From: an uncultured Acidimicrobiia bacterium
GTDB taxonomy: Bacteria; Actinomycetota; Acidimicrobiia; Spongiisociales; JAENVV01
DNA: 64,000 nucleotides
Reading direction: 5' to 3'
Assembly: GCA_963835515.1 (NCBI GenBank)
Contig: CAWIFX010000043.1
Span: 118,261 to 182,260, forward strand
In this document: positions 1 to 64,000 of the stretch, one piece after another
How the letters are laid out: the number at the start of each line of letters is the position of its first letter
How positions within the stretch are numbered: the first letter of the stretch is position 1
Translations under genes and position numbers: made by a program
Notes under the pieces: generated by a model
What the model was told of the DNA's origin: nothing
The model's database searches: none
What the model saw: the letters and a program-made list of their open reading frames with translations, nothing else

Positions 1-765
1 GTTCTCGGTTCGGACATCGCCGGAACCGTTGAGCAAGTCGGAAGCGCTGTCGAGTTGTTCCAACCGGGCGATGAAGTCTTCGGCGATGTGATGTATCACG
101 GGGCTGGTGGGTTCGCCGAATACGTGTGCGTCTCGGGAACGGCACCGATCGTGCATAAGCCTTCGGCGTTGAGCTTTGCCGAAGCATCGACGCTTCCCCA
201 GGCGGCGCTCATCGCCCTTCAAGCGCTGTCCGACATCGAGTCAGGCGACCGGGTCCTCATCAATGGCGCTGGGGGAGGAACGGGCGGCTTCGCCGTGCAA
301 ATGGCGAAAACGAAAGGCGCCACGGTGACCGGGGTCGACAACGGCTTCAAACAGGAGTTTGTTCGGTCTTTGGGTGCCGACCACACGCTCGATTACACGC
401 AGACCGATTTTGCCGCGACCGACACGAACTACGACTTCATCTTGGACCTGGTCGCTTCACGGTCGATGTTCACCATCCGACGGGCGGTCGCACCGGGTGG
501 TCGCTACGCATTGGTTGGCGGATCAATGGGAAGGCTGCTGTCGGCAGCCACGCTGGGTCGGCTGTTGTCGACCGGTGGAAGGAGGCTCGGAGTATTCGTT
601 GAGCGTCCGAACAAAGAGGACCTGGTGCGGGTCGCCGATATGGTTGTCGCTGGTGAGCTCCGCACGTCCATCGACAGAGTCTTCCCGCTGGAGGGTGTAC
701 CCGACGCGCTCGAGCAACTCGGAAGTGGTCGCGCACTCGGGAAGCTCGTCATAGCGATGAGCTGA
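1..765 (+). CDS. Zn-dependent alcohol dehydrogenase / quinone oxidoreductase (MDR superfamily), 5'-truncated at window edge
   Basis: Frame is open from base 1 (VLGSDIAGTVEQVG...). NAD(P)-binding Rossmann motif GAGGGTGGFAVQ and C-terminal ...LGKLVI are typical of MDR enzymes. Stop at 763-765. Confidence 0.75.
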   Translation, partial: VLGSDIAGTVEQVGSAVELFQPGDEVFGDVMYHGAGGFAEYVCVSGTAPIVHKPSALSFAEASTLPQAALIALQALSDIESGDRVLINGAGGGTGGFAVQMAKTKGATVTGVDNGFKQEFVRSLGADHTLDYTQTDFAATDTNYDFILDLVASRSMFTIRRAVAPGGRYALVGGSMGRLLSAATLGRLLSTGGRRLGVFVERPNKEDLVRVADMVVAGELRTSIDRVFPLEGVPDALEQLGSGRALGKLVIAMS

Positions 766-783
766 GGCGAGTGTCGGGGCTTC

Positions 784-1597
784 TCAGATTCGATCGATCC
801 AGAGACGCGAGCGATTCTGGATGCTGAATCCCATGTCCTGATAGAAGACCAGGCCTGATCCGACCCATACGGTGCGGATGTACTCGGCCGCAACTCGTCG
901 GAGCGACTCTTGAACTACAGCTTTTCCGAGGCCCATCCGTCGGTAGTTCGGGTCGGTTGCGACGGGTTCGAGGTAGGCGACGTTGTTGTCCGGCACGGGC
1001 CACAATCCCGCATATGCTGCGTAGTCGCCATTTGGTGCCACGGCCACGATGGTGAGATCCTTGCGGAAGTGAGGTGCTTGTTGGGCACGCCGACGGCCCT
1101 CGAGTTCTTGGTCGGGCGGCGTTCCCACGTGGTCGAACCCTCGCCAGAGAACCCGGTTGATCTTCTCGAAGTCGTTGTCGTCGGCGAGACTCTGTCAAGC
1201 GGAATCCGTCTGGTAGTTGCGGCTCTTTGATCGGCTTTTCGATTTGGTAGCGGGCATGTTCTTCGACGATGTCCGGTTGGGGTTCGAAGCCTCGTTCGGC
1301 GACCCGCTGTTCGAGGTAGTTGTCCCAGTCGCTTACGTAGACGCCGAGCACGTCCTGCCCGAAGGCCACAGACTCGCCACCCAAATGCGACTGGGCCCAG
1401 TCGAGTAGTCCGTCGGTGGCTCGCTCGTGTCCTGGGCGGATCTGCAGATAGTTGAAAGCGGGGTCGTCTTCGAAGTGAATGAATCCGACGATCTGTCCGT
1501 CGATCTCGGCGATACCGCACTTCTCGAACGGCAGCCCGTTTGACATCGAGTGATAGTGCAGGTACTCCCAGCGAGGCTGCAGCCAGGCGGACAGCAC
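784..1597 (-). CDS. GNAT family N-acetyltransferase, apparently frameshifted (N-terminal part in frame of ORF 749..1597, C-terminal acetyl-CoA-binding part in frame of ORF 784..1128)
   Basis: N-terminal ~140 aa are coherent (…GIAEIDGQIVGFIHFEDD…) and then become low-complexity out-of-frame text. The second frame gives a typical GNAT C-terminus (…YRRMGLGKAVVQESLRRVAAE…). A single indel near 1130-1200 would join them. Confidence 0.5.
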
Positions 1598-1763
1598 TTC
1601 ACCTGGTCGATAGATCTCAATGAAGAACTGACTGATCCGGTCGTAGTCAGTGTCGTGATTGTACGCTCGAAGCGTGGTTCACCTCCATCGTGATACATCG
1701 AAAACTACCCGCTTGTCGATGCTTCGTGGGGCTCTCGGTTCAGCAACCGGTCGCCAGTACGTG

Positions 1764-2910
1764 TCACTGCAGCTGCGCTGCCCACGTGAGAATGGCACCC
1801 ATCGCGGCGAAGTCGCCCGAGTTGAGTTCGACCTGGCTCATCCAGACAACCAGACGTTGTTGCGATGGGAAAACGTAGGCGGCGGTGCCGGTACCGCCCA
1901 CCCATCCATATCGGCCCGAGATATTCCACGGTGCCGTCGGGGCCAGATCTACGCTTCCCCCGAAACCCCAACCGTGGCCATCGAGGAAGGGGTGGTCGGG
2001 CGCGGATGCAACATGGCCCGTCATCATTAGGCGAACCGCTTCAGACGAGAGAACTTGCTGTCCGCGAAATTGACCGTTGGCCAGCAGCATGCGACCGAAC
2101 CTGCACCAGTCGTCGGCCGTGGAGACCAATCCGCCGGCGCCAGACTGAAACGCCGGGTCGGAGGTCCACTGTCCATCCGGCGGATCGATCAGGGTGAATT
2201 CGCCGGTGGCCGGGTCGCGTCCGATAACTACTGGTCATGCGGTCCCTCGCACTGGCTGGCACCGCGAACCCGGTGTCGACCATCTCAAGTGGCCCCAGCA
2301 CGGTGTCCTTGAGCACATCGCCGAGCTGCGCGTCTTGCACCCGGGACAACAGAACCCCGAGCACGTCGCTCCCTGTGTTGTAGGTCCATCCCTCTCCCGG
2401 CTGATGCAGCAGCGGCATGGTCGCCAGGAGGGCCATCCAATCATCGGGTGGGGGAAACGTCGCGGGTTGGGGTGGCCCCTGGTGGAGGTCCGTCAGAAAG
2501 CGGGAGACTTCAGGGTTAGAGGAATCGGCAGGAAACCCGTGGCCGGCTGTCAGGGTGAGCAGATGGCGAACCGTGATCGGGCGCACAGCGGGTACTACGT
2601 CGTCGAGCGGGCTGTCAGGCTGGCGCAGGACGACGGGATCGGCGAGTTCTGGTAGCCAGTCTCTGACAGGATCGTCCAGACCGATCCGCCCTCGATCGAT
2701 CAGGGCCATCGCTGCTGCTGCCACGATCGGTTTGGTGAGCGAAGCAATGCGGAACAGGCTGTCGCGAGTCATTGGGGCTCCGCCCACGCTCGCCGAGCCA
2801 GCGGTGGCTACCGAGACATCCGACCCTTCAGCAAACAGCGCAACTGCGCCCGGAACGCGACCGGCGTCGACCAGCGCATCGACGATTTCCTGCAGGCTCT
2901 CCACACTCAC
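1764..2910 (-). CDS. Serine hydrolase, beta-lactamase/penicillin-binding-protein family (class C-like), apparently frameshifted near 2130-2230
   Basis: N-terminal frame has the S-x-x-K active-site motif (…FRIASLTKPIV…). The C-terminal frame (ORF 1764..2129) has the typical …GWGFGG…WVGGTGTAAYV… beta-lactamase fold end. The two frames are joinable by one indel. Confidence 0.55.
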
Positions 2911-2999
2911 TCCTGAATTGCTTGGCGTGTCGGGTCCAGGGTCACGGTAACTGGTGAACGACGCTCTAGGCGGCCATCCGGGGTGGGGGCGCCGCTTGG

Positions 3000-4190
3000 T
3001 TATCCGGTATCGAGGAATTCGATGCGGCCGAGTGGTTGGCCGTTGGCTCGATAGAACCTAGGTTCGTGGCCGGTACCCCGCAATGTGAACTTGCCTGCGT
3101 GGATGAGTGAGTGGTGGTGACGACAAAGCAGGATCATGTTGCTGGTCGAGGTTGGCCCGCCTTCCCACCAGGGGATGATGTGGTGAGCATCGCACCATTG
3201 TGGGGGACGATCACAGCCGGGGAAGGCGCACTGCCGGTCCCGGGCGATCATCGCGTCGCGCATTGGCTTCGTGACCAGGCGGAGTCTGCGACCGACGTCG
3301 ATGATTTCTGACTTCGGACCGAACACGATCCGCCGGAAGTCGGCGTCGCAGGCCAGTCGATCTACGGTGTACTTCTCGAGCACGTCCCGTCCGATCTCGG
3401 CCAGGCTTGGATAGTTGTCGCGCAGCGTTTCGGCGCTCACATGAATGAGCATCGTTGGGGTGGCGGGCCGTTCGCCGTCAGACACCACTAGATCGAACAG
3501 GGCAGTGGCTCGACGTTGTGATGGCGTGGATGGTTCGCCTTCGGTTGGAGCGGGAGTAGCAGCCTTGATCGCTTCGATGAGTTGAGCGCCCCGTTCGGAG
3601 TCGAGAAGGCCATCGAGTTTGACCATGTCCTCGAAGGTTCTTGAAACGTAGAGGTAGGAGGCGTTTCGCTGGTCGTCCAGTGTCGGATAGGACGGCAACG
3701 GAGCCGCAGCTTGCTGCCAGTAGGCAGTGGCTTTTCGGAGATCGGCCACCCATTCCAGCGTTTCCGCGATGTTGCACAGTTCCTTTTCGTCGGAGGCGAA
3801 TTGGTCGGGAGCGGATTGTTTGGCAGAGATGAGCGTCCGCACTTGATCGCTGCTCAGCCGACCCAGCTCGGCGAGCTGGCGGGTTCGTGGCATCTCTTGC
3901 AGGGCTCGCACCTCGGCAACTTGTCGCGTTGCCCGGCCACCCGTGGTTCGGAACCGGTGCTTCAGGTAAGCCGTCGTCGAGGTATATCCGTCGGTCTTGT
4001 ACGACTGTCGTTCGTCAACGACGGCGAGGCGACGCTGCGCCTGCGCATGAAAGAGGTCTCCAAGCATTCGGAGATGTTCGTAGCTCGACGTGAGCTCATT
4101 GTTGTTGAAGTCAACGACTACTTCATCCTCGGCCCAGGCCAGGGCCGTGACGGCGACGGCAAGCACGTCATCGTTTGTGTCCTGGATCAA
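3000..4190 (-). CDS. DUF222 + HNH endonuclease domain protein (mycobacterial '13E12 repeat' type)
   Basis: C-terminal HNH motif …CAFPGCDRPPQWCDAHHIIPWWEGGPTSTSNMILLCRHHHSLIH…. The N-terminal DUF222-like region is typical of actinobacterial HNH proteins. Confidence 0.8.
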   Translation of the reverse strand: MIQDTNDDVLAVAVTALAWAEDEVVVDFNNNELTSSYEHLRMLGDLFHAQAQRRLAVVDERQSYKTDGYTSTTAYLKHRFRTTGGRATRQVAEVRALQEMPRTRQLAELGRLSSDQVRTLISAKQSAPDQFASDEKELCNIAETLEWVADLRKATAYWQQAAAPLPSYPTLDDQRNASYLYVSRTFEDMVKLDGLLDSERGAQLIEAIKAATPAPTEGEPSTPSQRRATALFDLVVSDGERPATPTMLIHVSAETLRDNYPSLAEIGRDVLEKYTVDRLACDADFRRIVFGPKSEIIDVGRRLRLVTKPMRDAMIARDRQCAFPGCDRPPQWCDAHHIIPWWEGGPTSTSNMILLCRHHHSLIHAGKFTLRGTGHEPRFYRANGQPLGRIEFLDTG

Positions 4191-4343
4191 AGCCTTCTTC
4201 TGTATCGAACATATGTTCGATTATGGCGCAAGACGATTTTCCTGTCAAGGGGTCTGTTTCGAGGAGATTCCTGAGATAGATCGGCACCCGACAAGGGGCA
4301 TTTGATCACCGATTTCTCAGACGGGATCAGGTATCTTCAGCCG

Positions 4344-6011
4344 ATGAAATCAGGCCCTATCGTGGCAATCCCGTTCGCCCTTCTGTCCCTGTTGGGCGCC
4401 TGCACTTCCGGCAGCAGTTCTGCCTCGTCGACCGTTCAGGAGACGCCATCGTCGAGTACGTCGGTTGCTTCCGCCACCACCACCACTACCGCAGATCTCA
4501 CGAACAACCCAACTGTGCCACAGACCGACAGCAATGGTGCCTTCGTCGGCACGCTGCTCGACGGGACTGAATACACGGTCTTCATTGAACCGAAGCGCCC
4601 GAACGAGGCCATCGGGGGAGTGACCGCCGTGATCGCCGCAGAGCTCGGTGACGTGTCGGCGTTTCTTGAGGTGTCGGTTGAGCCGGAGGCGGTCGAAGAC
4701 TCATCATGGGAGGGCGACACCTATCTTCTGCCGGTCGGCGATTGGACGGTGCGAATCTCGGGCGTGGCACCTGACGAACGAGAGCTACGCCAGGCAGTTG
4801 AATCGATTGACGGGCAAGAGTCGGCGGGTCTGCCGGTCTTGAAGCTAAAACCGCCACTGCGGTGGGCGTCCGACATTGAGACCGAAACAGTAATGCAGGT
4901 TCAGTACTCGACGTTCTCGGTCCGCCGGGGCTGCCAAACCCTGGCAGCCACCTGCAGCGTCGGGCACGCAGTCCAACTTGCCAACGTCGAGGCTTCCGAC
5001 GATGACTTCTTGTTCCTCGAGTCTGGGGCTCCTCGGCCGACTACCGATGCCTGGTTCGTCGACCCGGGGCCGCTCGTCCCACGCGGAGGTCATCAGGTCA
5101 TGTGGACCGGCGAGGAGATGATCGTGTGGGGTGGATCGATCGGAGACACACCGCCGAATTTGGTGGATGGAGCCGCTTTCGATCCAGATACTTCAACCTG
5201 GCGGTCGCTGGCCGCCGCACCGGCCGAAGCCCCTCAGCAAACTGCGGCCGTCTGGGCCGGTGATCGCATGATTGTGGTTAGTGGCGACTCCACCCTCGCC
5301 TACGACGCAGATAGGGACACCTGGGAGACGATCGGCGACGGGATCGACCTCTCGAGTGAGGTTCATATCCGTTGGACCGGTTCGACCGTGGCCGTTTGGA
5401 CGGCGAACGGCATATCGACGTTCACTCCGACGACCGGGCTGTGGACCCAGCTGCCGGATCCAGGGTTCGGTGGGCCGGGCCGTTGGGAAGGTTATCTCCT
5501 CTCAGCAAGTGGCGGTCTCGTCGCCGTCGGTCTGGATGCGCCAGTTTGTTCGGGGCGTCTAGCCGCTAGGTGGAATGGTTTGGAATGGGACCCCGTGCCG
5601 GAGGTCGATCTCACGAACGGTGAGCTGGCGGACTGTGGCTTGGCTAACCAGTCGGGGGTCATCGATGGCCAGCTCATCTTCTGGGAGGATCGTGATCACC
5701 CGACCATGGCGTTCGACTTTCGGACGGATAGGTGGGAGAAGGTCGACACTATCCCGCTGTCAGGTACTGAAGGCGCCTCAGGTGCGATTGAGGTCGGCTC
5801 AGGCATTCTGGTGCCACAGGGGACTCAAGCCGCCTGGCTGCCGAGTGTGGACGCCAGTTGGATCATGCTCGACATGCCAGGACAGGGCTCAGATCTAGAC
5901 ATGATCTGGACTGGCGACCTAGTCGTGATGTGGGGTGCCACATGCTGTTATGGCGCCGGAGACGTTCCCTTCACCATCGACGCCTGGCGCTGGACCATGC
6001 TCGGGCCCTAA
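4344..6011 (+). CDS. Secreted lipoprotein with Kelch/beta-propeller-like W-x-G repeats
   Basis: Signal peptide with lipobox LLGAC|T. Ser/Thr-rich linker. Four or more repeats of the type MxWTGxxMIVWGG / VWAGDRMIVVSG / MIWTGDLVVMWG. The start is taken at the internal Met preceding the signal peptide. Confidence 0.65.
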   Translation: MKSGPIVAIPFALLSLLGACTSGSSSASSTVQETPSSSTSVASATTTTTADLTNNPTVPQTDSNGAFVGTLLDGTEYTVFIEPKRPNEAIGGVTAVIAAELGDVSAFLEVSVEPEAVEDSSWEGDTYLLPVGDWTVRISGVAPDERELRQAVESIDGQESAGLPVLKLKPPLRWASDIETETVMQVQYSTFSVRRGCQTLAATCSVGHAVQLANVEASDDDFLFLESGAPRPTTDAWFVDPGPLVPRGGHQVMWTGEEMIVWGGSIGDTPPNLVDGAAFDPDTSTWRSLAAAPAEAPQQTAAVWAGDRMIVVSGDSTLAYDADRDTWETIGDGIDLSSEVHIRWTGSTVAVWTANGISTFTPTTGLWTQLPDPGFGGPGRWEGYLLSASGGLVAVGLDAPVCSGRLAARWNGLEWDPVPEVDLTNGELADCGLANQSGVIDGQLIFWEDRDHPTMAFDFRTDRWEKVDTIPLSGTEGASGAIEVGSGILVPQGTQAAWLPSVDASWIMLDMPGQGSDLDMIWTGDLVVMWGATCCYGAGDVPFTIDAWRWTMLGP

Positions 6012-6034
6012 CGGGCGCCAGAAACGACAAATAG

Positions 6035-6065
6035 AAGTGGGCCGCTCGATGAGCGGCCCACTTCT
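6035..6065. terminator. Bidirectional intrinsic terminator hairpin between convergent lipoprotein gene and nrdJ
   Basis: Perfect 14-bp inverted repeat GAAGTGGGCCGCTC-GAT-GAGCGGCCCACTTC, 24 nt after one stop codon and 22 nt before the other. Confidence 0.6.
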
Positions 6066-6086
6066 TACACCGGAATTACTTGCTGG

Positions 6087-9000
6087 CTAGCTACACCCGG
6101 TTGTGTCACCACACGTCAGGCAGACGTAGCACGAGCCGTTTCTCACCGTCATGTGGCCGCAATTGGAGCAGACGGGGGCGTCGCCCATGTTCTCCGCCAG
6201 GGCGGCGTCAGCGATGTTGGCCTTGGTCATAGCCGGGGCATGGGCCTCGGCCATTGCTGCGTGGGCAGCGCCTCCACCGTTGCTACCGCTACCCACCGGG
6301 ACTGGCTGGGGAGCAGACATTCCTGCATCCGAGTCGGCGAAAGCGGCAGCTGATTGCACAGCGTCCACATCACGTTCGGCGGCGGCGTCGGTCAGGTCCA
6401 ACTGGACTCCCGCGTCGACAGCCATGCCGGATGGTGGCTCGGGCAGGTCGCCCAATTCACGATCTGGCGGGATCTGAGCCAGGTCGTCACGGTGCAGGTA
6501 CTCGACACCGAGAGCCCGGAACACGTAGTCGACGATCGAGTTCGACATTTTGATGTTCGGATGGCCTTCGACCATGCCCCGAGGCTCAAACGTCTGGAAC
6601 GTGAACGTGTTGACGAACTCCTCGAGTGGCACGCCGTACTGCAAGCCCTTGCTCACCGCAATGGCAAAGCACGACAAGATGCCCTTGAGCGTGGCGCCTT
6701 CCTTCGCAAGATCGATGAAGATCTCACCTAAGGTGCCGTCGTCGTACTCGCCGGTACGCATGAACACCTTGTGGCCACCAATCCGGGCTTCCTGGTTGAA
6801 GCCGGCCCGACGGGACGGCAACAAGAAGCGCGGCGGACGCATCCCGGCGGCGTAAGCAGCCGTTGGCGACATCCCCGCGGGGATCTTGCCCCACGCGATC
6901 TCGGCCTCCTTCTCGATAGCGTCGATGATGTCATCGGAGACGTCATCATCAGCGCCATCATCGGAACTCGACGAGAGCGGTTGTGATGCCTTTGAGCCGT
7001 CCCTGTACAAGGCCATGGCCTTGACCCCCAATTGGTAGGACATCCAATAGGCATCTTCAACCTCTTCGACTGAGATCTCGTTTGGCATGTTGATGGTCTT
7101 GGAGATGGCACCCGAGATGAACGGCTGCGCCGCAGCCATCATCTTGATGTGACCGGTGTGGTGAATGAATCGCTCGCCGTACTTGCCGTTGCGGTTGGCA
7201 CAGTCGAACACGGCCAGGTGCTCGGGGGCCAACCCGGGGGCGCCTTCGATCGTCTGGCGGCCACAAATGTGATCGCCAGCCTCGATGATCTCGGCCCGGG
7301 TGAACCCGAGAGCCTGAAGCATGTCGAAGTCCCATGCCGTGTACTGCTCCTCGGTGAACCCGAGACTGTGCATGGCATCTTCGCCAACCACGAACACGTT
7401 GAAGGCATGCTTCAGTTCGAACACGCCCGGCAGGGCAGATTCGATCCTGGCAATCTCTTCGGTCGTGAAACCCTTGGCAGCCAACGTCTGCTTGTTGATG
7501 GCCGGGGCGTCCTCGAGAGACATGGTGCCGACAACGTGGGTCACGATGCGGGCGATGTCTTCTTCGGAATAACCAAGGTTGCGTAGCGCCGGAGCGATCG
7601 ACTGATTGGCGATCTTGAAGTATCCGCCTCCAGCGAGCTTCTTGAACTTCACGAGTGCGAAATCAGGCTCGACGCCGGTGGTGTCACAGTCCATGAGCAG
7701 ACCGATCGTGCCGGTCGGTGCCAGGACAGTCGCCTGAGCGTTGCGATAGCCGTGCCGTTCGCCACGATCAACCGCCAGGTCCCACGCCGAACGGGCAGCT
7801 TCGAGCATGTCCGACGGTGCCAGTTCAGCATCAATCGGCATGACGTAGTGCGTCACCCCTTCGTAGTCGGTGCGGTTGTAAGCAGCCCGACGGTGGTTGC
7901 GCATAACCCGCAGCATGTTGTCGCGGTTCTCTTCGAACCGAGGGAACGGACCGATCGGCGTTGATGCCACCTCGGCCGATGTCGCATAGGACATACCGGT
8001 CATGATGGCCGTCAATGCGCCGGCGATGGCCCGACCCTTGTCGGAGTCGTAGGGGATGCCCATCCGCATGAGGAGGGAACCGAGGTTGGCGTAGCCAAGA
8101 CCCAGCGTGCGGTAGTCGTACGAACCCTGGGCGATTGAAGCCGACGGGAAGTGTGCCATCGCCACCGAGATCTCCAGGACGACGGTCCAGATGCGGATGG
8201 CGTGACGGTATCCATCGAGGTCGAAGTCGCCCGTGTCCTCGTCGTAGAACTTCACCAGGTTCATCGAGGCCAGGTTGCAGGCCGTGTCGTCGAGGAACAT
8301 GTATTCCGAGCAAGGGTTCGATCCACGGATCTCGCCGCCGGCCGGAGACGTGTGCCACTGGTTGACCGTTGTGTGATATTGCATGCCCGGATCGGCGCAT
8401 GCCCAGGCGGCATCGGCGATCTGGCGCCACAAGTCACGAGCCTTCAGTGTCTTACGAATGCCGCCGGTACGGTTGGTCAGGTTCCAGTCCTCGTCGTTTT
8501 CGACTGCATCGAGGAAGGCCTTGTTTACCCGGACCGAGTTGTTCGAGTTTTGGCCCGAGACGGTGAGGTAGGCCTCGCCGTTGAAGTCGGCAGCGAAGCC
8601 ACCGTGCTGGATGAGCACCCGGGCCTTGTCCTCTTCGATCTTCTTCCAGGCAATGAACTCTTCGATGTCGGGATGATCAACGTCGAGGATGACCATCTTG
8701 GCCGCCCGACGGGTCGTGCCACCGGACTTGATGGCCCCGGCGGCCCGGTCGCCAACCTTGAGGAACGACATGAGTCCCGAGCTCTTGCCGCCACCGGATA
8801 GCGGCTCGCCGCCAGCCCGGATGTTGGAGAAGTTCGAACCGGTACCCGAACCCATTTTGAACAGGCGAGCTTCACGAACCCAGAGGTCCATAATGCCGCC
8901 TTCATTAACAAGGTCATCGTCGACCGCCTGGATGAAGCAGGCATGCGGGGCCGGCCGAGAGTACGAGTCGGGGGAGGGGGTCAGTTCTTTCGTGTCAGGA

Positions 9001-9509
9001 TCGATGAACCAGAACCCTTGGGGAGTACCGGTGATTCCGTACTTGTGGGCAAGCCCCGTGTTGAACCACTGCGGCGAGTTGGGGGCAGCCATCTGGGCGG
9101 CGAGCATGAACTTCAGTTCATCCTCGAAAACATCCGCGTCGGTCGAAGAGGCGAAATAGCCTTCCTTCTCACCCCACATGCGCCATGTTTCGGCAAGACG
9201 ATCGAAGACCTGGCGAGAAGAGGTCTCGGGTCCGGTAACCACGTCGCCGTTCTCATCGCGAGTCAGTTCGCCGTTGTCGTCGGTTTGGGGAACTCCGGCC
9301 TTGCGGAAGTACTTGGAGACCATGATGTCGCCGGCCACCTGGGACCATCCGGCGGGGATCTCAGCCCCCTTCATTTCGAAGACGACGGAGCCGTCCGGAT
9401 TGGTGATCTTGGAGTCTCGTAAGCTCCACTCGATGGCGTCGTAGGCGCCTGACGTTCCGTCAGTGCGTGCCTCGGTGAATCGGCGGGTGAACCGCAATCC
9501 TTCTGTCAT
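6087..9509 (-). CDS. nrdJ: Adenosylcobalamin-dependent ribonucleoside-diphosphate reductase, class II (NrdJ), long form with C-terminal Cys-rich zinc-ribbon
   Basis: 1140-aa product. N-terminal ATP-cone-less class II RNR signature and strong overall similarity to actinobacterial NrdJ (…GIPYDSDKGRA…, C-terminal CSNCGHMTVRNGSCYVCLTCG). Confidence 0.9.
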   Translation of the reverse strand: MTEGLRFTRRFTEARTDGTSGAYDAIEWSLRDSKITNPDGSVVFEMKGAEIPAGWSQVAGDIMVSKYFRKAGVPQTDDNGELTRDENGDVVTGPETSSRQVFDRLAETWRMWGEKEGYFASSTDADVFEDELKFMLAAQMAAPNSPQWFNTGLAHKYGITGTPQGFWFIDPDTKELTPSPDSYSRPAPHACFIQAVDDDLVNEGGIMDLWVREARLFKMGSGTGSNFSNIRAGGEPLSGGGKSSGLMSFLKVGDRAAGAIKSGGTTRRAAKMVILDVDHPDIEEFIAWKKIEEDKARVLIQHGGFAADFNGEAYLTVSGQNSNNSVRVNKAFLDAVENDEDWNLTNRTGGIRKTLKARDLWRQIADAAWACADPGMQYHTTVNQWHTSPAGGEIRGSNPCSEYMFLDDTACNLASMNLVKFYDEDTGDFDLDGYRHAIRIWTVVLEISVAMAHFPSASIAQGSYDYRTLGLGYANLGSLLMRMGIPYDSDKGRAIAGALTAIMTGMSYATSAEVASTPIGPFPRFEENRDNMLRVMRNHRRAAYNRTDYEGVTHYVMPIDAELAPSDMLEAARSAWDLAVDRGERHGYRNAQATVLAPTGTIGLLMDCDTTGVEPDFALVKFKKLAGGGYFKIANQSIAPALRNLGYSEEDIARIVTHVVGTMSLEDAPAINKQTLAAKGFTTEEIARIESALPGVFELKHAFNVFVVGEDAMHSLGFTEEQYTAWDFDMLQALGFTRAEIIEAGDHICGRQTIEGAPGLAPEHLAVFDCANRNGKYGERFIHHTGHIKMMAAAQPFISGAISKTINMPNEISVEEVEDAYWMSYQLGVKAMALYRDGSKASQPLSSSSDDGADDDVSDDIIDAIEKEAEIAWGKIPAGMSPTAAYAAGMRPPRFLLPSRRAGFNQEARIGGHKVFMRTGEYDDGTLGEIFIDLAKEGATLKGILSCFAIAVSKGLQYGVPLEEFVNTFTFQTFEPRGMVEGHPNIKMSNSIVDYVFRALGVEYLHRDDLAQIPPDRELGDLPEPPSGMAVDAGVQLDLTDAAAERDVDAVQSAAAFADSDAGMSAPQPVPVGSGSNGGGAAHAAMAEAHAPAMTKANIADAALAENMGDAPVCSNCGHMTVRNGSCYVCLTCGDTTGCS

Positions 9510-9636
9510 GTCCTTGGTTACCTTCCCATAAATGTCTCTCGCCCAGACCTGGCTCCAGGTCCTCCCTGGAGTCCAAGCCGCCCCGCTGATGCCCTATCTT
9601 CTTATAAGGCCGCCAGCGAGGCGTGAATACCAACAA

Positions 9637-9765
9637 CCACTACATGTAGTGGTTCGAGGGGAAGTAAACCACTGTATATTGGGTGCGTTACGGCACTGTA
9701 ATTACAGAGTTGTTAGTTGTCAACGACCACAAGATGTGGTGGTTCTGAGGCCACAAAGTGTGGTG
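9637..9765 (-). promoter_or_regulatory. Cluster of NrdR-box-like palindromes in the nrdJ 5' region
   Basis: CCACTACATGTAGTGG (9637-9652), CACTGTATATTGGGTG (~9670-9685), CACTGTAATTACAGAG (~9693-9708), CCACAAGATGTGGTGG (~9727-9742), CCACAAAGTGTGGTG (~9751-9765). All resemble the NrdR operator consensus acaCwAtATaTwGtgt and lie 130-260 nt upstream of the nrdJ start. Confidence 0.5.
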
Positions 9766-10041
9766 CCGCGCCGATTCGTGACCCGTTTCCGGTCCACGAA
9801 CCAACGCGGCTGGCACCCGTAGGGAGGTCAACAAATGTTGACGCGGTGCCACTATTGGGGAAGTGTACGACCGGGTTTTTGTCCAGCCCCCCTGGACCCG
9901 ACCGTCGAACAGTTTCCAATGTACGCGGTGACCCTTGGGTCGCGAAAACTGAGGACCAGAAAACTTTTCGCGACCTGCAATTTGTGGACGAGCCTGCATC
10001 CACGACGTTATATCAGGCCTGGATGCACACTCGATGAAGGG

Positions 10042-10692
10042 TTAGGCGCTTGCGGGGCTTCTCCGCCGAGGCCGGGTGGCTCGAATCCACAGTTCGGCCA
10101 CGCCCAGGTTGATTGTGAAGGCCAACCAGAACGAGGCGCCGAAGCTCTCCTCGAGAGTCATACCGAAGAACGCTCCTGCCAAACCGCCCAGAGCCCGGAT
10201 GGTGGCTACGGCCAGGGCAAGCGAGAACATCCTGATCATCCACTCTCGATGATCTTGAACCTCCCGGCGCCGGATGTGGGTTACGGCTCGCCACAAGGCA
10301 TATAGGAACACCACCCCAAATAGGACCGTGGCGCCGATCGTCGGCCAGCCTCCAAACGCCGGCAGCGTGAAAGCTGCCACCAGTGCGTAGATGCCGCTGA
10401 CCGCCGCCAGGGGCACCAGCATCCAACCGTTCTTACGATGGAATCCGATCCGCTTGCGCCGGATACGTTTGATGAACTGCAGGGGAGCGAACACGATGAA
10501 CACGAGTCCCGGCAGGAAGTGGATGAAGGCCACAACCGGATGTTCGGCGTAGCGCACGGCGAAGGCGTCGCTCGGGGGAGGGGTAGCGAGGGTTTCGGCG
10601 ATCCTGATCCCACCGAACACGAGTAGGACCACGATCGACAACACGATCCATCCCCAACCGAGCACCTTGAGCGTTGCTTTCATGGTTTTCAA
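10042..10692 (-). CDS. DUF2306-like polytopic membrane protein
   Basis: 216-aa hydrophobic product with 5-6 predicted TM helices and a basic C-terminus. No catalytic motifs were recognised. Confidence 0.55.
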   Translation of the reverse strand: MKTMKATLKVLGWGWIVLSIVVLLVFGGIRIAETLATPPPSDAFAVRYAEHPVVAFIHFLPGLVFIVFAPLQFIKRIRRKRIGFHRKNGWMLVPLAAVSGIYALVAAFTLPAFGGWPTIGATVLFGVVFLYALWRAVTHIRRREVQDHREWMIRMFSLALAVATIRALGGLAGAFFGMTLEESFGASFWLAFTINLGVAELWIRATRPRRRSPASA

Positions 10693-10709
10693 CCATACGC
10701 GGAGCTAGC

Positions 10710-11614
10710 TCAGGATTCTCGCCCGAATCGGTCAACCCGGGTATCAAGGTCGACTCCCACCGATCGAGCAGCGGCTTCGATTTCGGCTGCGGGAAAGACC
10801 GATGGCTTCGGCCAGGTCGGGAGAGTGGCGACGCGTTCGGCGAGGTTGGCGACCGTCCACTGGTCCGGGTCGGTTGTGGCCAGCTCATCCCAGGTGATCG
10901 GGGTGCTGACCGAAGCTTTCGGTCGAGGCCGGATTGAGAACGGAGATACCACCGACGCTCCCGGGTGGTTGCGCATCCAGTCGACAAACACCCTACCTTT
11001 CCGGTTCTTTTTGAGGAACTCCGTTGTGGCCAGGTCAGGGTTGGCGGCAACGACGAGTCCGGCGACGGACTGGGCGGCAGTTGCTACATCCTGCCACGGC
11101 ACGTCAGGCACGATCGGCGCCCAGACGTGATAGCCCTTCGATCCGGTGGCCACCGGGATGCGATTCGACGCCGAACGACGTCAGCACCTCCCTGGACCGC
11201 CTCGGTTGCCGACCGGGCCTGGCCCACGTCGCCGGCTTCCGGGTCGAGGTCCATGACGAAGTAATCCGGATGATCGAGGTCGGGGGCCCGGCTCGTCCAG
11301 ATGTGGAAGGAGACTGTGCCCTGGTTGGCGAGGTAGGGGACATCGCCTGGTTCGGTAATCACCGGGAAGGTGGTTATTCCTCCGTCGGTCTTCGGCACTT
11401 CGTAGCGTTCGATGCTCGCAGGAAAGTGGTCGGCCGCGTTCTTCTGCATGAAGCCTTTGGCGCCAATGCCCCGCGGATAGCGCTCCAGGGTCAACGGTCG
11501 CGCGACGAGGAATGGAAAGATCAGGTCGGCCATGGTCTCGTAGTAGCCGACCATCTCGCCCTTGGTCAGGCCGATCTCAGGGAACATGATGCGGTCGGCG
11601 CTGCTGACTTCCAT
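10710..11614 (-). CDS. Stand-alone LigD polymerase/primase domain (NHEJ PolDom), apparently frameshifted near 11155-11225
   Basis: N-terminal frame reads …FPEIGLTKGEMVGYYETMADLIFPFLVARPLTLERYPRGIGAKGFMQKNAADHFP…FVMDLDP… (the LigD-Pol signature). The second frame reads …GSKGYHVWAPI…VFVDWMRNHPGASVVSPFSIRPRPKASVSTPITWDEL…, the PolDom C-terminus. Confidence 0.55.
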
Positions 11615-11735
11615 GTGGTGAGCCTATTAGGTGATTGAGTCCAATGGGTCTTCTGCCTCTGGTCGAAGGCTCCTTGGTCGGGGACCGTGGCACTCGGACC
11701 TAGGAGACCATGACACTGTCCCTCGAGGGAGATAG

Positions 11736-12377
11736 TTGATGACATCCAAAATCACGCTGACTGTGCTGATACTGCTGCTGGCTAGCTGCGGCGGGGAGTC
11801 GGCACCAGTCGTCGCCGCCGGGGAGGCTGCGACCCAGGTGCCTACGACCCAGGTGCCAACGACGCAGGCGACCCTACCCGAGGTCACCACGACGGTTCAG
11901 GTCGATGATTCGATCGCCGAACCCATGGACGAGGACATGGACACGGATGGTGACGAGCACGCGACCGATGAGTCTGACCATATGATGGAGATGGACCATT
12001 CAGCGACGACTGCCGATCTTGCCGACGAAGGGGCGCTAGTCGATCGGACCATCGAGGTTGTGATGACCGAATTCATGTTCGATCCGGGTCCGATTGATGT
12101 CGCAGCTGGTGAGACCGTTGAGTTCGTCGTGGTTAACGAAGGGGCGATTCGGCATGAGTTCCGCGTCACCACCCAGGAAGACATCGATCATCACATTGCC
12201 GAGGGTCACAGCGATCACTCCGAAGCTATCGAACCCGGGGTATTGGTCCTCGATCCCGGCGAGACCGGCTCCTTGCTCGTAACCTTCCACGAAGCCGGAG
12301 AGTTCGACATGATCGCCTGCCTCATCCCAACCCACTTCGAAGCAGGCATGGGTACCGAGCTGAACATCAAAGGCTGA
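11736..12377 (+). CDS. Cupredoxin-like (type-1 copper site) lipoprotein with acidic His-rich linker
   Basis: Lipobox LLASC|GG. Tandem QVPTT repeats. Acidic/His-rich segment (DEDMDTDGDEHATDESDHMMEMDHS). The C-terminal beta-sandwich has candidate T1Cu ligands H…C(LIPT)H(FEAG)M. Confidence 0.6.
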   Translation: MMTSKITLTVLILLLASCGGESAPVVAAGEAATQVPTTQVPTTQATLPEVTTTVQVDDSIAEPMDEDMDTDGDEHATDESDHMMEMDHSATTADLADEGALVDRTIEVVMTEFMFDPGPIDVAAGETVEFVVVNEGAIRHEFRVTTQEDIDHHIAEGHSDHSEAIEPGVLVLDPGETGSLLVTFHEAGEFDMIACLIPTHFEAGMGTELNIKG

Positions 12378-12383
12378 ATACGG

Positions 12384-12962
12384 TCAGGCAGCTGCGAATT
12401 CTCCGAGCAAACGGATCCAGCGTTCAAACGACTCGAGCAGCTCGACGAGCCGGCCGGCTGTCGTTGCGTCTGTTATGCGCCCTTCGGTGTCGAACAGGCT
12501 GTCGGCTCGAGGTATAAATAAGCTGGGGCTAGGCAGCACAAAAGCGCCCACCGAGACAAGCATCTGCTGAAGGGTCACTTGAGCCACCCGGGTTCCCCAC
12601 GGGCCGGTGGTGGCACCGGTGACCGCGACAGGTCGGCCATCGAGTCCCTGGGGGAGTTCCGATACCGAGAGCCAATCGATCATGTTCTTCACAACTCCCG
12701 GTACGGATCGGTTGTACTCCGGGGTAGCGATGAGAACGCCATCGGCTCGAGCGACTGACTCCCGCAATGCGGTCACGCCCTCGGGCGGTTGGTCGCTCAG
12801 GTCGTCGCTGAACACAGGCAACTCGTCTAGTCGGTCGAAGACTTCGAGATGGATCGACGGAGGGGCCAGGGACGTGGCCGCGTCCAATAGCCCCCGGTTG
12901 TAAGAGGCTTTGCGAAGACTCCCGGCGATACCGATTATTCGGACGGGCGTTTGATCGTGCAT
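12384..12962 (-). CDS. NAD(P)H-dependent FMN reductase (ChrR/YieF-like flavodoxin-fold reductase)
   Basis: …IIGIAGSLRKASYNRGLL… and …LIATPEYNRSVPGVVKNMIDWLS… are diagnostic of the NADPH-dependent FMN reductase family. Confidence 0.8.
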   Translation of the reverse strand: MHDQTPVRIIGIAGSLRKASYNRGLLDAATSLAPPSIHLEVFDRLDELPVFSDDLSDQPPEGVTALRESVARADGVLIATPEYNRSVPGVVKNMIDWLSVSELPQGLDGRPVAVTGATTGPWGTRVAQVTLQQMLVSVGAFVLPSPSLFIPRADSLFDTEGRITDATTAGRLVELLESFERWIRLLGEFAAA

Positions 12963-13606
12963 TAGACGGCTCCTTCGGGCTCAATTGCTGGTTGTGACCG
13001 GTTCGTGACGGAGAACCAGGCGATGAAGTACTGCGAGAGGGGTCCGATCGACAGTGCGTAAGCGACGGTTCCCACGCCAACCGAACCGCCGAGAGCCCAA
13101 CCGGCGATCAGGACGGCGATCTCGAGGACGGTGCGGACCGATCGGATGGATCGGCCGGTGCGGTGAGCCCATCCGGTCATCAGTCCGTCGCGCGGTCCCG
13201 GACCCAATCCAGCCCCGATGTACATACCAGTTGCGACCCCGTTCAATACGATGCCACTCGTGAGAACGATCGCTCGGAGGGCCAGCCCTCGGGGCGCCTC
13301 GATGATCCCGAGCGTGAGGTCAGCAACCAGGCCGACTACAAGGGCGTTCGCCAAGGTGCCGAACCCGGGCATTTGTCGGAGCGGAATCCACAGCAGCAGC
13401 ACCGCTCCGCTGATGACTATCACGACTGTCCCGAGCGACAGTCCGGTACGGATTGCTACTCCCTGATGGAAGACATCCCAGGCGTCCAAACCGAGTTCGG
13501 CCCTCACCATCAAGCCGATGCTTGCCCCATAGAGGAACAGTCCGGTAGCGAGCTGGGTAAGGCGCCTCAGTAGTTGGGGGGAACGATGGGAGTTGTGGCG
13601 CTCCAT
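12962..13606 (-). CDS. YczE-family membrane protein
   Basis: 5-6 TM helices. N-terminus RRLTQLATGLFLYGASIGLMVRAELGLDAWDVFHQG is typical of YczE. Divergent from a MarR regulator, which is the usual context. Confidence 0.6.
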   Translation of the reverse strand: MERHNSHRSPQLLRRLTQLATGLFLYGASIGLMVRAELGLDAWDVFHQGVAIRTGLSLGTVVIVISGAVLLLWIPLRQMPGFGTLANALVVGLVADLTLGIIEAPRGLALRAIVLTSGIVLNGVATGMYIGAGLGPGPRDGLMTGWAHRTGRSIRSVRTVLEIAVLIAGWALGGSVGVGTVAYALSIGPLSQYFIAWFSVTNRSQPAIEPEGAV

Positions 13607-13665
13607 AACAATCTTCCTATTTACATGACGCATCATATAACTAGAAACATGACACGTCAAGTAGT

Positions 13666-14145
13666 ATGCTGGCAGCCATGACATCGCGATGGTTGGAGCC
13701 TGACGAAGACCGAGCCTGGCGGAACTACCGGCGGATGTTCACCTTGCTGGAAGCCCGCCTGGCACAGGAGCTGATCGACGGCACAGGCCTGTCAATGGCC
13801 GACTATTCGGTCCTAACCAACCTGGTCGAAGCCGAGAACCGGCGATGGCGGGTTACCGAGCTTGCCGACCATATGCGATGGTCTCAGAGTCGCCTGTCGC
13901 ATCAGGTGCGGCGGATGGAAGAGCGCGGTCTGCTGAAGCGCGAGCCGGCGGCCGACGACGGGCGGGGGAGTTTCGTGGTGATCACCAAGCCAGGGGTCCG
14001 GGCGATCGCCGCAGCCGCTCCAAAACACTTTGAGGGCGTGCGGGTCCACCTGATCGACCTGTTGTCACCTGAGCAAGTCCGATCGTTGGCAGAGATCGCC
14101 GAAACCGTGACGAATCATCTCTCCAGTGACGCTCCGTCGGGTTAA
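13666..14145 (+). CDS. MarR-family transcriptional regulator
   Basis: Winged-HTH region …MADYSVLTNLVEAENRRWRVTELADHMRWSQSRLSHQVRRMEERGLLKRE…. Confidence 0.8.
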   Translation: MLAAMTSRWLEPDEDRAWRNYRRMFTLLEARLAQELIDGTGLSMADYSVLTNLVEAENRRWRVTELADHMRWSQSRLSHQVRRMEERGLLKREPAADDGRGSFVVITKPGVRAIAAAAPKHFEGVRVHLIDLLSPEQVRSLAEIAETVTNHLSSDAPSG

Positions 14146-15695
14146 CTGACCAGAATTGAATCGAGCATGATGTCGGGGTGGCGGTCGCGGGTGGCTTCCA
14201 TCCGGTACTTGCCTTTGAAGAGCGCCAGGAGGGTGCCGTCGCGGCGTTCGACAACTTCGCAGTCTCGTTCACCGGCCAGTGCCTCGGCGCCCGCGGCGTC
14301 GGTGCGGCGTGCCTCGGTAAACGGGGTGGCCGACAGTTCGAGCTTGGCACCGTATTCGCCCTCGAGTCTGGCTACGGCGACGTCGTATTGGAGTTGTCCG
14401 ACGGCCGCCAGGATCGGTTGCTGCTCGCCCCAGAGTGGGTGATGGAGCACCTGGATGGCGCCTTCTTCGTCGAGTTCGGCCATGCCCCGGCGGAACTGCT
14501 TGTACCGGGAGGTGTCCAGGTTCAGCGCCTTCATGAACAGTTCGGGAGCAAAGGTGGGAATTGGTGGGTATTGCAGTTTCCCCGACTCAGAAAGGGTGTC
14601 GCCGATCTGGAGGTTGCCGGAGCTGATCAAACCGATGATGTCGCCCGGGTAAGCCGTCGCCACGGTTTCGCGGTCCCTGCCGAATAGCTGATGGGCGAAG
14701 TTGGCGGCGAAGGACCGTTGGGTCCGGTGGTTGGTGAGTTGGATACCTCGCTCGAACTGACCGGAATTGACCCGGAGGTAGGCAATGCGGTCGCGGTGGC
14801 GTGGGTCAAGGTTCGCCTGGATCTTGAAAACGAATCCGGAGAACTCACCATCGATCGGCTGGCGGTCCTCGTTGATCGTTAGCCGTGGCGACGGCGCCGG
14901 AGCGAGGTCGGCGATGGCGTCGAGCAGCAAACGGATGCCGAAGTTCCAAACAGCTGAGCCAAAGAACACCGGGGTGGTTTCGCCGGCGAGAAACAGTTCG
15001 AGGTCGTGGTCGGCCCCGACTCCGTCGAGCAGATCGAGTTCCCCGGCGGCGGTAATACCGACATCGCCATGGGAGGCGAGATCGGCGCCTTCGAAACGTT
15101 CTTCGGCTGCCGCCTTGGCTCCGTGGTCGGTTCGTCCGAACTTCCAGAACGCATTGTCCCGACGATCGACGACGCCCACGAAGTCTGGACCCATTCCGAC
15201 CGGCCAGGTCAGCGGGGTGGCGACGATGCCGAGCTGGTCCTCGATGTCGTCGAGGAGTTCGAGTGGAGCCAGCCCAGGCCGGTCACACTTGTTGATCAGT
15301 GTGATGATCGGCGTCTTCTTGCGTTTGGCGACTTCGAAGAGTTTCTTGGTCTGAGCTTCGATGCCTTTGGCAGCGTCGAGGACGATGATGGCCGCATCAA
15401 CCGCTGAGAGAACCCGATATGTGTCCTCGGAGAAGTCGCGGTGACCGGGCGTATCGAGCAGGTTGAAGACATGCCCGTCGTAGTTGAACTGGAGTACGGT
15501 CGACGTAATAGAGATCCCGCGTTCGCGTTCCATCTCCATCCAGTCAGAAGTTACGTCGCGCTGTTTCCCGGCGCGTGCTTTCACAGCGCCCGCCTCGCTG
15601 ATCGCTCCCGAGTACATGAGGAGCTTTTCGGTCAGCGTTGTTTTACCGGCGTCCGGATGAGAAATGATGGCGAACGTGCGGCGCGGCGTGGTCAT
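14142..15695 (-). CDS. prfC: Peptide chain release factor 3 (translational GTPase)
   Basis: G1-G4 GTPase motifs (AIISHPDAGKTT, DTPGH, NKCD) and RF3-specific C-terminal domains. The start is taken at the internal Met (MTTPRRTFAIISHPDAGKTT). Confidence 0.9.
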   Translation of the reverse strand: MTTPRRTFAIISHPDAGKTTLTEKLLMYSGAISEAGAVKARAGKQRDVTSDWMEMERERGISITSTVLQFNYDGHVFNLLDTPGHRDFSEDTYRVLSAVDAAIIVLDAAKGIEAQTKKLFEVAKRKKTPIITLINKCDRPGLAPLELLDDIEDQLGIVATPLTWPVGMGPDFVGVVDRRDNAFWKFGRTDHGAKAAAEERFEGADLASHGDVGITAAGELDLLDGVGADHDLELFLAGETTPVFFGSAVWNFGIRLLLDAIADLAPAPSPRLTINEDRQPIDGEFSGFVFKIQANLDPRHRDRIAYLRVNSGQFERGIQLTNHRTQRSFAANFAHQLFGRDRETVATAYPGDIIGLISSGNLQIGDTLSESGKLQYPPIPTFAPELFMKALNLDTSRYKQFRRGMAELDEEGAIQVLHHPLWGEQQPILAAVGQLQYDVAVARLEGEYGAKLELSATPFTEARRTDAAGAEALAGERDCEVVERRDGTLLALFKGKYRMEATRDRHPDIMLDSILVS

Positions 15696-15856
15696 GCGAC
15701 GTGACCCCGGTGGGGCAGGCGTGGCGCAGGCGCGTTCGGCAATACGGACATGACAGAGGGTTCCTCTCGATAGCACACCACCGATCGCCAACGCGGTCGG
15801 GCGGGTGTGTAGACCAGTCTACGGGGTTTTTGGGGATGGGCTAGCGGCAGCGACCG

Positions 15857-16897
15857 TCAGCGGATGAAAGTGATGGCGCCCTTCGTGCCATATTCGGTGA
15901 CTTCACCGCCAATGGTTATGAGGAACGCGTCGCCGAAGGTCAGGGTGGCATCGGTATCGAACGTGATCTCGGCTACGGCGACGGTCACGTCGTCGAAATC
16001 GGTGATAGCCCAACCGGGGAAGTCGGCCGTGGCCGTCAAAGGGATCCCGAGGTCGATATCGGTGAAGACCCGATCGGTGGCCAGGTCATAGATGACCAGA
16101 TTCGACGAGCCTGACAGGTACGCAACGGTTTGACCGTCCGATGAAACCCATGGGCGTCGGGGGCAGGTCCCGGTGAAGCACGGGACGATGACTTCGTTCT
16201 CGGTGCCGTCGAAACCGACCGTCTTCAGGAAGGCCTCACCCTCGGCGCGAATTCCCAGCACAAATCCGGTGGGGCTGAGCGAAGCAGACACCAGGGTGGA
16301 CTCGAACCCGGCAACGACACCGTAATCGGTGATTTCTCCGGTGCCGATGTCGATGGTGACCAGGTGTTCATTGAGCGTTTCGACACCCTCGACGACCGCT
16401 GGCTCAAGGATCTTGGCAACCGCCAACGGAGCCTCGTCTTTGAAACCGAGCGACAACAACCGCAATTGATTGGTCGCGGCGCTGGTGAGCACGTCGGCGC
16501 CCGCCCCTCGATCGACAAAAATGGGGCTATCGGCGCCGGGGAGTTGGTAGACAAGCGAACGGTTGACCGCAAAGGCGACGGCGCCTTGAGAGCCCGTCAG
16601 CCGGGTTCCGTTGGAGGCGTAGATCCCCGAGGAACGTGATTGGATCGTGGTTGCCTCGTTACGGCTGGGGAGTGCGGACCGACCGGCCGGCTGATCGACA
16701 AATCCGGGCTCGGGCGGGTTGACCACCTGCGGGACATCGTCGATGGTGATGGTGGTCGAGGTAGTGGTCGTAGGCGCCCCGGGGTCGGCGGTCGGCGGCT
16801 CCGACCCGCTGAAAGCGCCAGAAACCGCCAGTGCGATCAGCGCACCGACGACAGCTCCGACCGGAAGGCCGAAGAGAAATCCCTTGCGTTGTTCCAA
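15857..16897 (-). CDS. Hypothetical membrane-anchored secreted protein (N-terminal TM helix, Thr/Pro linker, beta-rich ectodomain)
   Basis: Single N-terminal TM (LPVGAVVGALIALAVSGAF) followed by a Thr-rich linker and a ~280-aa beta-strand-rich domain. No recognisable family. Confidence 0.5.
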   Translation of the reverse strand: MEQRKGFLFGLPVGAVVGALIALAVSGAFSGSEPPTADPGAPTTTTSTTITIDDVPQVVNPPEPGFVDQPAGRSALPSRNEATTIQSRSSGIYASNGTRLTGSQGAVAFAVNRSLVYQLPGADSPIFVDRGAGADVLTSAATNQLRLLSLGFKDEAPLAVAKILEPAVVEGVETLNEHLVTIDIGTGEITDYGVVAGFESTLVSASLSPTGFVLGIRAEGEAFLKTVGFDGTENEVIVPCFTGTCPRRPWVSSDGQTVAYLSGSSNLVIYDLATDRVFTDIDLGIPLTATADFPGWAITDFDDVTVAVAEITFDTDATLTFGDAFLITIGGEVTEYGTKGAITFIR

Positions 16898-17038
16898 CGA
16901 ACTCCCCTTTATCCAGCAGCCAATCTAACGCGCCTCGGAAAGCACAGCTTCCGTTTCGCGAAAGCGGGGTCGGTCAAAGGGCATAACCGACCCCGCTTGC
17001 ATTGCGTTGGGCCGCACGGGCCCACCTGGCAGGGAGGA

Positions 17039-18418
17039 CTACTCCCGGTTGTTGGTGAACTTGAAGACTTTCCGTCCGCCCTCGCCTTCGATCACCACCT
17101 CGAAGGTCTTTCCGGCCGGCGCTTCAGGAAACTCCACCCGGATCTCCCAGTGGCCTTCGCCGGACACCGTGGTTGTGCCCCCGCCGTACGGCGATCCGAC
17201 CCACACCGTGCTGCCCGGCTTGCCAGTGCCCCAGAAGACGTCGTAGGGAACCTCTTCTGCACATGAGCCGTATTTCTGGTTCGCCGTGAAAGCGACGACA
17301 TCACGTTCCGGATTGGTGAACTCAAACACCTTGGAGTGACCATTGGCGTCGCTGACGGTAACCCGAAAGGATGTCCCGGCAGGAGCCTCAAACCGGACTT
17401 TCATCTCCCACCCGCCCTTGGCATTCACCTCGGCCGATGCGCCACCGTACTCAGAGCGAGCGGTCACCTTCGTGCCAGGCTCTGCCGTTCCCCAAAAGAC
17501 ATCCCAGTTTTCCGGGTTGGTCCCCAGCTTTTGGTGGGCGGTGAATTCGACGTTGACGTTACGCCGATAGGCGACCATCTCGAACACGGCCCTTCCGCCA
17601 TCGGAAGACTCGACGACAACCCGGAACGGCTCCGCATGAGGAGCTTCCGGAAACTTGACCGACACGGCCCATTCGCCCGATTCGGCCGCCCTGGTCGATC
17701 CTGAACCGTACTTCGACTCGACGAAGATCTTGGCGCCGGGAGTGGCGGTGCCGTAGTAGCGGTTGCCGGGGATCTCGGCGTCACTCGCTTCATACTTCTG
17801 GTGAGCGGTGAACTTGACCTCTCGGACCACGTAGACAACGGTGATCGAAGCCTCGGACTTGTTACCCGCCTGGTCGGTTGCCACGAACGCAGCGCGGTTG
17901 CGGCCCGGATTCAGGCGGAGCTTGATCGCCCAGTGGCCCTCGGCGTCGACGTCGGCCTCCCAGTCACCCGCATGCACCGTGGCGCCTGGTTCGGTGATAC
18001 CGCGGAACACAACGAACTCCTCGGTAAGTTCGGCCCCGTCCTCCGGTGAGGTAATCCTCAGGATCGGTGGCGTGGTGTCGACGTCACGAACCTTGTCGAC
18101 CACTTCGTCGGTCGGCTCATCCTTTTCAGTGTCGACCTCAGCGGTGTCGACTTCGGGCTTATCTTTCGGCTCTTCGGCCGGTTCGTCTTTGACCGGTTCG
18201 TCTTTGACCGGCTTATCAACGGGTGCCTCGGAATCGAACCATCCGCCGGTGGTGTCGGTCACGACCGTGTCGACCGTGTCTTTGGTTGGTTCAGGGCTAT
18301 CGAGTCGGAAGAATGAAAAGACGGAAGACCCGTCCGGATTGGCTACTTGAGCCGCGGCGACGCCTGCCGTAAGTACGACAAGAAACGTCGCCAGCAAGAT
18401 GATGAACTTCTTTTGCAT
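17039..18418 (-). CDS. Secreted repeat protein: signal peptide, acidic KDEP linker, Ig-like domain, then 3-4 tandem ~85-aa 'FxANQKYG…DVFWGT(A/G)xPG(S/T)KV…G(G/E)WE…FPEAPAG' domains
   Basis: N-terminal signal peptide (MQKKFIILLATFLVVLTAGVAAAQ). Internal repeats are clearly alignable to each other and to the C-terminal ectodomain of the anti-sigma factor at 19086..20039. Confidence 0.65.
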   Translation of the reverse strand: MQKKFIILLATFLVVLTAGVAAAQVANPDGSSVFSFFRLDSPEPTKDTVDTVVTDTTGGWFDSEAPVDKPVKDEPVKDEPAEEPKDKPEVDTAEVDTEKDEPTDEVVDKVRDVDTTPPILRITSPEDGAELTEEFVVFRGITEPGATVHAGDWEADVDAEGHWAIKLRLNPGRNRAAFVATDQAGNKSEASITVVYVVREVKFTAHQKYEASDAEIPGNRYYGTATPGAKIFVESKYGSGSTRAAESGEWAVSVKFPEAPHAEPFRVVVESSDGGRAVFEMVAYRRNVNVEFTAHQKLGTNPENWDVFWGTAEPGTKVTARSEYGGASAEVNAKGGWEMKVRFEAPAGTSFRVTVSDANGHSKVFEFTNPERDVVAFTANQKYGSCAEEVPYDVFWGTGKPGSTVWVGSPYGGGTTTVSGEGHWEIRVEFPEAPAGKTFEVVIEGEGGRKVFKFTNNRE

Positions 18419-18485
18419 GGGCTACCCCCCGGTAACTGGTCCGTTTGTGGTCACTTTGAGTGGTCACTCGCCTCAGCTCCGTGAA

Positions 18486-18528
18486 AGGTTTACTTCGGGG
18501 GAATCTTTTTTGGAAAGTAAACCTCAGA
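18486..18528. promoter_or_regulatory. 9-bp perfect inverted repeat (GGTTTACTT…AAGTAAACC) in the divergent promoter region between the secreted repeat protein gene and the ECF sigma gene
   Basis: Seen directly: GGTTTACTT-cgggggaatcttttttgga-AAGTAAACC, 50 nt upstream of the sigma start. It is preceded by the direct repeat TGGTCACT(N5)TGGTCACT at ~18448-18468. Confidence 0.35.
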
Positions 18529-18576
18529 GGGTGCCGATACGAGTAACAAGCGACACGAAACGGTTCCGGACCGCAG

Positions 18577-19089
18577 ATGAGACAGATGGAAGAGACCCAG
18601 GTCGTTTCCCGACCTGAACGCTTTGACGACTTCTACCGCCGCGAATTCAGGCTGGTAGTTGGTCTGGCATATGTGTTGTCGGGATCGCGCAACAGCGCAG
18701 AGGATCTGGCGCAGGAGGCGTTCATGGCCGCTCATCGCGAGTGGGAGAAACTCCAAGCCTATGACAACCCGGGTGCCTGGGTTCGTCGGGTGGTGGCCAA
18801 CAAAGCAGTTTCTGGCTTCCGTCGTTCGGCTACCGAGATGAAGGCCCTCGCCAAGCTCGCCGCCCGCCGGATCGAACCACTCAACGAGATGGAACCCGAA
18901 GACGCCGAGTTCTGGGGCCATGTCCGTGATCTCCCGAAGCGCCAGTCGCAGGCGATCGCCTTGTTTTATCTCGAGGATCGGCCCGTCGAAGAGATCGCCC
19001 GCATCCTCGGATGCGCAACATCTACCGCCAAGGTACATCTGCACAAGGGACGAGCCAACCTTGCGACGCGCCTGGGGGTGGAGGCATGA
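18577..19089 (+). CDS. ECF (group 4) RNA polymerase sigma-70 factor
   Basis: Region 2 (…EDLAQEAFMAAHREW…) and region 4 HTH (…EIARILGCATSTAKVHLHKGR…). The stop overlaps the start of the downstream gene (ATGA). Confidence 0.85.
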   Translation: MRQMEETQVVSRPERFDDFYRREFRLVVGLAYVLSGSRNSAEDLAQEAFMAAHREWEKLQAYDNPGAWVRRVVANKAVSGFRRSATEMKALAKLAARRIEPLNEMEPEDAEFWGHVRDLPKRQSQAIALFYLEDRPVEEIARILGCATSTAKVHLHKGRANLATRLGVEA

Positions 19090-20039
19090 ACCTCGACGAA
19101 CGCGCTCGCCAGGCCTCGGCCGGACTGCGGGCCACGGTCGCCGCCTCTCCGGTCTCGAGTCCGATCCCCGGTATGGCTCGCTGGGAATGGGTGCCCCGCG
19201 CCCTGGCAGCCGTCGGTACTGCTGCGGCGATAGTCGTCGTCGCCATCCTGACGATCCAGGTTGCTCCTCAGACCCCGGCCCCGATTACCCAGCCCCCGGA
19301 CGGCACGGTCATCCCGGAATTTATCCCACCGGTCGAAGACTCACTGCTCACAACGGATACCACCGAACCGACGACAACGACGTCGGCCAGAGAGGGCGAT
19401 CCGATAGCTCCATCCGGCACCGGGGAGACCGGCGAATCCGGCCAGGTACTCGTCGTTGACACTGAGGCTCCTGCGCTGGTGATCCTTTCGCCGGAGAACG
19501 GCCAGGTCTTTGAAACGGACGTCGTGAGGTTCTCGGGCACTACCGAACCTGGTGCCGCGGTCAGAGCAGGCCGCTACGAGGCAGATGTCTCATCGGACGG
19601 TAAATGGTCGATTGTGCTGGTCTTGAGTCCTGGCTCCAACCGGGCGTTGTTCACCGCTACGGACGAGGCCGGCAACGAAGCTACCGCGCAGGTGGTGGTT
19701 GATTTCAAACGGCCAGTCGCATCAACCACGACGACCAAGCCGAAGAAGGACACGACCACGACGACCAAGGCTGATTTTGTAGAGTTTTCAGCGAACCAGG
19801 TCTACGGGACGTGCCCATCGTCGCCGCCGTTCGATGTCTTCTGGGGCACTGCCCAACCGGGCTCCAAGGTGATTGTCACGTCCGATTACGGTAGCGGCTC
19901 GGTCCTTGCCAACGCCGACGGGGGTTGGGAGCTGCGCGTGGAGTTCCCGGAAGCTCCCGCCGACGTTTTCTTCCTCGTGACCGCCAAATCCGTGGCTACG
20001 GGTCGGGCCAAGTCGTTCGAGTTCGCCTACAAGCCCTAG
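19086..20039 (+). CDS. Anti-sigma factor: single TM, extracytoplasmic Ig-like plus one 'FxANQ…FPEAPA' repeat domain
   Basis: Translationally coupled to the ECF sigma (ATGA overlap). Short cytoplasmic N-terminus, TM helix (ALAAVGTAAAIVVVAILTI), and an ectodomain homologous to the 17039..18418 product. Confidence 0.7.
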   Translation: MNLDERARQASAGLRATVAASPVSSPIPGMARWEWVPRALAAVGTAAAIVVVAILTIQVAPQTPAPITQPPDGTVIPEFIPPVEDSLLTTDTTEPTTTTSAREGDPIAPSGTGETGESGQVLVVDTEAPALVILSPENGQVFETDVVRFSGTTEPGAAVRAGRYEADVSSDGKWSIVLVLSPGSNRALFTATDEAGNEATAQVVVDFKRPVASTTTTKPKKDTTTTTKADFVEFSANQVYGTCPSSPPFDVFWGTAQPGSKVIVTSDYGSGSVLANADGGWELRVEFPEAPADVFFLVTAKSVATGRAKSFEFAYKP

Positions 20040-20164
20040 GCATCCAGGTCGTGATCCAGGTTTCCTTTCGCTCCGTATAACCGTGCGGACCAAAAGAGGA
20101 AATCATTAACGATTCACAGGCGCTACCCGAACAAACCACAAAACGGCTGCGGACGTTCAACCTC

Positions 20165-20878
20165 GTGATGGGAGCGGCCCATCTCATTCAATCGATCGCG
20201 GTCCTGTTCCTCGCCAACGACTTCTCGCTTCCGGTGGTCGGCTCCTTCCTGTCCGGCCCGCCTGGATCGGGGGATTTCGAGGTTGTCAACCTGTTTGATG
20301 TGCGAGTGGCCTACGGGGTTGCTGGCTTCCTGTGGCTTTCGGCAGCTGCCCATTTCCTCGTGGCGTCGCCGGGTATCAACGATTGGTACAACCGGAATTT
20401 GGCACAACGTCGCAATTACGCTCGATGGATCGAATACTCGATCAGCTCATCGTTGATGGTCGTGCTGATCGCCATGCTCACTGGTATCGCCGAAGTGTCG
20501 GCACTTGTAGTCATCTTTGGCGTGAACGCGTCGATGATTCTCTTCGGATGGCTCATGGAAAAGTATGAGCAGCCCGGCTCGACCAACTGGCTCTCATATT
20601 GGTTCGGAGTTATTGCTGGCCTGTTTCCCTGGCTGGCTATCGGCATCTATCTCTGGACACCTGGGTCGGAGTCGTCACCTCCAGGGTTCGTCTATGCGAT
20701 CTTTGTCTCGCTCTTCGTGTTCTTCAACACGTTTGCGGTGAACATGGTGCTCCAGTACCGCCAGACCGGCAAGTGGCGTGACTACATCTACGGGGAGCGC
20801 GCCTACATCTGGTTGAGCCTGCTCGCTAAGTCAGCCCTCGCCTGGCAGGTATTCGGAGGAACCCTCGCCACCGGGTAG
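20165..20878 (+). CDS. Heliorhodopsin (7-TM retinal-binding protein with inverted topology)
   Basis: 237 aa with 7 TM helices. Matches hallmark heliorhodopsin blocks recalled from HeR 48C12: RW(I/V)EYS(I/L)SSS with the counterion Glu, FGVNASMILFGW, GERAYI(W/V)LSL(L/V)AKSALAWQ(V/I)F with the Schiff-base Lys in TM7, and (P)GFVY(A/G)I. Confidence 0.8.
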   Translation: MMGAAHLIQSIAVLFLANDFSLPVVGSFLSGPPGSGDFEVVNLFDVRVAYGVAGFLWLSAAAHFLVASPGINDWYNRNLAQRRNYARWIEYSISSSLMVVLIAMLTGIAEVSALVVIFGVNASMILFGWLMEKYEQPGSTNWLSYWFGVIAGLFPWLAIGIYLWTPGSESSPPGFVYAIFVSLFVFFNTFAVNMVLQYRQTGKWRDYIYGERAYIWLSLLAKSALAWQVFGGTLATG

Positions 20879-20917
20879 TGGCGTTTCAGTTCTGCTGGTG
20901 TTGGGTAAGCCCCGTCC

Positions 20918-21571
20918 ATGGGCGTATTCGAGCTGGATCGGGATGAACAGGGTCGGGGCGTAGCTCCTCAGGAGCTTCGTTGGGCGTTGGCTGGCGGAGC
21001 GCTGGTCGCCATTTTCGGATTCGGAATGATGGCTATCGCCGGTGGTATCTCCTCGTTCGAAGCCCGCAATCTGCTCGACGCAGCCCTTCCAACCATTCGA
21101 TTCCTCGCCTCGACGCTGGTCGCCGCCTCGACAACGATCCTTGCGCTGATGCTGGCGCTCATCGGCATCACGGCCAGCCACGACGCCAACTTCAAACCGG
21201 GATTCTTCAAACGCATACGACAGATCTCGACGCTGTGCATCCTGCTTCTCGCAGGTTCGGCACTGCTGTTGCTGTTCCTGACGGTCCCGATCGACGAGGC
21301 GGAAGGAATACAGCGTCGCTACGAAATCGTCTACTACCTCGTACTGGCCGGGGCAGCTGCCTCAACCGGGATGCTCGTGACGGTCATGCTGATGCTTCGA
21401 TATGCGGTCGAAGGAGTTATCGACGTGTTGACGCCCGGTGCCGACAGTCCGTTCGTGATGGATGAGGAAGACGCCGACGAAGGACACGAAGAAATCTCGG
21501 CGTTGGTCACTGACCCGACCACTCCCGTGGTGAGTGAGGCCGAGCTAGTTAGCGATCGAAACGCGAATTGA
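20918..21571 (+). CDS. Hypothetical polytopic membrane protein (acidic C-terminal tail)
   Basis: 4-5 TM helices. An internal ~75-nt stretch (21170-21245) recurs at 93% identity at 31741-31815. Confidence 0.5.
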   Translation: MGVFELDRDEQGRGVAPQELRWALAGGALVAIFGFGMMAIAGGISSFEARNLLDAALPTIRFLASTLVAASTTILALMLALIGITASHDANFKPGFFKRIRQISTLCILLLAGSALLLLFLTVPIDEAEGIQRRYEIVYYLVLAGAAASTGMLVTVMLMLRYAVEGVIDVLTPGADSPFVMDEEDADEGHEEISALVTDPTTPVVSEAELVSDRNAN

Positions 21572-21928
21572 CGACGACCGCTCGTTCGACTCGAAAGTGA
21601 TATCGGTAGCCACCGATCCCAGCACCATGCCCCCGATGGAATCACTCCAATCGACAGGGGGCCATGCGTCGGCCGATGTTTCTACTGACATGACGAACTC
21701 AACTGTGTGGGCGTTCCCTGCCAGAGCCGTACGGAGGGTGGTGTCGGTCGCCAGATCTAGGAGCGCCGTAGCGGATTCATCAATGGCCAGGCCAAGGTCC
21801 TCGACCCGGTCATAACCGAGGCCGGCCAGGTCGGCGGCTCGATTCGCCATGGACCGGACCACCCGTACCATCGCCGGATGGCCGGGCAGTTCCACAATCA
21901 TTGTCTCCGGGGTCGCAGGGTGTTCCAT
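21545..21928 (-). CDS. Anti-sigma regulatory factor, RsbW/UsfX-like with degenerate ATPase motifs
   Basis: ~128 aa with fold-level resemblance to GHKL anti-sigma kinases (…DLGLAIDESATALLD…), but the N-box Asn/His are absent. Divergent from the STAS gene. Confidence 0.45.
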   Translation of the reverse strand: MEHPATPETMIVELPGHPAMVRVVRSMANRAADLAGLGYDRVEDLGLAIDESATALLDLATDTTLRTALAGNAHTVEFVMSVETSADAWPPVDWSDSIGGMVLGSVATDITFESNERSSSIRVSIAN

Positions 21929-21966
21929 GGCTCGTATACTACGGCACCATCCAAGGGGAGGTCTCG

Positions 21967-22302
21967 TTGACACATCTAACGATTGAACAAAGTGAATCGA
22001 ACGGCAAGTGTGTCCTGACTACCGTCGGAGAGATTGACCTGGCCTCAGCGCCAGATCTGGAAAGTCGGCTCAGCCAGTGCTTGGGTGACGGACCGGTGGT
22101 AGTCGACCTGTCAGCGGTTTCCTTTATCGATTCGACCGGGCTGCGCGTACTCCTGGCTGCTCACTCGGGGGCCGGTGATGGCGGTAACGAGCTCGGACTC
22201 GTCGTGACCGACGGTCCCGTCACCAAACTCTTGTCGATAACGGGTGTTGATGGACACCTGAATATCTTCCGATCGGTGGATGCCGCCAGTTCTGATGCGT
22301 AA
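21967..22302 (+). CDS. STAS-domain anti-sigma-factor antagonist (RsbV/SpoIIAA-like)
   Basis: …VDLSAVSFIDSTGLRVLL… is the STAS signature with the phosphorylatable Ser in DST. TTG start preceded by AAGGGGAGG RBS. Confidence 0.75.
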   Translation: MTHLTIEQSESNGKCVLTTVGEIDLASAPDLESRLSQCLGDGPVVVDLSAVSFIDSTGLRVLLAAHSGAGDGGNELGLVVTDGPVTKLLSITGVDGHLNIFRSVDAASSDA

Positions 22303-22684
22303 TCAGCCTGACGGTCCCTTTAAGCTGATAATCCCAAGCAGCGCGGATCACGTCGCCACGGCTCGCTTGTTCATCGCCAGTCTGGGAAGGACGCTCGGAC
22401 TGCATGCCGAGGTGATCGATGATCTGCGGTTGGCTGTCTCGGAAGCCGTAACTGCCGCGATTCTTTCCGCCCGGTCATCCGAAGTCACCATCAGTGGGAC
22501 GATCGGCCCCGAAGGCGTCTCGGTGCGAGTTGGGCCGCTCTCTGACAATGGTGCCGCAGGCGAACCCGCCCCAACCGATCAGCCCTCCCTCGATCTCGGA
22601 TCGATCGTTCGGGCGCTTTTTCACAACGCTGCGTTTGAAGGAGATACGTTGGTTATTGCCGTCTCGTGGCGACCGCCCACATGA
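22295..22684 (+). CDS. Anti-sigma regulatory factor, RsbW-like (degenerate ATPase motifs)
   Basis: Overlaps the STAS stop (ATGCGTAA) and the sigma start (ATGA). …DDLRLAVSEAVTAAIL… is an N-box-like region lacking Asn/His. Confidence 0.5.
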   Translation: MRNQPDGPFKLIIPSSADHVATARLFIASLGRTLGLHAEVIDDLRLAVSEAVTAAILSARSSEVTISGTIGPEGVSVRVGPLSDNGAAGEPAPTDQPSLDLGSIVRALFHNAAFEGDTLVIAVSWRPPT

Positions 22685-23409
22685 CCGGTTCGGTCGAACA
22701 CGAGAACTGGTTCGACCGGCGCGACGATCCTGACGTCAGGCGTCAGATCGTTGAACGGTACGACGCGCTCGCCATTGGACTGGCCCAACGATTCCGGGGG
22801 AGGGGCGAGGCGACCGATGACCTGGTTCAGGTTGCTCGATACGGTCTCCTGAAGACTATCGATCGGTTCGACGTATCGGTCGGTGTGCAGTTCTCGACGT
22901 TTGCGACGAAGTCGATTCTCGGCGAGCTCAAACGCCACCTTCGAGACAAGGCTTGGTCGGTCCGGGTTCCGCGGTCGCTGCAAGAGACTTACTTGCGAAC
23001 CGGTCGAACCGTCGAAGAGTTGACCCAGAAACTAGGTCGCTCGCCGACGATTGCCGAGATTGCCGAGGAGCTGGAGATAACGGCTGAAGAAGTCCTCGAC
23101 GCCATGGATGCCGGCTCGGCCTTCACGGCAGCTTCGCTCGACCTGCCGGTCGGCGACGATGACGGTGGCTCAACGCTCGGCGACCTGTTGCCGTTCGAAG
23201 ACGAGATCCTTGGTCGATCAGACGAACGGGCCACGGTGTCGGAACACTTGAAGGCGCTTCCGGAGCGGGAACGGCAAATCATCTATCTCAGGTTCTTCGA
23301 AGCCAAGTCGCAGCGGGAGGTCGCCGACGAACTCGGCATATCTCAGATGCATGTTTCCCGACTCTTGAGGAAAGCTCTGTCGGACCTTCGGGTAGCCATC
23401 GACGCTTAA
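22681..23409 (+). CDS. Group 3 sigma-70 factor, SigB/SigF/SigG family
   Basis: Regions 2.x (…DLVQVARYGLLKTIDRFD…), 3 and 4 (…QREVADELGISQMHVSRLLRKAL…). Last gene of the STAS-RsbW-sigma operon. Confidence 0.85.
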   Translation: MTGSVEHENWFDRRDDPDVRRQIVERYDALAIGLAQRFRGRGEATDDLVQVARYGLLKTIDRFDVSVGVQFSTFATKSILGELKRHLRDKAWSVRVPRSLQETYLRTGRTVEELTQKLGRSPTIAEIAEELEITAEEVLDAMDAGSAFTAASLDLPVGDDDGGSTLGDLLPFEDEILGRSDERATVSEHLKALPERERQIIYLRFFEAKSQREVADELGISQMHVSRLLRKALSDLRVAIDA

Positions 23410-23414
23410 CGAAA

Positions 23415-23443
23415 ATGGGGACGGACCCGGTCCGTCCCCATTC
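23415..23443. terminator. Intrinsic terminator hairpin after the sigB-like operon
   Basis: AATGGGGACGGACC-C-GGTCCGTCCCCATT, a perfect 14-bp stem, followed by a CTTCTACTTTGTTGG T-rich tract. Confidence 0.6.
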
Positions 23444-23461
23444 TTCTACTTTGTTGGTTGG

Positions 23462-23722
23462 CTAGGCAGTCACGCCACGGGACCGGGCAGCCCGGTACAC
23501 GAGCAGGGTCACGATCGAACCTACGATCGAACCGATGATTCCCGAGGCGGAAAGCTCCAGGTTCCCTTCGAACACGAGGGCAGCAAGGGACCCACCAACG
23601 AAAGAACCAACGACGCCGAGCAGGATGGTGCCGAGCACGCCCATCGGGTCGTCACCTGGCACGATGAATCGGGCCAGAGCTCCGGCGATCAAGCCGACGA
23701 TAAGAAACGTAATGATGCCCAT
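23462..23722 (-). CDS. GlsB/YeaQ/YmgE-family small stress membrane protein (transglycosylase-associated protein)
   Basis: ~86 aa with Gly-zipper TM helices (GIITFLIVGLIAGALARFIVPG…) and a GGAGGA RBS. Start taken at the internal ATG. Confidence 0.7.
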   Translation of the reverse strand: MGIITFLIVGLIAGALARFIVPGDDPMGVLGTILLGVVGSFVGGSLAALVFEGNLELSASGIIGSIVGSIVTLLVYRAARSRGVTA

Positions 23723-23880
23723 GATTGATCCTCCTATTGGTTGGGCTTTCTTGTTGCCGGCCTGTACCCCGTGTCCTGGGAATCCAAACATGGTTCTTCT
23801 TCCTTTTCGGTGTTCTTTCTCTCCACGTTTGAAGCCTCGCTTGGAGGGGTAGGACAGGCCTACCTAGTGGAGGGCATTGG

Positions 23881-24909
23881 ATGTTGGATGAGCGTGACCG
23901 GGTTGACGTTCCTGAGCGGTTGAATGGCCCGGCAATTGCCGAGATGAAGAATGTGTCGAAGGTCTTCGCCTCGGGCGATGGCGTTCACGGCATCAATCTT
24001 TCGATTCCAAGCGGTTCCATCTTCGGTTTCATCGGTCCGAGCGGCTCGGGCAAGACGACCACCGTGAGACTGCTCACCTCGATCCTCGAGCCCACCGAAG
24101 GCGACGTGCGGGTCATGGACGAGGATCCGTCGAAATTCACTGAAGAGACCCGCAGTCGGATCGGCTACATGCCGCAGCGGTCGGTGCTCTACCCCAACTT
24201 GTCGGTTTGGGAGAACCTGCGATTCTTCGCGTCTCTGTACGGGATCGGTCGGGATCGGTCCCCACTCGACAAAGTGCTCGAGCTCGTCGAGCTTGATAGT
24301 CACGATCGCAAAAGGGTGTCGCAGATCTCGGGAGGGATGCGCCGACGGCTGAGTCTCGCCGCGGCCCTGGTTCATGATCCCCAGCTGATTTTCCTAGACG
24401 AACCCACTGCCGGAATCGACCCGGTGCTGCGGCGCAAGATGTGGGACCACTTCGAGTCGCTTCGTTCCGAAGGACGGACGCTGTTCGTGACGACTCAGTA
24501 CGTAGGCGAAGCGGCGTACTGCGACTATGTCGGCGTGCTGGCTGAGGGTCGTTTGCTACTCGTTGACACGCCTACCGGTCTTCGTCATGCCGCGTTCGGT
24601 GGCGATGTCCTACATGTTGACTTCCCGGCGCCGCCGACCCGTGACCTGGTCGCCCGGATCGCCACCGCTGTCGGCGCATCGGATCATGGATTTCTATCAG
24701 GACGCCGGGTGCGCTTTGTCGTGGAGGAGGCTTCCGAGGCCCTCCCGTTGTTGGGTGCATTCGTGAGCGACGAAGGTGTCGAGGTCGACGCCTTTGAAGA
24801 ATTCCTTCCTCCCTTCGACGACGTCTTTGTAGAGCTGATCGAGCAGCATCGGGCGAACGATTCGACGTTGGACGAAAGTGAAGAATCAGGCGAGCTGGTC
24901 CATGTTTAG
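23881..24909 (+). CDS. ABC transporter ATP-binding protein (ABC-2 exporter type) with C-terminal extension
   Basis: Walker A GPSGSGKTT, signature SGGMRRRLSLA, Walker B LIFLDEPTAGID. Confidence 0.85.
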   Translation: MLDERDRVDVPERLNGPAIAEMKNVSKVFASGDGVHGINLSIPSGSIFGFIGPSGSGKTTTVRLLTSILEPTEGDVRVMDEDPSKFTEETRSRIGYMPQRSVLYPNLSVWENLRFFASLYGIGRDRSPLDKVLELVELDSHDRKRVSQISGGMRRRLSLAAALVHDPQLIFLDEPTAGIDPVLRRKMWDHFESLRSEGRTLFVTTQYVGEAAYCDYVGVLAEGRLLLVDTPTGLRHAAFGGDVLHVDFPAPPTRDLVARIATAVGASDHGFLSGRRVRFVVEEASEALPLLGAFVSDEGVEVDAFEEFLPPFDDVFVELIEQHRANDSTLDESEESGELVHV

Positions 24910-26374
24910 CACCAACGGATTCATTCGCTCCTGGGCTTTCTTCCGCAAGGAAGTCGCTGAGCTGGTGCGCCAGCCCAAGCTGGTTGTCACGCTCGTGCTG
25001 GCTCCCTTCTTGATCCTGGCCCTTTTCGGCGCCGGCTACCGGCAAACGAATGGTCCGCTCCGAACGATCTTTGTGTCGGCGGATGAGGAGACCTTTCAGA
25101 CCGTGATAGAACCGCGCCTTGCCGAGCTTGGGAACGCGCTGGAGTCGGCCGGAGTCACCGGGTCGCGCGACTCTGCCATCGGAATGCTTCGGAGCGGGGA
25201 AGTCGACGTCGTGGTCGTCGTGCCCGACGACCCGGAGGCGACCATCCGCACCAACGAGCAAGCTGTCTTTGAAGTACTCCACGATCAGCTTGACCCATAC
25301 GAGCGAGCCACGATCGGCCTCATAACTCAGGCTGCCGTCGACGCAGTAAACCGGTCGATTCTTGAGGAGCTCGTTGCCGAAGGCCAGGTCCGGTCCGACG
25401 ACGCGGCCCTAACCGAAGCGCGTCAGACAAGTACGGCGTTGCGAGCAGCCATGGAGCAGGGTGATCAGCTTGCGGCTCGGAACGAGCGGAACCGACTCAT
25501 GGAGCAGCTGGACGCTTGGGCATCAGCCGACGCTGGGAACGGTTCGAGCGGACTCGAATCGGAGGAGGCCGGTTCGAACCCAACCGTGTTGCGCGACCGC
25601 GCCCAGCAGCTCGACGTTTCAAGTCAGGATTCATCCGAACTTGAAACCGTCAGGTCACTCGAAGCGGACCTGATAGAACTCGACGATGCGGCCGCAGAGT
25701 TTCGTTCCATCGAGCCGACGGTGATCGTAAGCCCGTTTGAAGTGGCCACCGACCTGGTTGGCTCGACCGAACTCAGCGTGACCGACTTTTATGCGCCCGG
25801 GGTAATTGCCCTGCTTCTCCAACATCTGGCGATCACCTTTGCCGGCTTGTCGCTCGTCCGCGAACGTGCGCTCGGTACGACGGAACTGTTCAAGGTTGCT
25901 CCGTTGCGCGCCACGCAGATGCTCGTGGGAAAGTACCTCGGCTATGCAGTTGTTGCTGCCGTCGTAGCGGTTGCTTTGAGCGGCCTCATGTTCTGGGGGT
26001 TCGGCGTTCCGTTCCTGGGGTCAGTCGCCGACTATGCCATTGTCCTGGCGCTGCTGGTGGTGGCGTCGCTCGGGGTTGGGTTCGTCGTTTCGTCCGTGGT
26101 CTCGTCCGATACCCAGGCGGTGAATGCCTCAATGATCATGCTGCTGATGAGCATCTTCTTCTCTGGCTTCTTCCTTTCCATCGAGCGGCTCGTGCCAGAA
26201 GTTCAGGCCGTGTCTTGGGCGCTGCCGATTACGCACGCCCTTGACAGCCTGCGCGATGTCCTGTTTCGGGGGTCCGGGATCGATCTGCGCACCACATTCG
26301 CTCTTGGGGGTGGTGCCCTTGCCCTGTTCGTCGCCGCCGCTGTCCTTACCCACCGCCGCTTAGCGGCAGACTGA
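24902..26374 (+). CDS. ABC-2 family permease with large extracytoplasmic loop between TM1 and TM2
   Basis: N-terminal TM, a ~230-aa periplasmic/coiled-coil loop, then 5 C-terminal TM helices. Overlaps the ATPase gene by 8 nt. Confidence 0.8.
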   Translation: MFSTNGFIRSWAFFRKEVAELVRQPKLVVTLVLAPFLILALFGAGYRQTNGPLRTIFVSADEETFQTVIEPRLAELGNALESAGVTGSRDSAIGMLRSGEVDVVVVVPDDPEATIRTNEQAVFEVLHDQLDPYERATIGLITQAAVDAVNRSILEELVAEGQVRSDDAALTEARQTSTALRAAMEQGDQLAARNERNRLMEQLDAWASADAGNGSSGLESEEAGSNPTVLRDRAQQLDVSSQDSSELETVRSLEADLIELDDAAAEFRSIEPTVIVSPFEVATDLVGSTELSVTDFYAPGVIALLLQHLAITFAGLSLVRERALGTTELFKVAPLRATQMLVGKYLGYAVVAAVVAVALSGLMFWGFGVPFLGSVADYAIVLALLVVASLGVGFVVSSVVSSDTQAVNASMIMLLMSIFFSGFFLSIERLVPEVQAVSWALPITHALDSLRDVLFRGSGIDLRTTFALGGGALALFVAAAVLTHRRLAAD

Positions 26375-26385
26375 AGAGGCCTCCC

Positions 26386-26886
26386 ATGTTTTCATTAAGC
26401 CCGGTTCCCCCCGGCGACCTAACCCAAGCCCGAATCGAGGGCCTTGCCGAAGATGCAGTACCCGGAGACGTGGCGGTCGAACTCGAGCATTGGGATGTCA
26501 AAGGCTGGTTCATCGATGTCACATTCGGCGTGCTGGCCGTTGTAGCCGGCGTGGCCGGTCTGGTCCTCCCGTTTCTGCCGGGATGGGCTCCGATCATCGG
26601 AGGAGTCGTGCTTTTGGCAGGCCGCATTCCGCCGCTCCGCCGCTTGCTGAGCCGCTTCATCATGCTCTCGCCGTGTCAGGGATTCCTCGATCGGTTGGCC
26701 CGGAATCCGAAACTGAGAAAGGTGATGGCCAAGGCACTCCTCCGCAAGAAAGTTCGCAGCGCCGTTGAGCCGAATGCCCGGCGTGAAATGGTAAATATCC
26801 TGGTCCGCAACGACGCCGAGAAGGCGGGGACCGGAGAAACGAATGCAAACACCGATCAAGCCTACGGCGGGGATAAGATGGTCTAA
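26386..26886 (+). CDS. PGPGW-type small membrane protein
   Basis: Two TM helices with the LPFLPGW motif and a basic C-terminus. Confidence 0.45.
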   Translation: MFSLSPVPPGDLTQARIEGLAEDAVPGDVAVELEHWDVKGWFIDVTFGVLAVVAGVAGLVLPFLPGWAPIIGGVVLLAGRIPPLRRLLSRFIMLSPCQGFLDRLARNPKLRKVMAKALLRKKVRSAVEPNARREMVNILVRNDAEKAGTGETNANTDQAYGGDKMV

Positions 26887-27836
26887 TGGATTGGTATCTG
26901 GACGACGGCGACAGCGAAGGCGCCACGGTCATCCGTCGCGAATTCGTCGATTATCTTCGCCGGCATGCCGACCCGTCCTCCGAGATTGATCTCGCCGCTC
27001 TGGCTTTCGCTGAGCTGGTCAACAACGGAGTGGAACACGCCGGAGGCCCGGTTTGGGTCTCGGTCGACTGGGCAGGTCGTCATCCGATCGTCTCAGTCAA
27101 TGATCTCGGGTCTTCCTTCCAGATGAGCGAGGTTGCAATGCCTGACCCAACCGCGGTCAGGGGACGAGGTCTAGCCATCGCCGCTGATCTGGCCGCCAGG
27201 CTCGAGGTGGCTCAAAAAGCCGGCGGCGGTGCCCGGGTTGAGGCCGAACTCAACGTTGATCGAGGTGACCAGCAGGATCTGGATCCGCCGCGCCGCACCC
27301 GCAACGTGCTCCCTGATTTAGCCGAAGCCGGTCCGGACGGTTTCGGCAGAGAGTCCTTCCTTCGGTCACTGGTGGTCCAAATGGCACAGGGGGTCGAACA
27401 CGCTCTCGGACCCATGGCGGCGGAGTCGGCGGTTGCCCAGGTGGGCGCCGATGTGGGTGGCCAGATGGAGACCGAGTTTCGATCGAGTCACCCCGGGCTT
27501 CGTGAGCTCATGACCCCCACCGAGACTGGCGACTGCTATGTGCGGCTCAAGCAAGCCATCGGTGGTGATTTCTACGTGCTGGAGGCCGACGAGGATCGAA
27601 TCGTTTTGGCCAATCGGGCGTGTCCGTTCGGTGAGGCAGTCCTGCGAGCTCCTGCGCTATGCCGGATGACTTCGAGTGTTTTCGGGGGAATCGCGGCTCG
27701 CAATTTTGGTGAGGCGACCGTGGTGCTTGAGGAGCGGATCGCGGTTGGCGACCCGGCGTGCCGCGTCGTTGTCTACCTCGGCGAGCAACCCGAGATTCCG
27801 CACGGGCATCGCTACCAGGCGCCAGTCCGTACCTAA
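26886..27836 (+). CDS. RsbW-type GHKL ATPase (anti-sigma regulatory factor-like) fused to a C-terminal V4R (4-vinyl-reductase-type small-molecule-binding) domain
   Basis: Intact N-box ELVNNGVEHAGG and a G-box-like region in the N-terminus. The C-terminus (…ANRACPFGEAVLRAPALCRMTSSVFGGIAARNFGEATVVLEERIAVGDPACRVVV…) fits the V4R Cys pattern. Confidence 0.6.
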   Translation: MDWYLDDGDSEGATVIRREFVDYLRRHADPSSEIDLAALAFAELVNNGVEHAGGPVWVSVDWAGRHPIVSVNDLGSSFQMSEVAMPDPTAVRGRGLAIAADLAARLEVAQKAGGGARVEAELNVDRGDQQDLDPPRRTRNVLPDLAEAGPDGFGRESFLRSLVVQMAQGVEHALGPMAAESAVAQVGADVGGQMETEFRSSHPGLRELMTPTETGDCYVRLKQAIGGDFYVLEADEDRIVLANRACPFGEAVLRAPALCRMTSSVFGGIAARNFGEATVVLEERIAVGDPACRVVVYLGEQPEIPHGHRYQAPVRT

Positions 27837-28798
27837 GCCAAGTAGTCTTCGGCGCCTTCCCTCACCGTCGCGTCGACGATCGCCGGACCATCTCCAACGA
27901 CGGCTAGAACAGCTCGCACCAATGATGATGCTGTCGGACTCCCGGCTGCCTCGGATCGGCGCTGTTGCCAGTCTGCCTGGTCGCGGAGAATGGCAGGCTC
28001 GTCGCACAGCAACGCGGCATTGAGGCATCGCAGCATCCAGACACCATCGAGAACCGCCTCGGTGGGCAGGTTCTTGATGGTGTCAGATAGCCGGGCTGCC
28101 AGCCTGTGGATCCGCAGGTCGAGCCATTCAAACCCTTCGGAGCGCTCGTGCGTGACGGGACCGACTGGAGCGGCCGGAACCTTCACAGATTCGATGGCTC
28201 GGCCGAGGTCCCGGATGTCGCGGCCGTATGCGTTGGCTCCCAGCAGTAGGGCGCGTTCGGCGGTCACGGCCGACCCGCCCATCACCACGGGCGTTCCCGA
28301 TTCGCGGGCAGTTGCCGCCATGCGACGAGCGCCAGGCAGGTTGCCGACCATCTGGCAGGACACGGTTATGCATCGGGGTGCCAGCTCGTGCAGAAAGGGG
28401 AGGAGCTGGCCGGGTGGGATCGGACCGTCCAGCGTGACAGTCTCAAAGCCTTGTGAACGGAGAGCTTGGGAAACCATTGAGAGACCCAACGTATGCCACT
28501 CGCCCTCGGCGCTCGTGACGAGAACCTCGCCAGGGGCGGTGGACTCCCGATCCACGTCGAGTAAACCGATCGTCTGCGACGTTATCGCCGTTGCACGATG
28601 CTCCTGGGCAACATTCCAGACGCCGCTTTCCCATTGAGACCCAACCCAATGTTGGGCCGGCGCAAGTAGCAGATCCATCAGCTCCGGTATCGCCATCCCG
28701 CCGGCGAGGGTCTGGTCGACCTGCGCCTTGAATGCCCGTGCGTCGAATCGGTTGAGCGCGTCGATGAGGTCGGTGCGGATGGCTTCGACAGCCGTCAT
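27833..28798 (-). CDS. Stand-alone cobalamin (B12)-binding domain protein, CarH/LitR C-terminal-module-like (no DNA-binding domain)
   Basis: N-terminal four-helix B12-binding-2 cap (…WVGSQWESGVWNVAQEHRATAI…) and a Rossmann B12-binding domain with an E-x-H-x-x-G variant of the DxHxxG motif (EGEWHTLGL). Overlaps the upstream PP2C gene stop by 4 nt. Confidence 0.65.
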   Translation of the reverse strand: MTAVEAIRTDLIDALNRFDARAFKAQVDQTLAGGMAIPELMDLLLAPAQHWVGSQWESGVWNVAQEHRATAITSQTIGLLDVDRESTAPGEVLVTSAEGEWHTLGLSMVSQALRSQGFETVTLDGPIPPGQLLPFLHELAPRCITVSCQMVGNLPGARRMAATARESGTPVVMGGSAVTAERALLLGANAYGRDIRDLGRAIESVKVPAAPVGPVTHERSEGFEWLDLRIHRLAARLSDTIKNLPTEAVLDGVWMLRCLNAALLCDEPAILRDQADWQQRRSEAAGSPTASSLVRAVLAVVGDGPAIVDATVREGAEDYLA

Positions 28799-30459
28799 AA
28801 AGCTGTGATCGCCAGAACGGTGATGTCGTCTTGGGACTTGCCGGCCGACCAGCCGTCAACTGCTGAAGCAATGGCATTCGAGATGGCCTTCGCTCCTGAG
28901 GCCGCCGCTGCGGAAGCGGTCTCGGCCAACCGATCCCGGCCGAACTCCTCTACGCCAAGACGGGCTTCGATGACCCCATCTGAGAACAGAAGCAGGGTAT
29001 CGCCGGGTGACAGTACGCCAGTGGTCGGGATCCACTCGGCGTCATCCATGAAGCCGAGTAGGACGCCGTGTGCATCGATGTCGCGTGTGGTGCCATTCGC
29101 GCAGATCACCATGGGGGCCGGGTGGCCGGCGGATGAGACCGAGTAGCGATGAGTGCCATCAGGGTCGGTGTCGATCTGGGCCAATACCAAGCTCGCGAAC
29201 GGGCGATTGTCCTGGGAACGGAGCATCTGGTTGATCGTACGGATAGTCGTGTCGGGGCAGCTACCGGCCAATGAGGCTGCTTTGACGGCCGAACGCATGA
29301 GTCCGGCCTGGGCAGCCGCGACAATGCCCTTCCCGGTCATATCGCCGATGGCCGCTATCGACCTGGTCGGGGACAGGGCGAAACAATCGTAGAAATCGCC
29401 TCCGAGAAGGGAAAGGTTCGTGGCGGCCTGGTAACGGGCAGAGGTCTCGAAAGATATGGGGGCCTCGAGAATGGTGGGTCGCACGGACGACACCAGTAAA
29501 TTCGTTACCGAAGCCTGTTCTTGAAAGAGCGCTGCATTGTCCAGGGCCACGGCCGCCCGGCGGGTGATGGCCGTGATCAGGGCGAGGGCCCGATCCGACC
29601 AAACTCCATCGTCACGTTCGACGAGGACGCTGCCGATTCTGACGCCTCGAGCCGCGATCGGGACGACCGTTCCGGATGCACTTGGGGATCTCGCCGGGTG
29701 GGGGGTCATCTCGGTGAGTTCGTCGTAGCCGACCTTACCCGATGCGTGGGCCAGTCGGTGCTCGGTAAGTTCCTTGAGCCTGCCCAGGGTCACGAGACGA
29801 CCCTGGTTGTTCGAGACGGCGGTCGCCACCTGTCCAGACAGAGCATCGGTTTGAAGATCGACCGTGCATCGATCCGCCAGGCTGGGTGCGATCAAGCCAG
29901 CCAAACGGTCAAGAATCCGGTCGACATTCAGTGCTCCCGAGAAGCTATCGCTGGCTTCGATGAGAAGAGCCAGATCCTGTTCGGTGGCGGTACGGGCGGC
30001 GTCGGCTGCCCGCTCGGCGATGCGCAGGCGGTCCCGTTCCAGTTCGACAGAGCTGCGTTCCGTGACGTCGTACACGACCCCGTAACCCGCCACGGGGACA
30101 CCATCCTCGACCTCGATGTGGCCTTGACCCTCGACCCACCTCACCACCCCCGACGGGTGGATGATGCGATGCTTGGTCGTGTAGTCCCCTCCGCGTTCGG
30201 CGAGACCCGCAACCAGTCCCGTGACGTCCTCGAGGTCATCGGGATGGATGAGCGCCGAGTATTCCTCGAATGTCCCGGCAAATCCGGTGTCCGTCACCCC
30301 GTAAATGCGCCGGGTGGTTTCGTCCCAGTTCACCTTGCCGGAGGCTGGGTTCCAACTCCACGTTCCGATGCCTGCAGCCGAGAGCAGGGCAGCCAGGTCG
30401 GGTGGTAGACGATTTGAAGGTGGCACGACAAGATCATAGGCGTTAGGCGGAGAGCCCAT
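28795..30459 (-). CDS. PAS-GAF-PP2C (SpoIIE/RsbU/RsbP-like) serine phosphatase
   Basis: N-terminal PAS (…WSWNPASGKVNWDETTRRIYG…), central GAF, and C-terminal PP2C metal-binding blocks (…GGDFYDCF…IGDMTGKG…FSDGVIEA…DDITVLAI…). Confidence 0.8.
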   Translation of the reverse strand: MGSPPNAYDLVVPPSNRLPPDLAALLSAAGIGTWSWNPASGKVNWDETTRRIYGVTDTGFAGTFEEYSALIHPDDLEDVTGLVAGLAERGGDYTTKHRIIHPSGVVRWVEGQGHIEVEDGVPVAGYGVVYDVTERSSVELERDRLRIAERAADAARTATEQDLALLIEASDSFSGALNVDRILDRLAGLIAPSLADRCTVDLQTDALSGQVATAVSNNQGRLVTLGRLKELTEHRLAHASGKVGYDELTEMTPHPARSPSASGTVVPIAARGVRIGSVLVERDDGVWSDRALALITAITRRAAVALDNAALFQEQASVTNLLVSSVRPTILEAPISFETSARYQAATNLSLLGGDFYDCFALSPTRSIAAIGDMTGKGIVAAAQAGLMRSAVKAASLAGSCPDTTIRTINQMLRSQDNRPFASLVLAQIDTDPDGTHRYSVSSAGHPAPMVICANGTTRDIDAHGVLLGFMDDAEWIPTTGVLSPGDTLLLFSDGVIEARLGVEEFGRDRLAETASAAAASGAKAISNAIASAVDGWSAGKSQDDITVLAITAL

Positions 30460-30502
30460 TGCCCGGAACTAGCTATTACGCGCGTTGGTAGTCTGATCTC
30501 TG

Positions 30503-31489
30503 ATGTCGGGCCTATGGGAGAAAATTCAGGAGCGGATCGCGCCGCTGTTGGCCGTCGTGGAACGGTATGGCAGCGATCATGGCGCCCGGTTGGCCGCGTC
30601 GTTGGCCTATCGAGCGGTTTTCGCCCTGGCTCCCTTGCTGCTCGTCGCCGTTTCTGTAGCTGGATTCGTGTATGGGACGGCAGATGCCCAGGCTCGCCTG
30701 GTTGCAGAGATCCAACCGTATGTCGGCGCAGAAGCCTCATCATTGGTTTTTGATTTGCTCGATCAGGCAGCGGCGAGTCGCAACTCGACGGGCATCATCG
30801 GGCTCCTGCTCATGACGTGGACGGCGAGCGCCTTGTTCCTGGAAGCACAGGGCTCGCTCAATCTCATTTTCGGGTCGGATCCGACCCCCAAAGGCGGGGT
30901 AGGGGCGTGGATTCTCAGACGAGCCCTGGCGGTCGCGGCCGCCCTATCGATGGGAGTTGTCCTGCTCGTGGTGATCGGCTCTGGGGCGGCCTGGGGCATG
31001 GTCGAATCGCAGGTTGACCTTGCCGAACCGGTCAAGCAGGTATTGGATTGGCTCACACCCGTCGTGGCATGGCTGGTTCTCGCGGGACTGTTCACGATTG
31101 TCTTCCGGTTCGTCCCGAGTCGCGACATTCCGTGGCGAGGTGCCAGGATTGGTGGAGCAATCACCGCGGTCGGGTTTGCGGTCGCCTCGCTGGTCATCGG
31201 CAGCTATTTCAACCCGGAGCGGTTTACTGGCACCGGCTTTGCCGGTGGTTTCGTACTGATTCTCTTCAGCGTTTACGTACTCGCCCAGGTTGTGTTGTTT
31301 GGCGCCGAAATCATTGATGTGCATCTGATCCATGACGCTCAGGCGCCGGTTGAGGAGGCGGCGGCCCCGTTTGCCCCAACAATGCCAACCACCGCTGCAA
31401 ACGATCCGGGAGCGACGCCGGTCGGATGGTTCGCAGCCGGGCTGGCAGTTGGGGCGTATCTGGTGGCGAGGATTCGGCCCGAGAAATAG
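30503..31489 (+). CDS. YihY/BrkB (ribonuclease BN-like) family membrane protein
   Basis: …SLAYRAVFALAPLLLVAVS… and six TM helices. Its 3' ~250 nt are part of repeat copy A. Confidence 0.8.
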   Translation: MSGLWEKIQERIAPLLAVVERYGSDHGARLAASLAYRAVFALAPLLLVAVSVAGFVYGTADAQARLVAEIQPYVGAEASSLVFDLLDQAAASRNSTGIIGLLLMTWTASALFLEAQGSLNLIFGSDPTPKGGVGAWILRRALAVAAALSMGVVLLVVIGSGAAWGMVESQVDLAEPVKQVLDWLTPVVAWLVLAGLFTIVFRFVPSRDIPWRGARIGGAITAVGFAVASLVIGSYFNPERFTGTGFAGGFVLILFSVYVLAQVVLFGAEIIDVHLIHDAQAPVEEAAAPFAPTMPTTAANDPGATPVGWFAAGLAVGAYLVARIRPEK

Positions 31490-31752
31490 GCTTCCGGCAA
31501 ACCCCGCACTCAAGATTCCCCGGCTGTCAGCCGCAGTTATCTAGATAGCAGACTTTGTCCCAGAACTGGCACCAACTGACGGAACTGTAGAGAAAAGCTG
31601 GGTCATCCGTTCAACCGAACAGAACTTTGTTCGGTTCATGCGCGATATCGGGCTCGGCCTCTCTCCGGTTTTCTTCGGCATTGCGCTAGTGACCGGTGAG
31701 CCTGCCTTCCTATTCCTGGCGGCGCTGGCGGCGCTGTCCGGTATCACGGCCA
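31240..31752. repeat. Direct repeat copy A (~513 bp, ~85% identical to 33869..34390): yihY 3' end plus intergenic region plus the first ~130 nt of the histidine-kinase ORF, fused at 31741-31815 to a ~75-nt fragment 93% identical to 21170-21245
   Basis: Seen by direct alignment of nucleotide strings. For example, …GGCTTTGCCGGTGGTTTCGT(A/T)CTGATTCTCTTCAGCGT… and …GTTCGGTTCATGCGCGAT(A/G)TCGGGCT… are shared. Chimeric ORF 31638..31919 results. Confidence 0.8.
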
Positions 31753-31943
31753 GCCACGACGCCAATTTCAAACCGGGATTCTTCAAGCGGATACGACAGA
31801 TATCGACGCTGTGGAGGCGCGGCGGCCATTTCGTCGACGAGTTCGCCGGTTTCCTGACCCAGATCCTCGACGCGTTCGGACCGGCCGGCTGGCTCTCCTC
31901 TCACCATTACTTTGGCTAGCTATTTTGGACGGCGGGCGAAGGC

Positions 31944-33302
31944 CTAGACGACGCCGTAGGCGAGCATGGCATCGGCGACCTTGACGAAGCCGGCGATGTT
32001 TGCGCCCTTGACATAGTCGATGTGATCGGTTCCTGGTGAACCCCCGTACTCGACACAACGCCCGTGGATCGCGGCCATGATGTCGACGAGGTGCTTCTGG
32101 AGCTCGTCTTCTTTCCATGAGATGCGTGCCGAGTTCTGGCTCATCTCGAGGCCCGACACCGCAACACCACCGGCATTGGCCGCCTTGCCAGGAGCAAACA
32201 GGGTCTGGGCATTCTTGAAGCAGTGCACGCCGTCGAGATCCGTCGGCATATTTGCACCCTCGGACACGGCCTTGACGCCGTTGGCGACAAGCGTTTCGGC
32301 GTCGGCGCCGACGAGCTCGTTCTGGGTTGCGCACGGCAACGCAACGTCGCACGGGACCCCCCACGGGCGCTTTCCCTCGTGGTACTCCGAGCCGCTGAAC
32401 TGCTCGGTGTATTCCTGGATACGGCCGCGCCGTTCGCCCTTGAGAGCCTTGACCCATGCGAGCTTCTCTGCGTCGATCCCGGCGGGGTCATGGATGAAGC
32501 CACCCGAGTCCGAGAGCGTGACGGCGGTGCCGCCGAGGTGGTTGATCTTTTCGACCGCGTGCAATGCGACATTGCCCGAGCCGGAGACGACGCACGTCTT
32601 TCCTTCGACGCTGTCGCCGATATGCGTGAGCATGTTCTCGAGGAAATACACCGCGCCGTGGCCGGTCGCCTCGGTGCGGATGAGGCTGCCGCCGAACTCG
32701 AGGCCCTTGCCGGTCAGCACGCCCGTGAAGTGGTTGGTAATGCGTTTGTACTGCCCGAACATGTAGCCGATCTCTCTTGCCCCGACGCCGATGTCACCGG
32801 CCGGCACATCGATGTCGGCGCCAACATGGCGGTAGAGCTCGGTCATGAACGACTGGCAGAAGCGCATTACCTCGTGGTCGCTCTTGCCGCGGGGATTGAA
32901 GTTCGATCCGCCCTTGCCTCCGCCCATCGGCAAACCCGTGAGGCTGTTCTTGAACGTCTGCTCGAACGCCAGGAACTTGAGCACGCTCTCGGTCACCGAA
33001 GGATGGAAGCGCAGACCGCCCTTGTACGGGCCAATCGCATTGTTGTTCTGCACGCGCCAGCCGCGCTGAACTCGAATGTTGTTGTTGTCGTCTTCCCAGC
33101 AAACCCGGAAACTCACGACCCTGTCCGGCTCGGCGATGCGGCGAAGGATCTGGTACTCGTGGTACTCGTCCTTGTCCAATGTGTAGTCGAACACATCTTC
33201 GGCAACTTCTTGCACGGACTGCACGAATTCGGGCTGGCCCGGATTCCGCTTGCGCACCCCTTCGATGAACTGCGCGAGATCCGCATGCTCAGTAGCGGTC
33301 AT
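31944..33302 (-). CDS. gdhA: NADP-specific glutamate dehydrogenase
   Basis: Glu/Leu/Phe/Val dehydrogenase signature (…LPMGGGKGGSNFNPRGKSD…) and NAD(P)-binding GxGNVA (SGSGNVALHA). Start at internal ATG with AAGGGGGAA RBS; a GTG 60 nt upstream is an alternative. Confidence 0.9.
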   Translation of the reverse strand: MTATEHADLAQFIEGVRKRNPGQPEFVQSVQEVAEDVFDYTLDKDEYHEYQILRRIAEPDRVVSFRVCWEDDNNNIRVQRGWRVQNNNAIGPYKGGLRFHPSVTESVLKFLAFEQTFKNSLTGLPMGGGKGGSNFNPRGKSDHEVMRFCQSFMTELYRHVGADIDVPAGDIGVGAREIGYMFGQYKRITNHFTGVLTGKGLEFGGSLIRTEATGHGAVYFLENMLTHIGDSVEGKTCVVSGSGNVALHAVEKINHLGGTAVTLSDSGGFIHDPAGIDAEKLAWVKALKGERRGRIQEYTEQFSGSEYHEGKRPWGVPCDVALPCATQNELVGADAETLVANGVKAVSEGANMPTDLDGVHCFKNAQTLFAPGKAANAGGVAVSGLEMSQNSARISWKEDELQKHLVDIMAAIHGRCVEYGGSPGTDHIDYVKGANIAGFVKVADAMLAYGVV

Positions 33303-33448
33303 TAGTTCCCCCTTCGAGACCACGGACGTACCCGCAATGGCTGCCGACAGTACCAGTCGCACCTCACCACCGCATCGGGCCGACTCTCCAGAGGGTCAGT
33401 TCGAGGATCGTAGATGGCTCCGAGTATCGGTATTCCACACAGAGTACG

Positions 33449-33868
33449 TTGCATGTAATGGCCGCGCCGATCCCCGAGGATGAGGCAGATCGGCTAGTCG
33501 CGCTCTATCGGCTCGACCTTCTGGATCAACCCGGGAATGAGAACTTCGATCGGCTGACACGCATCCTTGCCCATGTCCTCGATGTTCCGATTGCGTTGTT
33601 GTCGCTCGTCGACGATGACCGTCTGTGGGGTGGTGGTTCGAGATATGGCCCCACCGCCACCGGGACACCGCGACGCGACGCCTTCTGCGCCCATGCGATC
33701 CTCGATTCCCAAGTGTTGGTCGTCGGCGATGCACAGCTCGATGTTCGTTTCCGGGACAACCCCCCTGGTGACCGGTGCGCCGGCGATTCGGTTTTATGCC
33801 GGCGCACCAATCAGCGCACCAAGTGGTCACCGGCTCGGGAGCGGCTTGGGGAATGGTGGAATCACGTC
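33449..33868 (+). pseudogene. GAF-domain gene remnant, frameshifted and truncated at the repeat boundary
   Basis: …RLVALYRLDLLDQPGNENFDRLTRILAHVLDVPIALLSLVDDDRLW…FCAHAIL…VVGDA…DVRFRDNP… then a frame slip (PLVTGAPAIRFYAGAPI continues in the +1 frame), ending inside repeat copy B. Confidence 0.45.
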
Positions 33869-34390
33869 TTGAAGCACAGGCTTTGCCGGTGGTTTCGTTC
33901 TGATTCTCTTCAGCGTGTACGTTCTCGCCCACGTCGTGTTGTTCGGTGCCGAGATTATCGACGTGCATCTGGTCCCTGACCCCCGAGCATCGGCCGACGA
34001 TGCTGCGGCATCGTTCGTCCCGACGGACGTGCCGGAAAGTCCGAGCGAGCCGGCCGCCACAACGGTCGGATGGTTCGCAGCCGGGCTGGCGGTTGGAGCC
34101 TATCTGGTCGCAAGGATTCGGCCCCGGGGATAATCTGATCGGGCAAAGGTGGCGCTCAAGATTGCCCCGACGTCAGCCGAAGTTATATAAATGGCAGACT
34201 TTGTCCGGGATTCGGCGTTAACTGACAGAGCTGGAGCGAAAAGCTCGGTGATCCGTTTGACCGAAGAGAGATTTGTTCGGTTCATGCGCGATGTCGGGCT
34301 TGGCCTGTCTCCGGTCTTTCTTGGCATCGCACTGGCGACTGGCGAGCCTGCCTTTCTATTCCTGGCGGCTTTGGCCGCGTTGTCAGGTGC
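33869..34390. repeat. Direct repeat copy B (~522 bp), containing an orphan yihY 3' fragment (ORF 33915..34133) and running into the 5' end of the hybrid histidine kinase gene
   Basis: Aligns with 31240..31752 and encodes …VLFGAEIIDVHL…GWFAAGLAVGAYLVARIRP…, nearly identical to the YihY C-terminus. Confidence 0.8.
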
Positions 34391-37300
34391 CATGGCCTTT
34401 CTTCAGATTCGTATTGGACGGGTTCGAGCCGCGGTCCTGATGATCGTGGTCGTGACGCTGGCAGCTGCACAGACGTTTACGCTCGACCCGGCGGTACTTG
34501 AAGCGTTATGGGTGGCGATCGCGGCCCTGGGTGCCATCGGCAGTTCCTTTGTCTCTTCCCGGAGGCGATGGAGCTATCACACGTATGTCGGGCTCATCTG
34601 GATTGCCCAACCGCTGTTTCATCGCCATGACGAAAAAGCCTTCTTTATGGCCGTCCAGCTTTGCGTGTATTTACTCATCGCACTTGGTCTCCGGCAAACA
34701 CTCCGGTCGTTGGAGTCCACCGAGCACCGCTATGAGAATCTGTTTCTCAAGACGCCGATCGCCACGTTCCAGGAGGACTTCTCCCAGGCGGCTCGGTGGC
34801 TTGAAAGTCTCCGAGCCGACGGTGTCGAGGATCTGAAGGCTCATCTCGATGACAATCCTGAGCTGGTCAGGTACGCGTTCGGGCTCATTGGCGTTGCTGC
34901 CGTCAACGACGCGACCGTCGAGCTTCTCGGGGCCACGAGTGCCGACCAGTTGACCGGCACCCTTAACCCCGATCACTACCGATCCGAGACGCACGACAGC
35001 GTCGTCGCCCAGTTGCTCGGCATATGGAATCGGCAGGAATCTGTCGCCACTGAGATGGCCGGGCAAACCTTGCAGGGCGAAGATATCGACTGCGTTCTGT
35101 ATTGGACCGCGCCGCGCACCCGAGCCGGGTTTGACTATTCGAAAGTGGTCGTCTCGCTCGTAGACGTCTCGCCGCTCAAGGCGTCTGAGCGCGAGGCCAA
35201 GATGCAACTACGCCTGGCCAAACAAGAGCGTCGGCTGCAGATTATCGCTTCCAACGCGACCGACCTTCTGTTCATTCTGGGCAGTGATGGGAAGGTCTCC
35301 TGGATATCGGCGTCTGTTACCCGTCTGCTGGGCTATGAGATTCCCGAGATGATCGGTAAAGCGTTCCACGAGTTTGTTCACGCCGAGGATGCGGCAGCCA
35401 TCGTGGGTGCCGGGGTTGCGCTTGCCTCCGGTGACACCAGCGATCCCGTGGTACACCGGGTGCGTCACAACGATGGCTCATGGCACTGTTTTGAAGCGAC
35501 GGCTCGGAACATGGTCGATGATCAGTTTGTTGAAGGCTATGTCATTTCGTCGCGTGACATCACGGATCGGGTGGGCGCCGAGGAAGCTTTGCGTGACAGC
35601 GAGGCGCGTTTCCGGTTGATGGCCGAAAACTCCACCGACATGATCTCGAGCCACGATCCATCCGGGGTATACCGGTACGTATCGCCGGCTTCGATGCGTC
35701 TGCTGGGGCGGTCCCCCGAGGAGATCGTGGGGCTAACTCCTTATGATCTCGCCCACCCCGATGATGTAGCAGGCATGACTGCCGCTCATCAGAGCGCTTT
35801 TGAAGCCGGCAAGGACATCGTCACTGTCGACTATCGCATGGCGCATGCAGACGGATCATGGCAATGGTTTGCCTCCAACTTCAAGATGATCTTTGAGGAG
35901 GGGAATCAGGAATTGGTGCGGCTGCACGCTTCGACGAGAAACATTTCCGAGCGCAAACAAGCCGAGGAAGCCCTCGTTGAAGCCAAGGTGGCCGCCGAGC
36001 GCGCCACCGAAACAAAATCTCAGTTTCTCGCCAACGTCAGCCACGAGATCCGCACCCCGATGAATGCGATCCTCGGTATGACCGAGTTGGCTCTCGGCAC
36101 CGAAGTAACGGCCGAACAGCGCGAATACCTGGTTACGACGCGGAGTTCGGCCGACGCTCTGATCACCCTCGTCAACGACCTGCTGGACATCGCAAAAATC
36201 GAGGCCGGGAAGCTCGAGTTCGAGGCGATACCGTTTGAGCTTCGTGACACGCTCAGCGACACATTGAGAACCCTCGGTGTGAAAGCTTCTGAGAAGGGTA
36301 TCGCTCTTACCCAGGATGTTGCTCCATCTGTGCCGGCTGTCCTGGTCGGCGATCCGGGACGGGTGCGGCAGATCCTCTTCAACCTCGTCGGAAATGCCCT
36401 CAAGTTCACCCACGAGGGGAGCGTCCGTGTCGGGGTCGAGGTAGTCGAAGAGTCGGATCAGGCAGTTGACCTGCATATCTGGGTGGAAGACACCGGGATT
36501 GGCATCCCACCGGACGGGCTCGAATCCATTTTCGAGGCGTTCTCGCAAGCGGAAGGTTCGACCGCCCGGCGGTTTGGTGGGACCGGTCTTGGCCTATCGA
36601 TTTCGACCCAACTCGTGAAGATGATGCAAGGCAAGTTATGGGTTGAGAGCGAAGTCGGCGTTGGCAGTACTTTCCACTTCACGGCCAAGCTTGCGCTAGC
36701 TCCGCTCGAAAGCGAATCTGAATCGGATGCCGTGGGCAGCGCGACCACCGTGCTGGTCATTGCAGACAGCGAAGAAGCCCGCCGCGGCACCACCGAGATG
36801 CTTCGGCTGGGAGGCTTGCGCTCGATTGTTGCAAACGACCTGGCTGGCGCTCTCGACCTAATCTTCGAGGCCGGTCATGCCCACCCGAGACCGGGCGCAG
36901 TTGTTATCGATGTGCGGGCCGGGACCGCCGAGCTCGCCAGCCGGCTCGTCAAAGAACCCACCTTCAAGGACTTGCCCATTGTGGTGCTTACGCCAACCGG
37001 CGAACGCGGCGACGCAGCCGTCTATCGGGCGGCGGGTGCTGCGGGCTACCTGTCAAAGCCGTTGGGGGCGGGTGAACTCAGCGACACGATTGCGGCCGTT
37101 TCGGGCGGCACCCGACCGGACGGCGAATTAGTCACCCGTCATTGGTTGCGGGCCCGACGACCCCGGATGAACTTGTTGGTGGTCGATGACAGTGCGACCA
37201 ATCGGACCATGGTGACCCGGCTCCTCGAGAAACGGGGTCATACGGTGACCGTTGCCGAGAATGGCCGGGACGCCGTTGAGTTGGTGCTGGCCATCAAGTT

Positions 37301-37916
37301 CGATGCAGTGCTGATGGACGTCGAAATGCCCGAGATGGACGGACTCGAAGCAACCTCCACGATCCGCGGTCAGGAGACGGGTCACATCCCGATCATCGGA
37401 TTGACCGGACGTGCGTCTGAGGAAGACCGGCGGACCTGTCTCGATAGCGGCATGGACAACGTGGTGTCGAAACCGTTCCGACCCGAGGCGCTGTTCACGG
37501 CGGTGGAGCAGGTCTTCAATGGACTCATTGACATTGATTCGATTCCGAAACGCCAGGGACGCCCGGCTGATCTGCTTGACCGATTTGAAGCGCTCGAACG
37601 ACTCGGCGGAATGCCCGATCTGGCCGTCGAGTTGATGCAGGAGTTCCAGAAGGAGTACCCGGTCGATCTCGAGTTGATTCGCGAGGCCTTTGCCGCCCGG
37701 GACTTTCAGCGCGTGTCGCGAGTCGCCCATCGAATGAAGGGCAGTCTTGGGCTGCTTTCGGCAGGCCCTGCCGCCCAGGCAGCCGCACTGCTGGAACGGC
37801 ACGCGGCAGATGGCACTGGGCACGCCGAAACGGCGTGGAAGCTCCTGCAAGAAGAGATGGAAAGCCTCGAGCCGGTAATTGTCAGACTGGCCGAATCGGC
37901 CGGAGCTTGGGCTTAG
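34191..37916 (+). CDS. Hybrid sensor histidine kinase: N-terminal membrane domain, three PAS domains, HisKA/HATPase_c, two receiver domains, C-terminal HPt
   Basis: H-box SHEIRTPMNAILGM, N/G-boxes (NLVGNALKFT, GGTGLGLSIS), REC Asp blocks (LVVDDSATNR…VLMDVEMPEMDG) and HPt (…RVAHRMKGSLGLL…). The true start may be the internal Met at ~34284 because the upstream part lies in repeated sequence. Confidence 0.85.
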   Translation: MADFVRDSALTDRAGAKSSVIRLTEERFVRFMRDVGLGLSPVFLGIALATGEPAFLFLAALAALSGAMAFLQIRIGRVRAAVLMIVVVTLAAAQTFTLDPAVLEALWVAIAALGAIGSSFVSSRRRWSYHTYVGLIWIAQPLFHRHDEKAFFMAVQLCVYLLIALGLRQTLRSLESTEHRYENLFLKTPIATFQEDFSQAARWLESLRADGVEDLKAHLDDNPELVRYAFGLIGVAAVNDATVELLGATSADQLTGTLNPDHYRSETHDSVVAQLLGIWNRQESVATEMAGQTLQGEDIDCVLYWTAPRTRAGFDYSKVVVSLVDVSPLKASEREAKMQLRLAKQERRLQIIASNATDLLFILGSDGKVSWISASVTRLLGYEIPEMIGKAFHEFVHAEDAAAIVGAGVALASGDTSDPVVHRVRHNDGSWHCFEATARNMVDDQFVEGYVISSRDITDRVGAEEALRDSEARFRLMAENSTDMISSHDPSGVYRYVSPASMRLLGRSPEEIVGLTPYDLAHPDDVAGMTAAHQSAFEAGKDIVTVDYRMAHADGSWQWFASNFKMIFEEGNQELVRLHASTRNISERKQAEEALVEAKVAAERATETKSQFLANVSHEIRTPMNAILGMTELALGTEVTAEQREYLVTTRSSADALITLVNDLLDIAKIEAGKLEFEAIPFELRDTLSDTLRTLGVKASEKGIALTQDVAPSVPAVLVGDPGRVRQILFNLVGNALKFTHEGSVRVGVEVVEESDQAVDLHIWVEDTGIGIPPDGLESIFEAFSQAEGSTARRFGGTGLGLSISTQLVKMMQGKLWVESEVGVGSTFHFTAKLALAPLESESESDAVGSATTVLVIADSEEARRGTTEMLRLGGLRSIVANDLAGALDLIFEAGHAHPRPGAVVIDVRAGTAELASRLVKEPTFKDLPIVVLTPTGERGDAAVYRAAGAAGYLSKPLGAGELSDTIAAVSGGTRPDGELVTRHWLRARRPRMNLLVVDDSATNRTMVTRLLEKRGHTVTVAENGRDAVELVLAIKFDAVLMDVEMPEMDGLEATSTIRGQETGHIPIIGLTGRASEEDRRTCLDSGMDNVVSKPFRPEALFTAVEQVFNGLIDIDSIPKRQGRPADLLDRFEALERLGGMPDLAVELMQEFQKEYPVDLELIREAFAARDFQRVSRVAHRMKGSLGLLSAGPAAQAAALLERHAADGTGHAETAWKLLQEEMESLEPVIVRLAESAGAWA

Positions 37917-38383
37917 TCGAGGGAATCTTCAGCCACGGTTTTGAGTCGGGACAAGCCCTTCTCGAAGTCGGGTCCGATCATTTTGTCCATGCTCGTGAAG
38001 AGGCCCATGAGCTTCATGGCGAAAGTCTTCGCTCCGGTCATCGTCCAGGTCACCCGGGTCGAATCACCGTCTGGTTGGAGTGAAAACGTCGTGACGCTGC
38101 TCGACTTGAACGGTTTCAGGAAGTCGAGGGCGACCTGAACCTTGGTTGCCTCGGCCACCTCGGTAATCTCCATCCGTCCTTCGCCAGCCTTGCGGTTACC
38201 CGACCAGTTGTACACGGCGCCTTCACCTGACCCGGCGCCCGAGTAGGTGCGCTTTAGGTTCGGGTCCAGGTCCTCCCACGGAGACCAGCCGGTCCAGTTG
38301 TGGAAGTCGACGATCTCGTTGTAAATGCTCTGAGCGGGTGCTTGCACGGTGGTCGAACGCTCGACCTTAAAGGTGTCTGCCAT
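37913..38383 (-). CDS. SRPBCC (START/Bet v1-like, polyketide cyclase SnoaL-unrelated) family protein
   Basis: 156 aa. …VQAPAQSIYNEIVDFHNWTGWSPWE… is typical of the actinobacterial SRPBCC family. Confidence 0.75.
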   Translation of the reverse strand: MADTFKVERSTTVQAPAQSIYNEIVDFHNWTGWSPWEDLDPNLKRTYSGAGSGEGAVYNWSGNRKAGEGRMEITEVAEATKVQVALDFLKPFKSSSVTTFSLQPDGDSTRVTWTMTGAKTFAMKLMGLFTSMDKMIGPDFEKGLSRLKTVAEDSLD

Positions 38384-38421
38384 CTGGCCAGAATAGCGCC
38401 AGGTCTCGGCTCAGGTATGGG

Positions 38422-39801
38422 CTATGAGACGTCCTCGGGGTCTGCTTGCCTAGCGCTCCCTGTGTCTGCAGGAGCTCCGGGCGGAGGGGGAGGGACGCTG
38501 GTCGGGTCGCTGCCCGCGGCGTGGGCACCACTGTCACGTCGTTTTTGTCGCCGCCAGAAAAGGAATCCAGCGATCAGCACCAGAATCGGAGCAAGGCCGA
38601 TGATGAACCCCACCAGGACGTTGCCAGCCGACCAGGTGATCTGGAGTAGCTCCCAGCCGCTGTCGAGTCCGTCACTGAAGCCGGGCAGTCCGCCCGGGTC
38701 TACAACGTCGATGATGAGCGACGACGTATTCGAAATCGTCCGTCCCGCCACCGGATTGCCGTCCTGATCCACCGCAGTAGCCGTGATGCGGGTCTGGGTG
38801 CGGGTGCGCCGTTCCGGCGTGACTTCTGCGGCAAGGATGATTGACTGACCCGGTTCAAGCGCGTCTTCCAAACTGCCGAACACCACGATCATGTCACTTA
38901 CCGCTACGTCTATCACCGGGTCCTGGAGGGTGAACTGGGTGAGTGGGGTGTCGCCGACATTGAGGATCTCGTAGCAAACGGTGGTGGCCTCGTTGCCTTG
39001 GTCGACGGCCAGTTCCTGGCTCCCCGGGCAAGATGCCCCGCCGTCCTCGTGGCCCGGGTAGGCCGTGACGGTAACGTTGAAGGCGGGCTGGCTCAGCGCT
39101 TCGGTAATCGTGAGGGTGATAGTGGCGAGATCGACCGCGTCGCTCAGAGTCCGTAGTGAACCTCGCAGGGTTTCGAGTTGGGTCTCTCGCTCAAGGAGTT
39201 CGTTCTCCAGTTCGACGACCTGCTCAATATCTGTGGCGGCTTCGAGCAGGGCTTGGAGACGGGCAACAGAGGCGGCGGCCGTGGAGATGCGGCTTTCCAG
39301 ATCGACCACTCGTTCGGTGACATCGTCGGCGTTGACGGATTGCGAGCGGATCTCGCCAACGCTGCCAAGTTCGGCCAGAGCGGCCTGGAACTGGTTCGGC
39401 GGAACCTTGAACACCAGGACTGTGCGGGGGGTCGGCAGTCCGACTGTGTCTTGACCGAACAGGAATCCCCCGAGGCCTTCGATCACGCCTGTCGCCTGAG
39501 ATGAGGCGTCGCCCACATTGTTGACCGCCACGGTCATGGTGGCGGTGAAGATGATGTCGCGTCCCAGGTTCACCGGGACTTGTGCTCCGACGATGCCGCC
39601 GTCGCCGAGGTCGTCGAGTGCGGTGGGCGATTCTGCCGCGGTGCGCTCACCCTCGATCGGTAAGCCATTCGCGTCCACGGCTCCGAAGTCTTCGATCAAG
39701 CCCTGTTCCCCTGAATCGGAGGTATCCCCGCTACAGGCCGCTGCCACCATTCCGAGGACCAACAGTCCGGCCAGTAGTCGGGTGATCAGGTTCGGTTTCA
39801 T
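38422..39801 (-). CDS. DUF4349-like lipoprotein with central coiled coil and C-terminal TM anchor
   Basis: Lipobox LGMVAAAC|S, a coiled-coil segment (…RISTAAASVARLQALLEAATDIEQVVELENELLERETQLETLRG…) and a C-terminal TM followed by a basic stop-transfer (WRRQKRR). Confidence 0.55.
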   Translation of the reverse strand: MKPNLITRLLAGLLVLGMVAAACSGDTSDSGEQGLIEDFGAVDANGLPIEGERTAAESPTALDDLGDGGIVGAQVPVNLGRDIIFTATMTVAVNNVGDASSQATGVIEGLGGFLFGQDTVGLPTPRTVLVFKVPPNQFQAALAELGSVGEIRSQSVNADDVTERVVDLESRISTAAASVARLQALLEAATDIEQVVELENELLERETQLETLRGSLRTLSDAVDLATITLTITEALSQPAFNVTVTAYPGHEDGGASCPGSQELAVDQGNEATTVCYEILNVGDTPLTQFTLQDPVIDVAVSDMIVVFGSLEDALEPGQSIILAAEVTPERRTRTQTRITATAVDQDGNPVAGRTISNTSSLIIDVVDPGGLPGFSDGLDSGWELLQITWSAGNVLVGFIIGLAPILVLIAGFLFWRRQKRRDSGAHAAGSDPTSVPPPPPGAPADTGSARQADPEDVS

Positions 39802-39889
39802 AGGCATCCTCCGCAACATGTACAGCTGGCGGCCTCGTCAGCCGTTGGTTCTCTGACGCAGCCAAGCAGGCGGATGGTTCCGCCGCTGG

Positions 39890-40760
39890 CTAGTAACGCC
39901 TCTTTTTGAACTGCCCGATGATGTCGACCACGGCTTGGCCGACCGTGTCCTGGTTGGTGAGTTCCGGGTGGGCGATACCTGTCAGTGCCCGACCGAGGCC
40001 CCGTCGGATCTGCCCGATCCAGCTCCGGGCCGCGATGACTCCTGCACCCACCTGGACGATGAGCGCACCGAGGCCTGCCGCCAAACCGACCAGCATTCCG
40101 ACGCCGATACCAAGACCGATGAACAGTCCCAATCCGACGACCGCCCCGGACGCGGCTAGACCGAGCCCGGTCCAATAGGCCGGGGCGGTGCTGGCTCGCA
40201 GCGTGATCACGTGCTGGTTGTCGGTGATGGTTTCGACCCGGTGGGCGACTTTGACGCTGCGGAGTGCTCCGGTGCCCTGAGCAATCTTGAGACCCTGGCG
40301 CAATGAGTTCACCGGGCTGGCGCGCTTGGTCCAGACCGTCGTCTGCGGAGTGGTCCTGGTCACTTGAAGCCCTTCGTGACGGGTCATCCAGTCGGCGATG
40401 TTCGTTTCGGCTTCCGGGCGAGTGGCGGTCACGAGGATTTGATCGGAGATCTGTTTGGGTCCGAATACCCGTTCAGCCAAGCCGTCTGGCGGGACATGGT
40501 CGGGCCGGGAAAGTTCTTCTGCGAGAGCTTTCGCCACGATGTCGCGATGCACGCCGAGTTCGTCTGCGACCCGATTGAGCGTCTCGACATCGACCCGGGC
40601 ATCGTCGTAGTCGGAGTCTGTCTGTAGTTCGATCGCGCGCCGCAAAATCCGATCAGCGCGCGCTGGCGACAGTTTCTGCAGGCGGTCAGATACGTCGTCG
40701 CTGGGGTTGGTTCGGCGTTGAGATGGCCGCGGCGGTTGCTGTTGAGAGGACTCCACGATT
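39890..40760 (-). CDS. Hypothetical membrane protein (Gly-zipper TM pair, C-terminal); start uncertain
   Basis: ORF is open 39890..40939 but the upstream part overlaps the next gene. The coding region plausibly begins near 40760. Confidence 0.4.
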
Positions 40761-40796
40761 TCAAGTATCGCGCAGATCGCAGTTTGTGATCGGCGG

Positions 40797-42011
40797 TTAG
40801 AAGAACATTCCCGGATGGGGGCTTGGCAACAGGAAGGCCTCGTCGAGTTGAGCAAGCAGTCCAGCTGGTCCTCGTAGCTGGTCGGTGAGGGCCAGACTCG
40901 AAGCAGGATGCACGCCAAACCACATCCGACTGAACGCATTGATGGAGGCCGTCAGGGTCGGGATGGATCCATCTACGCCAGGCTCGATGAACGAGTCCTT
41001 ACCAACGTTGATCCGGTATTGACCGGATAGTCCGATTCGGTTGCCGTGTTCGTTCAAAGGATCTGACAGGTCGAGGTTGAACGTGATCTCGTCGCCTGGC
41101 CAGGAACGCTGCGCCACCACATGGCCCAGATCGAGGATGCGAAGTTGCCACCACGCCAGGGCTTGATGCCGGGCCTCATGTGGTGACTTGGCTGTCTGGA
41201 TTCGTTGTCGGATCGGATGCCGGAGCAGATCGTGGAGTTGTATCTCGGGTGGTTCGACCATCTTGACGCTGCGGATCTGGTCACCGAATTCGCGAACCAA
41301 CGCCAGGAGTTCAAGGATCTGTTCCGGAGCCTCATACGACATGAGGATTATGGCGAGCGGCCCCGAATATTCCCGCTTGACCGCCCAGATGAAATGGGTG
41401 AGCCGATCTCCCTCGTAGTAGCCCCATCCCGCCCCGTCGGTGTCCGTGGACAACTCGGCTTTGGTGTAGCCAGGTGTATTGATGGTCACGCCTCCGTGCG
41501 ACCGTTTCCTGCGGAGATGGGCGGCGTGGATCTCCTCCCAATCGTCGGCGCCCAAACGGCTCGGAGTTCGATAGGGAGCGTCGACAGTCAAGGAACTCGG
41601 ATCAAAGACCATCTGGTTCATGTACGCCGAGGTGCCGAATCCGAGCCGGTCATAGAAGCCTTGCTCGAACATCCCGAGCGCCGCGACATGGACACCGCGT
41701 TCGAGCGCATTCGCCACGACCGAGGCCGTGGTCCCGGTTGCCAGGCCTTGTTTGCGTCCGACCAGACTTGTGGTGACGGCGGTGACGCAGGCAAGATCCA
41801 GATCGTTGTCGAGGTAGCGGATGGTCCCGTCGTGTACCGCCGCCAGGGCTTCGGCCTCACCGTTGATCAAGCCGACGGCGACGTCGGCTTCCTCGACGTA
41901 CCATTCCATGGCCGCCTGCTCTTCGGGGCTGGTCGCCCAACCGATTTCCTTCCACATCCGCTGGATGTGAGGCAGGTCTGATCCTTGATACGCTCGAATG
42001 GTCACGGGCAA
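40797..42011 (-). CDS. Eis-like GNAT N-acetyltransferase with C-terminal SCP2-like domain
   Basis: ~400-aa tripartite architecture: GNAT (…GLATGTTASVV…), a second GNAT-like lobe, and an SCP2-fold C-terminus ending in aromatic residues. Matches the Eis (enhanced intracellular survival) family. Confidence 0.6.
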   Translation of the reverse strand: MPVTIRAYQGSDLPHIQRMWKEIGWATSPEEQAAMEWYVEEADVAVGLINGEAEALAAVHDGTIRYLDNDLDLACVTAVTTSLVGRKQGLATGTTASVVANALERGVHVAALGMFEQGFYDRLGFGTSAYMNQMVFDPSSLTVDAPYRTPSRLGADDWEEIHAAHLRRKRSHGGVTINTPGYTKAELSTDTDGAGWGYYEGDRLTHFIWAVKREYSGPLAIILMSYEAPEQILELLALVREFGDQIRSVKMVEPPEIQLHDLLRHPIRQRIQTAKSPHEARHQALAWWQLRILDLGHVVAQRSWPGDEITFNLDLSDPLNEHGNRIGLSGQYRINVGKDSFIEPGVDGSIPTLTASINAFSRMWFGVHPASSLALTDQLRGPAGLLAQLDEAFLLPSPHPGMFF

Positions 42012-42024
42012 AACCTAACCAGAT

Positions 42025-43452
42025 CTACTGAGATCTGAGGTGGCTTTTTTGGACCTTGCCCATCGCGTTGCGGGGGATAGCGTCCAGGAACTCGTAGTGG
42101 CGCGGCTGTTTGTAGCGGGCGAGATGGCTGTCAGCATGGCTCCGGAGCTCAGCTTCATCGCAATCACCCACCACGAACGCCACGGGGATCTCACCGAGAT
42201 CGTCGTCAGGCACGCCCACCACAGCAGATTCCACGACGCCAGGGACCTCATTGAGGACTCGCTCGACTTCTTTCGGGTATACGTTGAATCCGCCGGTGAC
42301 GATCAAGTCATGGGATCGCCCGAGCAGGCTGATCCGGCCGTCATGATCGGATCTGGCGAGGTCACCGGTTCGGAAATATCCGTCCGGGGTGAACGACTCA
42401 GCAGTTTGTTCTGGTCGCTGCCAGTACCCACCGAACAGGCTCGGTCCATGAATCTGGAGCGTTCCTACCTCGCCCGCCGACAGGGCCTGATCGTCGCCAT
42501 CAGCGACGCGGACCATGTACCGGGGGAGCGGAAAGCCGACGGTTCCAGCCAGTCGCTCACCGTCGTAGGGGTTGGAGCAGATCATGCCAGCTTCGGTCAT
42601 GCCGTACCGCTCCAGGATGTTGTGGCCGGTGCGAGATTTGAACGCGGCGAATGCTGCTTCGGAAAGCGGTGCGGAACCGGAGATGAACAGGCGCATGTTG
42701 ACGCAGTCCGCGGAACGGAACGCCGGGTCGGCGAGCAACCGGGCGTAGTAGGTCGGCACGCCCATCATCACGGTCGCCGAGGGGAGTTGGCGGCGTACCG
42801 TTTCGGGGTCGAACCGATCCAGGAAGATAACGCGCGACCCTCCGAGGAGCGCGCAGTGCAGCGCTACGAAGAGTCCATGCACGTGGAAGATAGGCAGCGC
42901 GTGGAGCAACACGTCGTCGGGCTGCCATCTCCAGATCTCGAAAAGCGTCCTTGCATTCTCCAACAAGCAGCCGTGGGTGAGCATCGCCCCCTTTGATCGG
43001 CCGGTGGTACCCGAGGTGTACAACAGCGCAGCGATGTCGGTGGCGGCCCGCTCGACGACGGTGTCGAAGCGCTCGTCCTCCTGGAGGAGAGTGCCACTGC
43101 CGTCGGGGCCCAGGGTGAGCGTCGGCGTACCGGAAAGCAGCTGGGTGGCGACGATGACGACCGGGCTGGCGTCGTCTACGAAATAGGAAATCTCTGGCGG
43201 TGTGTAGGACGGATTCAGCGGTACATAAATCGCCCCGATTCTCAGGCAGGCGAGGTACAGGGCGACTGCGTACGCCGACTTCTCCAACACGACCACCACT
43301 CGGTCACCAGCTTCCACCCCCGCCGACCGGAGCGCCCCACCCATGACGCTGGTGAGTTCGAGGATGTCGCCGAAGGTCCAGAGCCGGTCGGAGGTGTCGA
43401 GGAACGGGTCATCGTGAGCGAGATGATCGGTTAGGGCCGAGAACAGGTTCAC
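42025..43452 (-). CDS. AMP-dependent acyl-CoA synthetase/ligase (malonyl-CoA synthetase MatB-like)
   Basis: AMP-binding motifs YTSGTTGRSKGAML, …YGMTEAG… and …GDLARSDHDGRISLLGRSHDLIV…GGFNVYPKEVE…. Confidence 0.8.
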   Translation of the reverse strand: MNLFSALTDHLAHDDPFLDTSDRLWTFGDILELTSVMGGALRSAGVEAGDRVVVVLEKSAYAVALYLACLRIGAIYVPLNPSYTPPEISYFVDDASPVVIVATQLLSGTPTLTLGPDGSGTLLQEDERFDTVVERAATDIAALLYTSGTTGRSKGAMLTHGCLLENARTLFEIWRWQPDDVLLHALPIFHVHGLFVALHCALLGGSRVIFLDRFDPETVRRQLPSATVMMGVPTYYARLLADPAFRSADCVNMRLFISGSAPLSEAAFAAFKSRTGHNILERYGMTEAGMICSNPYDGERLAGTVGFPLPRYMVRVADGDDQALSAGEVGTLQIHGPSLFGGYWQRPEQTAESFTPDGYFRTGDLARSDHDGRISLLGRSHDLIVTGGFNVYPKEVERVLNEVPGVVESAVVGVPDDDLGEIPVAFVVGDCDEAELRSHADSHLARYKQPRHYEFLDAIPRNAMGKVQKSHLRSQ

Positions 43453-43510
43453 AGCAGTGCTTGCTGCCGGTCTGAGCTACTACGGCGCCGACCGAGGATC
43501 AGACAGCGGA

Positions 43511-44239
43511 TCATTCGATCCGGGATTTCGATCCGCCCCAGACGAAGGTCTGGTGTGCGTCACGTGGTGGCCAGTAGTCGTCGTTTTTGTAGGCCCAGTA
43601 TTCGAACGGGTTGTTGAAGTAGGCGAACGTCTCAACGACCGGCCAAATGGGCTCCCGGCGAACCAGGGCTGCGACGATGCCAACCGCTCCGGCTCCGAGA
43701 AGCCAGCCGACGTAGCCGATCTGATACAGCGGTCCGAACCAGCGGTTCTGCCATACGTGCAGGGCTTCGTGACGCTTGATGAACTGTCGACGGCCTGCAG
43801 ATTTCTCGAGGTCGTCGAAGTCGATCGAGCCGGCGGCTCCTGAGATCACATTGCCGACGGTGAAGGCATACCCGCGCTTGAGAGCGATGCCCGCCGCATA
43901 CACCTGATGGTTTTGTCGGTAGGTCAGATCAAATCGATACCCGGCGGCGGGGCGCGGCATGTTGGCGAGGTTCAAAAGTAATCCGGCCGTGGTGCCCAGC
44001 AGGCCCCACGTGCTGTCGAGTGTCAGCGCCAGCGCACCGCGACCTTTCCAGTCATACATCCATCGCCAGCCGGAGATGGCGCCATTGGCTGCCCCGGCGA
44101 TCGCGGCGGGAACGGGTAATCCGATGAGGCTGCCGACGCCCCAGGCCAAACCGCCGCCGACTGCCGCGGTAGCGATCGACTCGGCTAGTCGCCGGGGCCA
44201 GACGGTTTTCGCTTCTGGTTTTGGCAGGTTTAGGGCCAC
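43511..44239 (-). CDS. Hypothetical membrane protein with an HExxH motif (RHEALHVWQ)
   Basis: GTG start 4 nt after an AAGGAG RBS, immediately after the upstream CPBP gene stop. Three or four TM helices. HEALH is a possible zinc site. Confidence 0.5.
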   Translation of the reverse strand: MALNLPKPEAKTVWPRRLAESIATAAVGGGLAWGVGSLIGLPVPAAIAGAANGAISGWRWMYDWKGRGALALTLDSTWGLLGTTAGLLLNLANMPRPAAGYRFDLTYRQNHQVYAAGIALKRGYAFTVGNVISGAAGSIDFDDLEKSAGRRQFIKRHEALHVWQNRWFGPLYQIGYVGWLLGAGAVGIVAALVRREPIWPVVETFAYFNNPFEYWAYKNDDYWPPRDAHQTFVWGGSKSRIE

Positions 44240-45039
44240 AGCACTCCTTGGTGCGTTAGGGCGGCGATATCCATCGTCGCCGCTACCGCGATGTGGAGGG
44301 CGGCACCCCACCACACCGAATTGGTTCGTAGAGATAGCGTACCCAGTGTTACCCCGCCCAGGATGGCGCCAAACGCCTCGGCCAAGGGTTTTGCAAAATG
44401 AATCATGTTGTAGGGGATCACCATGACGAAAATGGCGGCGTAGCCCATGCGCCATTTGAGCCCATGGACCATGAAGCCGCGAAAGAAGAACTCGAGCGCA
44501 ACGAACTGGGCGGCATACATGACCCACCAAATAACCATGTTGGGCCACAAGCCCTCACCGGGGAGTAGGTCGTAGAACGGGTACTTGGCGAGAAATGCCG
44601 GTGAGAATGACGCCCAGATCACTACCGGCAACGAGATGAGAAACAGCAGGACATAAGGCTTCCAGTGGGTGGCGATCCCCCGAAGAGCCACGCCGAATTC
44701 TGCGACCGGTTTTCGGATCAAAAACTTGATGGCGATCACGGGAAGCGCCACGTAGGCGAACAGCTGCACGAGTGTCCAGACGGTCAGCCGGGCGAGCTGG
44801 GCGCTGTCGGGCGACGAAAGCCAGCGGTCCACGGAGGTCGGATTGAGTCCCACTCCTCGGATGAACCCGCTCACCCAGGCCGGATCCTTGGCGAAGAAGT
44901 TGATCACTGTGAGCGCCACGGCCGAGGTGAGCGCCACGATCACCATCATCCGGTTGGCCTCACCGGGTGTCCTGCGGCGGTAGTCGTCAGACGCCGCATC
45001 GGCGGCGACGGCAGTCTGGCGAACGTAGGTGTCGAACAT
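44230..45039 (-). CDS. CPBP-family (CAAX/Abi) intramembrane metalloprotease
   Basis: Motif 1 ALEFFFRGF (E-E-x3-R variant), motif 2 FxxxH, and motif 3 HIAVAATMD in a 7-TM protein. Confidence 0.7.
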   Translation of the reverse strand: MFDTYVRQTAVAADAASDDYRRRTPGEANRMMVIVALTSAVALTVINFFAKDPAWVSGFIRGVGLNPTSVDRWLSSPDSAQLARLTVWTLVQLFAYVALPVIAIKFLIRKPVAEFGVALRGIATHWKPYVLLFLISLPVVIWASFSPAFLAKYPFYDLLPGEGLWPNMVIWWVMYAAQFVALEFFFRGFMVHGLKWRMGYAAIFVMVIPYNMIHFAKPLAEAFGAILGGVTLGTLSLRTNSVWWGAALHIAVAATMDIAALTHQGVLWP

Positions 45040-45100
45040 GACTGAGCACCCTACCGGCGGTCGTCAAACGGAAACCGACAAGGAAACGAATGTTGAAAGT

Positions 45101-46351
45101 TCAGGGCTGAGCATCATTCTTTCGGAGGACCGTAACGATGTCATGGCTCCCGTGCCCCCGTAGGTCGATGCGGGTGGGCTCTGATAGGAGGTAGTCGCTG
45201 TTCAGTTCGGTTGCGGTTTCGATGGATATCCGCACTTCCCCGGCTGCGCCGGTTGACTCGATCCTGCTCGCGACGTTGACGGTGTCCCCCCACAAGTCGT
45301 ACGAGAACTTCCTTTTGCCAATCACACCTGCCACGACCTCGCCCGAATGTATGCCGATGCGGATCGTCCAGGGGAGGTCGTTGACCTGGGCGAATCGGGT
45401 GGTCGCCGCCTGCATCTCAAATGCCAGACCCACGATCACGGCCGCGTGGTCGCTGCGACGCGTGGGGACACCTGCCGCGACCATATAGCCATCTCCGATG
45501 GTCTTGATTTTCTCGACCCCTGCTTGATCGACGAGATCGTCGAACTCGGAGAAGAGTCCGTTGAGCAGATCGACAACCGTGCTGGCATCTGATGCTGCGG
45601 TGAATGCCGTGAAGCCAACGAGGTCGGCGAACAGGACGGTGACGTCTGTGAAACGCTCTGCCACCGCTTCGCCAGAGTTTTTGAGGCGTTCAGCGATCTC
45701 ATCCGGCAAGACGTTGCGCAGGAGTGCATCGGAGCGGTGTTGCTCGGCCTGTAGTGCCGCCTCGGCGAGAAAGACGCTGCGGTACGCCTTGTCAACCAAG
45801 ATCCAGCAGCCGATCGCGAACGCCGCAGCGATTAACAACCACCAGAGCATGTTGTTGACGACTGCTGCGTCAACTCCGGCCGCCTTCATCGCGCCCCAAG
45901 GAATCGATGCGCCGAGGACAACATCGATGACGGCCTGGCGGAGCCGAACCGCCACCACCGGGATCCACACAAACAGTAATAACAACGAGGGGGCGGCGAG
46001 TTCGAAAACTTCCAGGCGATAATAGGTAACCGGCAGTCCGACCGCGATCGAAGCAAATCCCAACACTTCGAGCACTGTGAAGTATTTCACTGCCTTGGTG
46101 TACGTAAGCGCCCAAGCGAGGAGAAAGCCGACGACTATGGCCAGCCTGATTGGCGTTGCCAACGCGGCTTTTTCGGGAGCGACCTGGTAGTCCCAGATGA
46201 TGAAGAGGGGGATGGAAGGTATGGCGATAAGGGCGGCGGCCCGCGCCGTCCGGATGCCGCGTTCCAGGGCACGTTCTTGATAGGCAGCCTCGATTTCACT
46301 GCTGAATGCAAGCGTCGGGAACTTGATCCGACCCTCCAAATTGTGGGTCAT
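45101..46351 (-). CDS. Membrane-anchored class III adenylate/guanylate cyclase
   Basis: Six N-terminal TM helices, then the CHD domain (…VTVLFADLVGFTAF…KTIGDGYMVAAG…IGIHSGEVVAGVIGKRKFSYDLWGDTVNVASR…). Confidence 0.8.
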   Translation of the reverse strand: MTHNLEGRIKFPTLAFSSEIEAAYQERALERGIRTARAAALIAIPSIPLFIIWDYQVAPEKAALATPIRLAIVVGFLLAWALTYTKAVKYFTVLEVLGFASIAVGLPVTYYRLEVFELAAPSLLLLFVWIPVVAVRLRQAVIDVVLGASIPWGAMKAAGVDAAVVNNMLWWLLIAAAFAIGCWILVDKAYRSVFLAEAALQAEQHRSDALLRNVLPDEIAERLKNSGEAVAERFTDVTVLFADLVGFTAFTAASDASTVVDLLNGLFSEFDDLVDQAGVEKIKTIGDGYMVAAGVPTRRSDHAAVIVGLAFEMQAATTRFAQVNDLPWTIRIGIHSGEVVAGVIGKRKFSYDLWGDTVNVASRIESTGAAGEVRISIETATELNSDYLLSEPTRIDLRGHGSHDIVTVLRKNDAQP

Positions 46352-46423
46352 GGAATAGTACCGATGGGCGAACGGTGTCAGGGGGTCGACGGCTCACCTA
46401 GGCTGACCTTCGAGGAGGTAGCG

Positions 46424-47104
46424 ATGGGTGAGATGGTGCAATTCCCCTCAGATGGGTCGACGGCCAGCGGTTATCTAGCCGTGCCGAGAAGTGGTTCTGG
46501 TCCAGGGGTCATCGTGATTCAGGAATGGTGGGGCCTGGTCCCGCACATCAAAGATGTCGCCGACCGATTTGCCTCGGCCGGGTTCGTGGCGCTAGCACCC
46601 GACCTCTATGACGGTCATGCCACCACCGAGCCGGACGAAGCCGGGAAAGCGATGATGAACCTGGAACTCCAACGAGCTGCCAATCACATGACCGGAGCGG
46701 TTGACTTCCTGATCGGCCACAACGCGACGACGAGCGATCGAATCGGAGCCGTCGGGTTCTGCATGGGGGGAGGGTTGGTGTTGTGGTTGTCGACGATCAA
46801 ACCGGAGATCACCGCCTGTGTGCCTTTCTACGGGGCGATTCCGTGGGACTCGATGCAACCGGACTACACCGAAGCCCAGGCCGCGTATATGGGGCATTAC
46901 GCCGAGAACGACGGATGGGCCACCCAGGATGGGGCTCGCAAACTTGAAGAACACTTGATCGATCTTGGCAAGGACGCAGTCTTCTACTTCTACGAGAACA
47001 CGGATCACGCCTTCTTCAATGATGATCGCGCCGAGGTGTACGACGAAGCGGCTTCCCAGTTGGCCTGGGATCGCACCATCGACTTCTTTCGCGATCGCTT
47101 GTAA
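46424..47104 (+). CDS. Dienelactone hydrolase family protein
   Basis: …GVIVIQEWWGL…, nucleophile elbow GFCMGG, and a catalytic His near the C-terminus. GAGGAGG RBS. Confidence 0.8.
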   Translation: MGEMVQFPSDGSTASGYLAVPRSGSGPGVIVIQEWWGLVPHIKDVADRFASAGFVALAPDLYDGHATTEPDEAGKAMMNLELQRAANHMTGAVDFLIGHNATTSDRIGAVGFCMGGGLVLWLSTIKPEITACVPFYGAIPWDSMQPDYTEAQAAYMGHYAENDGWATQDGARKLEEHLIDLGKDAVFYFYENTDHAFFNDDRAEVYDEAASQLAWDRTIDFFRDRL

Positions 47105-47743
47105 GTGACCGATAGACCACTCTTCTTCCGCCCCATCCAGCATCGTATCGTTGCCCGGGCCTTGCGCCCTGCGCTTGTGTGGGCGTATGTGGCCGTGTTC
47201 GTAGCGGCCTTGCTGGTGATTTTGGTTTGGCTACTGGCAATCGGGGTGGGCGCCGGTGTCTGGGTGTTCAACCGCGACCACGTGATTATGGAATCCGCTG
47301 CCCAGGTCGTGCGATACGCATTATGGGTTTCCGGACCGGTGACCGTTGGCGTGGCCGTGGCGGGCGCTGCCTACGGGTCGACCGAGTCGCGCTCGTTTCC
47401 GAGAACGATGACGGGCACGATCATTGGAGTCGGTTTTGGGGCCGCCCTCCTGGGAGTTGGCGCCTCCGGGTTTGCGGCGGCTGGCCTGGCAGCCGGGTGG
47501 GGGAGTGCGATCCCGGCCGATCGCACGAGTCGGATCGCCGCCAGGGGATTACCGATGTTGATCGCGGCTATCGCCGCGACGGTCTGGCCGATTGGTCGGA
47601 TTGCCGATCTGGGGCGCGGACCGCTCGTGGCCGTGTTCGCCCTGTCTCCACTGCTTGCTGCGCTTGTAGTGTGGGCGGGGGATGCTGCTTGGGCGGCGAT
47701 CTCTGGCGGAAAAGAGGAACCGAAATCGGCCCCGGTCGGTTGA
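47105..47743 (+). CDS. Hypothetical polytopic membrane protein (Gly/Ala-rich)
   Basis: ORF contiguous with the upstream stop. Five TM helices. No family recognised. Confidence 0.4.
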   Translation: MTDRPLFFRPIQHRIVARALRPALVWAYVAVFVAALLVILVWLLAIGVGAGVWVFNRDHVIMESAAQVVRYALWVSGPVTVGVAVAGAAYGSTESRSFPRTMTGTIIGVGFGAALLGVGASGFAAAGLAAGWGSAIPADRTSRIAARGLPMLIAAIAATVWPIGRIADLGRGPLVAVFALSPLLAALVVWAGDAAWAAISGGKEEPKSAPVG

Positions 47744-47762
47744 TACCCAAAGGAGCGCAACC

Positions 47763-48416
47763 GTGTTAGGTGTCTACATCTTCTGTGCGATCGTCGGTAT
47801 TCCGCTCGTTCTCATGATGGCGTTCCTCGGTGGTGATACCGACCTCGACTTCGACGCTGACCTCGATCTGGACCTCGACCTGGACATGGACGTCGACCTG
47901 GACATGGATATGGACGTCGACGTCGACGTCGATCCGGACCTTGAGACTGGTCTTGACATCGCTAGTGCGGGTGGGGTTGCCGGGGATGCGTTCACAAGCA
48001 TGCTGTCGATTCGAGCAGCGATTTTCGCCCTGGCGGGATTCGGCACCGGCGGCCTGGTTGGTTATTGGTCCGGTTTACCCCTTGTGGTTCATGTTGTTAT
48101 GGCCATCGTGGCGGGACTCGGCTTTGCTTTCGCCTCGTCGTTTGCCCTGGCATGGGTCAAGCAGAACGAGACCAACTCGGAAGTTCGCAAGATCGATCTT
48201 CAGGGCAAAGCTGCCCGGGTCACGGTTCCCGTCGCGCACCATCAGCGAGGCAAAGTCACCTTGTTGGTACAGGGCAAACCGACGCAAATGACCGCCAAAT
48301 TGTTTAGCGAAAAAGGCGATCAGCAGCTGTCGGTCGGTGACCAGGTCGTGGTCGTCGAAGTTGACGAGTCGGGTACGGCGCTCATCGCCCGGCTCGACTC
48401 ACTCGCCAACGAATAG
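47763..48416 (+). CDS. NfeD-like (YuaF-type) membrane protein with an inserted acidic (D-L/D-M/D-V)n low-complexity tract
   Basis: GTG start after an AAGGAG RBS. N-terminal TMs, then a C-terminal OB-fold beta-barrel (…GKAARVTVPVAHHQRGKVTLLVQGKPTQMTA…). Lies upstream of the flotillin gene, which is the canonical pairing. Confidence 0.7.
   Translation: MLGVYIFCAIVGIPLVLMMAFLGGDTDLDFDADLDLDLDLDMDVDLDMDMDVDVDVDPDLETGLDIASAGGVAGDAFTSMLSIRAAIFALAGFGTGGLVGYWSGLPLVVHVVMAIVAGLGFAFASSFALAWVKQNETNSEVRKIDLQGKAARVTVPVAHHQRGKVTLLVQGKPTQMTAKLFSEKGDQQLSVGDQVVVVEVDESGTALIARLDSLANE
47836..47940 (+). repeat. Hexanucleotide-based tandem repeat (GACCTC/GACATG/GACGTC units) encoding DLDFDADLDLDLDLDMDVDLDMDMDVDVDVDPDLE
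   Basis: Seen directly in the sequence, within the NfeD ORF. Confidence 0.8.
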
Positions 48417-48438
48417 TTCACATACAGAAAGGGTAAAC

Positions 48439-49743
48439 ATGTTGCCGTGGATCATTAGCGGAGTGTTAGTAGTGGTTGCGGTGTTGATCATCGCCGCCGT
48501 CATCTCCAGTCTCGTAGTAGTAGTGCCACCCAACCGGGTGGCCGTGTTTTCGGGTTCAGGTGGTGGAGCCCGTCAGGGCTACAAAGTCGTCGTGGGTGGG
48601 AGAAAAGTTCGGCGGCCCATCATTGAGAAGGTGGATTGGATGGATCTATCCACGATCGCCATCGACGTCTCCGTCAGCAATGCCTACTGCAAGGGCACGA
48701 TCCCACTGAACGTTCAGGGCGTTGCCAACGTCAAGATTTCCTCGAAGGAGGGCATTCTCGACAACGCCATCGAACGGTTCCTGGGTCGACCCATTGACGC
48801 GGTTGCGAAGATCGCCAAGGAAACGTTGGAAGCCAACCTCCGTGGGGTTCTTGCCACCCTGACGCCCGAAGAGGTGAACGAGGATCGGCTGAAGTTCGCG
48901 ACGACCTTGATTGACGAGGCCGATGACGATATGCGCACGCTGGGTCTGGAACTCGACGTGCTGAAGATCCAGAACGTCACCGATGAGGTCGGTTATCTCG
49001 AATCGGTTGGTCGGCGACAGACCGCCCAGGTCCTCAAGGAAGCCCGGGTGTCGGAAGCGTCCCAGCGGGCAGAGGCAGAGGAGCAAGAGGCAGAGTCCCG
49101 GCGGCGGGCGGAGATGGCCGGATTGCAGGCCGATGAGGCGATCATCGTGCAACGCAACGAACTGCGCATGCGAACCGCCGATCTTGAAGCTGAAGCCGTT
49201 GTCAAAGAGCAGCAGGCACTGGTAGCAGGCGAGAAGGCCCGGGCCGTTGCCGAGCAAGACCTCGAGCAAGCCCGCATCGAACTCCAGAAGCGGCGACTCG
49301 AAGCCGATGTCATCACGCCGGCCAGGGCCAAGAAGGAAGCCTCGGAGCTCGAAGCCAAAGGTAACGCGGCCTCGATCATCGAAGACGGTACGGCCCAGAT
49401 TGAGGTCTTCAATCGGCTGGTCACCCAATACAAGGCAGCTGGTGCAGACGCAGAGCGCATCTTCGTGCTCAACATGTTGCCGGACCTGGTTGCCAAAATC
49501 GTCGACACGGTCAATAACGTTTCGATCGACAAGGTGTCGGTCATCGATGGGGGCGGCAATGGCTCCGGCCAGGGTATCCCGGGCTTGTTGTCGCAGCTGC
49601 CGGCTTCGGTGATCAAGATCACCGAACAGATAGAGAACGCCACCGGTGTCAACATTCTGTCCGGATTGAATCATCCCGCCAAGGTTGATGATCTGCCGGT
49701 CGTCGAAACGGTCCCGCCAGTTCCCGAGTCAGCTGACGCATAA
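48439..49743 (+). CDS. Flotillin-like SPFH/band-7 protein (FloT/YuaG-like)
   Basis: N-terminal TM, SPFH domain, a long Ala/Glu-rich coiled coil (…EAEEQEAESRRRAEMAGLQADEAIIVQRNELRMRTADLEAEA…), and the flotillin C-terminal domain. Confidence 0.85.
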   Translation: MLPWIISGVLVVVAVLIIAAVISSLVVVVPPNRVAVFSGSGGGARQGYKVVVGGRKVRRPIIEKVDWMDLSTIAIDVSVSNAYCKGTIPLNVQGVANVKISSKEGILDNAIERFLGRPIDAVAKIAKETLEANLRGVLATLTPEEVNEDRLKFATTLIDEADDDMRTLGLELDVLKIQNVTDEVGYLESVGRRQTAQVLKEARVSEASQRAEAEEQEAESRRRAEMAGLQADEAIIVQRNELRMRTADLEAEAVVKEQQALVAGEKARAVAEQDLEQARIELQKRRLEADVITPARAKKEASELEAKGNAASIIEDGTAQIEVFNRLVTQYKAAGADAERIFVLNMLPDLVAKIVDTVNNVSIDKVSVIDGGGNGSGQGIPGLLSQLPASVIKITEQIENATGVNILSGLNHPAKVDDLPVVETVPPVPESADA

Positions 49744-49773
49744 GGAAGACGAACACAGAAGATGAACAGATCG

Positions 49774-49803
49774 GAGAGACCCCCGGCGGCGCCGGGGGTC
49801 TCT
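49774..49803. terminator. Intrinsic terminator hairpin after the flotillin gene
   Basis: GAGACCCCCGGCG-GC-GCCGGGGGTCTC followed by TTGGTTACC. Confidence 0.55.
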
Positions 49804-49847
49804 TGGTTACCTAGACATTCGGTCAGGCACCCGCCGTGCATTAGCCT

Positions 49848-50855
49848 GTGCAGGTGGCCCGTCTTCGCTTGTTTGCCAATCTGAGAGAACTAGCCGGCAC
49901 CGGCAGCGTCGACATCGACGCTGCCACGGTCGGCGACCTGCTGACCCAGGCCGGTTCTTCCTACGGACCGTCTTTTGTGGCGGCGCTGGACACGGCCAAA
50001 GTCTGGGTGAACGGTGAACCGGCCACTCCGGAACTGGCTGTGTCTCCCGGCGACGAAGTGGCCGTAATCCCTCCGGTATCCGGGGGAGCAGCCACCTTGA
50101 TGGACAATCCCAACATCTCCATCTTCGGAGTCCTTGGCTCGGCGGTTCTGTTGTCAGTGACGAACGCCTATTTGTCAGCCGAGTGGTTCGCCGCCTCTCT
50201 GGTGCTCGTTCTGAGTCTCTGGGCGGTGGACATTGTCCGTGAAACGAATACCGGCGGAATGGCCATGCAGCTGCCTCCGGTCCTCATTGGCATCATGGCC
50301 GGGGTCGCGTTTGTTGCGGCTTCGCCGGGTGACAATCGAGGTTTCGCAGCGTTCGGACTGGTCCTGGTGGTCTCGCTCATTGTGTCCCTGGTGTGGTCAG
50401 TGGCGGTCGAAGAGGCCCGTCACCTGTCGGCGGTAGCAAGCACCACCGTCATCACAACCATGGCAAGTTTGGCGGCGGCCTCACTGATGGCCGCTCGCTT
50501 GGTCGGGGGAGCAACGGTCACCGGCGTGTTCCTCATCCAGGTCATCGTGGCCGGCATTGCCACGGTGATCGCCTTCCGGGTGGCGATCCTCGATCCGAGC
50601 ATTGTCGGGTCGCTAGGAGCGATCATTGCCGGCGTTGTTGCGGCGATGTTGTGGGACTTGCCCGTCGTCGAGTTCGTGTTGGTAGGGGTGGCTGTGGCGC
50701 TCGCCCTGCTGGCAGGGAAAGGCTTCGGCGGTCTTTGTCGGACTGGGGAGCCATACGTTCTTGACCGACCGCCGGGCGTGCTCGGAGACCTCGATGGGGC
50801 CGTATTGGCGGCCGGTCTGCTCTTGCCAGTTTTCTATCTCGTCACCGCAGCCTGA
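49848..50855 (+). CDS. MoaD/ThiS-like beta-grasp domain ending in Gly-Gly, fused to a ~250-aa polytopic membrane domain
   Basis: The first ~80 aa (MQVARLRLFANLRELAGTGSVDID…VWVNGEPATPELAVSPGDEVAVIPPVSGG) match sulfur-carrier proteins including the terminal GG. The rest has 7-8 TM helices. Confidence 0.5.
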   Translation: MQVARLRLFANLRELAGTGSVDIDAATVGDLLTQAGSSYGPSFVAALDTAKVWVNGEPATPELAVSPGDEVAVIPPVSGGAATLMDNPNISIFGVLGSAVLLSVTNAYLSAEWFAASLVLVLSLWAVDIVRETNTGGMAMQLPPVLIGIMAGVAFVAASPGDNRGFAAFGLVLVVSLIVSLVWSVAVEEARHLSAVASTTVITTMASLAAASLMAARLVGGATVTGVFLIQVIVAGIATVIAFRVAILDPSIVGSLGAIIAGVVAAMLWDLPVVEFVLVGVAVALALLAGKGFGGLCRTGEPYVLDRPPGVLGDLDGAVLAAGLLLPVFYLVTAA

Positions 50856-50864
50856 GACTTCTGG

Positions 50865-51272
50865 CTAGGCGGCCCACACCAGGCGGCCAAGCGCCAAACC
50901 TGCGGCGGCTGCCAACACGCCGACGGCCAACGATCCTAAAAGGTTGGCGAAGCCGAGACCGATGTCGCCCCGACTGAATAGCTCAACCGACTCGACGGTC
51001 CAGGTACTGAACGTCGTGAAGCCTCCCAGGACCCCTACGGTCAGGCCCGTGCGAAGTGCCACATCCCAGTCCGGTTGAGTGGCCGCAACGGAGGCGACGA
51101 TGCCAAGGGTGAAGGCTCCAACGATGTTGACAGCGAAGGTCCCCCAGTGAATACCCGGGAGATCTTTCATCCACGTGCCGATTGCATAGCGCCCCGCCGA
51201 TCCGACGGCTCCGCCCAGTGCTACGTACATCAGCGTTCTCACGACGGGCAGCCTACTGGTCGCGAAAACCAT
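50865..51272 (-). CDS. crcB: Fluoride ion channel CrcB/FluC
   Basis: ~125-135 aa with four TM helices and the GGFTTFSTW motif. Start is either of two Mets (51272 or 51230). Confidence 0.75.
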   Translation of the reverse strand: MVFATSRLPVVRTLMYVALGGAVGSAGRYAIGTWMKDLPGIHWGTFAVNIVGAFTLGIVASVAATQPDWDVALRTGLTVGVLGGFTTFSTWTVESVELFSRGDIGLGFANLLGSLAVGVLAAAAGLALGRLVWAA

Positions 51273-51276
51273 CTTT

Positions 51277-52398
51277 GTGGCGCCAGGCGGGTTTACGCTA
51301 TCGGGTGTGCGAACCCCCACCTCAGTTTTCCTTGTGGTCGCGCTGGTGCTCGGGCTGATTGCCTGGGACCCTTCGCCGGCCATATCAGTTGACCGTCAGG
51401 CGGTCGATCAAGCTTGTGCTGCGTCCAAGCAGGCACTGTCGGTCGTCGAAGATGGAGCGGCTCGCCTTGACGAAGCCGTGCGACGCTACGTGGAAATCAA
51501 TATCCAGTTGGAGGAGCAGTCACTCGAGACCTTTGGGCTCCGGGCCGAGGCGGATGAGAAGGCCGAGGTGGTTTCCGGTCTTCGGTCTGTGGTGAACGAG
51601 CAGGCGGTCGGTTTGTACATGTCGGGCTCGGCGACCCAAGGGTCATCTTTGCTCGCGTCAAAATCTCTTACGGACTTCCTTACCGGTCGCCAGATGCTGT
51701 CGGGCCTTAGCGAGCGCACCTTCGATGCGGCTGTCGAACTTGAGAGTCAGATTCAGGACCTGTTGGCGCTGAACGAAGAACTCCAGGCGCACAATGAGGA
51801 ACTCGATGATCTGCGCGACGAGTTGGAGCAGTTGGCGCTAGAGACCAACCAGGCGCTCCAGGCTGCCCAGATGGCCTACTTCGATTTGGACACCGAATGT
51901 GCCCGCCTCTACAACGAGTACCAGGCTGAACTTCGGCGCATCGAGGCCGAACGAGTGGCCAACGCCACCGGGGGCTTGCCGCTCGAAGCGACGCCTGGAT
52001 TTGCCTGCCCGGTCAATCAGCCCTTTTCGTTCATCAACGATTGGGGATTCTCGAGGGATGGGGGAAGGCGGTCGCACAAAGGTACTGACGTCTTCACGCC
52101 GTATGGTCAGGAACAATACGCCGTGGCCAACGGAACTATCGAACTGTTGTCCGGCGGTTTGGGCGGCACGGCCATCTGGTTGGTCTCCGATTATGGCGTT
52201 CGGTTCTATTACGCTCACATGAGTGGTTATGCGCCGGGACTAACGAACGGTCAAGTCGTAGCCATCGGCGATCTTGTGGGATACACCGGGAACTCCGGGA
52301 ACGCCCGCACGACACCGCCACATCTTCATTTTGGAATACGAGCGTCGACGGGACAGTGGGTTAACCCCTATCCTACGTTGGCACGAACTTGCGGATAA
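51277..52398 (+). CDS. M23-family peptidoglycan metalloendopeptidase with N-terminal coiled coil (EnvC-like architecture)
   Basis: Signal/TM, a long coiled coil, and a C-terminal M23 domain with HKGTD…HLHFG zinc ligands. The 5' end overlaps crcB on the opposite strand, so the real start is probably downstream of 51383. Confidence 0.7.
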   Translation: MAPGGFTLSGVRTPTSVFLVVALVLGLIAWDPSPAISVDRQAVDQACAASKQALSVVEDGAARLDEAVRRYVEINIQLEEQSLETFGLRAEADEKAEVVSGLRSVVNEQAVGLYMSGSATQGSSLLASKSLTDFLTGRQMLSGLSERTFDAAVELESQIQDLLALNEELQAHNEELDDLRDELEQLALETNQALQAAQMAYFDLDTECARLYNEYQAELRRIEAERVANATGGLPLEATPGFACPVNQPFSFINDWGFSRDGGRRSHKGTDVFTPYGQEQYAVANGTIELLSGGLGGTAIWLVSDYGVRFYYAHMSGYAPGLTNGQVVAIGDLVGYTGNSGNARTTPPHLHFGIRASTGQWVNPYPTLARTCG

Positions 52399-52407
52399 GG
52401 AGCATTT

Positions 52408-52932
52408 GTGAGCGAGAAACGACGTCGAATCGATCAGATTCTTGACCCGGCCTATACGGAAAACCTGCCCGGTCTCGATCTGGGCGAGCTGCGCGCTCGG
52501 CGTCAGGTTGCGGCCGATGTCGAAAGCGAGCTTTCCTATTACCGTCGGATGCTGCATGGGCGGATGGACTTGCTCAACTTCGAGTTGGCCCGCCGCCGCG
52601 GCGACGAAAAACGATCCTTGATCGAGGCATTACCGGAAATCCTCGCCGCCGGGGAGCGAGCGGGAGGTCAGACCGGCCGGGTCCGCGGCGAGTTTGATCT
52701 GGCGCTTGCGGGCGATGGCAACCGTCCGATAGATGCCGTACTCCAGGATGACTTTCTCACCCACGTGTATGACCTTGAGGTCTCAGAACTCGAAGATATC
52801 CTCACGGCGCTCACGGAGTCAGAACGGGAAGTGTCCGAGACCCGTCGAGCGATTCAAGCTGTCTTTGACGAGGTGCAACAAGTCATCTCCAACCGGTATC
52901 GGGAGACAGTTGTTGGCGAACTCTCCGATTGA
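52408..52932 (+). CDS. RsiG-like putative c-di-GMP-binding anti-sigma factor
   Basis: Two helical repeats carry ESELSYYRRMLHGRMD (E-x3-S-x2-R-x3-H-x3-D) and EREVSETRRAIQAVFD (E-x3-S-x2-R-x3-Q-x3-D). The latter is an exact match to the RsiG c-di-GMP motif. Confidence 0.5.
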   Translation: MSEKRRRIDQILDPAYTENLPGLDLGELRARRQVAADVESELSYYRRMLHGRMDLLNFELARRRGDEKRSLIEALPEILAAGERAGGQTGRVRGEFDLALAGDGNRPIDAVLQDDFLTHVYDLEVSELEDILTALTESEREVSETRRAIQAVFDEVQQVISNRYRETVVGELSD

Positions 52933-53870
52933 GCCTTCTCGGCAACGTTATCCGCAACGGCGTTGTTGAGGCGGAGCATCACGGCGCCATAGCGGTCGTT
53001 GACCCGGACGGAAATCTGGTCGCTTCGATGGGTGATATTGATCGCTTGTTTTATGGTCGCTCGTCGCTGAAACCTTTTCAGGCCCGAGCGTCTCTCGACC
53101 TTGGGGCCTCAGTCAGTGGACCTGCGCTCGCTGTTGCTTGCGCCAGCCACGGCGGGTTGCCGATCCATGTTGCGTATGTGCGCCAGATCCTCGAGAAGGT
53201 TGGCCTCAGTGAAGCTGCCCTTCAGACTCCACCTGCCTGGCCCATGGCCGAGGACGAGGCCAGGCGACGAGTCGCCGCCGGGATGGACGAGCCGCGGCCG
53301 ATCTGGCACGGTTGCTCGGGTAAGCATGCCGCCATGCTGCAGGCCTGCGTCGCGTCCGGTTTTCCGGTCGAGACGTATGTGCAACCTGACCACCCGCTGC
53401 AGGCGCACATGCGGACGCGGATGGCTGAGGCATTGGGTCATCCCATGTCAGGACCGGCTGTCGATGGGTGCGGTGCCCCGGTTTACGAGGTGTCGGTACG
53501 CTCGATGGCAACCGGGTTCGCGCAACTGGGCACGCATCACGAATACGACGAGATTTGGACGGCGATGCATCGATATCCAGGCCTCGTCGGCGAGAATCCT
53601 CGGATTGATCAACTGGCGGCCACGATGACCGAGGCGGCCGCCAAAGTGGGCGCCGAGGGGGTCATCGGGATAGCGGTCCGATCCCGGTTCGGCATAGCCG
53701 TCAAATCGTGGGATGGTTCTACAAGAGGCATCGAAGCAGGCGTAGTCGGGACCATGGAACAACTTGGCTTGTTGAATGGTTTATCACGTCGTCTGTTGCG
53801 AGACCGCCTCGCAGTCTTTGGAGGCGGTTCGGTGCAAGGTCATATTGAGCCAACCGTGGAACTTGTGTGA
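52929..53870 (+). CDS. Asparaginase II-family (Rhizobium-type L-asparaginase) protein
   Basis: …GNVIRNGVVEAEHHGAIAVVD… and …IWHGCSGKHAAMLQAC… are characteristic of this family. Confidence 0.7.
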   Translation: MSLLGNVIRNGVVEAEHHGAIAVVDPDGNLVASMGDIDRLFYGRSSLKPFQARASLDLGASVSGPALAVACASHGGLPIHVAYVRQILEKVGLSEAALQTPPAWPMAEDEARRRVAAGMDEPRPIWHGCSGKHAAMLQACVASGFPVETYVQPDHPLQAHMRTRMAEALGHPMSGPAVDGCGAPVYEVSVRSMATGFAQLGTHHEYDEIWTAMHRYPGLVGENPRIDQLAATMTEAAAKVGAEGVIGIAVRSRFGIAVKSWDGSTRGIEAGVVGTMEQLGLLNGLSRRLLRDRLAVFGGGSVQGHIEPTVELV

Positions 53871-54771
53871 ACGAATTCGACAATCCCCACTTTGCTTTGC
53901 CGCCCGTGGCTGCCGGCCTCGGGCCGTTTCCTCATGGAGCCTATCTCGACACGCTTTGGAAGCACACCGCGACCGAACAGGACGAACTGTGGATCGTTGG
54001 CGACGACCGGGGCGTAGTTCCCTTCATGGTTCATGGACAGGTGATCCGGTTTATCGGCGACGCAGATCTTGTGGACTATCGAAGTCCCCTCGGGGAAGGA
54101 ACTGCCGATCTCATTACGAGCGCGGTGTCTGGCTGTCCATCAGGAATGCGCATCGTGGCCGATTCGCTCCCACGAGCCGCAGCTGACGTCGTAGCCAAGG
54201 GTCTTGAGTCGGCCGGTTTACGCATGTCGGTTGGTGACCACACCGTGGCCGCCGTTCTGCAACTCCCGAACGACTTTGAAGAGTACCTTTCGGCGATCGG
54301 CAAGAAGGAACGGCACGAAACCAGACGGAAGCGTCGACGCTACGAGGCGGCTCTCGGCGAGGTTCGGTTTGTTCATGCGCCCACCGATGGACACCTCTTC
54401 GATCAATTCGTGGCCCTGCACCGGTTGTCGCCCGGAGACAAAGGTTCCTTTATGTCGGACGATATGGAGTCCTACTTCCGGGCGCTGTTGTCGCTTGACG
54501 GATGGGGCATCGACGCTTTGGTCGATGAAGACAACCGAATGGTTGCCGGGGGATTCGCGTTCCAGAATGATAGAGGCTATTTCCTGTACAACAGCGCCTA
54601 CGACCCTGTGCACTCGGAGGTATCGCCCGGCGTAGTGTTGATCGCGGGCCTCATCGAACTCGCGATAGAGAGGGGGCGCGTGTCTTCGACTTCCTCAAGG
54701 GCGATGAGAGCTACAAGTTCCGTTTGGGGGCCGAGCCCCGCCAGCTCTACGTCGTGACGGCCAAGACATGA
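53867..54771 (+). CDS. GNAT acetyltransferase (FemAB/CelD-like, Acetyltransf_6 type), frameshifted at a G5 homopolymer (~54671-54675)
   Basis: In-frame up to …LIELAIERG. The +1 frame then gives the expected C-terminus …GARVFDFLKGDESYKFRLGAEPRQLYVVTAKT*, ending at 54771. Confidence 0.55.
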
Positions 54772-55988
54772 TCAAGCAACTCGCCTATTTGAGCCTGCAT
54801 ACCTCCCCACTCATTCAGCCTGGTGGCGGCGATGCCGGCGGCATGAACGTTTACATCGACGAGTTGGCGCGGACGATGGCTGATCGGGGGATCAACGTCG
54901 ACGTCTTCACTCGCAAGACCCAACCCGACCAACCTCAAGTCGTCATCGTCAACGAGCACTACCGCGTCATTCACATCACGGCAGGACCGGTATACGACCT
55001 ACCGATCGCTCAGCTGACCGAGCATGTTTTCGACTTCGCGGAGTCGGTCTGCGAGTGGGCGCAATCGACTGATACCCGGTACGACATCGTTCACTCGCAC
55101 TACTGGCTGTCCGGCTGGGCAGGGCTGATGGTCAAACGGATCCTCGGGATTCCACTGGCGAACTCGTTCCACACGCTTGCCCGAGTCAAGGACGCCACCC
55201 GTCGCCCGGATGAGCCGCCGAGCGCGCTGGTGCGGATTGCCGCCGAACACGACGTCATCGCTGGTTCCGATTGTGTCATCTCATCTACCCAGGCTGAATA
55301 CGACGATCTGTTGTTGCACTACGGCGCCGACCCGACTCGTTTGTGTACCTCGCCGCCCGGAGTTGATCACGACCTGTTTCGGCCGGCCGATCAGCTAGCC
55401 GCCCGGCAGGCTCTGGGAATCGCTCCCGGGATCCCGCTTCTCTTATTTGTGGGCCGCATTCAGGCGTTGAAAGGTGTAGACGTCGCCCTCGACGCCTTTG
55501 AGAAGGTGCAGGCCGGCCTTCCGGAGGCCCAGATGCTCATTGTGGGCGGGCCGAGCGGGCCCGGCGGGACTGATGAGGTCGCCGCGCTCCGCATGAGTGT
55601 CGAAGCACGCGGATTGTCCGATGCCGTCCGGTTCTATGACCCGGTACCTCACGGCGAGCTGGCAGTTTTCTATCAGGCGGCCGATGTTTTAGTCGTCCCA
55701 TCACGTTCCGAGTCGTTTGGTTTGGTCGCAGCCGAAGCCCAGGCCTGCGGCACCCCGGTGGTTGCCGCACGGGTGGGCGGACTCCAGTACGTAATCTCGC
55801 ACCGGCAGTCCGGCCTTCTGATTGACGGTTGGGAGTCAGCTGATTACGCCGACGCACTGACCCGTATTCTGGGCGACGCGGCATACCGGAACCGTCTGTC
55901 GCGCGGTGCGATCACCTTCTCCGAGCAGTTCTCTTGGGCGACGACTGCCAATCGGCTCCTTGAGTTGTATGCCGGCATCACAGGCTGA
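54768..55988 (+). CDS. mshA: D-inositol-3-phosphate glycosyltransferase (mycothiol biosynthesis, GT4)
   Basis: MshA-specific N-terminus SLHTSPLIQPGGGDAGGMNVYI and a GT4 C-terminal E-x7-E region (…VVPSRSESFGLVAAEAQACGTPVVAARVGGL…). Confidence 0.8.
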   Translation: MIKQLAYLSLHTSPLIQPGGGDAGGMNVYIDELARTMADRGINVDVFTRKTQPDQPQVVIVNEHYRVIHITAGPVYDLPIAQLTEHVFDFAESVCEWAQSTDTRYDIVHSHYWLSGWAGLMVKRILGIPLANSFHTLARVKDATRRPDEPPSALVRIAAEHDVIAGSDCVISSTQAEYDDLLLHYGADPTRLCTSPPGVDHDLFRPADQLAARQALGIAPGIPLLLFVGRIQALKGVDVALDAFEKVQAGLPEAQMLIVGGPSGPGGTDEVAALRMSVEARGLSDAVRFYDPVPHGELAVFYQAADVLVVPSRSESFGLVAAEAQACGTPVVAARVGGLQYVISHRQSGLLIDGWESADYADALTRILGDAAYRNRLSRGAITFSEQFSWATTANRLLELYAGITG

Positions 55989-56415
55989 CACGGCCCATCT
56001 CCTCGAAGAGGTAGTCGCGGGTTGGGTGGCAGACCCGGAAAACGACGTGGTGTATTCCGAGCACGTCGACGGGTACCTGGTGATTCGTCTGCGGCAGGTA
56101 GTGCGTGACTTCACGTCGGTCTGGTTCCTCGTGGGGGACCGGTCGGTCGACGTTGAGGCCTATGTGCTTCCCGCCCCTGACCAAGAAGACTCTCCGGCAT
56201 TCCGACAGTGCCTGGTGCGGAACCAGCGAGCCTGGCGGGTTCACTTCATGGTCGGAAAAGATGGTGGTCTCGTCCTGCACGGTCGGCTCGCCAATGGCAG
56301 TGTCACCAGCGCCGAATTGAGCTATCTCCTGGCTGAGATTTATGAGACTGTCGAAGTGAGTTTTAGGGCGCTGATACGGGCCGGATGGACTGATCAACCT
56401 GGTCGCGAAAAATAG
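55969..56415 (+). CDS. YbjN-domain protein
   Basis: ~150 aa. mshA followed by a YbjN-like gene is the conserved arrangement in mycothiol producers. Start uncertain. Confidence 0.5.
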   Translation: MPASQADTAHLLEEVVAGWVADPENDVVYSEHVDGYLVIRLRQVVRDFTSVWFLVGDRSVDVEAYVLPAPDQEDSPAFRQCLVRNQRAWRVHFMVGKDGGLVLHGRLANGSVTSAELSYLLAEIYETVEVSFRALIRAGWTDQPGREK

Positions 56416-56734
56416 GTTTGAGAAACTTCTGCACACAGGTTGTGCACAAGACCCTGTGGAAACCTGTGGATACTGTGGATTATTCACTTCTTTCCATCAT
56501 TTTGTGCATAAATTGACCAGCAAAATCACGGTTATAAGTGGTTTAGGGTTTTTAGTATTGTCTAACAGACTGGTTGACGCATAGAAATATGTTTCGTAGA
56601 TTCGTCATAAGCAAGGCCCAAGGTGCTGCGACAATTCATCAACCGTTCGGGGAAGTGCGGGAGAAGTTTGTCGGGGTTCCTTGGGCTTTTGCGCGTCGGT
56701 GATGTCCTCGGCTGGACCCGGGTTCAGGGTCGGT
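56416..56734. other. Low-GC (~40-45%) 320-bp island between convergent genes with DnaA-box-like repeats and a sigma-70-like promoter
   Basis: TTGTGCACA, three tandem CTGTGGA(A/T)(A/T)(C/A) units spaced 10 nt apart (reverse complements ≈ TTATCCACA), and TTTTGTGCATAAA. TTGACG-17-TAGATT at ~56574-56602 on the + strand. Confidence 0.5.
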
Positions 56735-57310
56735 TCAGGGCTCGAGGCCGACCCCCAACGTGGCGGCCACTCCGGCGTCGATCATGAGATCAAACGAGGC
56801 AGCGGCCGGCACGTACCCGCCCAGCGTCTCCATGAATAGCACGGTCACGTAGATGCGCCCGTTGCTGTCGACTTCCGAAGCGATTCCTACCCGGTCATAG
56901 TCGCCCATGATGTTGGCCCGATGGGTCGGCGAGGCCATGAAAGCCTTGTGGAGCTTTTCGATGTTTGGCCCGTAGCCGACGTTTTCGCCGATCGTCTGCC
57001 AGCCAGTCGTGAACTTTGTCAGGTCCGACGAGTGATAGATATCTCCACGGGCCAGCATTTCGGACGTGTGGATTGCTGCGTCGTCGACGAGGTCGTCGTA
57101 GGGGACCAGTTCGTTGAGACCCGCCGCGACACGCTCTGCGTTGAGCAGGGCCACGAACTCAAGATCCATGGACGGGTTCGCCGAGGACTGTGCCGCCATC
57201 GCCGGGGTGAAGGGAGCGATGGTATTGGCGCCCGATGGTGCCGCCGCAACCGAAGAGACGATGCTGCCCGCGATCGCAACCGTGAGGGCAAAGATGAAGG
57301 CCAGGCGCAT
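56735..57310 (-). CDS. Secreted CAP/SCP/PR-1 (YkwD-like) domain protein
   Basis: Signal peptide. CAP motifs …LNAERVAAGLNELV… and HRANIMGDYDRVGI. Confidence 0.75.
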   Translation of the reverse strand: MRLAFIFALTVAIAGSIVSSVAAAPSGANTIAPFTPAMAAQSSANPSMDLEFVALLNAERVAAGLNELVPYDDLVDDAAIHTSEMLARGDIYHSSDLTKFTTGWQTIGENVGYGPNIEKLHKAFMASPTHRANIMGDYDRVGIASEVDSNGRIYVTVLFMETLGGYVPAAASFDLMIDAGVAATLGVGLEP

Positions 57311-57368
57311 ACCTTGTCTATCGGCAAAACGGCCTCAAATGTTGAGGTGGCCGGGAAGATTTGTCGCG

Positions 57369-58253
57369 TTACAGCGCCAACCCGAACATCAGTTCACGCA
57401 GGTTGACCGGTTTGGTCTCGAAGGAGTTGAGGTCGACTCGCATGGAGCCGAGTCGCAAACCTTGCATGCCTTCGCCGTGGTTCGTCAAAACCCTCAGCAC
57501 CCCGTCGGTGTAGTCCAGTACGCCGAGACCCAGACAGGCGCCCACCCCGTCCTGGACCCCCACGACCATGCCTGCCAGGCGGTCCAGGTCAAGCCCGGTG
57601 GGAAGGGTCGGCGCAAAAACGGTCGGCCTGATTCTCCAGGCCTCCAGCGGATCGGCCAACGCTTGTTTCAGCTGGCGCACCCGGCCCTCCGAGCGGACAT
57701 CGGGTGATAGGGGAATCAGCTCGGGATGAACGTCGGCTGTTATGACGTCCACCGAAAAGAACCTTTGGAGCATTCCGATGATTGGCTCGAGTTCGGCGCC
57801 GCGTTGCAGGCCAACTACCAGCTCGGGACGGCACGTCTCGACCTTGTGATATTTCAGCGTCTGACCGACCACGCCGGATACCGCGCCAGTCGTATCGATG
57901 AGCACCAGGTCGGCTTCGGCGCGTGCCTGCTCGACAAGCGCGGCTGTAGCTAGAACCATCTGCAGGACCAGGCGTGACGGATTCGTGCTCCCGACGAAGC
58001 GCAACGCATCGGCTTCGGAAATGTTGGTCAGGTCGTCGCTGGTTCTGATCCACTTGAGTCCGACACACCCCGGCGGTCCGACGGTCGATTGGGCGACATC
58101 GGCATCCACCAATGCCGCGGCTTTCCCTTTGGCGATGCTTTGACGGAGAATCTCGCGCGCCAGGGTGGACTTTCCGGTGTCGGGCGCCCCAATAAGCATC
58201 ACGACTCCGCCCTGGTTGGCGATGGTCGCCGCAAGTTGTGTGTGATCGGTCAC
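57369..58253 (-). CDS. Clp1/Grc3-family P-loop polynucleotide-kinase-like protein
   Basis: Walker A VMLIGAPDTGKST, a 'lid' DADVAQSTVGPPG (D-x-D-x-x-Q), and a Walker B-like LVLIDTTG. This is the arrangement of the Clp1_P domain. Confidence 0.5.
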   Translation of the reverse strand: MTDHTQLAATIANQGGVVMLIGAPDTGKSTLAREILRQSIAKGKAAALVDADVAQSTVGPPGCVGLKWIRTSDDLTNISEADALRFVGSTNPSRLVLQMVLATAALVEQARAEADLVLIDTTGAVSGVVGQTLKYHKVETCRPELVVGLQRGAELEPIIGMLQRFFSVDVITADVHPELIPLSPDVRSEGRVRQLKQALADPLEAWRIRPTVFAPTLPTGLDLDRLAGMVVGVQDGVGACLGLGVLDYTDGVLRVLTNHGEGMQGLRLGSMRVDLNSFETKPVNLRELMFGLAL

Positions 58254-58406
58254 GGGCGGAATGGTAACGGCCGGCCGGGGTAGCGGGATCGCTCGTTAAC
58301 ATGGTTACCCATGAGACCTGCCACAACTTTCGTCATCATCGCCCTGCTGGCTGTTCTCGCCATTGCCGGAACCATTCAGATCATCCAGCTGAACTCGCCA
58401 TAGAGC

Positions 58407-59213
58407 TCAGATTCTTGAGAACGTAACCGGTCGCTCAAGCCCGACGGATAACTGGTCAGAGGCTCGACCTTGGCGCACGGCCAACGCGACCAGGCCCTGC
58501 GAGTCGATGACGGCCATCAGGTCACCCTCCGCGACGCGACCGAACGTGTCTACGAGTTGCACTTCCTGCTCGTTCACACCGATCTTCACCTTGATGGCGT
58601 CCCCAACGGAGATGCCGATCTCGGCTAGTTCGTCCGGTCCGATGTTGGTCTGGACGTTGCCGAATCGGTCGATCCACCAGGTGTGGCCTGACACGTGGTT
58701 GTCGCCAACTTCGGGGAGAGGCAGGATCATGGGAGTCAGCGACGCCGGGTTGACTTCATCGCCAAGGTCCGCAATGCGCGCTTCGCCGGAAGCAAGCACG
58801 GCGGCCGCCGGTCCAAAACGATCTCGCCCATCGAACGTCGCTCCCGCCGAGGGGATGATGAACTCCGGGTTCGTCAGCGTGTGAGCGATTCGCGCTCCGC
58901 CAACCATGGCGACTGCCGGAGACAGCAAACCGTTGTCCGGACCAACGAAGTAGCCCCAATCCGTTTGTACGGCGATGGGGAGGCGTTCGGTGCCAACCCC
59001 CGGGTCGACGACCGCTAGAGCGACGCCCTCGGGTAGGTACTGGATCGCCCGCATCAAGGACAACGCTCCCGACCGAACCGACCCGGGGTGGATCGAGTGG
59101 TTCACATCGATGACTCGCGTGTCGGGACTCAGTTTGGCAATGACCCCGTGCACGACTCCCACGAACTCGTCGTCGTGGCCGAAATCGGAAAGAAATGACA
59201 CAAAAGAGGGCAT
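58407..59213 (-). CDS. S-adenosyl-L-methionine hydroxide adenosyltransferase (DUF62; fluorinase/chlorinase-fold SAM hydrolase)
   Basis: …FLSDFGHDDEFVGVVHGVI…, …AVVDPGVGT…, …DRFGNVQTN… are conserved DUF62 blocks. Confidence 0.75.
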   Translation of the reverse strand: MPSFVSFLSDFGHDDEFVGVVHGVIAKLSPDTRVIDVNHSIHPGSVRSGALSLMRAIQYLPEGVALAVVDPGVGTERLPIAVQTDWGYFVGPDNGLLSPAVAMVGGARIAHTLTNPEFIIPSAGATFDGRDRFGPAAAVLASGEARIADLGDEVNPASLTPMILPLPEVGDNHVSGHTWWIDRFGNVQTNIGPDELAEIGISVGDAIKVKIGVNEQEVQLVDTFGRVAEGDLMAVIDSQGLVALAVRQGRASDQLSVGLERPVTFSRI

Positions 59214-59461
59214 TTAAGAAAAAAACTCCACAAAGTTCTCAAGGTGTACTGATCGGTGACCGATACTAGGGGGGTACGGGAGCGCTTCGGCGGTTCCGTA
59301 GGAGACAACTGAAGCACTACGGAAACCCTTGGGCACGTTCAAAAAACCCAAGGTGTATCGGAAGCCTCCCAGCCCGCCCCAGTGGTGTGGAAGTTGATTC
59401 CAAGAAAATGCCGGACCCCTCGGGGTCCGGCATTTTGTTTGGCAGGGTTCTTAGAAGGGTG

Positions 59462-60496
59462 TCAGGGAGTGGTCGTTGGAGTCGTGTCGGTCGGGATCGT
59501 GGAGTCGGTTGTCGTGCCGTCGCCCGGAGCGGTCGAGTCAGTCGTGGTGCCATCGGCTGGGGGAGTATCCAACCCGCAGTCGGTAATCGCCGCCTCGAGG
59601 CTTTCCCCACCAAACGCGACCCGTTCGTAGAGCACTACCGATCGGACTTCTTCATCGGACAATGACTCTCCCCAGGCCTGCATGCCTCCGGCGACGGGTG
59701 TGTTGTTGTCGCCGTAGGTGTTCCCGAACTCGGCTTGCCATCCCGCCGATCCGAGAGCGACCCACGTCACGTGATCTGAGCAAGAAGAGAACGTTGCGAG
59801 CACGGCCCCACCGGATAAGGCCGGGCCCGACACACCTTGACCGTTGGCGCCGTGACAGGCCGTACAGCTCGAATAGACCCCGCTACCGATGGCAATGAAA
59901 TCAGCTTGGCCGGCTCCGCCGCCGCCCACTCCGGAGTAGGCGGAGAGGTCGCAGTTGACGAGTTCATTGTTGAAGTCAACGGCTAATTGTCCCGCTTCTC
60001 CACAGTCGGGTCCTGCCGAGTTGATCGTCATATACCCAACGGCGAAGATCGGAAGGATCGTGAAGACCGCCACCATCCACGACGGAATAACCGACTTGGT
60101 TCGCTCCTTGATGCCGGAAGCTCGGACCGTGGTGACCTGGTCCCACTCGTACGACTCTTCGATAGTGACGGTGTCGGGAACCGGTGTGGCGGCGACGGCC
60201 CGGACCGGGGAAGGCTCAGACGCAGTGGGAGTCGGTGCAGGCACCGCGGGTGTCGGCGCCGAAGTCTCGTCCGGGTCTGGTGCAGAGGCTGGTGCGTCAG
60301 CTGGGCTGGCGGCCGGTGCCTCGGCTTCTACGGCGGGTGCGGGTGCGGCGGCGGCAGGTGCGGATCCGCCGCCCGCCCAGGCAGCGAGCACTTCCTCGAC
60401 AGTCGATCCCGTGGCCTGAGCTCGCGCCTTGGCGGAACGCATGACGAGATCCTCAGGTCCCCCGATATTGGCGGCAGCTGCCGATAGGTCACTCAT
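59462..60496 (-). CDS. Membrane-anchored mono-haem c-type cytochrome with conserved cytoplasmic N-terminal module and Thr/Pro-rich C-terminal tail
   Basis: CxxCH (CTACHG). Single TM. The N-terminal ~45 aa are homologous to the N-terminus of the next gene. Confidence 0.7.
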   Translation of the reverse strand: MSDLSAAAANIGGPEDLVMRSAKARAQATGSTVEEVLAAWAGGGSAPAAAAPAPAVEAEAPAASPADAPASAPDPDETSAPTPAVPAPTPTASEPSPVRAVAATPVPDTVTIEESYEWDQVTTVRASGIKERTKSVIPSWMVAVFTILPIFAVGYMTINSAGPDCGEAGQLAVDFNNELVNCDLSAYSGVGGGGAGQADFIAIGSGVYSSCTACHGANGQGVSGPALSGGAVLATFSSCSDHVTWVALGSAGWQAEFGNTYGDNNTPVAGGMQAWGESLSDEEVRSVVLYERVAFGGESLEAAITDCGLDTPPADGTTTDSTAPGDGTTTDSTIPTDTTPTTTP

Positions 60497-61290
60497 TTGG
60501 AGTCCTCCAGGAATTGAACCAACGCGGCGAGATCTGCATCCGAAAGGTAGGCGTAACTCGGCATCATCGAGTCGGGGTTGAGGCTCTTCGGGTCAACGAG
60601 AACAGTTCGGAGGATGGCGAGGTCTTCGTACCGGCTGCCGATATGGGTGAGGTCGGGTCCGATGCGAACAAATCCCAGGGTGGGTGGGCCGACGGCGGGA
60701 CTGGTTCCGGGTTCTGTGACCGGGCCCAGGCCGATATCGGTCACGACGGTTCTTACCTGCTGGGTGTGGCAGTACATGCAGCCCTGCTCCAGGTATACGT
60801 CCCGGCCGGCCAGGCCATCGGCGGACAGGATCGGCGTGGTGCCAGGGACTTGGTCGGCTGCGACATTTCGGGCATCGAGGCCGGGCAGGGCAACGGCAAA
60901 GAAGGCGCTCATCACGAACAAGACCACCAACGCAGCCGAAACCATGATCGGACTGTCGACCCGACCGACCAACAACGGTGCGGCGTCTCGATCGACTTTG
61001 GCCGCAACCATGACGGGAGCGGCGACGGCGGGTGCCTTCGGTGCCGGAAGGGCAGGAGCTTCGGACGGGGCTGGCCCGGCATTGTCCGGGGCGGTTGGCT
61101 CAACCGGTGCTTCAGCGACGGGCTCTGGCGACGGTGCCGGTGCTGCGGTGGCGACGGATCCGCCGCCTGTCCAGGCTCCGAGCACCGCATCGACGCTCGT
61201 ACCGCTGGCAGTCGCCCGAGCTTTGGCAGCTCGCACGATTAGTTCCTCAGGAACCCCCGTAGCGGCGGCGGCAGCAGCAGCGTCGCTCAT
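60493..61290 (-). CDS. CcoO-like mono-haem cytochrome c (cbb3 oxidase subunit II homologue) with ~100-aa N-terminal extension
   Basis: …GRDVYLEQGCMYCHTQQVR…GPDLTHIGSRY…MMPSYAYL… aligns with CcoO. The N-terminal module MSDAAAAAAATGVPEELIVRAAKARATASGTSVDAVLGAWTGGGS is shared with 59462..60496. Confidence 0.7.
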   Translation of the reverse strand: MSDAAAAAAATGVPEELIVRAAKARATASGTSVDAVLGAWTGGGSVATAAPAPSPEPVAEAPVEPTAPDNAGPAPSEAPALPAPKAPAVAAPVMVAAKVDRDAAPLLVGRVDSPIMVSAALVVLFVMSAFFAVALPGLDARNVAADQVPGTTPILSADGLAGRDVYLEQGCMYCHTQQVRTVVTDIGLGPVTEPGTSPAVGPPTLGFVRIGPDLTHIGSRYEDLAILRTVLVDPKSLNPDSMMPSYAYLSDADLAALVQFLEDSK

Positions 61291-62728
61291 GGGTTCACCG
61301 ACGCTTCGGCAAAGACGATCGTTTCGCGACTCGCCGTCTCACCGGAGGTGTACGTCCGCCACAGGTTGTAGAGATACACGAGGGCGGCTGCTTCGATGAT
61401 GAGCACGCCCAGCAACCCGAGTGAGTAGAGACCACCGACCGCCTCTGCTGTGGCGGAGAACCCTTCCCCGGCAATGGCCGACGTGCCGGCGTAGGCAGCC
61501 GACAACCAGGTGTAGCCAGATTGCAGTCCGGCAGCCCACAATGCCCCGGCGCCGAAAACTGCGCCGATCAGGGCGAGGCGTAGGTGGGTGCGACCGAGCG
61601 ACACGGAAAAGATTTGGCGGCCGAACGTGCGAGGAACGGCGTGGTACCCGAAAGCGCAGGCAAACAGCGTGCCGACCGCCCAGACGATCGCCAGATGGGT
61701 TCCGGTCGAGAACGTACGTCAACCCGATCACCGCAGAGACACTGCGAAAGCCCTGGATGCCGGCGATAAGCGCTACTGACGTGGCGGCGACGCTGCCGAC
61801 GATGGCGAACCGTATGGCCGGGTCGGTGCGGAACTGGTCCCACTTGCCCTGCATCGTCCCCGTGAGGTTCGCCAACACGGCTATGGCGGGGATGATCGTC
61901 CCGAACGCAAATACCGCACCGATGCTCTCTGCCCAGTCGCCCATCGGGCCAAACACCTGGCTGGCGAGACCCGCCCACAGACTCGTCACGACGAGCGACC
62001 AAAACCCGACCATGGCTAGCGACCGGCTGTAGAGGGGATTACCCGTGGCTTTCGGAATGATGTAATAGGCCGCCCCGATGCCAACGCCAACTGCCCACTG
62101 CGAGACGACCGTCGAGGTGTAGAACTGGTTTTGGGCGAGACCGCCAACTACCGCTTGGCCTGGGAAGTTACCGACGAGAGTGCCTCCGATGAGCCAGATC
62201 AGTCCGGCCAGGACGTAATACAGGCTGACGTAGGTCGACGTCTCGGTGCGATTGCCGATGGTGCGTACGGTTACGGCCAGCGGCACCAGATAGGTGAGCA
62301 GCAAGATCGCGTCGGCGATGACGTGGAAGTCGGCCAGCGGGCGACCATCGGTGTAACCCAGTCCAATCGCAACGACGGCCACGAGCGTGACGACGGCAGT
62401 GGCGATGGTGGCCGAGGACGGCCAGGGACTCGTTCCACAGCCGGGCACCGGTTAGACGGGGCAGGAGAAAGTAGATGATGGCAAGGTTCGAGAAGGTCAG
62501 CCATCCGTACAACGCCGACATGTTGGCCATCGGCTGGAGGCGACCGTACGAGAAGATGGCCGCCCCGGAGAGAAATGACGGGTAGGCAAGCTTAAGGCTG
62601 GCGAGGACCTGCAGGCCGATCGCCAGCAAGAGGAAGAGGCCCGCCAGCAAAAGCGCCACCCGATTAGCGGAGTCAGCTCCCCGGACAATGCCGGTTCGTG
62701 ATCGCTTATCTTCTGCGGTTATGGCCAA
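61287..62728 (-). CDS. cbb3-type haem-copper oxidase subunit I (CcoN) homologue lacking the canonical His metal ligands; two apparent frameshifts (~62400 and ~61650)
   Basis: Three minus-strand frames concatenate to a ~480-aa 12-TM protein. Strong block similarity to CcoN (…GRLQPMANMSALYGW…, …AYYIIPKATGNPLYSRSLAMVGFWSLVVTSLWAG…, …KWDQFRTDP…), but His at the haem-b, CuB and haem-b3 positions is replaced (PLHTN→PMANM, YGHNA→YTSTV, WAGPHH→WAGLAS). Confidence 0.45.
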
Positions 62729-62998
62729 ACCGGCGCTCCTTCAGCTATCTGCGACTGGGTGGGCGGTCGCAGCTTACTCGACTGTCGGCCCGCGTTCGAT
62801 TTCCTTGGATGGCATTCTGCCTGCCGGATACGGTCAGAGTCAAAGTGGCTGCAAACGTTATCGCATCGCCCCTGCATGCCTTAGGGTGAATTCAGAAACG
62901 GGTGTTGGATCTGCTAGAAATGCCATTGCAGCGATGCAGCTCGTGGCCGTTCGCCGTCTCGAGCAATCGGGACCCGAAGAGGAACAGAATCAGAGCCT

Positions 62999-63601
62999 AT
63001 GAATTGGGTATACGACCAAACGAAACGGAACCGGATCGGCACTGCTGCCATGGTGTTCGGGCTGTTCACGGTGGTCGTGGGTCTCGTGATAGCGGTTGCG
63101 TTCGGCAACGAGAAGATCGTAACGCCTGACTTCCTAAGAGATAGCTTCCTCAATATGCCCCGCTGGCTACCGGTCACATTCGGCCAGATCACTGCTGTGG
63201 CAGGATCCCAGTTCGTCATCCTGGGTGCCTTCCTCGTGTGGGTCACTGGACGACCGATGACCTGGACCCGGGCAGGCTACGCCACGTTTCTAACCTGGTA
63301 TCAGTTGATTCTGTACTACGGGATCATTCCCTCGGAGTGGTTGAACCTGACCCAGGGCCCACTCGGATGGACCTCACAAAAGATCTTCTTCACCGTCCCG
63401 CCGTGGCTGGTGCTCAACAATGAGGTCGAGATCTCATTCGCCGTCGTGAAAGACGCCATTTCCGGCGGATACCACGCGGTCGTTTTGGGCTTGGGCATCC
63501 TGCTGGCCTACAAGATTCAAGGGTTTGGGCTCGGTGCGCCCCAGCCGAAGCCGGAGATTGCCTCGCCGTATGGTCGCCCCCTCTCGAAGGCGACCGATTA
63601 G
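62999..63601 (+). CDS. Hypothetical membrane protein
   Basis: Four TM helices. No family recognised. Confidence 0.45.
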   Translation: MNWVYDQTKRNRIGTAAMVFGLFTVVVGLVIAVAFGNEKIVTPDFLRDSFLNMPRWLPVTFGQITAVAGSQFVILGAFLVWVTGRPMTWTRAGYATFLTWYQLILYYGIIPSEWLNLTQGPLGWTSQKIFFTVPPWLVLNNEVEISFAVVKDAISGGYHAVVLGLGILLAYKIQGFGLGAPQPKPEIASPYGRPLSKATD

Positions 63602-64000
63602 ATGGCTACTGCTCGTGACGTGTGGGTCGAAGTACCCCCAATCCGCGATGACTACCAGCTCGCCGTGGTTGACGGCGATTACTTGCTTGGCCAGGTAAAG
63701 CCCAAGCAGTTCCTGCACATCGACCAGTCAGAGTGCATCCTTTGTGAAGGCTGTGTCGATATCTGTCCGTGGAAGTGCATCCACTATCTCTCGCTCGACG
63801 CGATCGACGAAGGCAGCAACGTGGCCCATCCGCGAGAGAGCGAAGGCGCCAAGGGTTTCTTTCTCGTTGACGAGAACGAGTGCACCCGCTGTGCGCTGTG
63901 CGTTGATCGGTGCCCGACCGGGGTTATTACGCTTGGCAAGTTCGAAGGGTCACTGTCAGCAGAGGTGGCGACCGCCGGTCTCGCACCGTGGGACATTGAT
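63601..64000 (+). CDS. 2x[4Fe-4S] ferredoxin-domain protein, 3'-truncated at window edge
   Basis: ATG at 63601 overlaps the upstream stop. Two CxxCxxCxxxCP motifs (CILCEGCVDICP, CTRCALCVDRCP). The frame is open to the window end. Confidence 0.6.

Follow-up and report, generated by a model that had tools for sequence, protein, structure and literature searches.

The window analysed here is a 64-kb stretch of DNA (64,000 nucleotides) from an uncultured Acidimicrobiia bacterium, and three of its genes are the subject of this work: an ECF sigma factor gene, a gene for a single-pass membrane protein (ASF) lying directly 3' of it, and a divergent gene for a secreted protein (SEC). All three had been proposed in a first-pass annotation and are found where it placed them (table 1); the shared intergenic region, which it gave as 160 bp, is present and measures 158 bp (18419-18576). 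The list of open reading frames starts ASF at 19011; the true start is almost certainly 19086, where an ATG and the sigma stop codon overlap as ATGA.

Table 1. Coordinates of the genes, protein segments and predicted promoter elements of the locus (positions in the window).
Feature	Coordinates	Strand	Remarks and basis
SEC, secreted paralogue gene	17039..18418	-	459 aa; ORF; Pfam Big_6 E 9e-17, Glucodextran_B E 4e-11
SEC units U1, U2, U3	17042..17824	-	U1 17561-17824, U2 17300-17560, U3 17042-17299; Big_6-like beta-sandwich
Codon of SEC Cys386	17261..17263	-	sole cysteine of SEC; last unit, motif YGSC
SEC Ig-like domain	17825..18082	-	aa 113-198; 'DTTPP...TDxAGN' type; Glucodextran_B/Big_13 matches
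Direct repeat	18447..18468		GTGGTCACT twice, 13-nt period; overlaps -10 and SEC leader start
Predicted SEC promoter	18463..18493	-	-35 GTAAACC 18487-18493, 16-nt spacer, -10 CGAGTGAC 18463-18470
Predicted autoregulatory sigma-operon promoter	18517..18547	+	-35 GTAAACC 18517-18523, 16-nt spacer, -10 CGAGTAAC 18540-18547
ECF (group 4) sigma gene	18577..19089	+	170 aa; Pfam Sigma70_r2, Sigma70_r4_2
ASF, single-pass membrane protein gene	19086..20039	+	317 aa; putative anti-sigma factor and sensor
ASF cytoplasmic amphipathic helix	19092..19142	+	aa 3-19, LDERARQASAGLRATVA; family motif LDxRARxAAxxLxxxV; alignments, AlphaFold2
ASF transmembrane segment	19200..19265	+	about aa 39-60; read from sequence; hydropathy scan
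ASF Thr/Pro-rich disordered stalk	19266..19454	+	aa 61-123; pLDDT mostly about 45-60; T 20%, P 17%
ASF Ig-like domain	19455..19712	+	aa 124-209; pLDDT >95, beta-sandwich; Glucodextran_B E 7e-9
ASF C-terminal U domain	19773..20036	+	aa 230-317, seven strands; pLDDT >95, strand map
Codon of ASF Cys243	19812..19814	+	sole cysteine of ASF; loop between first two U strands

The assignment of the sigma factor to the ECF type is borne out by its domain content, as Pfam detects only Sigma70_r2 (aa 19-84, E 5e-13) and Sigma70_r4_2 (aa 119-162, E 3e-12). The protein has no regulatory extension, region 1.1 or region 3, its length falls within the range of about 170-200 aa expected of an ECF sigma factor, and it scores 62.1 bits against the TIGR02937 sigma70-ECF model (cut-off 42.9). 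Its best NCBIfam match, TIGR02983 (SigE-fam_strep), reaches 117.7 bits and stays below the cut-off of 141.55, so by the NCBI threshold the protein is related to that family and not a member of it. The nearest solved structures are entries named SigE (9m9d, E 2e-10) and SigW.

The membrane protein is more difficult to classify. Its transmembrane segment begins some 38 residues from the N-terminus, which identifies it as a signal anchor rather than a cleavable signal peptide, and in a hydropathy scan of 74 homologues the segment starts at residues 32-51. AlphaFold2 places a single helix, at aa 3-19, in a cytoplasmic part of about 38 aa. R6, A7 and A10 of this helix occur in at least 90% of aligned sequences, and its motif is kept down to about 35% overall identity, which makes the helix a candidate sigma-binding element. 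No anti-sigma family matches ASF at E <= 1 in Pfam or at E <= 0.1 in NCBIfam. A class I anti-sigma domain (zf-HC2, RskA or RsdA-like) was considered and set aside, as there is no Pfam match, although Pfam usually detects such domains, and as they span about 80-90 aa and consist of an N-terminal bundle of three helices with a fourth helix added, against about 38 aa with one helix here. ASF does show the features by which Casas-Pastor et al. (2021) recognise a putative anti-sigma factor, namely the +1 position, one transmembrane segment and a conserved N-terminal helix; the same authors warn that +1 transmembrane proteins are only putative anti-sigma factors (PMC7826278). The anti-sigma role given to it in the first-pass annotation is inferred only from position, topology and translational coupling, and no known anti-sigma domain is detectable.

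SEC consists of a signal peptide (aa 1-23, AAA/QV), an acidic, disordered region rich in D, E, P and K (aa 24-112), an Ig domain and three tandem U units that share 40-49% identity with one another, and it carries no sortase or lipobox signal. The earlier description of SEC as an Ig-like domain followed by 3-4 tandem units of ~85 aa was right about the Ig domain; the units number three, of ~87 aa each. The proposed alignment of these repeats with the ASF ectodomain is confirmed both by BLASTP (132 bits, E 2e-39, 81/197 residues identical or 41%, with a second segment at E 6e-26) and domain by domain: the two Ig domains share 54% identity (E 3e-29), and the single C-terminal U unit of ASF shares 42-55% identity with each of the three SEC units (E 3e-20 to 3e-28). 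Judged on their sequences, SEC and ASF are paralogues, with a similarity far beyond chance, and the paralogy is real and ancient.

The first-pass annotation could not place the repeats in a named domain family, but such families exist: both Big_6 and Ig-like domains of the Glucodextran_B/Big_13 type match them in Pfam. Big_6 (PF17936, gathering score 27.6) covers four stretches of SEC with 61.5 bits and is marginal in ASF (28.4 bits); Glucodextran_B (PF09136, gathering score 27) is passed by both proteins (43.1 and 35.9 bits, respectively); Big_13 (PF19077) falls just under its gathering score of 27 in both (25.9 and 23.3 bits); and NF033510 Ca_tandemer, with a cut-off of 50 bits, is not reached by SEC (48.5 bits, borderline) or ASF (33.6 bits). 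The U-domain family comprises 588 cluster representatives at E <= 1e-3 among 1.84 billion, and the U unit matches 14-30 Big_6 repeats in giant proteins of 1810-3659 aa, one of which has a BapA_N prefix. A Foldseek search with the ASF ectodomain returned tandem Ig-like domains of titin, bacterial adhesins and glucodextranase, with 5irb, 4p99 and 2yn5 among the matches. Ig-like folds are uninformative on binding specificity. The family assignments (PF17936, PF19077/PF09136 and a near-threshold NF033510) are shared with the Big_6/Big_13 repeat adhesins, both the giant Big_6 proteins and Ca2+-stabilised tandem Ig adhesins such as MpIBP and SiiE. Unlike these adhesins, SEC and ASF are small proteins of 2-5 domains, ASF being a sigma-linked membrane protein and putative sensor, and neither has an adhesin prefix or secretion-system signals.

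The arrangement of the locus is widely kept in Acidimicrobiia. Each of the 55 loci that hold a sigma orthologue has a membrane protein with an Ig-U (or U-only) ectodomain directly downstream of sigma, and in 53 of them its start falls between -10 and +3 nt from the sigma stop, indicating translational coupling; for a relative with 45% identity, the 4-nt overlap also appears in a public gene call made independently. The search for the same triad elsewhere, which had been suggested as a check, shows that it recurs, with a divergent secreted paralogue in 23 of the 51 sigma loci that have enough upstream DNA; in other genomes the paralogue is 6-12 kb away or on another contig. Secreted paralogues consist of an Ig domain and 1-3 U units, and the commonest architecture, exactly Ig-U in 21 of 37 genomes, amounts to a soluble copy of the sensor ectodomain. 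Across the loci no other conserved neighbour gene was found around the module, which leaves no two-component system or kinase as an alternative regulator. The first-pass annotation had named a common fold together with a lack of conserved synteny as the outcome that would count against its reading; the fold is indeed common, but the synteny and a shared promoter are conserved.

This promoter is seen in the intergenic region as two divergent, back-to-back copies of GTAAACC-N16-CGAGT, both exact matches. The copy before SEC ends 44 nt upstream of its start codon (31.6 bits with a position weight matrix, PWM) and the copy before sigma ends 29 nt upstream (43.2 bits); they are the only PWM sites of at least 12 bits in the window. 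Across loci, the motif consists of two conserved blocks around a non-conserved spacer of 16-17 nt and ends 17-118 nt from the start codon, and spacer length co-varies, with 17 nt at both promoters of one locus (L011). In silico it shows what is expected of an ECF promoter, a -35 that contains AAC and, about 16-17 nt away, a -10 of the CG(T) type, and we take the two copies to be predicted promoters of the ECF -35 AAC/-10 CG pattern (cf. PMC6767563). The direct repeat that overlaps the SEC -10 is kept only in the four closest relatives.

The motif lies upstream of sigma in 54 of 54 loci, in the same register. PWM sites of at least 15 bits number 80 in 775 kb across loci, against 0-1 in Markov simulations, and every one of them is upstream of a sigma or Ig/U gene, about 10 belonging to secreted paralogues away from any sigma. 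A regular expression finds the motif before 35 of the 39 secreted paralogues with upstream DNA, the four misses being two misclassified fragments and two start-codon artefacts, and a metagenome scan adds 9 sigma sites and 3 secreted-paralogue sites with no other recurrent target. In the about 840 kb around the loci in which the regulon was sampled, the motif precedes sigma genes and secreted paralogues, adjacent or remote, and nothing else, which makes the secreted paralogue the conserved regulon target. As both genes have the same predicted ECF-type promoter, the functional link between SEC and sigma is stronger than the first-pass annotation could see.

A further feature common to SEC and ASF is a lone cysteine, which occupies the same position in the C-terminal unit of each. 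It is present in the last unit of all 40 secreted paralogues and in 52 of 55 membrane proteins, none of 24 inner units and none of 98 Ig domains contains a cysteine, and 83 of the 98 family members have exactly one. With one cysteine per protein, an intramolecular disulfide is impossible. The terminal unit is specialised by the lone cysteine and a PP(F/Y)D motif, both of which are missing from inner units and set SEC and ASF apart from the Big_6/Big_13 adhesins. The modelled U domain is a sandwich of seven strands, whose topology would put the loop that joins strands one and two at the end where the C-terminus lies, the free distal tip, and the conserved free cysteine there suggests that covalent, redox-sensitive pairing contributes. 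A thioester (Cys-Gln) adhesin domain was also considered and rejected: the cysteine is conserved, but Gln is absent from those columns of the U domain that are invariant or nearly so.

The closest precedent is the SigI6-RsgI6-Xyn10D system of Clostridium thermocellum (PMC4711584, PMC10328401), in which the GH10 sensor module of RsgI6 shares 57% identity with the sigI6-dependent target Xyn10D (PMC4711584). As in SigI/RsgI, the extracellular module of the sensor is paralogous to secreted products of the cognate sigma factor (the anti-sigma role being putative here), the sigma operon is autoregulated (here by a predicted promoter), and a linker, wall-spanning in RsgI, joins the transmembrane segment to the sensor module. 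There are also differences. The sigma factor here is a true ECF with sigma2 and sigma4 (Sigma70_r4_2) and not SigI-C; ASF has neither RsgI_N (no Pfam match) nor the SEAL autoproteolytic domain, and its cytoplasmic part is about 38 aa long, while that of RsgI has about 165 aa; Ig-like modules stand in place of the CBMs or glycoside hydrolases of RsgI; SEC, apparently the sole conserved target, has no catalytic domain; and the hosts are Actinomycetota rather than Firmicutes. Sigma70_r4_2 and the missing RsgI_N rule out membership in the SigI/RsgI systems, and the resemblance is functional only. The triad is an uncharacterised variant of a design known from clostridial SigI/RsgI and not described for Acidimicrobiia.

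The locus also resembles the generic actinobacterial ECF/+1 modules (TIGR02983 SigE-type; clade ECF38/39/51/222, PMC7826278) in its minimal ECF sigma factor and in the AAC-containing -35 of its predicted autoregulatory promoter, and differs from the TIGR02983 sigmas in its sub-threshold score. Most of the 114 ECF groups with a putative anti-sigma factor have, as here, a +1 transmembrane protein without a Pfam anti-sigma domain (PMC7826278). A two-component system governs SigE of Streptomyces coelicolor, whose regulon is large (PMC6767563). In the literature we found no description of an ECF group in which the ectodomain of the +1 protein is paralogous to the target. A small helical cytoplasmic element is also seen in the class II (CnrY and NepR, with a two-helix clamp) and class III (RsbN, with three helices) anti-sigma factors, which like the ASF helix have no sequence similarity to class I; RsbN is likewise lineage-restricted and always beside its sigma factor, BldN, which drives chaplin and rodlin genes (PMC6101532). 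The cytoplasmic part of ASF, with its single ~17-residue helix, is shorter than the class I, II or III domains of that study and, if an anti-sigma domain, would be the smallest type.

Taking these observations together, we consider it fairly probable that in Acidimicrobiia the triad forms a self-contained ECF signalling module whose sensor and output share a partner. As an anti-sigma factor, ASF would use its N-terminal helix to keep sigma inactive; an event affecting the ectodomain would lead to the removal of ASF, probably by regulated proteolysis, and the freed sigma would transcribe its own operon and the secreted paralogue, the predicted response being the secretion of the sensor ectodomain in soluble copy. 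Because sensor and output carry matching domains, they would have to recognise the same partner, most likely a shared extracellular or envelope ligand that SEC binds, bridges or sequesters. A shared ligand would follow the RsgI/cellulosome logic, and competition would give negative feedback. The lack of a known anti-sigma domain, the shortness of the cytoplasmic part, the caveat on +1 transmembrane proteins and the lack of concerted evolution between the paralogues weigh against this reading.

A considerably less likely reading is that SEC is itself the ligand of the sensor, the tethered Ig-U pairing with Ig-U(n) that has been secreted, perhaps by a disulfide between the two tips. Such a circuit would measure and stabilise either the level or assembly state of what it makes, or extracytoplasmic thiol-redox conditions. 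Several of the results above would suit this reading: apart from the sigma operon itself, the secreted paralogue alone is conserved as a target, its commonest form has the architecture of the sensor ectodomain, and the lone cysteine occupies the same position in the terminal unit alone of both proteins, on a loop that the topology places at the free distal tip. However, a free thiol could equally serve ligand chemistry, and the paralogues group by type and are never nearest neighbours within one genome. SEC-type and ASF-type proteins of one genome are 47-51% identical, barely above the 45-47% of cross-genome pairs; these identities show no concerted evolution and hence no signal of a co-adapted interface between sensor and product.

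Less probable again is that ASF is no anti-sigma factor at all but a co-transcribed, membrane-anchored member of the surface family and a target like SEC, with sigma controlled in some other way, for instance by transcription, a remote anti-sigma factor or proteolysis. The very short cytoplasmic tail, the lack of anti-sigma homology in Pfam and NCBIfam and the general caveat on +1 transmembrane proteins (PMC7826278) all speak for such a role. Yet a plain anchor would not need the LDxRARxAAxxL motif, which is conserved while the remaining tail, transmembrane segment and stalk vary, and which persists in two loci (L077 and L078) where the ectodomain has changed to 4-6 U units. The universal pairing with sigma, the near-universal translational coupling, a sigma factor without an extension and the lack of another conserved regulator gene nearby also argue against it.

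It is very improbable that the intergenic inverted repeat is the operator of a dimeric transcription factor (e.g. the nearby MarR) and the paralogy ordinary shuffling of the very common Ig-like domains, unconnected to regulation: the two motif copies do form a 33-nt inverted repeat with 73% complementarity, but where no divergent paralogue is present one oriented copy is retained before sigma, remote paralogues keep a single copy pointing towards the gene, conserved blocks around a variable 16-17-nt spacer fit the ECF promoter pattern, and MarR and other neighbours are not conserved with the module.

The most far-reaching form of the module would be a self-referential ECF circuit, combining a new minimal one-helix anti-sigma domain, a sensor that is a tethered copy of the sole conserved output, and covalent pairing through the tip cysteines; we regard this combination as unlikely. 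If it were true, the cell would sense how abundant its own secreted protein is or how it is assembled, or else extracytoplasmic thiol-redox conditions, and bacteria would have a counterpart to feedback by soluble decoy receptors.

SEC, a secreted protein, and ASF, a single-pass membrane protein that putatively serves as anti-sigma factor and sensor, flank the gene of an ECF sigma factor and carry matching extracytoplasmic domains. Their paralogy, which the first-pass annotation had claimed by eye, is real and far beyond chance (BLASTP 132 bits, E 2e-39, 41% identity over 197 residues, with a second segment at E 6e-26). The Ig-like domain claimed for SEC also stands, whereas the "three to four" tandem repeats come to three Big_6-like units of about 87 aa (U1 to U3; U denotes such a unit). 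The Ig-like domains of the two proteins are 54% identical (E 3e-29), the U unit of ASF shares 55% identity with U2, 51% with U3, and 42% with U1, and Ig-like domains and U units are distant relatives of each other (E about 1e-6). For ASF, a start at 19011 from mechanical ORF calling was replaced by the ATG that overlaps the sigma stop codon. No further gene in the 64-kb window encodes Ig/U domains or a similar sigma factor. Base composition is unremarkable (GC 0.61-0.63), and compositional anomaly gives no mobile-element signature.

Coordinates of the sigma/SEC/ASF module, its protein domains, and neighboring features (nucleotide positions in the window; aa, residues of the protein)
Feature	Position	Strand	Remarks
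SEC gene	17039-18418	-	459 aa
ECF sigma gene	18577-19089	+	170 aa
ASF gene	19086-20039	+	317 aa; ATG at 19086 overlaps sigma stop as ATGA
Motif copy facing sigma	18517-18544	+	exact match
Motif copy facing SEC	18466-18493	-	exact match
Direct repeat GTGGTCACT	18447-18468		two copies, 13-nt period
SEC signal peptide	aa 1-23		Sec-type, AAA/QV cleavage
SEC acidic disordered stretch	aa 24-112
SEC Ig-like domain	aa 113-198
SEC U1, U2, U3	aa 199-286, 287-373, 374-459
SEC C386 codon	17261-17263	-
ASF cytoplasmic tail			about 38 residues; one helix at aa 3-19
ASF TM segment	about aa 39-60
ASF disordered stalk	aa 61-123		Thr/Pro-rich
ASF Ig-like domain	aa 124-209
ASF T/K linker			short, between Ig-like domain and U unit
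ASF U unit	aa 230-317		single
ASF C243 codon	19812-19814	+
346-aa protein gene	15857-16897	-
Terminator-like hairpin	16947-16965		weak
Heliorhodopsin gene	20165-20878	+
STAS protein	21901-22302	+	partner-switching set
HATPase_c_2 anti-sigma-type kinase	22280-22684	+	partner-switching set
Group-3 sigma factor	22666-23409	+	regions 2, 3, and 4; partner-switching set

The 158-bp intergenic region between SEC and the sigma gene contains two exact copies of GTAAACC-N17-GAGT, one per strand. Across related loci, GTAAACC-N16-CGAGT(A/G)AC precedes the sigma gene at a constant register in 54 of 54 cases, and one locus (L011) has a 17-nt spacer at both promoters. It has the two-block form of an ECF promoter: the -35 element contains AAC, the -10 element CG; SigE promoters of S. 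coelicolor have AAC and TC with a spacer of 16-17 nt (PMC6767563). A 33-nt weight matrix (PWM) built from the sigma-upstream sites scores at least 12 bits in the 64-kb window only at the two intergenic sites (43.2 and 31.6 bits). At a threshold of at least 15 bits, it finds 80 sites in 775 kb of related loci, against 0-1 in Markov-1 simulations, all of them just upstream of, and oriented towards, a sigma gene or a secreted Ig/U paralog. These include about ten paralogs without an adjacent sigma gene (L021, L027, L046, L048, L050, L055, L060, L062, L063, and L065). Among secreted paralogs with upstream sequence, the motif is essentially universal: a regular expression matches 35 of 39, and of the four that it misses, two are misclassified fragments and two start-codon artefacts, the latter both caught by the PWM. 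A promoter scan detected no sigma-70 promoter in the region, consistent with dependence on an alternative sigma factor. As far as promoter motifs can tell, the sigma factor thus very probably drives transcription of both its own operon and the secreted paralog, and the paralog appears to be its only conserved external target within the DNA sampled. An exact-pattern scan of metagenomes gave 121 sites, 12 of them real (nine sigma, three paralog) and the rest mostly chance matches in unrelated taxa, with no new recurrent target family. In the same scan, one unrelated sequence, TGTAAACCCGATGAAATAYTTGCACGAGTAACCG, recurs near-unchanged in about ten contigs (L084, L088, L104, L105, L108, L110, L169, L171, L178, and L198); its PWM scores are low, neither a sigma gene nor an Ig/U gene lies downstream, and it probably represents a conserved stretch of coding sequence from another organism. 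Reading the inverted repeat as an operator for another regulator was rejected, as loci without the divergent gene retain single, oriented copies. The direct repeat in the table, kept in L001-L004 only, overlaps both the leader and the -10 element of the SEC promoter.

A word-indexed search returned 107 homolog clusters, every one of them from metagenome bins of Acidimicrobiia or Actinomycetota. They form two classes: in 74 clusters, the proteins are anchored in the membrane, about 300 aa long, and of Ig-U composition, whereas those of the other class have a signal peptide and consist of Ig-U, Ig-U-U, or Ig-U-U-U. With one genome per species, the scan yielded 79 loci. Sigma orthologs (59-98% identity) occur in 55, and in all 55 the membrane protein lies directly downstream, its start -10 to +3 nt from the sigma stop in 53 and overlapping it by 4 nt in 37. 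For a 45%-identical relative, independent public gene calls agree on the 4-nt overlap and on the Pfam content. The triad of secreted paralog, sigma factor, and membrane protein, a search for which the first-pass annotation had suggested, recurs, with the divergent paralog adjoining the sigma gene in 23 of the 51 loci that have at least 1.2 kb of upstream DNA. Elsewhere, the paralog is separated by 6-12 kb or found on a different contig (L016/L055, L018/L048, L047/L049, and L050). Besides the sigma and Ig/U proteins, no protease, two-component system, kinase, or other gene is a conserved neighbor, the remaining neighbor clusters being antisense shadow ORFs or sporadic genes. Nine loci with this Acidimicrobiia-type module (L024, L028, L037, L039, L061, L063, L066, L067, and L079) come from bins labeled Kiloniellales, Gemmatimonadales, Acidobacteriota, Armatimonadetes, or Mycobacterium, which are probably mis-binned contigs or mislabeled bins. 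Among architectural variants, the secreted proteins of L066 (1894-3270) and L067 (1660-3330) have three to four Ig-like domains and one U unit, and the sensors of L077 (5632-7008) and L078 (5383-7272) have four to six U units without an Ig-like domain and keep the N-terminal helix motif. The U-domain sensor has also been combined with a second ECF clade, at about 4800-6300 of each of the loci L069-L074, which come from Ilumatobacteraceae and related bins. There, the ECF sigma factor is distant (27-34% identical), the TM protein encoded after it begins differently (MNDF...) yet ends in a U unit with the same lone cysteine, and the sigma gene is preceded by another conserved two-block motif, TGTCAGAG-N16-GCGTCGTA.

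Is ASF an anti-sigma factor? We consider this likely. It is universally encoded at +1 of the sigma gene and translationally coupled to it, it is single-pass with a cytoplasmic N-terminus, the sigma factor has no regulatory extension, and related loci contain no other conserved regulator gene near it. The tail motif LDxRARxAAxxLxxxV is conserved (R6, A7, and A10 in at least 90%), in contrast to the variable TM segment, stalk, and remaining tail, and it is retained with the ectodomains of four to six U units. Against this, no anti-sigma family is detectable in ASF with Pfam or NCBIfam, and its one-helix tail is shorter than the four-helix class I, two-helix class II, and three-helix class III anti-sigma domains (PMC6101532). 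Most TM proteins at +1 match no Pfam anti-sigma domain, and not every one of them need act as an anti-sigma factor (PMC7826278). A profile search with the 58-aa N-terminal region, aimed at copies of the helix joined to other ectodomains, gave only three truncated matches, the query being too short for database-wide significance. Taken together, position, coupling, topology, and helix, weighed against the short tail and the absent family match, make the role likely rather than proven.

The repeats, for which the first-pass annotation had no named family, are placed by Pfam matches to Big_6 (PF17936; SEC 61.5 bits over four stretches, ASF 28.4 bits) and Glucodextran_B (PF09136; 43.1 and 35.9 bits, respectively). 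Scores for Big_13 fall slightly below threshold in both proteins, and NCBIfam Ca_tandemer is borderline in SEC (48.5 bits against a cut-off of 50). An AlphaFold2 model of ASF, based on a 66-sequence alignment, predicts the N-terminal helix and two beta-sandwiches (aa 125-210 and 232-317, pLDDT >95). In a Foldseek search of the PDB, this fold matches tandem Ig-like domains of a generic kind (E about 1e-6), among them titin Z1Z2, glucodextranase, SGBP-B, RbmA, and the adhesins MpIBP and SiiE; no specific ligand is suggested by any of them, and a sequence search of the PDB found no relatives of SEC. An exhaustive HMMER search with the U unit matched only 588 cluster representatives among 1.84 billion, including giant proteins with 14-30 Big_6 repeats per Pfam, one with a BapA_N prefix. 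The U units thus form a small, diverged branch of the adhesin-type Ig domain.

ASF and SEC each contain a single cysteine, C243 and C386. It has a fixed place (YGxC) in the C-terminal unit throughout the family: it is present in 52 of 55 membrane proteins and 40 of 40 secreted paralogs, and cysteine is found in none of 24 inner units of the latter and none of 98 Ig-like domains. Exactly one cysteine per protein is found in 83 of 98 homologs, and a lone cysteine cannot form an intramolecular disulfide. In the ASF model, C243 lies in an ordered loop between strands 1 and 2 of seven, which by Ig topology would share an end with the C-terminus and thus form the free distal tip. A thioester is unlikely because no conserved Gln lies alongside.

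The wiring found here consists of the sigma operon, the predicted promoters, and the matching domains of sensor and SEC. In the mechanism that we propose, ASF would sequester the sigma factor until an event at the Ig-U ectodomain leads to its removal, and the freed sigma factor would then produce more sigma factor and ASF, plus SEC. As sensor and output have recognition domains in common, with 21 of 37 genomes encoding a secreted protein that is exactly Ig-U, the two must address one common partner. We prefer an external or envelope ligand common to both, which the secreted protein would bind, bridge, or sequester; by competing with the sensor, it would exert negative feedback. In the main alternative, the ligand would be the secreted protein itself, a form of product or assembly sensing, perhaps via the cysteines. 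The lone cysteine keeps this alternative alive, but the paralogs lack genome-specific co-variation, which slightly favors a shared third-party ligand. In identity-based domain trees, Ig and U copies group by type, sensor or secreted, and the two copies of one genome are never mutual nearest neighbors; concerted evolution or gene conversion between them was rejected on these grounds. Sensor/secreted pairs are 47-51% identical within a genome and 45-47% across genomes. Such type-wise clustering with near-equal identities means that the duplication is old and that selection keeps both copies.

A heliorhodopsin gene (PF18761, E 6e-99) lies 125 bp downstream of ASF on the same strand; this order is kept in close relatives (L001, L002, and L004), in L026 the gene is 5 kb upstream, and in more distant genomes it is not conserved with the module. 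Directly downstream of SEC, beyond the hairpin, lies a gene whose 346-aa product has a TM anchor at its N-terminus and a Thr-rich stalk and matches neither Pfam nor NCBIfam models; it is conserved in the four closest relatives only (L001-L004). The partner-switching set (21901-23409) is unrelated to the module.

By logic, the closest known system is SigI/RsgI of C. thermocellum, in which the anti-sigma factors have CBM or GH modules as ectodomains, resembling those of the secreted enzymes that the system regulates; the GH10 module of RsgI6 shares 57% identity with Xyn10D, which has a SigI6-dependent promoter (PMC4711584). The module described here falls outside that family because it lacks SigI-C and RsgI_N. 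The sigma factor is related by descent to TIGR02983, with a score below threshold. We found no description of the module in the literature. This ECF module is uncharacterised and lineage-restricted; its candidate anti-sigma element is unusually small, its target, which mirrors the sensor, is apparently the only one, and a free cysteine is conserved. Among the transmembrane signaling sigma factors of bacteria, the ECF type forms the largest class, and to our knowledge the signal, anti-sigma mechanism, and regulon of most ECF groups are not known. As a two- or three-gene unit with one sharply defined promoter motif and what seems to be one target, the module offers an unusually clean handle on these questions. 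Its hosts are uncultured Acidimicrobiia, and tests would therefore be heterologous; one residue whose mechanistic role they could probe is the conserved lone cysteine outside the cytoplasm. A compact orthogonal switch could also be built from the sigma factor, its promoter, and the 40-residue putative inhibitor. The tail helix of ASF hints that there may be a fourth, minimal type of anti-sigma element, and the module extends the principle of a sensor carrying a module of the secreted protein that it regulates from clostridial SigI/RsgI to a true ECF sigma factor in Actinomycetota.

Follow-up and report, generated by a model that had tools for sequence, protein, structure and literature searches.

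Heliorhodopsins (HeRs) act by binding partner proteins, and one published group of genes neighboring them is "MerR family regulator" (PMC11109279). Photocobilins in the light state activate a partner enzyme via protein-protein interaction (PMC10979010). SasPcob is linked to STAS/SpoIIE, and AbPcob is a poor binder of biliverdin (PMC10979010). Genome-context work has previously noted an association of photocobilins with SpoIIE and STAS (PMC8717448, PMC10979010), which weakens, for the B12-PP2C-STAS part of the locus described here, the suggestion of a first-pass annotation that the wiring is previously undescribed.

We analyzed a window of 64,000 nt (GCA_963835515.1, contig CAWIFX010000043.1, 118,261-182,260, forward strand) from an uncultured bacterium of the GTDB lineage Bacteria; Actinomycetota; Acidimicrobiia; Spongiisociales; JAENVV01. 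Coordinates are positions in this window, and domains were assigned by Pfam and NCBIfam profile searches. A multi-input partner-switching/sigma module was said to adjoin a heliorhodopsin here; its genes are real and its domains were recovered with corrections.

The explanation that we favor, and that we consider fairly probable as a whole with its mechanism included, is that the 10-kb interval holds two adjoining, separable units. Unit A (18577-20878) would consist of an ECF sigma factor, a Glucodextran_B anti-sigma-like protein and HeR. Unit B (20883-30459) would be a conserved partner-switching module with a photocobilin and a PAS-(GAF)-PP2C phosphatase as its input arm. The position of HeR beside Unit B would then be a lineage-specific juxtaposition in a variable interval between HeR and BrkB, outside the conserved circuit.

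Heliorhodopsin and its upstream genes

18577..19089, + strand: ECF sigma factor, 170 aa (Pfam Sigma70_r2 and Sigma70_r4_2)
19011..20039, + strand: Glucodextran_B/Big_13 protein, GlucB (Pfam)
20054..20077, + strand: putative HeR promoter, a conserved ECF-like element, cATCCrG-N10-GCTCCGTAt
20102..20878, + strand: HeR (Pfam PF18761, E=5.8e-99); canonical GTG at 20165, giving 237 aa

The ECF sigma factor and the Glucodextran_B protein directly upstream of HeR were missing from the first-pass annotation. The 170-aa ECF sigma gene is also found upstream of HeR in the related loci L010-L013 and L095, and the order ECF sigma-GlucB-HeR is kept in L010-L014 and L095. The true start of GlucB probably overlaps the sigma factor stop, and its position suggests an anti-sigma factor. 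HeR homologues have 250-260 aa, compared with 237 aa from the GTG. Since their conserved N-terminus, RLRTFNLV, lies in frame upstream of this GTG in a stretch without ATG, GTG or TTG, translation likely starts at an ATC or ATT codon after the Shine-Dalgarno sequence AAGAGGA. The window, L095, L014 and L010 share the element at 20054..20077 unchanged while the sequence on either side of it diverges, and it is a candidate promoter for HeR.

This conserved trio and its ECF-like element also fit a different reading, which we regard as possible but clearly less probable than our own. HeR would be an output gene of the upstream ECF sigma factor, and the photocobilin module a separate light-responsive unit parked nearby, the two sharing a light regulon with no protein signaling between them. 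The arrangement would be akin to the LitR-LitS and CarQ-CarR systems, with HeR under B12-type CarH/LitR or photocobilin proteins and ECF sigma factors. B12-domain photoreceptor genes occur in 11 of 79 HeR loci, seven of them immediately adjacent on the same strand, a concentration with binomial P=0.0014. Five of these B12 genes carry HTH_17/MerR domains; three or four lack an HTH and resemble photocobilins. MerR family regulators are a published group of HeR neighbors. An ECF sigma gene is divergent from a photocobilin-HeR pair in L061, and one follows the photocobilin gene in seven metagenomic loci. Given that HeR recurrently adjoins other B12 photoreceptor genes, some functional theme may join HeR and B12 photoreception. 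Against a shared regulon, the ECF-like element is not demonstrably common to the sigma factor's own upstream region in all relatives, its pattern by itself is not statistically rare, and the anti-sigma label of GlucB comes from position only.

The photocobilin, its phosphatase and the partner-switching genes

20883..20907, + strand: putative SigB/F-type promoter GTTT-N16-GGGTA before TM217, beginning 5 nt past the HeR stop codon
20918..21571, + strand: four-TM membrane protein, TM217; family not assigned; module component and putative target
21545..21928, - strand: second RsbW-like protein, dRsbW, 127 aa (weak NCBIfam RsbW/RsbA matches, E about 1e-4)
21901..22302, + strand: STAS anti-sigma-factor antagonist (Pfam STAS, E=7.6e-19; NCBIfam TIGR00377)
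22295..22684, + strand: RsbW-like anti-sigma factor, RsbW129, 129 aa (HATPase_c_2, E=1e-9; 22280-22684 in domain search)
22681..23409, + strand: SigB/SigF/SigG-family sigma factor, 242 aa (Pfam sigma-70 regions 2, 3 and 4; 22666-23409 in domain search)
23414..23442, + strand: strong hairpin terminator with a 13-bp stem, ending the STAS-RsbW-sigma operon
23462..23722, - strand: GlsB/YeaQ/YmgE (Transgly_assoc) stress membrane protein (NCBIfam PRK10457, E=1.8e-15)
23765..23789, - strand: putative GTTT-N16-GGGTA promoter of GlsB (motif search)
23827..23851, + strand: putative GTTT-N16-GGGTA promoter of the ABC-2 exporter/HK-MetOD1 operon (motif search)
23881..26374, + strand: ABC-2 type exporter (ATPase 23881-24909, permease 24878-26374; Pfam ABC_tran and ABC2_membrane_3)
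26386..26886, + strand: small PGPGW/DUF456-like membrane protein (weak Pfam PGPGW match)
26886..27836, + strand: RsbW-type GHKL Ser kinase fused to a MetOD1 (V4R-like, 3-Cys) sensor domain, HK-MetOD1 (Pfam HATPase_c_2 and MetOD1)
27833..28798, - strand: standalone photocobilin, 321 aa (Pfam B12-binding_2 and B12-binding; C-terminal photoglobin domain)
28795..30459, - strand: PAS_3-(GAF)-PP2C (SpoIIE-type) phosphatase (Pfam SpoIIE, E=4.7e-39; PAS_3)
30503..31489, + strand: BrkB/YihY membrane protein (Pfam), conserved right border of the variable interval

Pfam recovered the expected Heliorhodopsin, STAS, HATPase_c_2, B12-binding, B12-binding_2, SpoIIE and PAS domains; V4R was replaced by MetOD1, and the GAF match of the phosphatase is sub-threshold (E=0.0039, 18.2 bits versus a cut-off of 22.4). 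The tight overlaps described earlier were all found: ATGCGTAA between STAS and RsbW, and ATGA both between RsbW and sigma and between the phosphatase stop and the photocobilin start. The last is a 4-nt overlap that indicates translational coupling and is kept as far as Saccharothrix, where PP2C also lies directly upstream of the photocobilin. Of the 39 metagenomic photocobilin loci with enough upstream sequence, 13 have PP2C as the immediate upstream neighbor in the same orientation. The phosphatase has the PP2C motifs GGDFYD, GDMTGKG, SDGVIE and DDIT.

What had been called a CarH/LitR-type B12 module without a DNA-binding domain does have B12 domains and CarH-type motifs, but it is a full standalone photocobilin. 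Its C-terminal domain of roughly 120 aa, the photoglobin domain, had been overlooked. The protein matches 8J2W over residues 6-303 (phmmer E=1.7e-25). Its AF2 model (pLDDT 91.8) aligns in Foldseek to 8J2X/8J2W/8J2Y with TMq 0.80-0.86 over about 330 columns, compared with about 0.52 for CarH. The cofactors would be AdoCbl plus, probably, a bilin.

It is improbable, in our view, that the protein instead reports cobalamin or bilin availability or redox, or is a constitutive PP2C subunit, which would make the module a chemical sensor. The B12-binding fold is common to non-photoreceptor corrinoid proteins, the equivalent of the bilin-binding Asp is ambiguous in the alignment, AbPcob itself binds biliverdin poorly, and the phosphatase has PAS and GAF-like sensor domains of its own. 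However, the motifs W56-x9-E66-H67 and E100-x-H102, the defining features of light-dependent CarH-type AdoCbl binding, do not vary among 18 homologues, nor does W277, the equivalent of SasPcob Trp296, vary in the alignment. Moreover, the best full-length sequence and fold matches are two experimentally photoactive photocobilins.

The likely STAS start lies near 21961-21967, giving about 111 aa, and its FIDSTGLRVL sequence, which holds the phosphorylatable Ser/Thr, does not vary among five orthologues. The sigma factor scores 267 bits against NCBIfam TIGR02980 SigB/F/G (cut-off 234). Two degenerate RsbW-like proteins are present, as proposed. RsbW129 resembles RsbW only in its N-terminal ~55 aa; its N-box reads SEAVTAAILSA, compared with SEACTNAVQHA in B. 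subtilis RsbW, and its G boxes are absent, so that we predict a pseudokinase. The second, dRsbW, is transcribed away from STAS on the minus strand and had weak NCBIfam and zero Pfam matches, yet it is conserved in L014, L095, L096 and L102. Around D..L..E it can be aligned to the RsbW129 family, but it has neither the N-box Asn nor the G boxes and is putatively kinase-dead.

Judged by its motifs, HK-MetOD1 is the sole module protein with a predicted intact GHKL ATP site, and it may be the kinase that phosphorylates STAS. A set of 28 homologues shows no variation at E43, N47, D73-x-G75, G93-x-G95, C246-P-F-G, C259, C292 and H308. The fusion of an RsbW-type ATPase to a sensor domain was described correctly, but the V4R Pfam model gave no match at E<=0.1; the Pfam domain is MetOD1, described as V4R-related (PMC5847659). 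The C-terminal half of its AF2 model has a V4R-like fold, matching the PoxR/MopR V4R sensor domains, Bet3 and H-NOX.

The set is interrupted by genes absent from the earlier description, namely the four-TM protein, GlsB, the ABC-2 exporter and the PGPGW-like protein. TM217 gave nothing in Pfam or NCBIfam searches; it has orthologues in L014, L095 and L096, and lies directly upstream of HK-MetOD1 in L102-L104. GlsB, a putative sigma target, has orthologues carrying Pfam Transgly_assoc. The exporter genes are kept in L095, L096, L098, L100 and L109, and every locus with ABC genes has an orthologue of the PGPGW-like protein.

Conservation of the module and its linkage to heliorhodopsin

In relatives, the module comprises STAS, two RsbW-like proteins, the SigB/F/G sigma factor, HK-MetOD1, PAS-(GAF)-PP2C and photocobilin, and it persists to 33% photocobilin identity. 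It occurs without HeR in L096/L097 (photocobilin 59% identical), where HeR is absent from the corresponding position of the L096-type locus, in L098 and L100 (46-50%), and in L109, L175 and L177. L102-L104 (33%) have a compact version, also without HeR, ordered as dRsbW, then STAS-RsbW-sigma-PP2C-photocobilin, then HK-MetOD1-TM.

Adjacency of HeR and the module is confined to the window, L095 and L014, whose HeRs are 84-100% identical. These loci are close relatives and therefore represent effectively one evolutionary event. In L014 the genes beside HeR are the sigma sub-module and HK-MetOD1, with no local photocobilin-PP2C pair, so the photocobilin arm is itself separable. HeR is present and the module absent in L011, nothing of the module lies between HeR and BrkB in a relative with an 86% identical HeR, and the two are on different contigs in MAG GCA_041628225.1. 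The HeR-BrkB interval, bounded by BrkB in L011, L014, L095 and L096, has three structural variants among HeRs at least 84% identical. Conservation of the neighborhood around HeR, proposed earlier as a check, thus largely fails: single-sequence phmmer screens, in which many contigs were short, found STAS, RsbW, PP2C or HK-MetOD1 in 0/79 other HeR loci, and HeR in 0/80 metagenomic photocobilin loci.

The module putatively has its own promoters, to judge from the GTTT-N16-GGGTA motif. There are four matches in the 64-kb window (1.03 expected), three of which are intergenic within the module and correctly oriented, and L014, L095, L096, L098 and L100 carry sites at the orthologous positions, with spacers that have diverged. 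The TM217 site keeps its position in L014, L095 and the HeR-less L096, and the GlsB and ABC-2/HK-MetOD1 sites are both conserved in L095, L096, L098 and L100. In L014, which is without ABC genes, the motif directly precedes HK-MetOD1. By contrast, it was not found upstream of HeR, whose ECF-like element is unlike the module promoters.

The earlier proposal that HeR is an integrated, co-regulated component, as a second light input or output of a retinal and B12 light-stress circuit, draws on its same-strand position 40 nt from TM217 with only a weak hairpin (6-bp stem) between, from which some read-through into the module could occur, on the adjacency kept in three loci, on the partner binding of HeRs and on their enrichment beside B12 photoreceptor genes, but we consider it quite unlikely given the adjacency restricted to close relatives, the broken linkage, both screens, the distinct upstream elements and the TM217 promoter retained where HeR is absent.

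A candidate light-responsive circuit

Under our preferred two-unit explanation, light would convert the photocobilin, which would activate PP2C through protein-protein contact. PP2C would remove the phosphate group from the invariant DSTG serine of STAS, and unphosphorylated STAS would capture the kinase-dead RsbW-like protein or proteins, freeing the SigB/F/G sigma factor. The sigma factor would then read the GTTT-N16-GGGTA promoters of the four-TM protein, GlsB and the ABC-2 exporter/PGPGW/HK-MetOD1 operon. By re-phosphorylating STAS, HK-MetOD1 would close a negative feedback loop dependent on the sigma factor, and its V4R-like 3-Cys domain would let a second input, a ligand or metal, gate that loop. 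We infer this order from the canonical RsbU/RsbP-RsbV-RsbW-SigB logic and the reported activation of partner enzymes by photocobilins; the effect on PP2C could be activation or inhibition, and we assume activation. The conserved unit seems to be a photocobilin and phosphatase cascade that controls a stress sigma factor, with HeR seemingly transcribed separately.

The photocobilin and the partner-switching proteins

Checked against Pfam and NCBIfam, the gene and domain list of the first-pass annotation proved essentially correct. The genes that matter here are the following.

Genes of the window discussed in the text (coordinates, strand, description)
6090-9593, -, class II (B12-dependent) ribonucleotide reductase with a TSCPD domain
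18577-19089, +, ECF sigma factor, 170 aa; a Glucodextran_B protein gene is next, and both are directly 5′ of HeR
20165-20878, +, heliorhodopsin (HeR; PF18761, Pfam E=5.8e-99)
21545-21928, -, dRsbW, a divergent protein of 127 aa with weak RsbW/RsbA similarity
21901-22302, +, STAS antagonist (TIGR00377, 67 bits, cut-off 53.45)
22295-22684, +, RsbW129, an RsbW-like HATPase_c_2 protein of 129 aa (Pfam)
22681-23409, +, SigB/SigF/SigG-family sigma factor (NCBIfam TIGR02980, 267 bits, cut-off 234.35)
26886-27836, +, HK-MetOD1, HATPase_c_2 fused to MetOD1 (Pfam; MetOD1 is PF18546, E=5.8e-14)
27833-28798, -, B12 protein of 321 aa with B12-binding_2 (Pfam E=3.7e-10) and B12-binding (E=1.1e-17)
28795-30459, -, PAS_3-SpoIIE (PP2C) phosphatase (SpoIIE E=4.7e-39)

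The B12 protein had been described as a CarH/LitR-type module without a DNA-binding domain. Pfam indeed finds no MerR-type or other HTH domain in it. B12-binding_2, the four-helix bundle that precedes the Rossmann-type B12-binding domain, begins at residue 9. However, the protein is not a mere stripped CarH, because it contains a photoglobin domain. The NCBIfam CarH profile scores 57.6 bits, where the cut-off is 400, and matches at profile positions 81-271 only. Among solved structures, the protein matches the two characterized photocobilins best, and that of Saccharothrix syringae (SasPcob; 8J2W/8J2X) is matched with E=1.7e-25 over residues 6-303. An AlphaFold (AF2) model of the window protein, for which 18 homologues were the input, has a pLDDT of 91.8 and a pTM of 0.89. 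Foldseek aligns this model at full length (~330 columns) to 8J2Y (TMq 0.86) and to 8J2W/8J2X (TMq 0.80-0.82); CarH covers only its first ~200 residues (TMq about 0.52). The helices at residues 220-320 of the model correspond to the C-terminal five-helix globin-like (photoglobin) domain.

The motifs of adenosylcobalamin (AdoCbl) photoreceptors, W56-x9-E66-H67 and E100-x-H102, are invariant or nearly so in 18 sequences, and W56, E66-H67 and H102 align to Trp61, Glu71-His72 and His108 of SasPcob. W277 is invariant and aligns to Trp296, which contacts the bilin in SasPcob. An acidic residue (D/E) precedes a conserved GVW; its match to the bilin-binding Asp270 of SasPcob hinges on gap placement. 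Given these motifs and the full-length match to 8J2W/8J2X/8J2Y, we predict that the protein is a standalone photocobilin, i.e., B12 domains plus a photoglobin domain. The class II ribonucleotide reductase indicates that the organism uses or depends on adenosylcobalamin, the presumed photocobilin chromophore. The window ORFs scanned included no gene for heme oxygenase or for retinal synthesis.

The phosphatase has all four PP2C metal-binding motifs (GGDFYD, GDMTGKG, SDGVIE and DDIT). It had been called a PAS-GAF-PP2C protein, of which PAS_3 and SpoIIE stand and GAF is matched below threshold only. The gene overlaps were as claimed when read off the sequence: ATGCGTAA joins STAS to RsbW129, and ATGA both joins RsbW129 to the sigma gene and combines the PP2C stop with the photocobilin start.

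In the STAS protein, the sequence FIDSTGLRVL with its phosphorylatable serine is invariant among five module orthologues. The RsbW-like proteins next to the sigma factor are less typical. RsbW129 matches Bacillus subtilis RsbW over the N-terminal ~55 residues only, and its N box reads SEAVTAAILSA, as opposed to SEACTNAVQHA in B. subtilis. A second degenerate RsbW had also been proposed, and is borne out by the minus-strand dRsbW gene, which is kept in every orthologous locus that covers its position. Both of these sigma-adjacent families lack the G1/G2 boxes and the N-box Asn. By sequence, HK-MetOD1 appears to be the only module protein with intact GHKL kinase motifs: E43, N47, D73-x-G75 and G93-x-G95 are invariant in 28 homologues of 53-90% identity. 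It is thus the only plausible STAS kinase of the module.

The domain fused to this kinase had been annotated as V4R. The V4R profile (PF02830) is not reported at E<=0.1, and Pfam assigns MetOD1 instead. A relationship to V4R is nevertheless indicated: MetOD1 has been related to V4R via three conserved cysteines (PMC5847659), and the predicted fold of this domain, in a structure model built from database homologues, resembles the V4R sensor domains of PoxR/MopR (TMt about 0.52). C246-P-F-G, C259, C292 and H308 of the domain are invariant in the same 28 homologues. The HK-MetOD1 sequence had no match in the PDB at E<=1. We also considered HK-MetOD1 as a constant companion of photocobilins, and rejected this idea because the family is large (1609 hits) and occurs in an unrelated context in Micromonospora.

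Promoter motifs and the predicted regulon

GTTT...GGGTA is the promoter consensus of the SigB/SigF type. We found GTTT-N16-GGGTA four times in the 64-kb window, where 1.03 occurrences are expected. Three of these are inside the module, each a short distance 5′ of a gene and correctly oriented.

GTTT-N16-GGGTA motifs within the module (coordinates, strand, position)
20883-20907, +, before the 4-TM protein gene
23765-23789, -, before GlsB
23827-23851, +, before the ABC-2/PGPGW/HK-MetOD1 operon

The fourth exact occurrence (44350-44374, -) is in or near the 3′ part of an ORF for an Rce1-like CAAX protease (44233-45063, -). In five loci of relatives (L014, L095, L096, L098 and L100), the motif recurs at orthologous positions with divergent spacers. 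In L014, where the ABC genes are missing, it precedes HK-MetOD1, and in L102 it precedes a ferritin/DUF2383 operon. L096 has no preceding HeR gene, and the motif before the 4-TM gene is still present. Neither the STAS operon, the PP2C-photocobilin operon nor HeR is preceded by a similar motif, even with relaxed patterns. A terminator with a 13-bp stem ends the STAS-RsbW-sigma operon. Only 40 nt, with a weak hairpin, separate the stop codon of HeR from the first codon of the 4-TM gene, and some transcription may read through from HeR. A sigma-70 promoter scan of 18.3-31.6 kb gave no site, compared to 2.7 expected, and is uninformative.

The predicted regulon is small: GlsB, the ABC-2 exporter and the 4-TM protein, with lipid-remodelling genes added in some relatives. 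In L098 (5517-10132) and L100 (6326-11729), the module contains an additional PAP2-PAP2-DAGK-BrkB-(PPK2)-PLD operon preceded by GTTT-N16-GGGTA, which hints that membrane-lipid remodelling may be a concern of the sigma regulon.

Conservation of the module and the place of heliorhodopsin

The HeR gene itself is not in doubt. It scores 330.8 bits against PF18761 (cut-off 26.7), covers profile positions 7-242 of 242 and has 7848 homologues at E<=1e-10. K222 (AKSALAWQ) and E90 (RWIEYS) are invariant in 29 aligned HeRs; we take them to be equivalent to K241 and E107 of HeR 48C12, i.e., the retinal Schiff-base Lys in TM7 and the counter-ion Glu in TM3. The start of the gene is unusual. The conserved HeR N-terminus, KRLRTFNLV, is encoded in frame 5′ of the first canonical start (GTG 20165), and there is no ATG, GTG or TTG between that codon and the in-frame stop at 20078. 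AAGAGGA (20092-20098) makes a strong Shine-Dalgarno sequence, and the codons ATC (20102) and ATT (20105) come shortly after it. These observations suggest translation from a non-canonical start codon; otherwise, the protein would be truncated at its N-terminus relative to homologues of 250-260 aa.

The first-pass annotation placed HeR within a partner-switching neighbourhood. We compared loci from the photocobilin side and from the HeR side. From the photocobilin side, L095, whose photocobilin is 75% identical, is wholly syntenic with the window, including HeR. L096/L097 (59% identical) have the entire module without HeR, and unrelated ABC genes and UPF0182 occupy the HeR position. Their order is 4-TM, small RsbW-like, STAS, RsbW, sigma, GlsB, ABC-2, small membrane protein, HK-MetOD1, photocobilin, PP2C and BrkB; the intervening genes in the window are the 4-TM protein, GlsB, the ABC-2 exporter and a PGPGW-like protein. 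The first-pass annotation listed none of these four, nor the ECF sigma and Glucodextran_B genes 5′ of HeR. L098 and L100 (46-50% identical), with their inserted lipid-enzyme operon, retain PP2C-photocobilin-HK-MetOD1-ABC and GlsB-sigma-RsbW. L102-L104 (33% identical) have a compact arrangement without HeR: dRsbW, then STAS-RsbW-sigma-PP2C-photocobilin, then HK-MetOD1-4TM. In Saccharothrix algeriensis (L105), SpoIIE-photocobilin-STAS occur with the same 4-nt overlaps, whereas sigma, RsbW and HK-MetOD1 genes are missing from the locus. Here the photocobilin gene is followed by two STAS genes (L105 10001-11951), the first overlapping it by 4 nt and the other convergent, which gives the locus two antagonists.

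Among 80 metagenomic photocobilin-like loci, PP2C occurs in 29, STAS in 8, a SigB-like sigma in 6 and HK-MetOD1 in 3. Enough upstream sequence is available in 39 metagenomic loci, and in 13 of them the gene directly upstream of the photocobilin is a PP2C gene of the same strand. HeR is present in none of the 80.

Two other gene contexts were observed around these loci. A photocobilin-like gene followed by an ECF sigma gene is a second recurrent metagenomic context (L121, L122, L124, L127, L132, L151 and L152), and in L061 an ECF sigma gene (8145-8756, -) is divergent from the photocobilin-like gene. Such pairs resemble LitR-LitS, but their B12 protein has no HTH domain. A hybrid histidine kinase of 1241 aa (window 34191-37913, +) with multiple PAS domains, HisKA, HATPase_c, two REC domains and Hpt is directly beside BrkB and the module in L095 and L096/L097; in the window, glutamate dehydrogenase (31944-33362, -) and small ORFs lie between it and BrkB/module.

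From the HeR side, the linkage fades quickly. In L014 (HeR P0004, 84% identical), HeR is followed by 4TM, dRsbW, STAS, RsbW, sigma and HK-MetOD1 and then directly by BrkB; the ABC genes and photocobilin-PP2C are missing from this interval. In L010-L013 (HeR P0003, 86%), no module gene lies between HeR and BrkB. Two HeRs of 77% identity (P0007 and P0008) are in unrelated contexts, and the metagenome-assembled genome with P0008 carries the module on another contig than HeR. With the window proteins as queries, STAS, RsbW, PP2C or HK-MetOD1 homologues were found in none of 79 additional HeR loci, which represent distinct species. This screen was sensitive enough, as it readily detected PP2C beside photocobilins.

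The genes around the 77%-identical HeRs have features of their own. Large BTAD-AAA_16-TPR regulators are beside HeR in two otherwise different contexts (L002 360-4028; L006 10854-14459; L007 2890-6036), and a PAS_9 protein and a rhodanese are directly upstream of HeR in L002.

The comparison from both sides shows that the HeR-BrkB interval varies between loci and takes at least three states, and that the module is an independently conserved unit whose sub-modules are themselves separable. HeR is probably a neighbour of the module and not a component. Within its clade, HeR keeps the upstream genes for the ECF sigma and the Glucodextran_B protein, with which it forms a same-strand trio (window 18577-20878; also L010-L014 and L095). 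Directly upstream of HeR in this clade is a conserved element, ATCC...GCTCCGTAT; its longer form, cATCCrG-N10-GCTCCGTAt (20054-20077), is conserved in the window, L095, L014 and L010. The CGTA in this element resembles ECF -10 regions, and the pattern ATCC-N-CCGTA is no rarer than chance. Together, the conserved trio and the element suggest that HeR may belong to an ECF sigma regulon. In the window and L095, GCTCCGT precedes HeR as well as the ECF sigma gene. We rejected an autoregulatory ECF promoter common to both genes, because in L010-L013 the region before the ECF gene lacks GCTCCGT.

A closer involvement of HeR would require its recruitment into the photocobilin/sigma module within a sub-clade of Acidimicrobiia, e.g., by contacting the 4-TM protein, dRsbW or HK-MetOD1. 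We regard recruitment as improbable. If true, it would amount to a light-stress circuit with three chromophores (retinal, AdoCbl and bilin) and the first HeR signalling partner. The nearby ABC transporter as an OmrDE-like HeR partner was rejected, since it accompanies the module even in loci that lack HeR and is preceded by a module promoter.

A weaker version of the recruitment idea is that, throughout the monoderm phyla, HeR genes may be linked to B12-based photoreceptors in a systematic way. Of the 79 other HeR loci, 11 contain B12-domain genes homologous to that of the window, and in 7 of these the gene is the immediate same-strand neighbour of HeR (binomial P=0.0014 for such clustering beside HeR). 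HTH_17/MerR domains of the CarH/LitR type are found in 5 of the 11 proteins. Three lack an HTH and match the photoglobin C-terminal profile, i.e., are photocobilin-like (L034 14-1087, L061 8750-9880 and L067 8871-9863); the other loci are L068, L072, L078, L084, L030, L079, L028 and L037. With this frequency and adjacency, the looser association of HeR with B12 photoreceptor genes is real. Its simplest meaning, the data suggest, is light-regulated HeR expression.

Known systems and a proposed mechanism

The closest known relative is the Saccharothrix system. SasPcob has the same three-domain architecture and photoreceptor motifs as the window photocobilin, and in both cases the gene is directly 3′ of a SpoIIE/PP2C gene, which it overlaps by 4 nt, and has STAS genes nearby, although the proteins are only about 26-27% identical. 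SasPcob was previously linked to STAS/SpoIIE and to “cell stress response” (PMC10979010), and actinobacterial B12-photoglobin operons with PAS-GAF-SpoIIE, STAS and standalone HATPase proteins have been surveyed (PMC8717448). The association of B12 proteins with PP2C and STAS is thus not new, which weakens this part of the novelty suggested in the first-pass annotation. Unlike the Saccharothrix locus, the window has the whole circuit in one place, with a SigB/F/G sigma, a pair of RsbW-like proteins that are kinase-dead by sequence, the kinase fused to MetOD1, recognizable promoter motifs of the sigma factor and a small predicted regulon. Matching of relevant terms found no description of these in either paper (PMC10979010, PMC8717448). 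What this analysis adds is the full circuit at one locus, sigma factor included, together with its promoter motif and predicted local regulon, and the separation of the anti-sigma proteins, which are predicted pseudokinases, from the kinase, which is fused to a sensor domain.

Sigma, B12, MerR and STAS/partner-switching genes are not mentioned for HeR neighbourhoods by Bulzu et al. (PMC8612252), and the ten HeR neighbour groups of Shim et al. include a “MerR family regulator” but no sigma or partner-switching genes (PMC11109279). The data indicate that confinement of the HeR-module linkage to one narrow clade explains this absence. As in the known HeR partner systems (glutamine synthetase, photolyase and the OmrDE ABC transporter), candidate partner genes adjoin HeR here, with an ABC transporter 3 kb away. 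In contrast to OmrDE, the ABC-2 exporter would belong to the sigma regulon. Overall, the original observation was correct, while its interpretation survives only in part.

Three further systems are instructive. The B. subtilis RsbP/RsbQ (RsbU/RsbT)-RsbV-RsbW-SigB system resembles the module in several respects: its PAS-PP2C protein is encoded together with a small accessory protein that regulates it, its STAS antagonist carries a serine that can be phosphorylated, and it has a GHKL anti-sigma, a SigB-family sigma and a GTTT...GGGTA-type promoter. The accessory protein, however, is an alpha/beta hydrolase in B. subtilis and a B12/bilin photoreceptor in the window. Moreover, the sigma-adjacent RsbW-like proteins of the window lack ATP-binding motifs, and its sole intact kinase is a separate sensor-fused paralogue under predicted sigma control. 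Mycobacterium tuberculosis SigF-UsfX(RsbW)-RsfA/RsfB shares a SigB/F/G sigma and an RsbW-like anti-sigma whose N box lacks the Mg-binding Asn (LAVDEVCTRLIRSA in 8IH8 and LAVSEAVTAAILSA in the window RsbW-like protein, a weak similarity with E=0.2). We know of no photoreceptor or V4R-like kinase in the mycobacterial SigF system. CarH/LitR (and LitR-LitS) share the B12-binding_2 and B12-binding core with its W-x9-EH and ExH motifs, but the window protein has no MerR/HTH domain, has an extra photoglobin domain, and its predicted output is a phosphatase rather than DNA binding.

For proteins whose domain identities are established, we infer an order of steps, taking binding and phosphorylation relations from knowledge of the families. 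Light would act on the photocobilin, which is probably in a complex with PP2C, given that the two genes are translationally coupled. The photocobilin would then alter PP2C activity; as a precedent, light-state photocobilins activate a partner enzyme via protein-protein contacts (PMC10979010). PP2C would dephosphorylate STAS, which would sequester the kinase-dead anti-sigma protein or proteins and so release sigma. Sigma would transcribe the 4-TM protein, GlsB and the exporter/HK-MetOD1 operon. HK-MetOD1 could re-phosphorylate STAS, yielding negative feedback that a second signal might tune via the V4R-like domain.

For HeR biology, the result is mainly negative, since the neighbourhood offers no conserved clue to HeR function; that B12 photoreceptor genes repeatedly adjoin HeR gives a modest new lead. 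What deserves attention is the photocobilin-PP2C-sigma module, which was partly anticipated in the literature. The paper defining standalone photocobilins explicitly calls their physiological role unresolved (PMC10979010), and the photoglobin survey states that the coordination of SpoIIE/STAS/HATPase components in Actinobacteria is unknown (PMC8717448). This locus and its relatives bring together the predicted sensor, phosphatase, antagonist, kinase-dead anti-sigmas, sensor-fused kinase, sigma, promoter motif and regulon. A vague genome-context association thereby becomes a testable model, in which green/red light would control a general-stress-type sigma factor in non-phototrophic Actinomycetota.

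Follow-up and report, generated by a model that had tools for sequence, protein, structure and literature searches.

A 48C12-type heliorhodopsin gene with a probable ATT start codon beside sigma-factor genes in an Acidimicrobiia genome

A regulatory, non-pumping role has been described for bacterial heliorhodopsins (HeRs) (PMC8612252, PMC9529153, PMC9769723, PMC11109279), and partners have been shown experimentally for AbHeR (glutamine synthetase; PMC9529153), TfHeR (photolyase; PMC9769723) and OcHeR (the OmrDE ABC exporter of the heterodimeric multidrug-resistance type; PMC11109279). Ten groups of HeR gene neighbours have been published, which comprise glutamine and NAD synthetases, photolyase, MerR, TerC, ABC transporter, SDR, alpha/beta hydrolase, DUF2177 and DUF2238 (PMC11109279). 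Sigma-factor regulators are not among these ten groups, and they are unmentioned in PMC8612252. Some 61% of HeR genes share a transcript with no neighbour (PMC11109279), and the retinal pathway is missing from some HeR hosts (PMC7771536). A reading of the DNA stretch made from its sequence alone had called the physiological role of HeRs open, which is a fair statement, as the experimental partners are few (PMC9529153, PMC9769723, PMC11109279).

We found that the window, which is the whole 64-kb stretch of DNA analysed, encodes at 20105..20878 (+), the probable extent of the gene, a genuine, ordinary HeR, a light-sensing membrane protein of an Acidimicrobiia bacterium. The product matched the Pfam family PF18761 (Heliorhodopsin) with E=5.8e-99 and 330.8 bits against a cutoff of 26.7, over positions 7-242 of the 242 in the profile, and the NCBIfam HeR equivalog NF038020 with 330.4 bits against a cutoff of 100, over positions 1-244 of 244. 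HeR 48C12 was matched in the PDB (6su3) with E=3.8e-78, and the identity to this crystallised protein is 55% over 244 aligned residues. We take the 48C12 crystal structure to be of the 1.5-Å class. PF18761 is present in all 7893 database homologues of the window HeR. The sequence-only reading had placed an HeR gene at 20165-20878, where the ORF list gives a 237-aa frame with a GTG start (20165..20878, +), and the identification was borne out. The three hallmark blocks that it named, RWIEYSISSS, FGVNASMILFGW and GERAYIWLSLLAKSALAWQVF, were all found in the translation, and the alignments that it proposed, against HeR 48C12 and the Thermoplasmatales HeR, gave end-to-end matches to both. An exact-sequence look-up of the 237-aa and 236-aa products returned no record. 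Thousands of 48C12-type HeRs are known and proteins 91-95% identical to this one are already in public MAG data, and it is nothing new for the family.

To compare functional positions with 48C12, we used the residue list of PMC7049168. Thirty-eight of the 43 functionally named positions are identical in the window HeR, including L12, N16, H23, S76, H80, N101, E107, S111, E149, S237, K241 and W246, and the altered ones are Q213M, R91W, D127E, K218R and L227I. In the alignment to 48C12, the retinal Schiff-base Lys of TM7 is K242 (20828..20830, +; K241 in 48C12), which forms the SxxxK motif with Ser238 (20816-20818, +; S237 in 48C12), and the counterion Glu of TM3, or helix C, is E110 (20432..20434, +; E107 in 48C12); both residues are in the register that the earlier reading anticipated. 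The counterion-stabilising S79 and S114 are in register with S76 and S111 of 48C12. In 48C12 numbering, H23, H80, N16, N101 and Y108 of the Schiff-base cavity are all identical, the hydrophobic barrier L12/L96/L227 is identical except for L227I, and the fenestration residues N138/N207 are kept. The protein has seven TM helices, with 12 Lys/Arg on the predicted cytoplasmic side (N-tail 3, BC loop 4, DE loop 1 and FG loop 4) and a single one, R66, on the opposite side of the membrane, as read by eye. This charge distribution fits the N-terminus-in, inverted topology that is typical of HeRs, according to the positive-inside rule.

Although the HeR identity stood, the start coordinate and the 237-aa length of the sequence-only gene model did not. 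Its frame begins at the first GTG after an in-frame stop, whereas the coding sequence very probably starts 60 nt upstream at the ATT (AUU) codon 20105..20107 (+), which lies at the same aligned codon as the starts of relatives. We re-drew the gene as 20105..20878 (+), with an ATT start, a TAG stop and a 257-aa product, based on PF18761, NF038020, the 48C12 alignment and homologues. A Shine-Dalgarno-like AAAGAGGAA can be read at 20093..20101 (+), about 5 nt before the ATT, which itself is 5 nt downstream of AAGAGGAA. The aligned start codon is TTG in L001, ATG in L002, GTG in L011 and L093, ATC in L010 and CTG in L090, and GGAGG-type sequences stand at equal spacing from the start in L001, L002, L010, L011 and L090. 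Homologues of 251-263 aa span the 20-codon extension. When these 20 codons were added, the score of the 48C12 alignment rose from 265.9 to 278.4 bits and the alignment reached residue 12. Missing from the 237-aa version are the RLRxFNL segment, which is conserved, and the residues that correspond to L12 and N16 of 48C12.

It is unlikely that translation starts from the GTG or ATG at 20165/20168, giving a shortened protein of 236-237 aa, or that the gene is a decaying one without a start codon. In favour of such readings, no in-frame ATG, GTG or TTG was found between the stop at 20078-20080 and 20165, an upstream canonical start is likewise absent in L010, and frameshifts seem to affect two other genes of the window, so that this sequence is not free of errors or decay. 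However, the frame stays open through the 20 upstream codons, which can be aligned with homologues and with 48C12 and take in the functional L12 and N16, the NF038020 profile begins at residue 15 of the 257-aa version, six residues before the GTG, and the Shine-Dalgarno is correctly spaced from the ATT, with none seen before 20165 in our own reading of the sequence. Two independent assemblies show ATT and ATC where relatives use ATG, GTG or TTG. Between the window HeR and that of L010, a relative at 86% nucleotide identity, codons 21-257 hold 47 synonymous and 13 non-synonymous codon differences, which indicates purifying selection, and in codons 1-20 the third position accounts for 7 of the 12 differences. 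A pseudogene was ruled out by conservation and this substitution pattern. The weak AUU at 20105, behind a good Shine-Dalgarno, would direct synthesis of the 257-aa protein, probably at a low level. Gene callers limited to ATG, GTG and TTG would truncate the window HeR and that of its closest relative, L010, and two functional residues would be lost, which matters for expressing or aligning these HeRs.

Upstream of the HeR gene lies an ECF-type sigma factor (18577..19089, +), as the sequence-only reading had said. It has regions 2 and 4 only (Sigma70_r2 and Sigma70_r4_2) and scores 62 bits for the sigma70-ECF superfamily, above the NCBIfam cutoff of 42.9. The following gene (19086..20039, +) encodes a 317-aa single-pass membrane protein with extracytoplasmic Ig-like domains (Glucodextran_B/Big_13), and its ATG overlaps the sigma stop (ATGA). 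The label "anti-sigma", which the earlier reading gave to the partner of the sigma factor, could not be upheld at the domain level, as no anti-sigma domain (zf-HC2, RskA etc.) was recognised by Pfam and NCBIfam at E<=0.1, either over all 317 aa or over the first 71 residues taken alone. We infer a possible anti-sigma role from position only, that is, from the ATGA overlap with the sigma gene, together with the single-pass architecture. This anti-sigma-like gene and the HeR gene are on the same strand with a 65-nt gap and no terminator between them.

Within the DNA upstream of the HeR gene, a motif CATCCAGG...CGCTCCGTATAA (ATCC-N16-CGTA; 20053..20080, +) is conserved in five relatives, where both blocks are invariant and the spacer and flanks vary. 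We infer from this pattern that the motif is a candidate promoter or operator. No second copy of ATCC-N16-CCGTA, as would be expected for a possible regulon, was found in the window, in which the one match equals the chance expectation. The conserved blocks upstream of the ECF sigma gene are GTAAACC...CGAGTAAC. The HeR motif differs from these, so membership of the HeR gene in the regulon of the ECF sigma factor is unsupported. No sigma-70 consensus promoter was found in a scan of 18300-23900, and the whole window gave no Rfam or tRNA matches.

On the other side, a gene for a 217-aa multi-pass membrane protein without a family match in Pfam or NCBIfam (20918..21571, +) begins 39 nt after the HeR gene. 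It is followed by a gene on the opposite strand (21545..21973, -) for a 142-aa, weakly RsbW/RsbA-like protein, with sub-cutoff matches to RsbA_anti_sig (E=1.4e-4) and RsbW (E=4.5e-4) and E=0.063 for HATPase_c_2. Beyond these come a STAS anti-anti-sigma factor (21901..22302, +; PF01740, E=7.6e-19), an RsbW-type anti-sigma kinase (22280..22684, +; PF13581 HATPase_c_2, E=1e-9) and a sigma factor of the SigB/SigF/SigG family (22666..23409, +; TIGR02980, 266.9 bits against a cutoff of 234.35) with Sigma70 regions 2, 3 and 4. A strong terminator-like hairpin (23414-23442) follows the sigma gene. A PAS-SpoIIE PP2C gene (28795-30459) is encoded on the opposite strand to this cassette. The STAS protein, RsbW kinase and sigma factor, with overlapping junctions over 21901-23409, together with the PP2C gene make up a SigB-type partner-switching system. 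As such, the downstream partner-switching operon of the sequence-only reading does exist, but it is not an immediate neighbour of HeR, since the genes at 20918-21571 and 21545-21973 lie between. A B12 photoreceptor that resembles photocobilins and is coupled to a PP2C phosphatase is located 7 kb downstream of HeR, and an ABC-2 transporter with separate ATPase and permease (23881-26374) lies about 3 kb from HeR, beyond the hairpin. Among the roughly 70 ORFs of the window, Pfam searches found no retinal pathway genes (polyprenyl synthase, SQS_PSY, CrtI, lycopene cyclase or Blh) and no type-1 rhodopsin of the bacteriorhodopsin family.

When we compared the locus with those of relatives, the best genome matches to the window were all labelled Acidimicrobiia (Actinomycetota), and the nearest MAG contig, L010, was collinear over 21 kb at about 86% nucleotide identity. 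Wherever the upstream flank of HeR in a locus of the clade reaches far enough, it contains the ECF sigma gene. A gene of the 317-aa type stands directly upstream of HeR in L001-L005, L010, L011 and L090, and L093 appears alike, as the offset of its ECF sigma gene equals that of L011 and points to such a gene there. The order of anti-sigma-like gene and then HeR persists in loci whose HeR identity is as low as 79%. Beside HeR, the sigma-B cassette is lacking in L003-L005, whose HeR is 83% identical to that of the window, and in L012/L094, whose HeR is 95% identical over the 200 residues present on the contig. In L011, a 4.3-kb insertion separates HeR from the cassette, and the gene for the 217-aa membrane protein stays with the cassette rather than with HeR; this gene is absent in L003 and L012. 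Reading the ORF translations of the insertion for carotenoid genes, we found instead an 869-aa multi-pass membrane protein and an apparent ABC-2 transporter.

Three lineages besides the clade of the window, namely L028, L120 and the L144 group (for which L050 and L053 stand), likewise have sigma or anti-sigma genes next to HeR. The order in the L144 group, which is effectively one species with HeRs about 99% identical, is HeR, 87 nt, an RsbW-like gene and a SigB-like gene, and the order in L028 is HeR, 135 nt, an ECF sigma gene and a gene for a 317-aa single-pass protein. Sigma genes within 1.5 kb of HeRs were in three-fold excess (p=0.026), and with the clade of the window counted once the value became about p=0.12 by hand calculation. 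A general association between HeR and sigma genes was rejected on this ground, as the excess is not robust to relatedness. In many loci, an ABC ATPase is encoded 2-5 kb away from HeR.

Considering all of this, the best explanation is probably a functional HeR of the 48C12 subfamily in an Acidimicrobiia, that is, monoderm actinobacterial, genome. By analogy with the family, the protein would bind all-trans retinal, absorb green light at about 540-555 nm run through a slow photocycle in the absence of net ion transport, and serve as a regulatory photoreceptor. Once activated by light, it may then change the activity of a partner protein that its positively charged cytoplasmic loops touch directly. 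The local candidates would be the anti-sigma-like protein (19086-20039) and, at 20918-23409, the membrane protein together with the RsbW/STAS/SigB cassette. That the partner is one of these adjacent, membrane-anchored sigma-factor regulators is doubtful, and the link between the sigma modules and HeR draws on synteny inside one clade. It is a real though tentative possibility that the HeR is regulatory with an enzyme or transporter as partner (glutamine synthetase, photolyase or ABC), encoded elsewhere or as the ABC-2 transporter at 23881-26374, and that the sigma neighbours are incidental. All three experimentally shown bacterial partners are of such a type (PMC9529153, PMC9769723, PMC11109279), and the large share of HeR genes that are not co-transcribed with neighbours (PMC11109279), the dispensability of the sigma-B cassette beside HeR in close relatives and the recurring ABC ATPase genes point the same way. 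However, glutamine synthetase and photolyase genes were not found in the window, and the local ABC-2 transporter is 3 kb off, beyond the 23414-23442 hairpin, and unlike the heterodimeric OmrDE.

It seems rather unlikely that the HeR passes its light signal to alternative sigma control, either via the TM helix of the anti-sigma-like protein (cf. HtrII) or via the downstream membrane and RsbW-like proteins, with release of the ECF or the SigB-type sigma factor. Such a route would agree with the same-strand, terminator-free arrangement of the anti-sigma-like gene and HeR, which is kept in the window, L001-5, L010, L011 and L090, with the independent lineages (the L144 group and L028) in which HeR stands beside sigma or RsbW-like genes, and with a second, photocobilin-like photoreceptor coupled to a PP2C phosphatase in the same island; HeR together with anti-sigma factors is also unmentioned in the searchable literature. 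On the other hand, the enrichment is not significant after allowing for shared ancestry, an anti-sigma domain is undetectable in the 317-aa protein, the sigma-B cassette is absent beside the most similar HeRs, and the L144 group counts as one species. A further-reaching version appears quite unlikely to us, in which the HeR would be the membrane photoreceptor of a light-to-sigma pathway through the 317-aa protein and/or the SigB cassette, would form with the photocobilin-PP2C pair a two-photoreceptor island setting a light-stress regulon, and would be kept at low copy number by a drifting weak start (ATG/GTG/TTG/CTG/ATC/ATT). Highly improbable is a light-driven proton transporter like the viral V2HeR3, a carotenoid-antenna light harvester or an enzyme-like protein, although a viral HeR has been shown to transport protons (PMC9448325) and HeRs have been proposed to share a conserved site for a carotenoid (bioRxiv 10.1101/2025.11.27.691015). 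The retained fenestration would suit such roles as well. Against them, the window HeR groups with 48C12, for which the family literature, to our knowledge, describes no ion transport, and its weak AUU start would suit a low-copy sensor over an energy transducer. In the searchable literature we found no discussion of the sigma and anti-sigma genes that recur next to HeRs in a few separate lineages of actinobacteria. Their recurrence offers a hypothesis that can be tested for a family whose physiological role is still open, in which alternative sigma factors would be under light control.

Among known systems, 48C12, from a freshwater actinobacterial fosmid (PDB 6SU3, 6UH3), is of the same length class as the window HeR without large indels between them, and both have a long AB loop with Pro40 and cytoplasmic positive charges; the window HeR differs in its Acidimicrobiia host, its ATT start and its genomic context. 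TaHeR of a Thermoplasmatales archaeon (PDB 6IS6) aligns over residues 12-254 (E=3e-60) with the Lys, Glu and Ser motifs in register and shares Met at the position of Q213 in 48C12, whereas its similarity is much lower, its AB loop shorter and its host archaeal. In haloarchaeal phototaxis, sensory rhodopsin II is a non-pumping rhodopsin encoded beside its membrane-spanning signalling partner HtrII. The resemblance of the window locus to this pair is a functional analogy only, as the rhodopsin is of another family and opposite orientation and a HAMP or MCP transducer is absent. None of the published neighbour groups (PMC11109279) is co-oriented and adjacent here, where HeR is flanked by the genes for a single-pass protein with Ig domains and for a membrane protein that is unclassified; partners from these groups were not found in the 64-kb window, and the partner genes of AbHeR, TfHeR and OcHeR are not adjacent to the window HeR. 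These three belong to the same family and would share the same mode, a light-dependent contact via basic cytoplasmic loops (PMC9529153, PMC9769723, PMC11109279), and the window HeR keeps the basic residues of the FG loop.

The sequence-only reading had drawn a heliorhodopsin (HeR) gene at 20165..20878 on the forward strand, and ORF listing and translation confirmed this ORF with its GTG start, 237 codons and all three quoted blocks. The product matched PF18761 (Pfam Heliorhodopsin) at E=5.8e-99 over nearly the entire profile, and the NCBIfam equivalog "heliorhodopsin HeR" with 330 bits against a cutoff of 100. In the PDB, it matched the crystallised actinobacterial HeR 48C12 (6su3/6uh3) at E~4e-78 and the Thermoplasmatales HeR, denoted TaHeR (6is6), at E~5e-57, while 7893 significant homologues, every one of them carrying PF18761, came from a search of a large protein collection. 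Therefore, the observation is real and far beyond chance, and the gene belonged with the HeRs in every sequence-level comparison of membership. Near-identical HeRs are already known from public MAG data; the top homologues in the large collection share 91%, 84% and 83% identity with the window HeR, and exact look-up of the 237-aa and 236-aa forms found no record of the same sequence.

Through an HMMER alignment, we mapped 43 positions named in the 48C12 structure paper (PMC7049168) onto the window protein, and 38 of them were identical. The Schiff-base Lys and the counterion Glu, whose alignment had been proposed as a check, are in register, with K241 of 48C12 corresponding to K242 (codon 20828-20830) and E107 to E110 (codon 20432-20434). 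The active site is intact: in 48C12 numbering, the SxxxK serine (Ser237), the two serines that hold the counterion Glu (Ser76 and Ser111) and both His23 and His80 are kept, as are Asn101, Tyr108, Glu149, Glu230, Arg104, the Gln26/Ser242/Trp246 cluster and, at the fenestration, Asn138 and Asn207. Five positions differ from 48C12 (R91W, D127E, Q213M, K218R and L227I), and at Q213 the window HeR resembles TaHeR, since both have Met. Lys and Arg counted from the sequence number 3 in the N-tail, 4 in the BC loop, 1 in the DE loop and 4 in the FG loop, with only R66 on the opposite membrane side. This distribution fits the positive-inside pattern described for HeRs and would agree with an N-in topology. 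Considering the named residues and this pattern together, the protein is, as judged from its sequence, a standard member of the 48C12 subfamily.

The ORF exists as first drawn, but its start most likely lies farther upstream. Close homologues are all 251-263 aa, with an N-terminus ~20 residues longer than this ORF and a conserved segment, RLRxFNLVMG, in which L22, R23 and N26 (alignment numbering) are invariant. The frame is open for 28 codons 5' of the GTG at 20165, and its translation (…TTKRLRTFNLV) aligns with the homologues; no in-frame ATG, GTG or TTG occurs in this stretch. When 20 upstream codons were added, the 48C12 alignment began at chain residue 9 instead of 19 and its score rose from 265.9 to 278.4 bits, and the NCBIfam profile starts at residue 15 of the extended protein. 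Leu12 (hydrophobic barrier) and Asn16 (Schiff-base cavity) are almost completely conserved in the 48C12 subfamily (PMC7049168), and the equivalents of both are kept inside the extension. In a DNA alignment of start regions, the window ATT at 20105 aligns with the start codons of other HeR-bearing contigs, namely TTG in L001 (1028), ATG in L002 (5746), GTG in L011 (10001) and likewise in L093, CTG in L090 (641) and ATC in L010 (10001), the nearest MAG contig, which has no canonical in-frame start in this region either. A GGAGG-like sequence, AAGAGGAA in the window, lies ~5 nt before each aligned start. The L090 call on record begins at an upstream ATG.

Bacteria rarely use AUU or AUC starts, which are weak (infC is the classic case), and the gene might instead be translated from the downstream GTG or be decaying. 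Between the window and L010, 7 of the 12 differences in the 20 upstream codons fall at third positions, and the remainder of the gene, with 47 synonymous vs 13 non-synonymous codon differences, is under purifying selection. Considering the homologue and 48C12 alignments, the aligned start codons, the GGAGG-like sequence and this substitution pattern, the coding sequence is most likely 20105..20878, encoding 257 aa rather than 237 from an AUU codon. Such a presumably weak start would fit a low-copy sensor. Gene callers restricted to ATG/GTG/TTG would shorten the HeR genes of both the window and L010, and this shared non-canonical start is, with the hypothesis-generating context, what is mildly new here.

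The best species-representative genome matches are all labelled Acidimicrobiia, and L010 is collinear with the window over 9431-30866 at ~86% nucleotide identity. Therefore, the window represents a related yet distinct species in an uncultured Acidimicrobiia lineage. HeR hosts are expected to be monoderms (PMC8612252), and this lineage is monoderm. HeR identity to the window is 93% in L010, 84% in L011 and 95% in L012 over the part on its contig. The sole part of the collinear stretch not aligning with L010 is 11628-12386, including an ORF without family match (11736-12377).

Upstream of HeR, Pfam/NCBIfam profiles identified a secreted Ig-domain protein (17039-18418, reverse strand) and an ECF sigma factor (18577-19089, forward). 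The next forward gene (19086-20039) starts within the last 4 nt of the sigma gene; it encodes a 317-aa single-pass membrane protein with extracytoplasmic Glucodextran_B/Big_13 domains, and its Ig-type domains are paralogous to the divergent Ig protein. The ECF sigma/anti-sigma pair proposed from sequence thus stands for the sigma factor but not for its partner: no anti-sigma domain was found with Pfam or NCBIfam, including in the first 71 residues at E<=0.1, so that "anti-sigma" is a positional label. In all relatives with comparable upstream flanks (L001, L002-L005, L010, L011 and L090), at HeR identities as low as 79%, this gene precedes HeR, and every contig of the clade that reaches far enough has the ECF sigma gene before the pair. 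The 65-nt spacer before HeR has no terminator-like hairpin on the forward strand. Its motif CATCC(A/G)G…CGC(T/C)(C/T)CGTA(T/G)A is invariant in five relatives while the surroundings vary, and its ATCC-N16-CGTA geometry, occurring once in the 64-kb window, presumably resembles that of ECF-type promoters. The motif is unlike the conserved GTAAACC…CGAGTAAC blocks that precede the ECF sigma gene. Between that gene and the divergent Ig gene, the intergenic region (18419-18576) shows ~90% identity among the window, L002, L010 and L011, which exceeds the conservation of the adjoining coding sequences; it holds GTGGTCACT-N4-GTGGTCACT as a direct repeat as well as the inverted pair GGTTTAC/GTAAACC, and has no Rfam match.

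Downstream, the partner-switching operon that had been placed next to HeR is present as overlapping STAS–HATPase_c_2–SigB/F/G genes (21901-23409; Pfam/NCBIfam profile matches) ended by a strong hairpin (23414-23442), but it is not adjacent, since a 217-aa membrane protein without family match (20918-21571) and a weak RsbW-like gene (21545-21973, reverse) intervene. Beyond it lie a GlsB-like gene, an ABC-2 transporter, a HATPase_c_2–MetOD1 gene, a B12-binding protein and a PAS–PP2C phosphatase, and farther on BrkB, glutamate dehydrogenase and a large hybrid histidine kinase. HeR is directly followed by the cassette (membrane protein, RsbW-like, STAS, RsbW, SigB, HATPase–MetOD1) in L010 and L090 as in the window. 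A 4.3-kb insertion, which by its ORF translations encodes an ABC-2-like system and a membrane protein of 869 aa, separates the two in L011/L093, and the cassette is absent in L003-L005 and in L012/L094, despite the 95% HeR identity of L012 (part on contig). Since its presence varies among close relatives, the cassette is a variable island and not an obligatory HeR partner. The whole HeR–BrkB block (20918-30459) is such an island, with the full 9.6 kb in the window and L010, a shorter version in L090 without the ABC-2, B12 and PP2C genes, displacement by the 4.3-kb insertion in L011/L093, and ~2 kb of unrelated genes in its place in L003-L005 and L012/L094.

Of the families that neighbour HeR in the window, only sigma factors, ABC ATPases and B12-binding proteins recur near HeR outside the clade. 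Sigma-70-family ORFs were searched for iteratively across 172 HeR loci; same-strand sigma genes lay at most 1.3 kb from HeR in three further lineages, and L108 in addition has one on the opposite strand. A group of ~99% identical marine/brackish contigs (L050, L053, L130, L131, L135, L137, L139, L142 and L144) show, on the same strand, HeR, 87 nt, an RsbW-like gene, 7 nt and a SigB-like gene (L050 1545-3604). In L028 (UBA5794) the same-strand order is HeR, 135 nt, an ECF sigma gene and a gene for a single-pass protein of 317 aa (9947-12404), and in L120 HeR is preceded by a same-strand ECF sigma gene. Among 79 representatives at 90% identity, sigma genes number 3.3 per 100 kb up to a distance of 1.5 kb from HeR vs ~1.0 beyond (binomial p=0.026, or p~0.12 by hand calculation with the window's clade counted once). 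The association is suggestive, not established. Bulzu et al. 2021 (PMC8612252) stressed histidine kinases, and the word "sigma" is absent from their paper; none of the ten neighbour groups of Shim et al. 2024 (PMC11109279) contains sigma factors. The searchable literature does not mention the association, and no paper in it has both "heliorhodopsin" and "anti-sigma". HTH_17/MerR plus B12-binding (CarH/LitR-type) genes lie 1.3-1.6 kb 3' of HeR on the same strand in L037 (4002-4838), L070 (12012-12923), L125 and L128, of an Acidimicrobiaceae-like lineage, in agreement with the "MerR" group of PMC11109279.

The island holds a second candidate light input. A stand-alone 321-aa B12-binding protein (27833-28798, reverse) with an extra C-terminal domain carries the CarH photoreceptor signature, Wx9EH (W56…E66H67) and ExHxxG (E100xH102xxG). 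Its best PDB match, over residues 5-302 including the C-terminal domain (E=1.6e-25), is the "cobalamin-binding protein" 8j2w/8j2x; we take these entries to be the photocobilin structures published by Zhang et al. 2024. A 4-nt overlap joins the start of its gene to the stop of the PAS–SpoIIE PP2C phosphatase gene (28795-30459, reverse), and STAS, SpoIIE and PP2C neighbours of a photocobilin have been noted (Zhang et al. 2024, PMC10979010). These features suggest that the pair may provide B12-based light input to the nearby SigB cassette, as a candidate better connected to that switch than HeR. A 316-aa protein (26886-27836, forward) combines an RsbW/RsbA-like HATPase_c_2 with MetOD1 ("methanogen output domain 1"), and its gene adjoins the SigB cassette in L010 and L090 too. 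Additional signalling genes encode a class III adenylate/guanylate cyclase (45101-46351, reverse) and an RsiG-like protein (52408-52932, forward); in Streptomyces, the c-di-GMP-dependent anti-sigma factor that acts on WhiG belongs to the RsiG family. Two reverse-strand genes look frameshift-split, one of the beta-lactamase family (1764-2910; profile 2-223 in 2041-2910, 222-316 in 1764-2129) and a COX1-family oxidase subunit (61339-62725; profile 88-341 in 61339-62448, 6-79 in 62168-62725), being either pseudogenes or assembly indels.

By analogy with its family, the window HeR is best read as a photoreceptor that would bind retinal, presumably supplied by the cell, absorb green light and not pump. 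A role in transport or as an antenna is an unlikely rival reading; colour, photocycle and absence of transport are all expected from the family. A long-lived photoproduct would then alter the activity of a partner protein via direct contact. The adjoining sigma-factor regulators are the only local partner candidates, and their link to HeR seems improbable. The partner may instead be an enzyme or transporter of the known kinds, encoded elsewhere; in other bacteria HeR partners are glutamine synthetase (PMC9529153), photolyase (PMC9769723) and an ABC exporter (PMC11109279), and the ~70 ORFs scanned in the 64-kb window include no glutamine synthetase, photolyase, carotenoid/retinal gene or type-1 rhodopsin. 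The window HeR does not belong to any published HeR operon group. It is nearest to 48C12, and the direct-contact action proposed for the photoreceptor is modelled on these glutamine synthetase, photolyase and ABC exporter cases.
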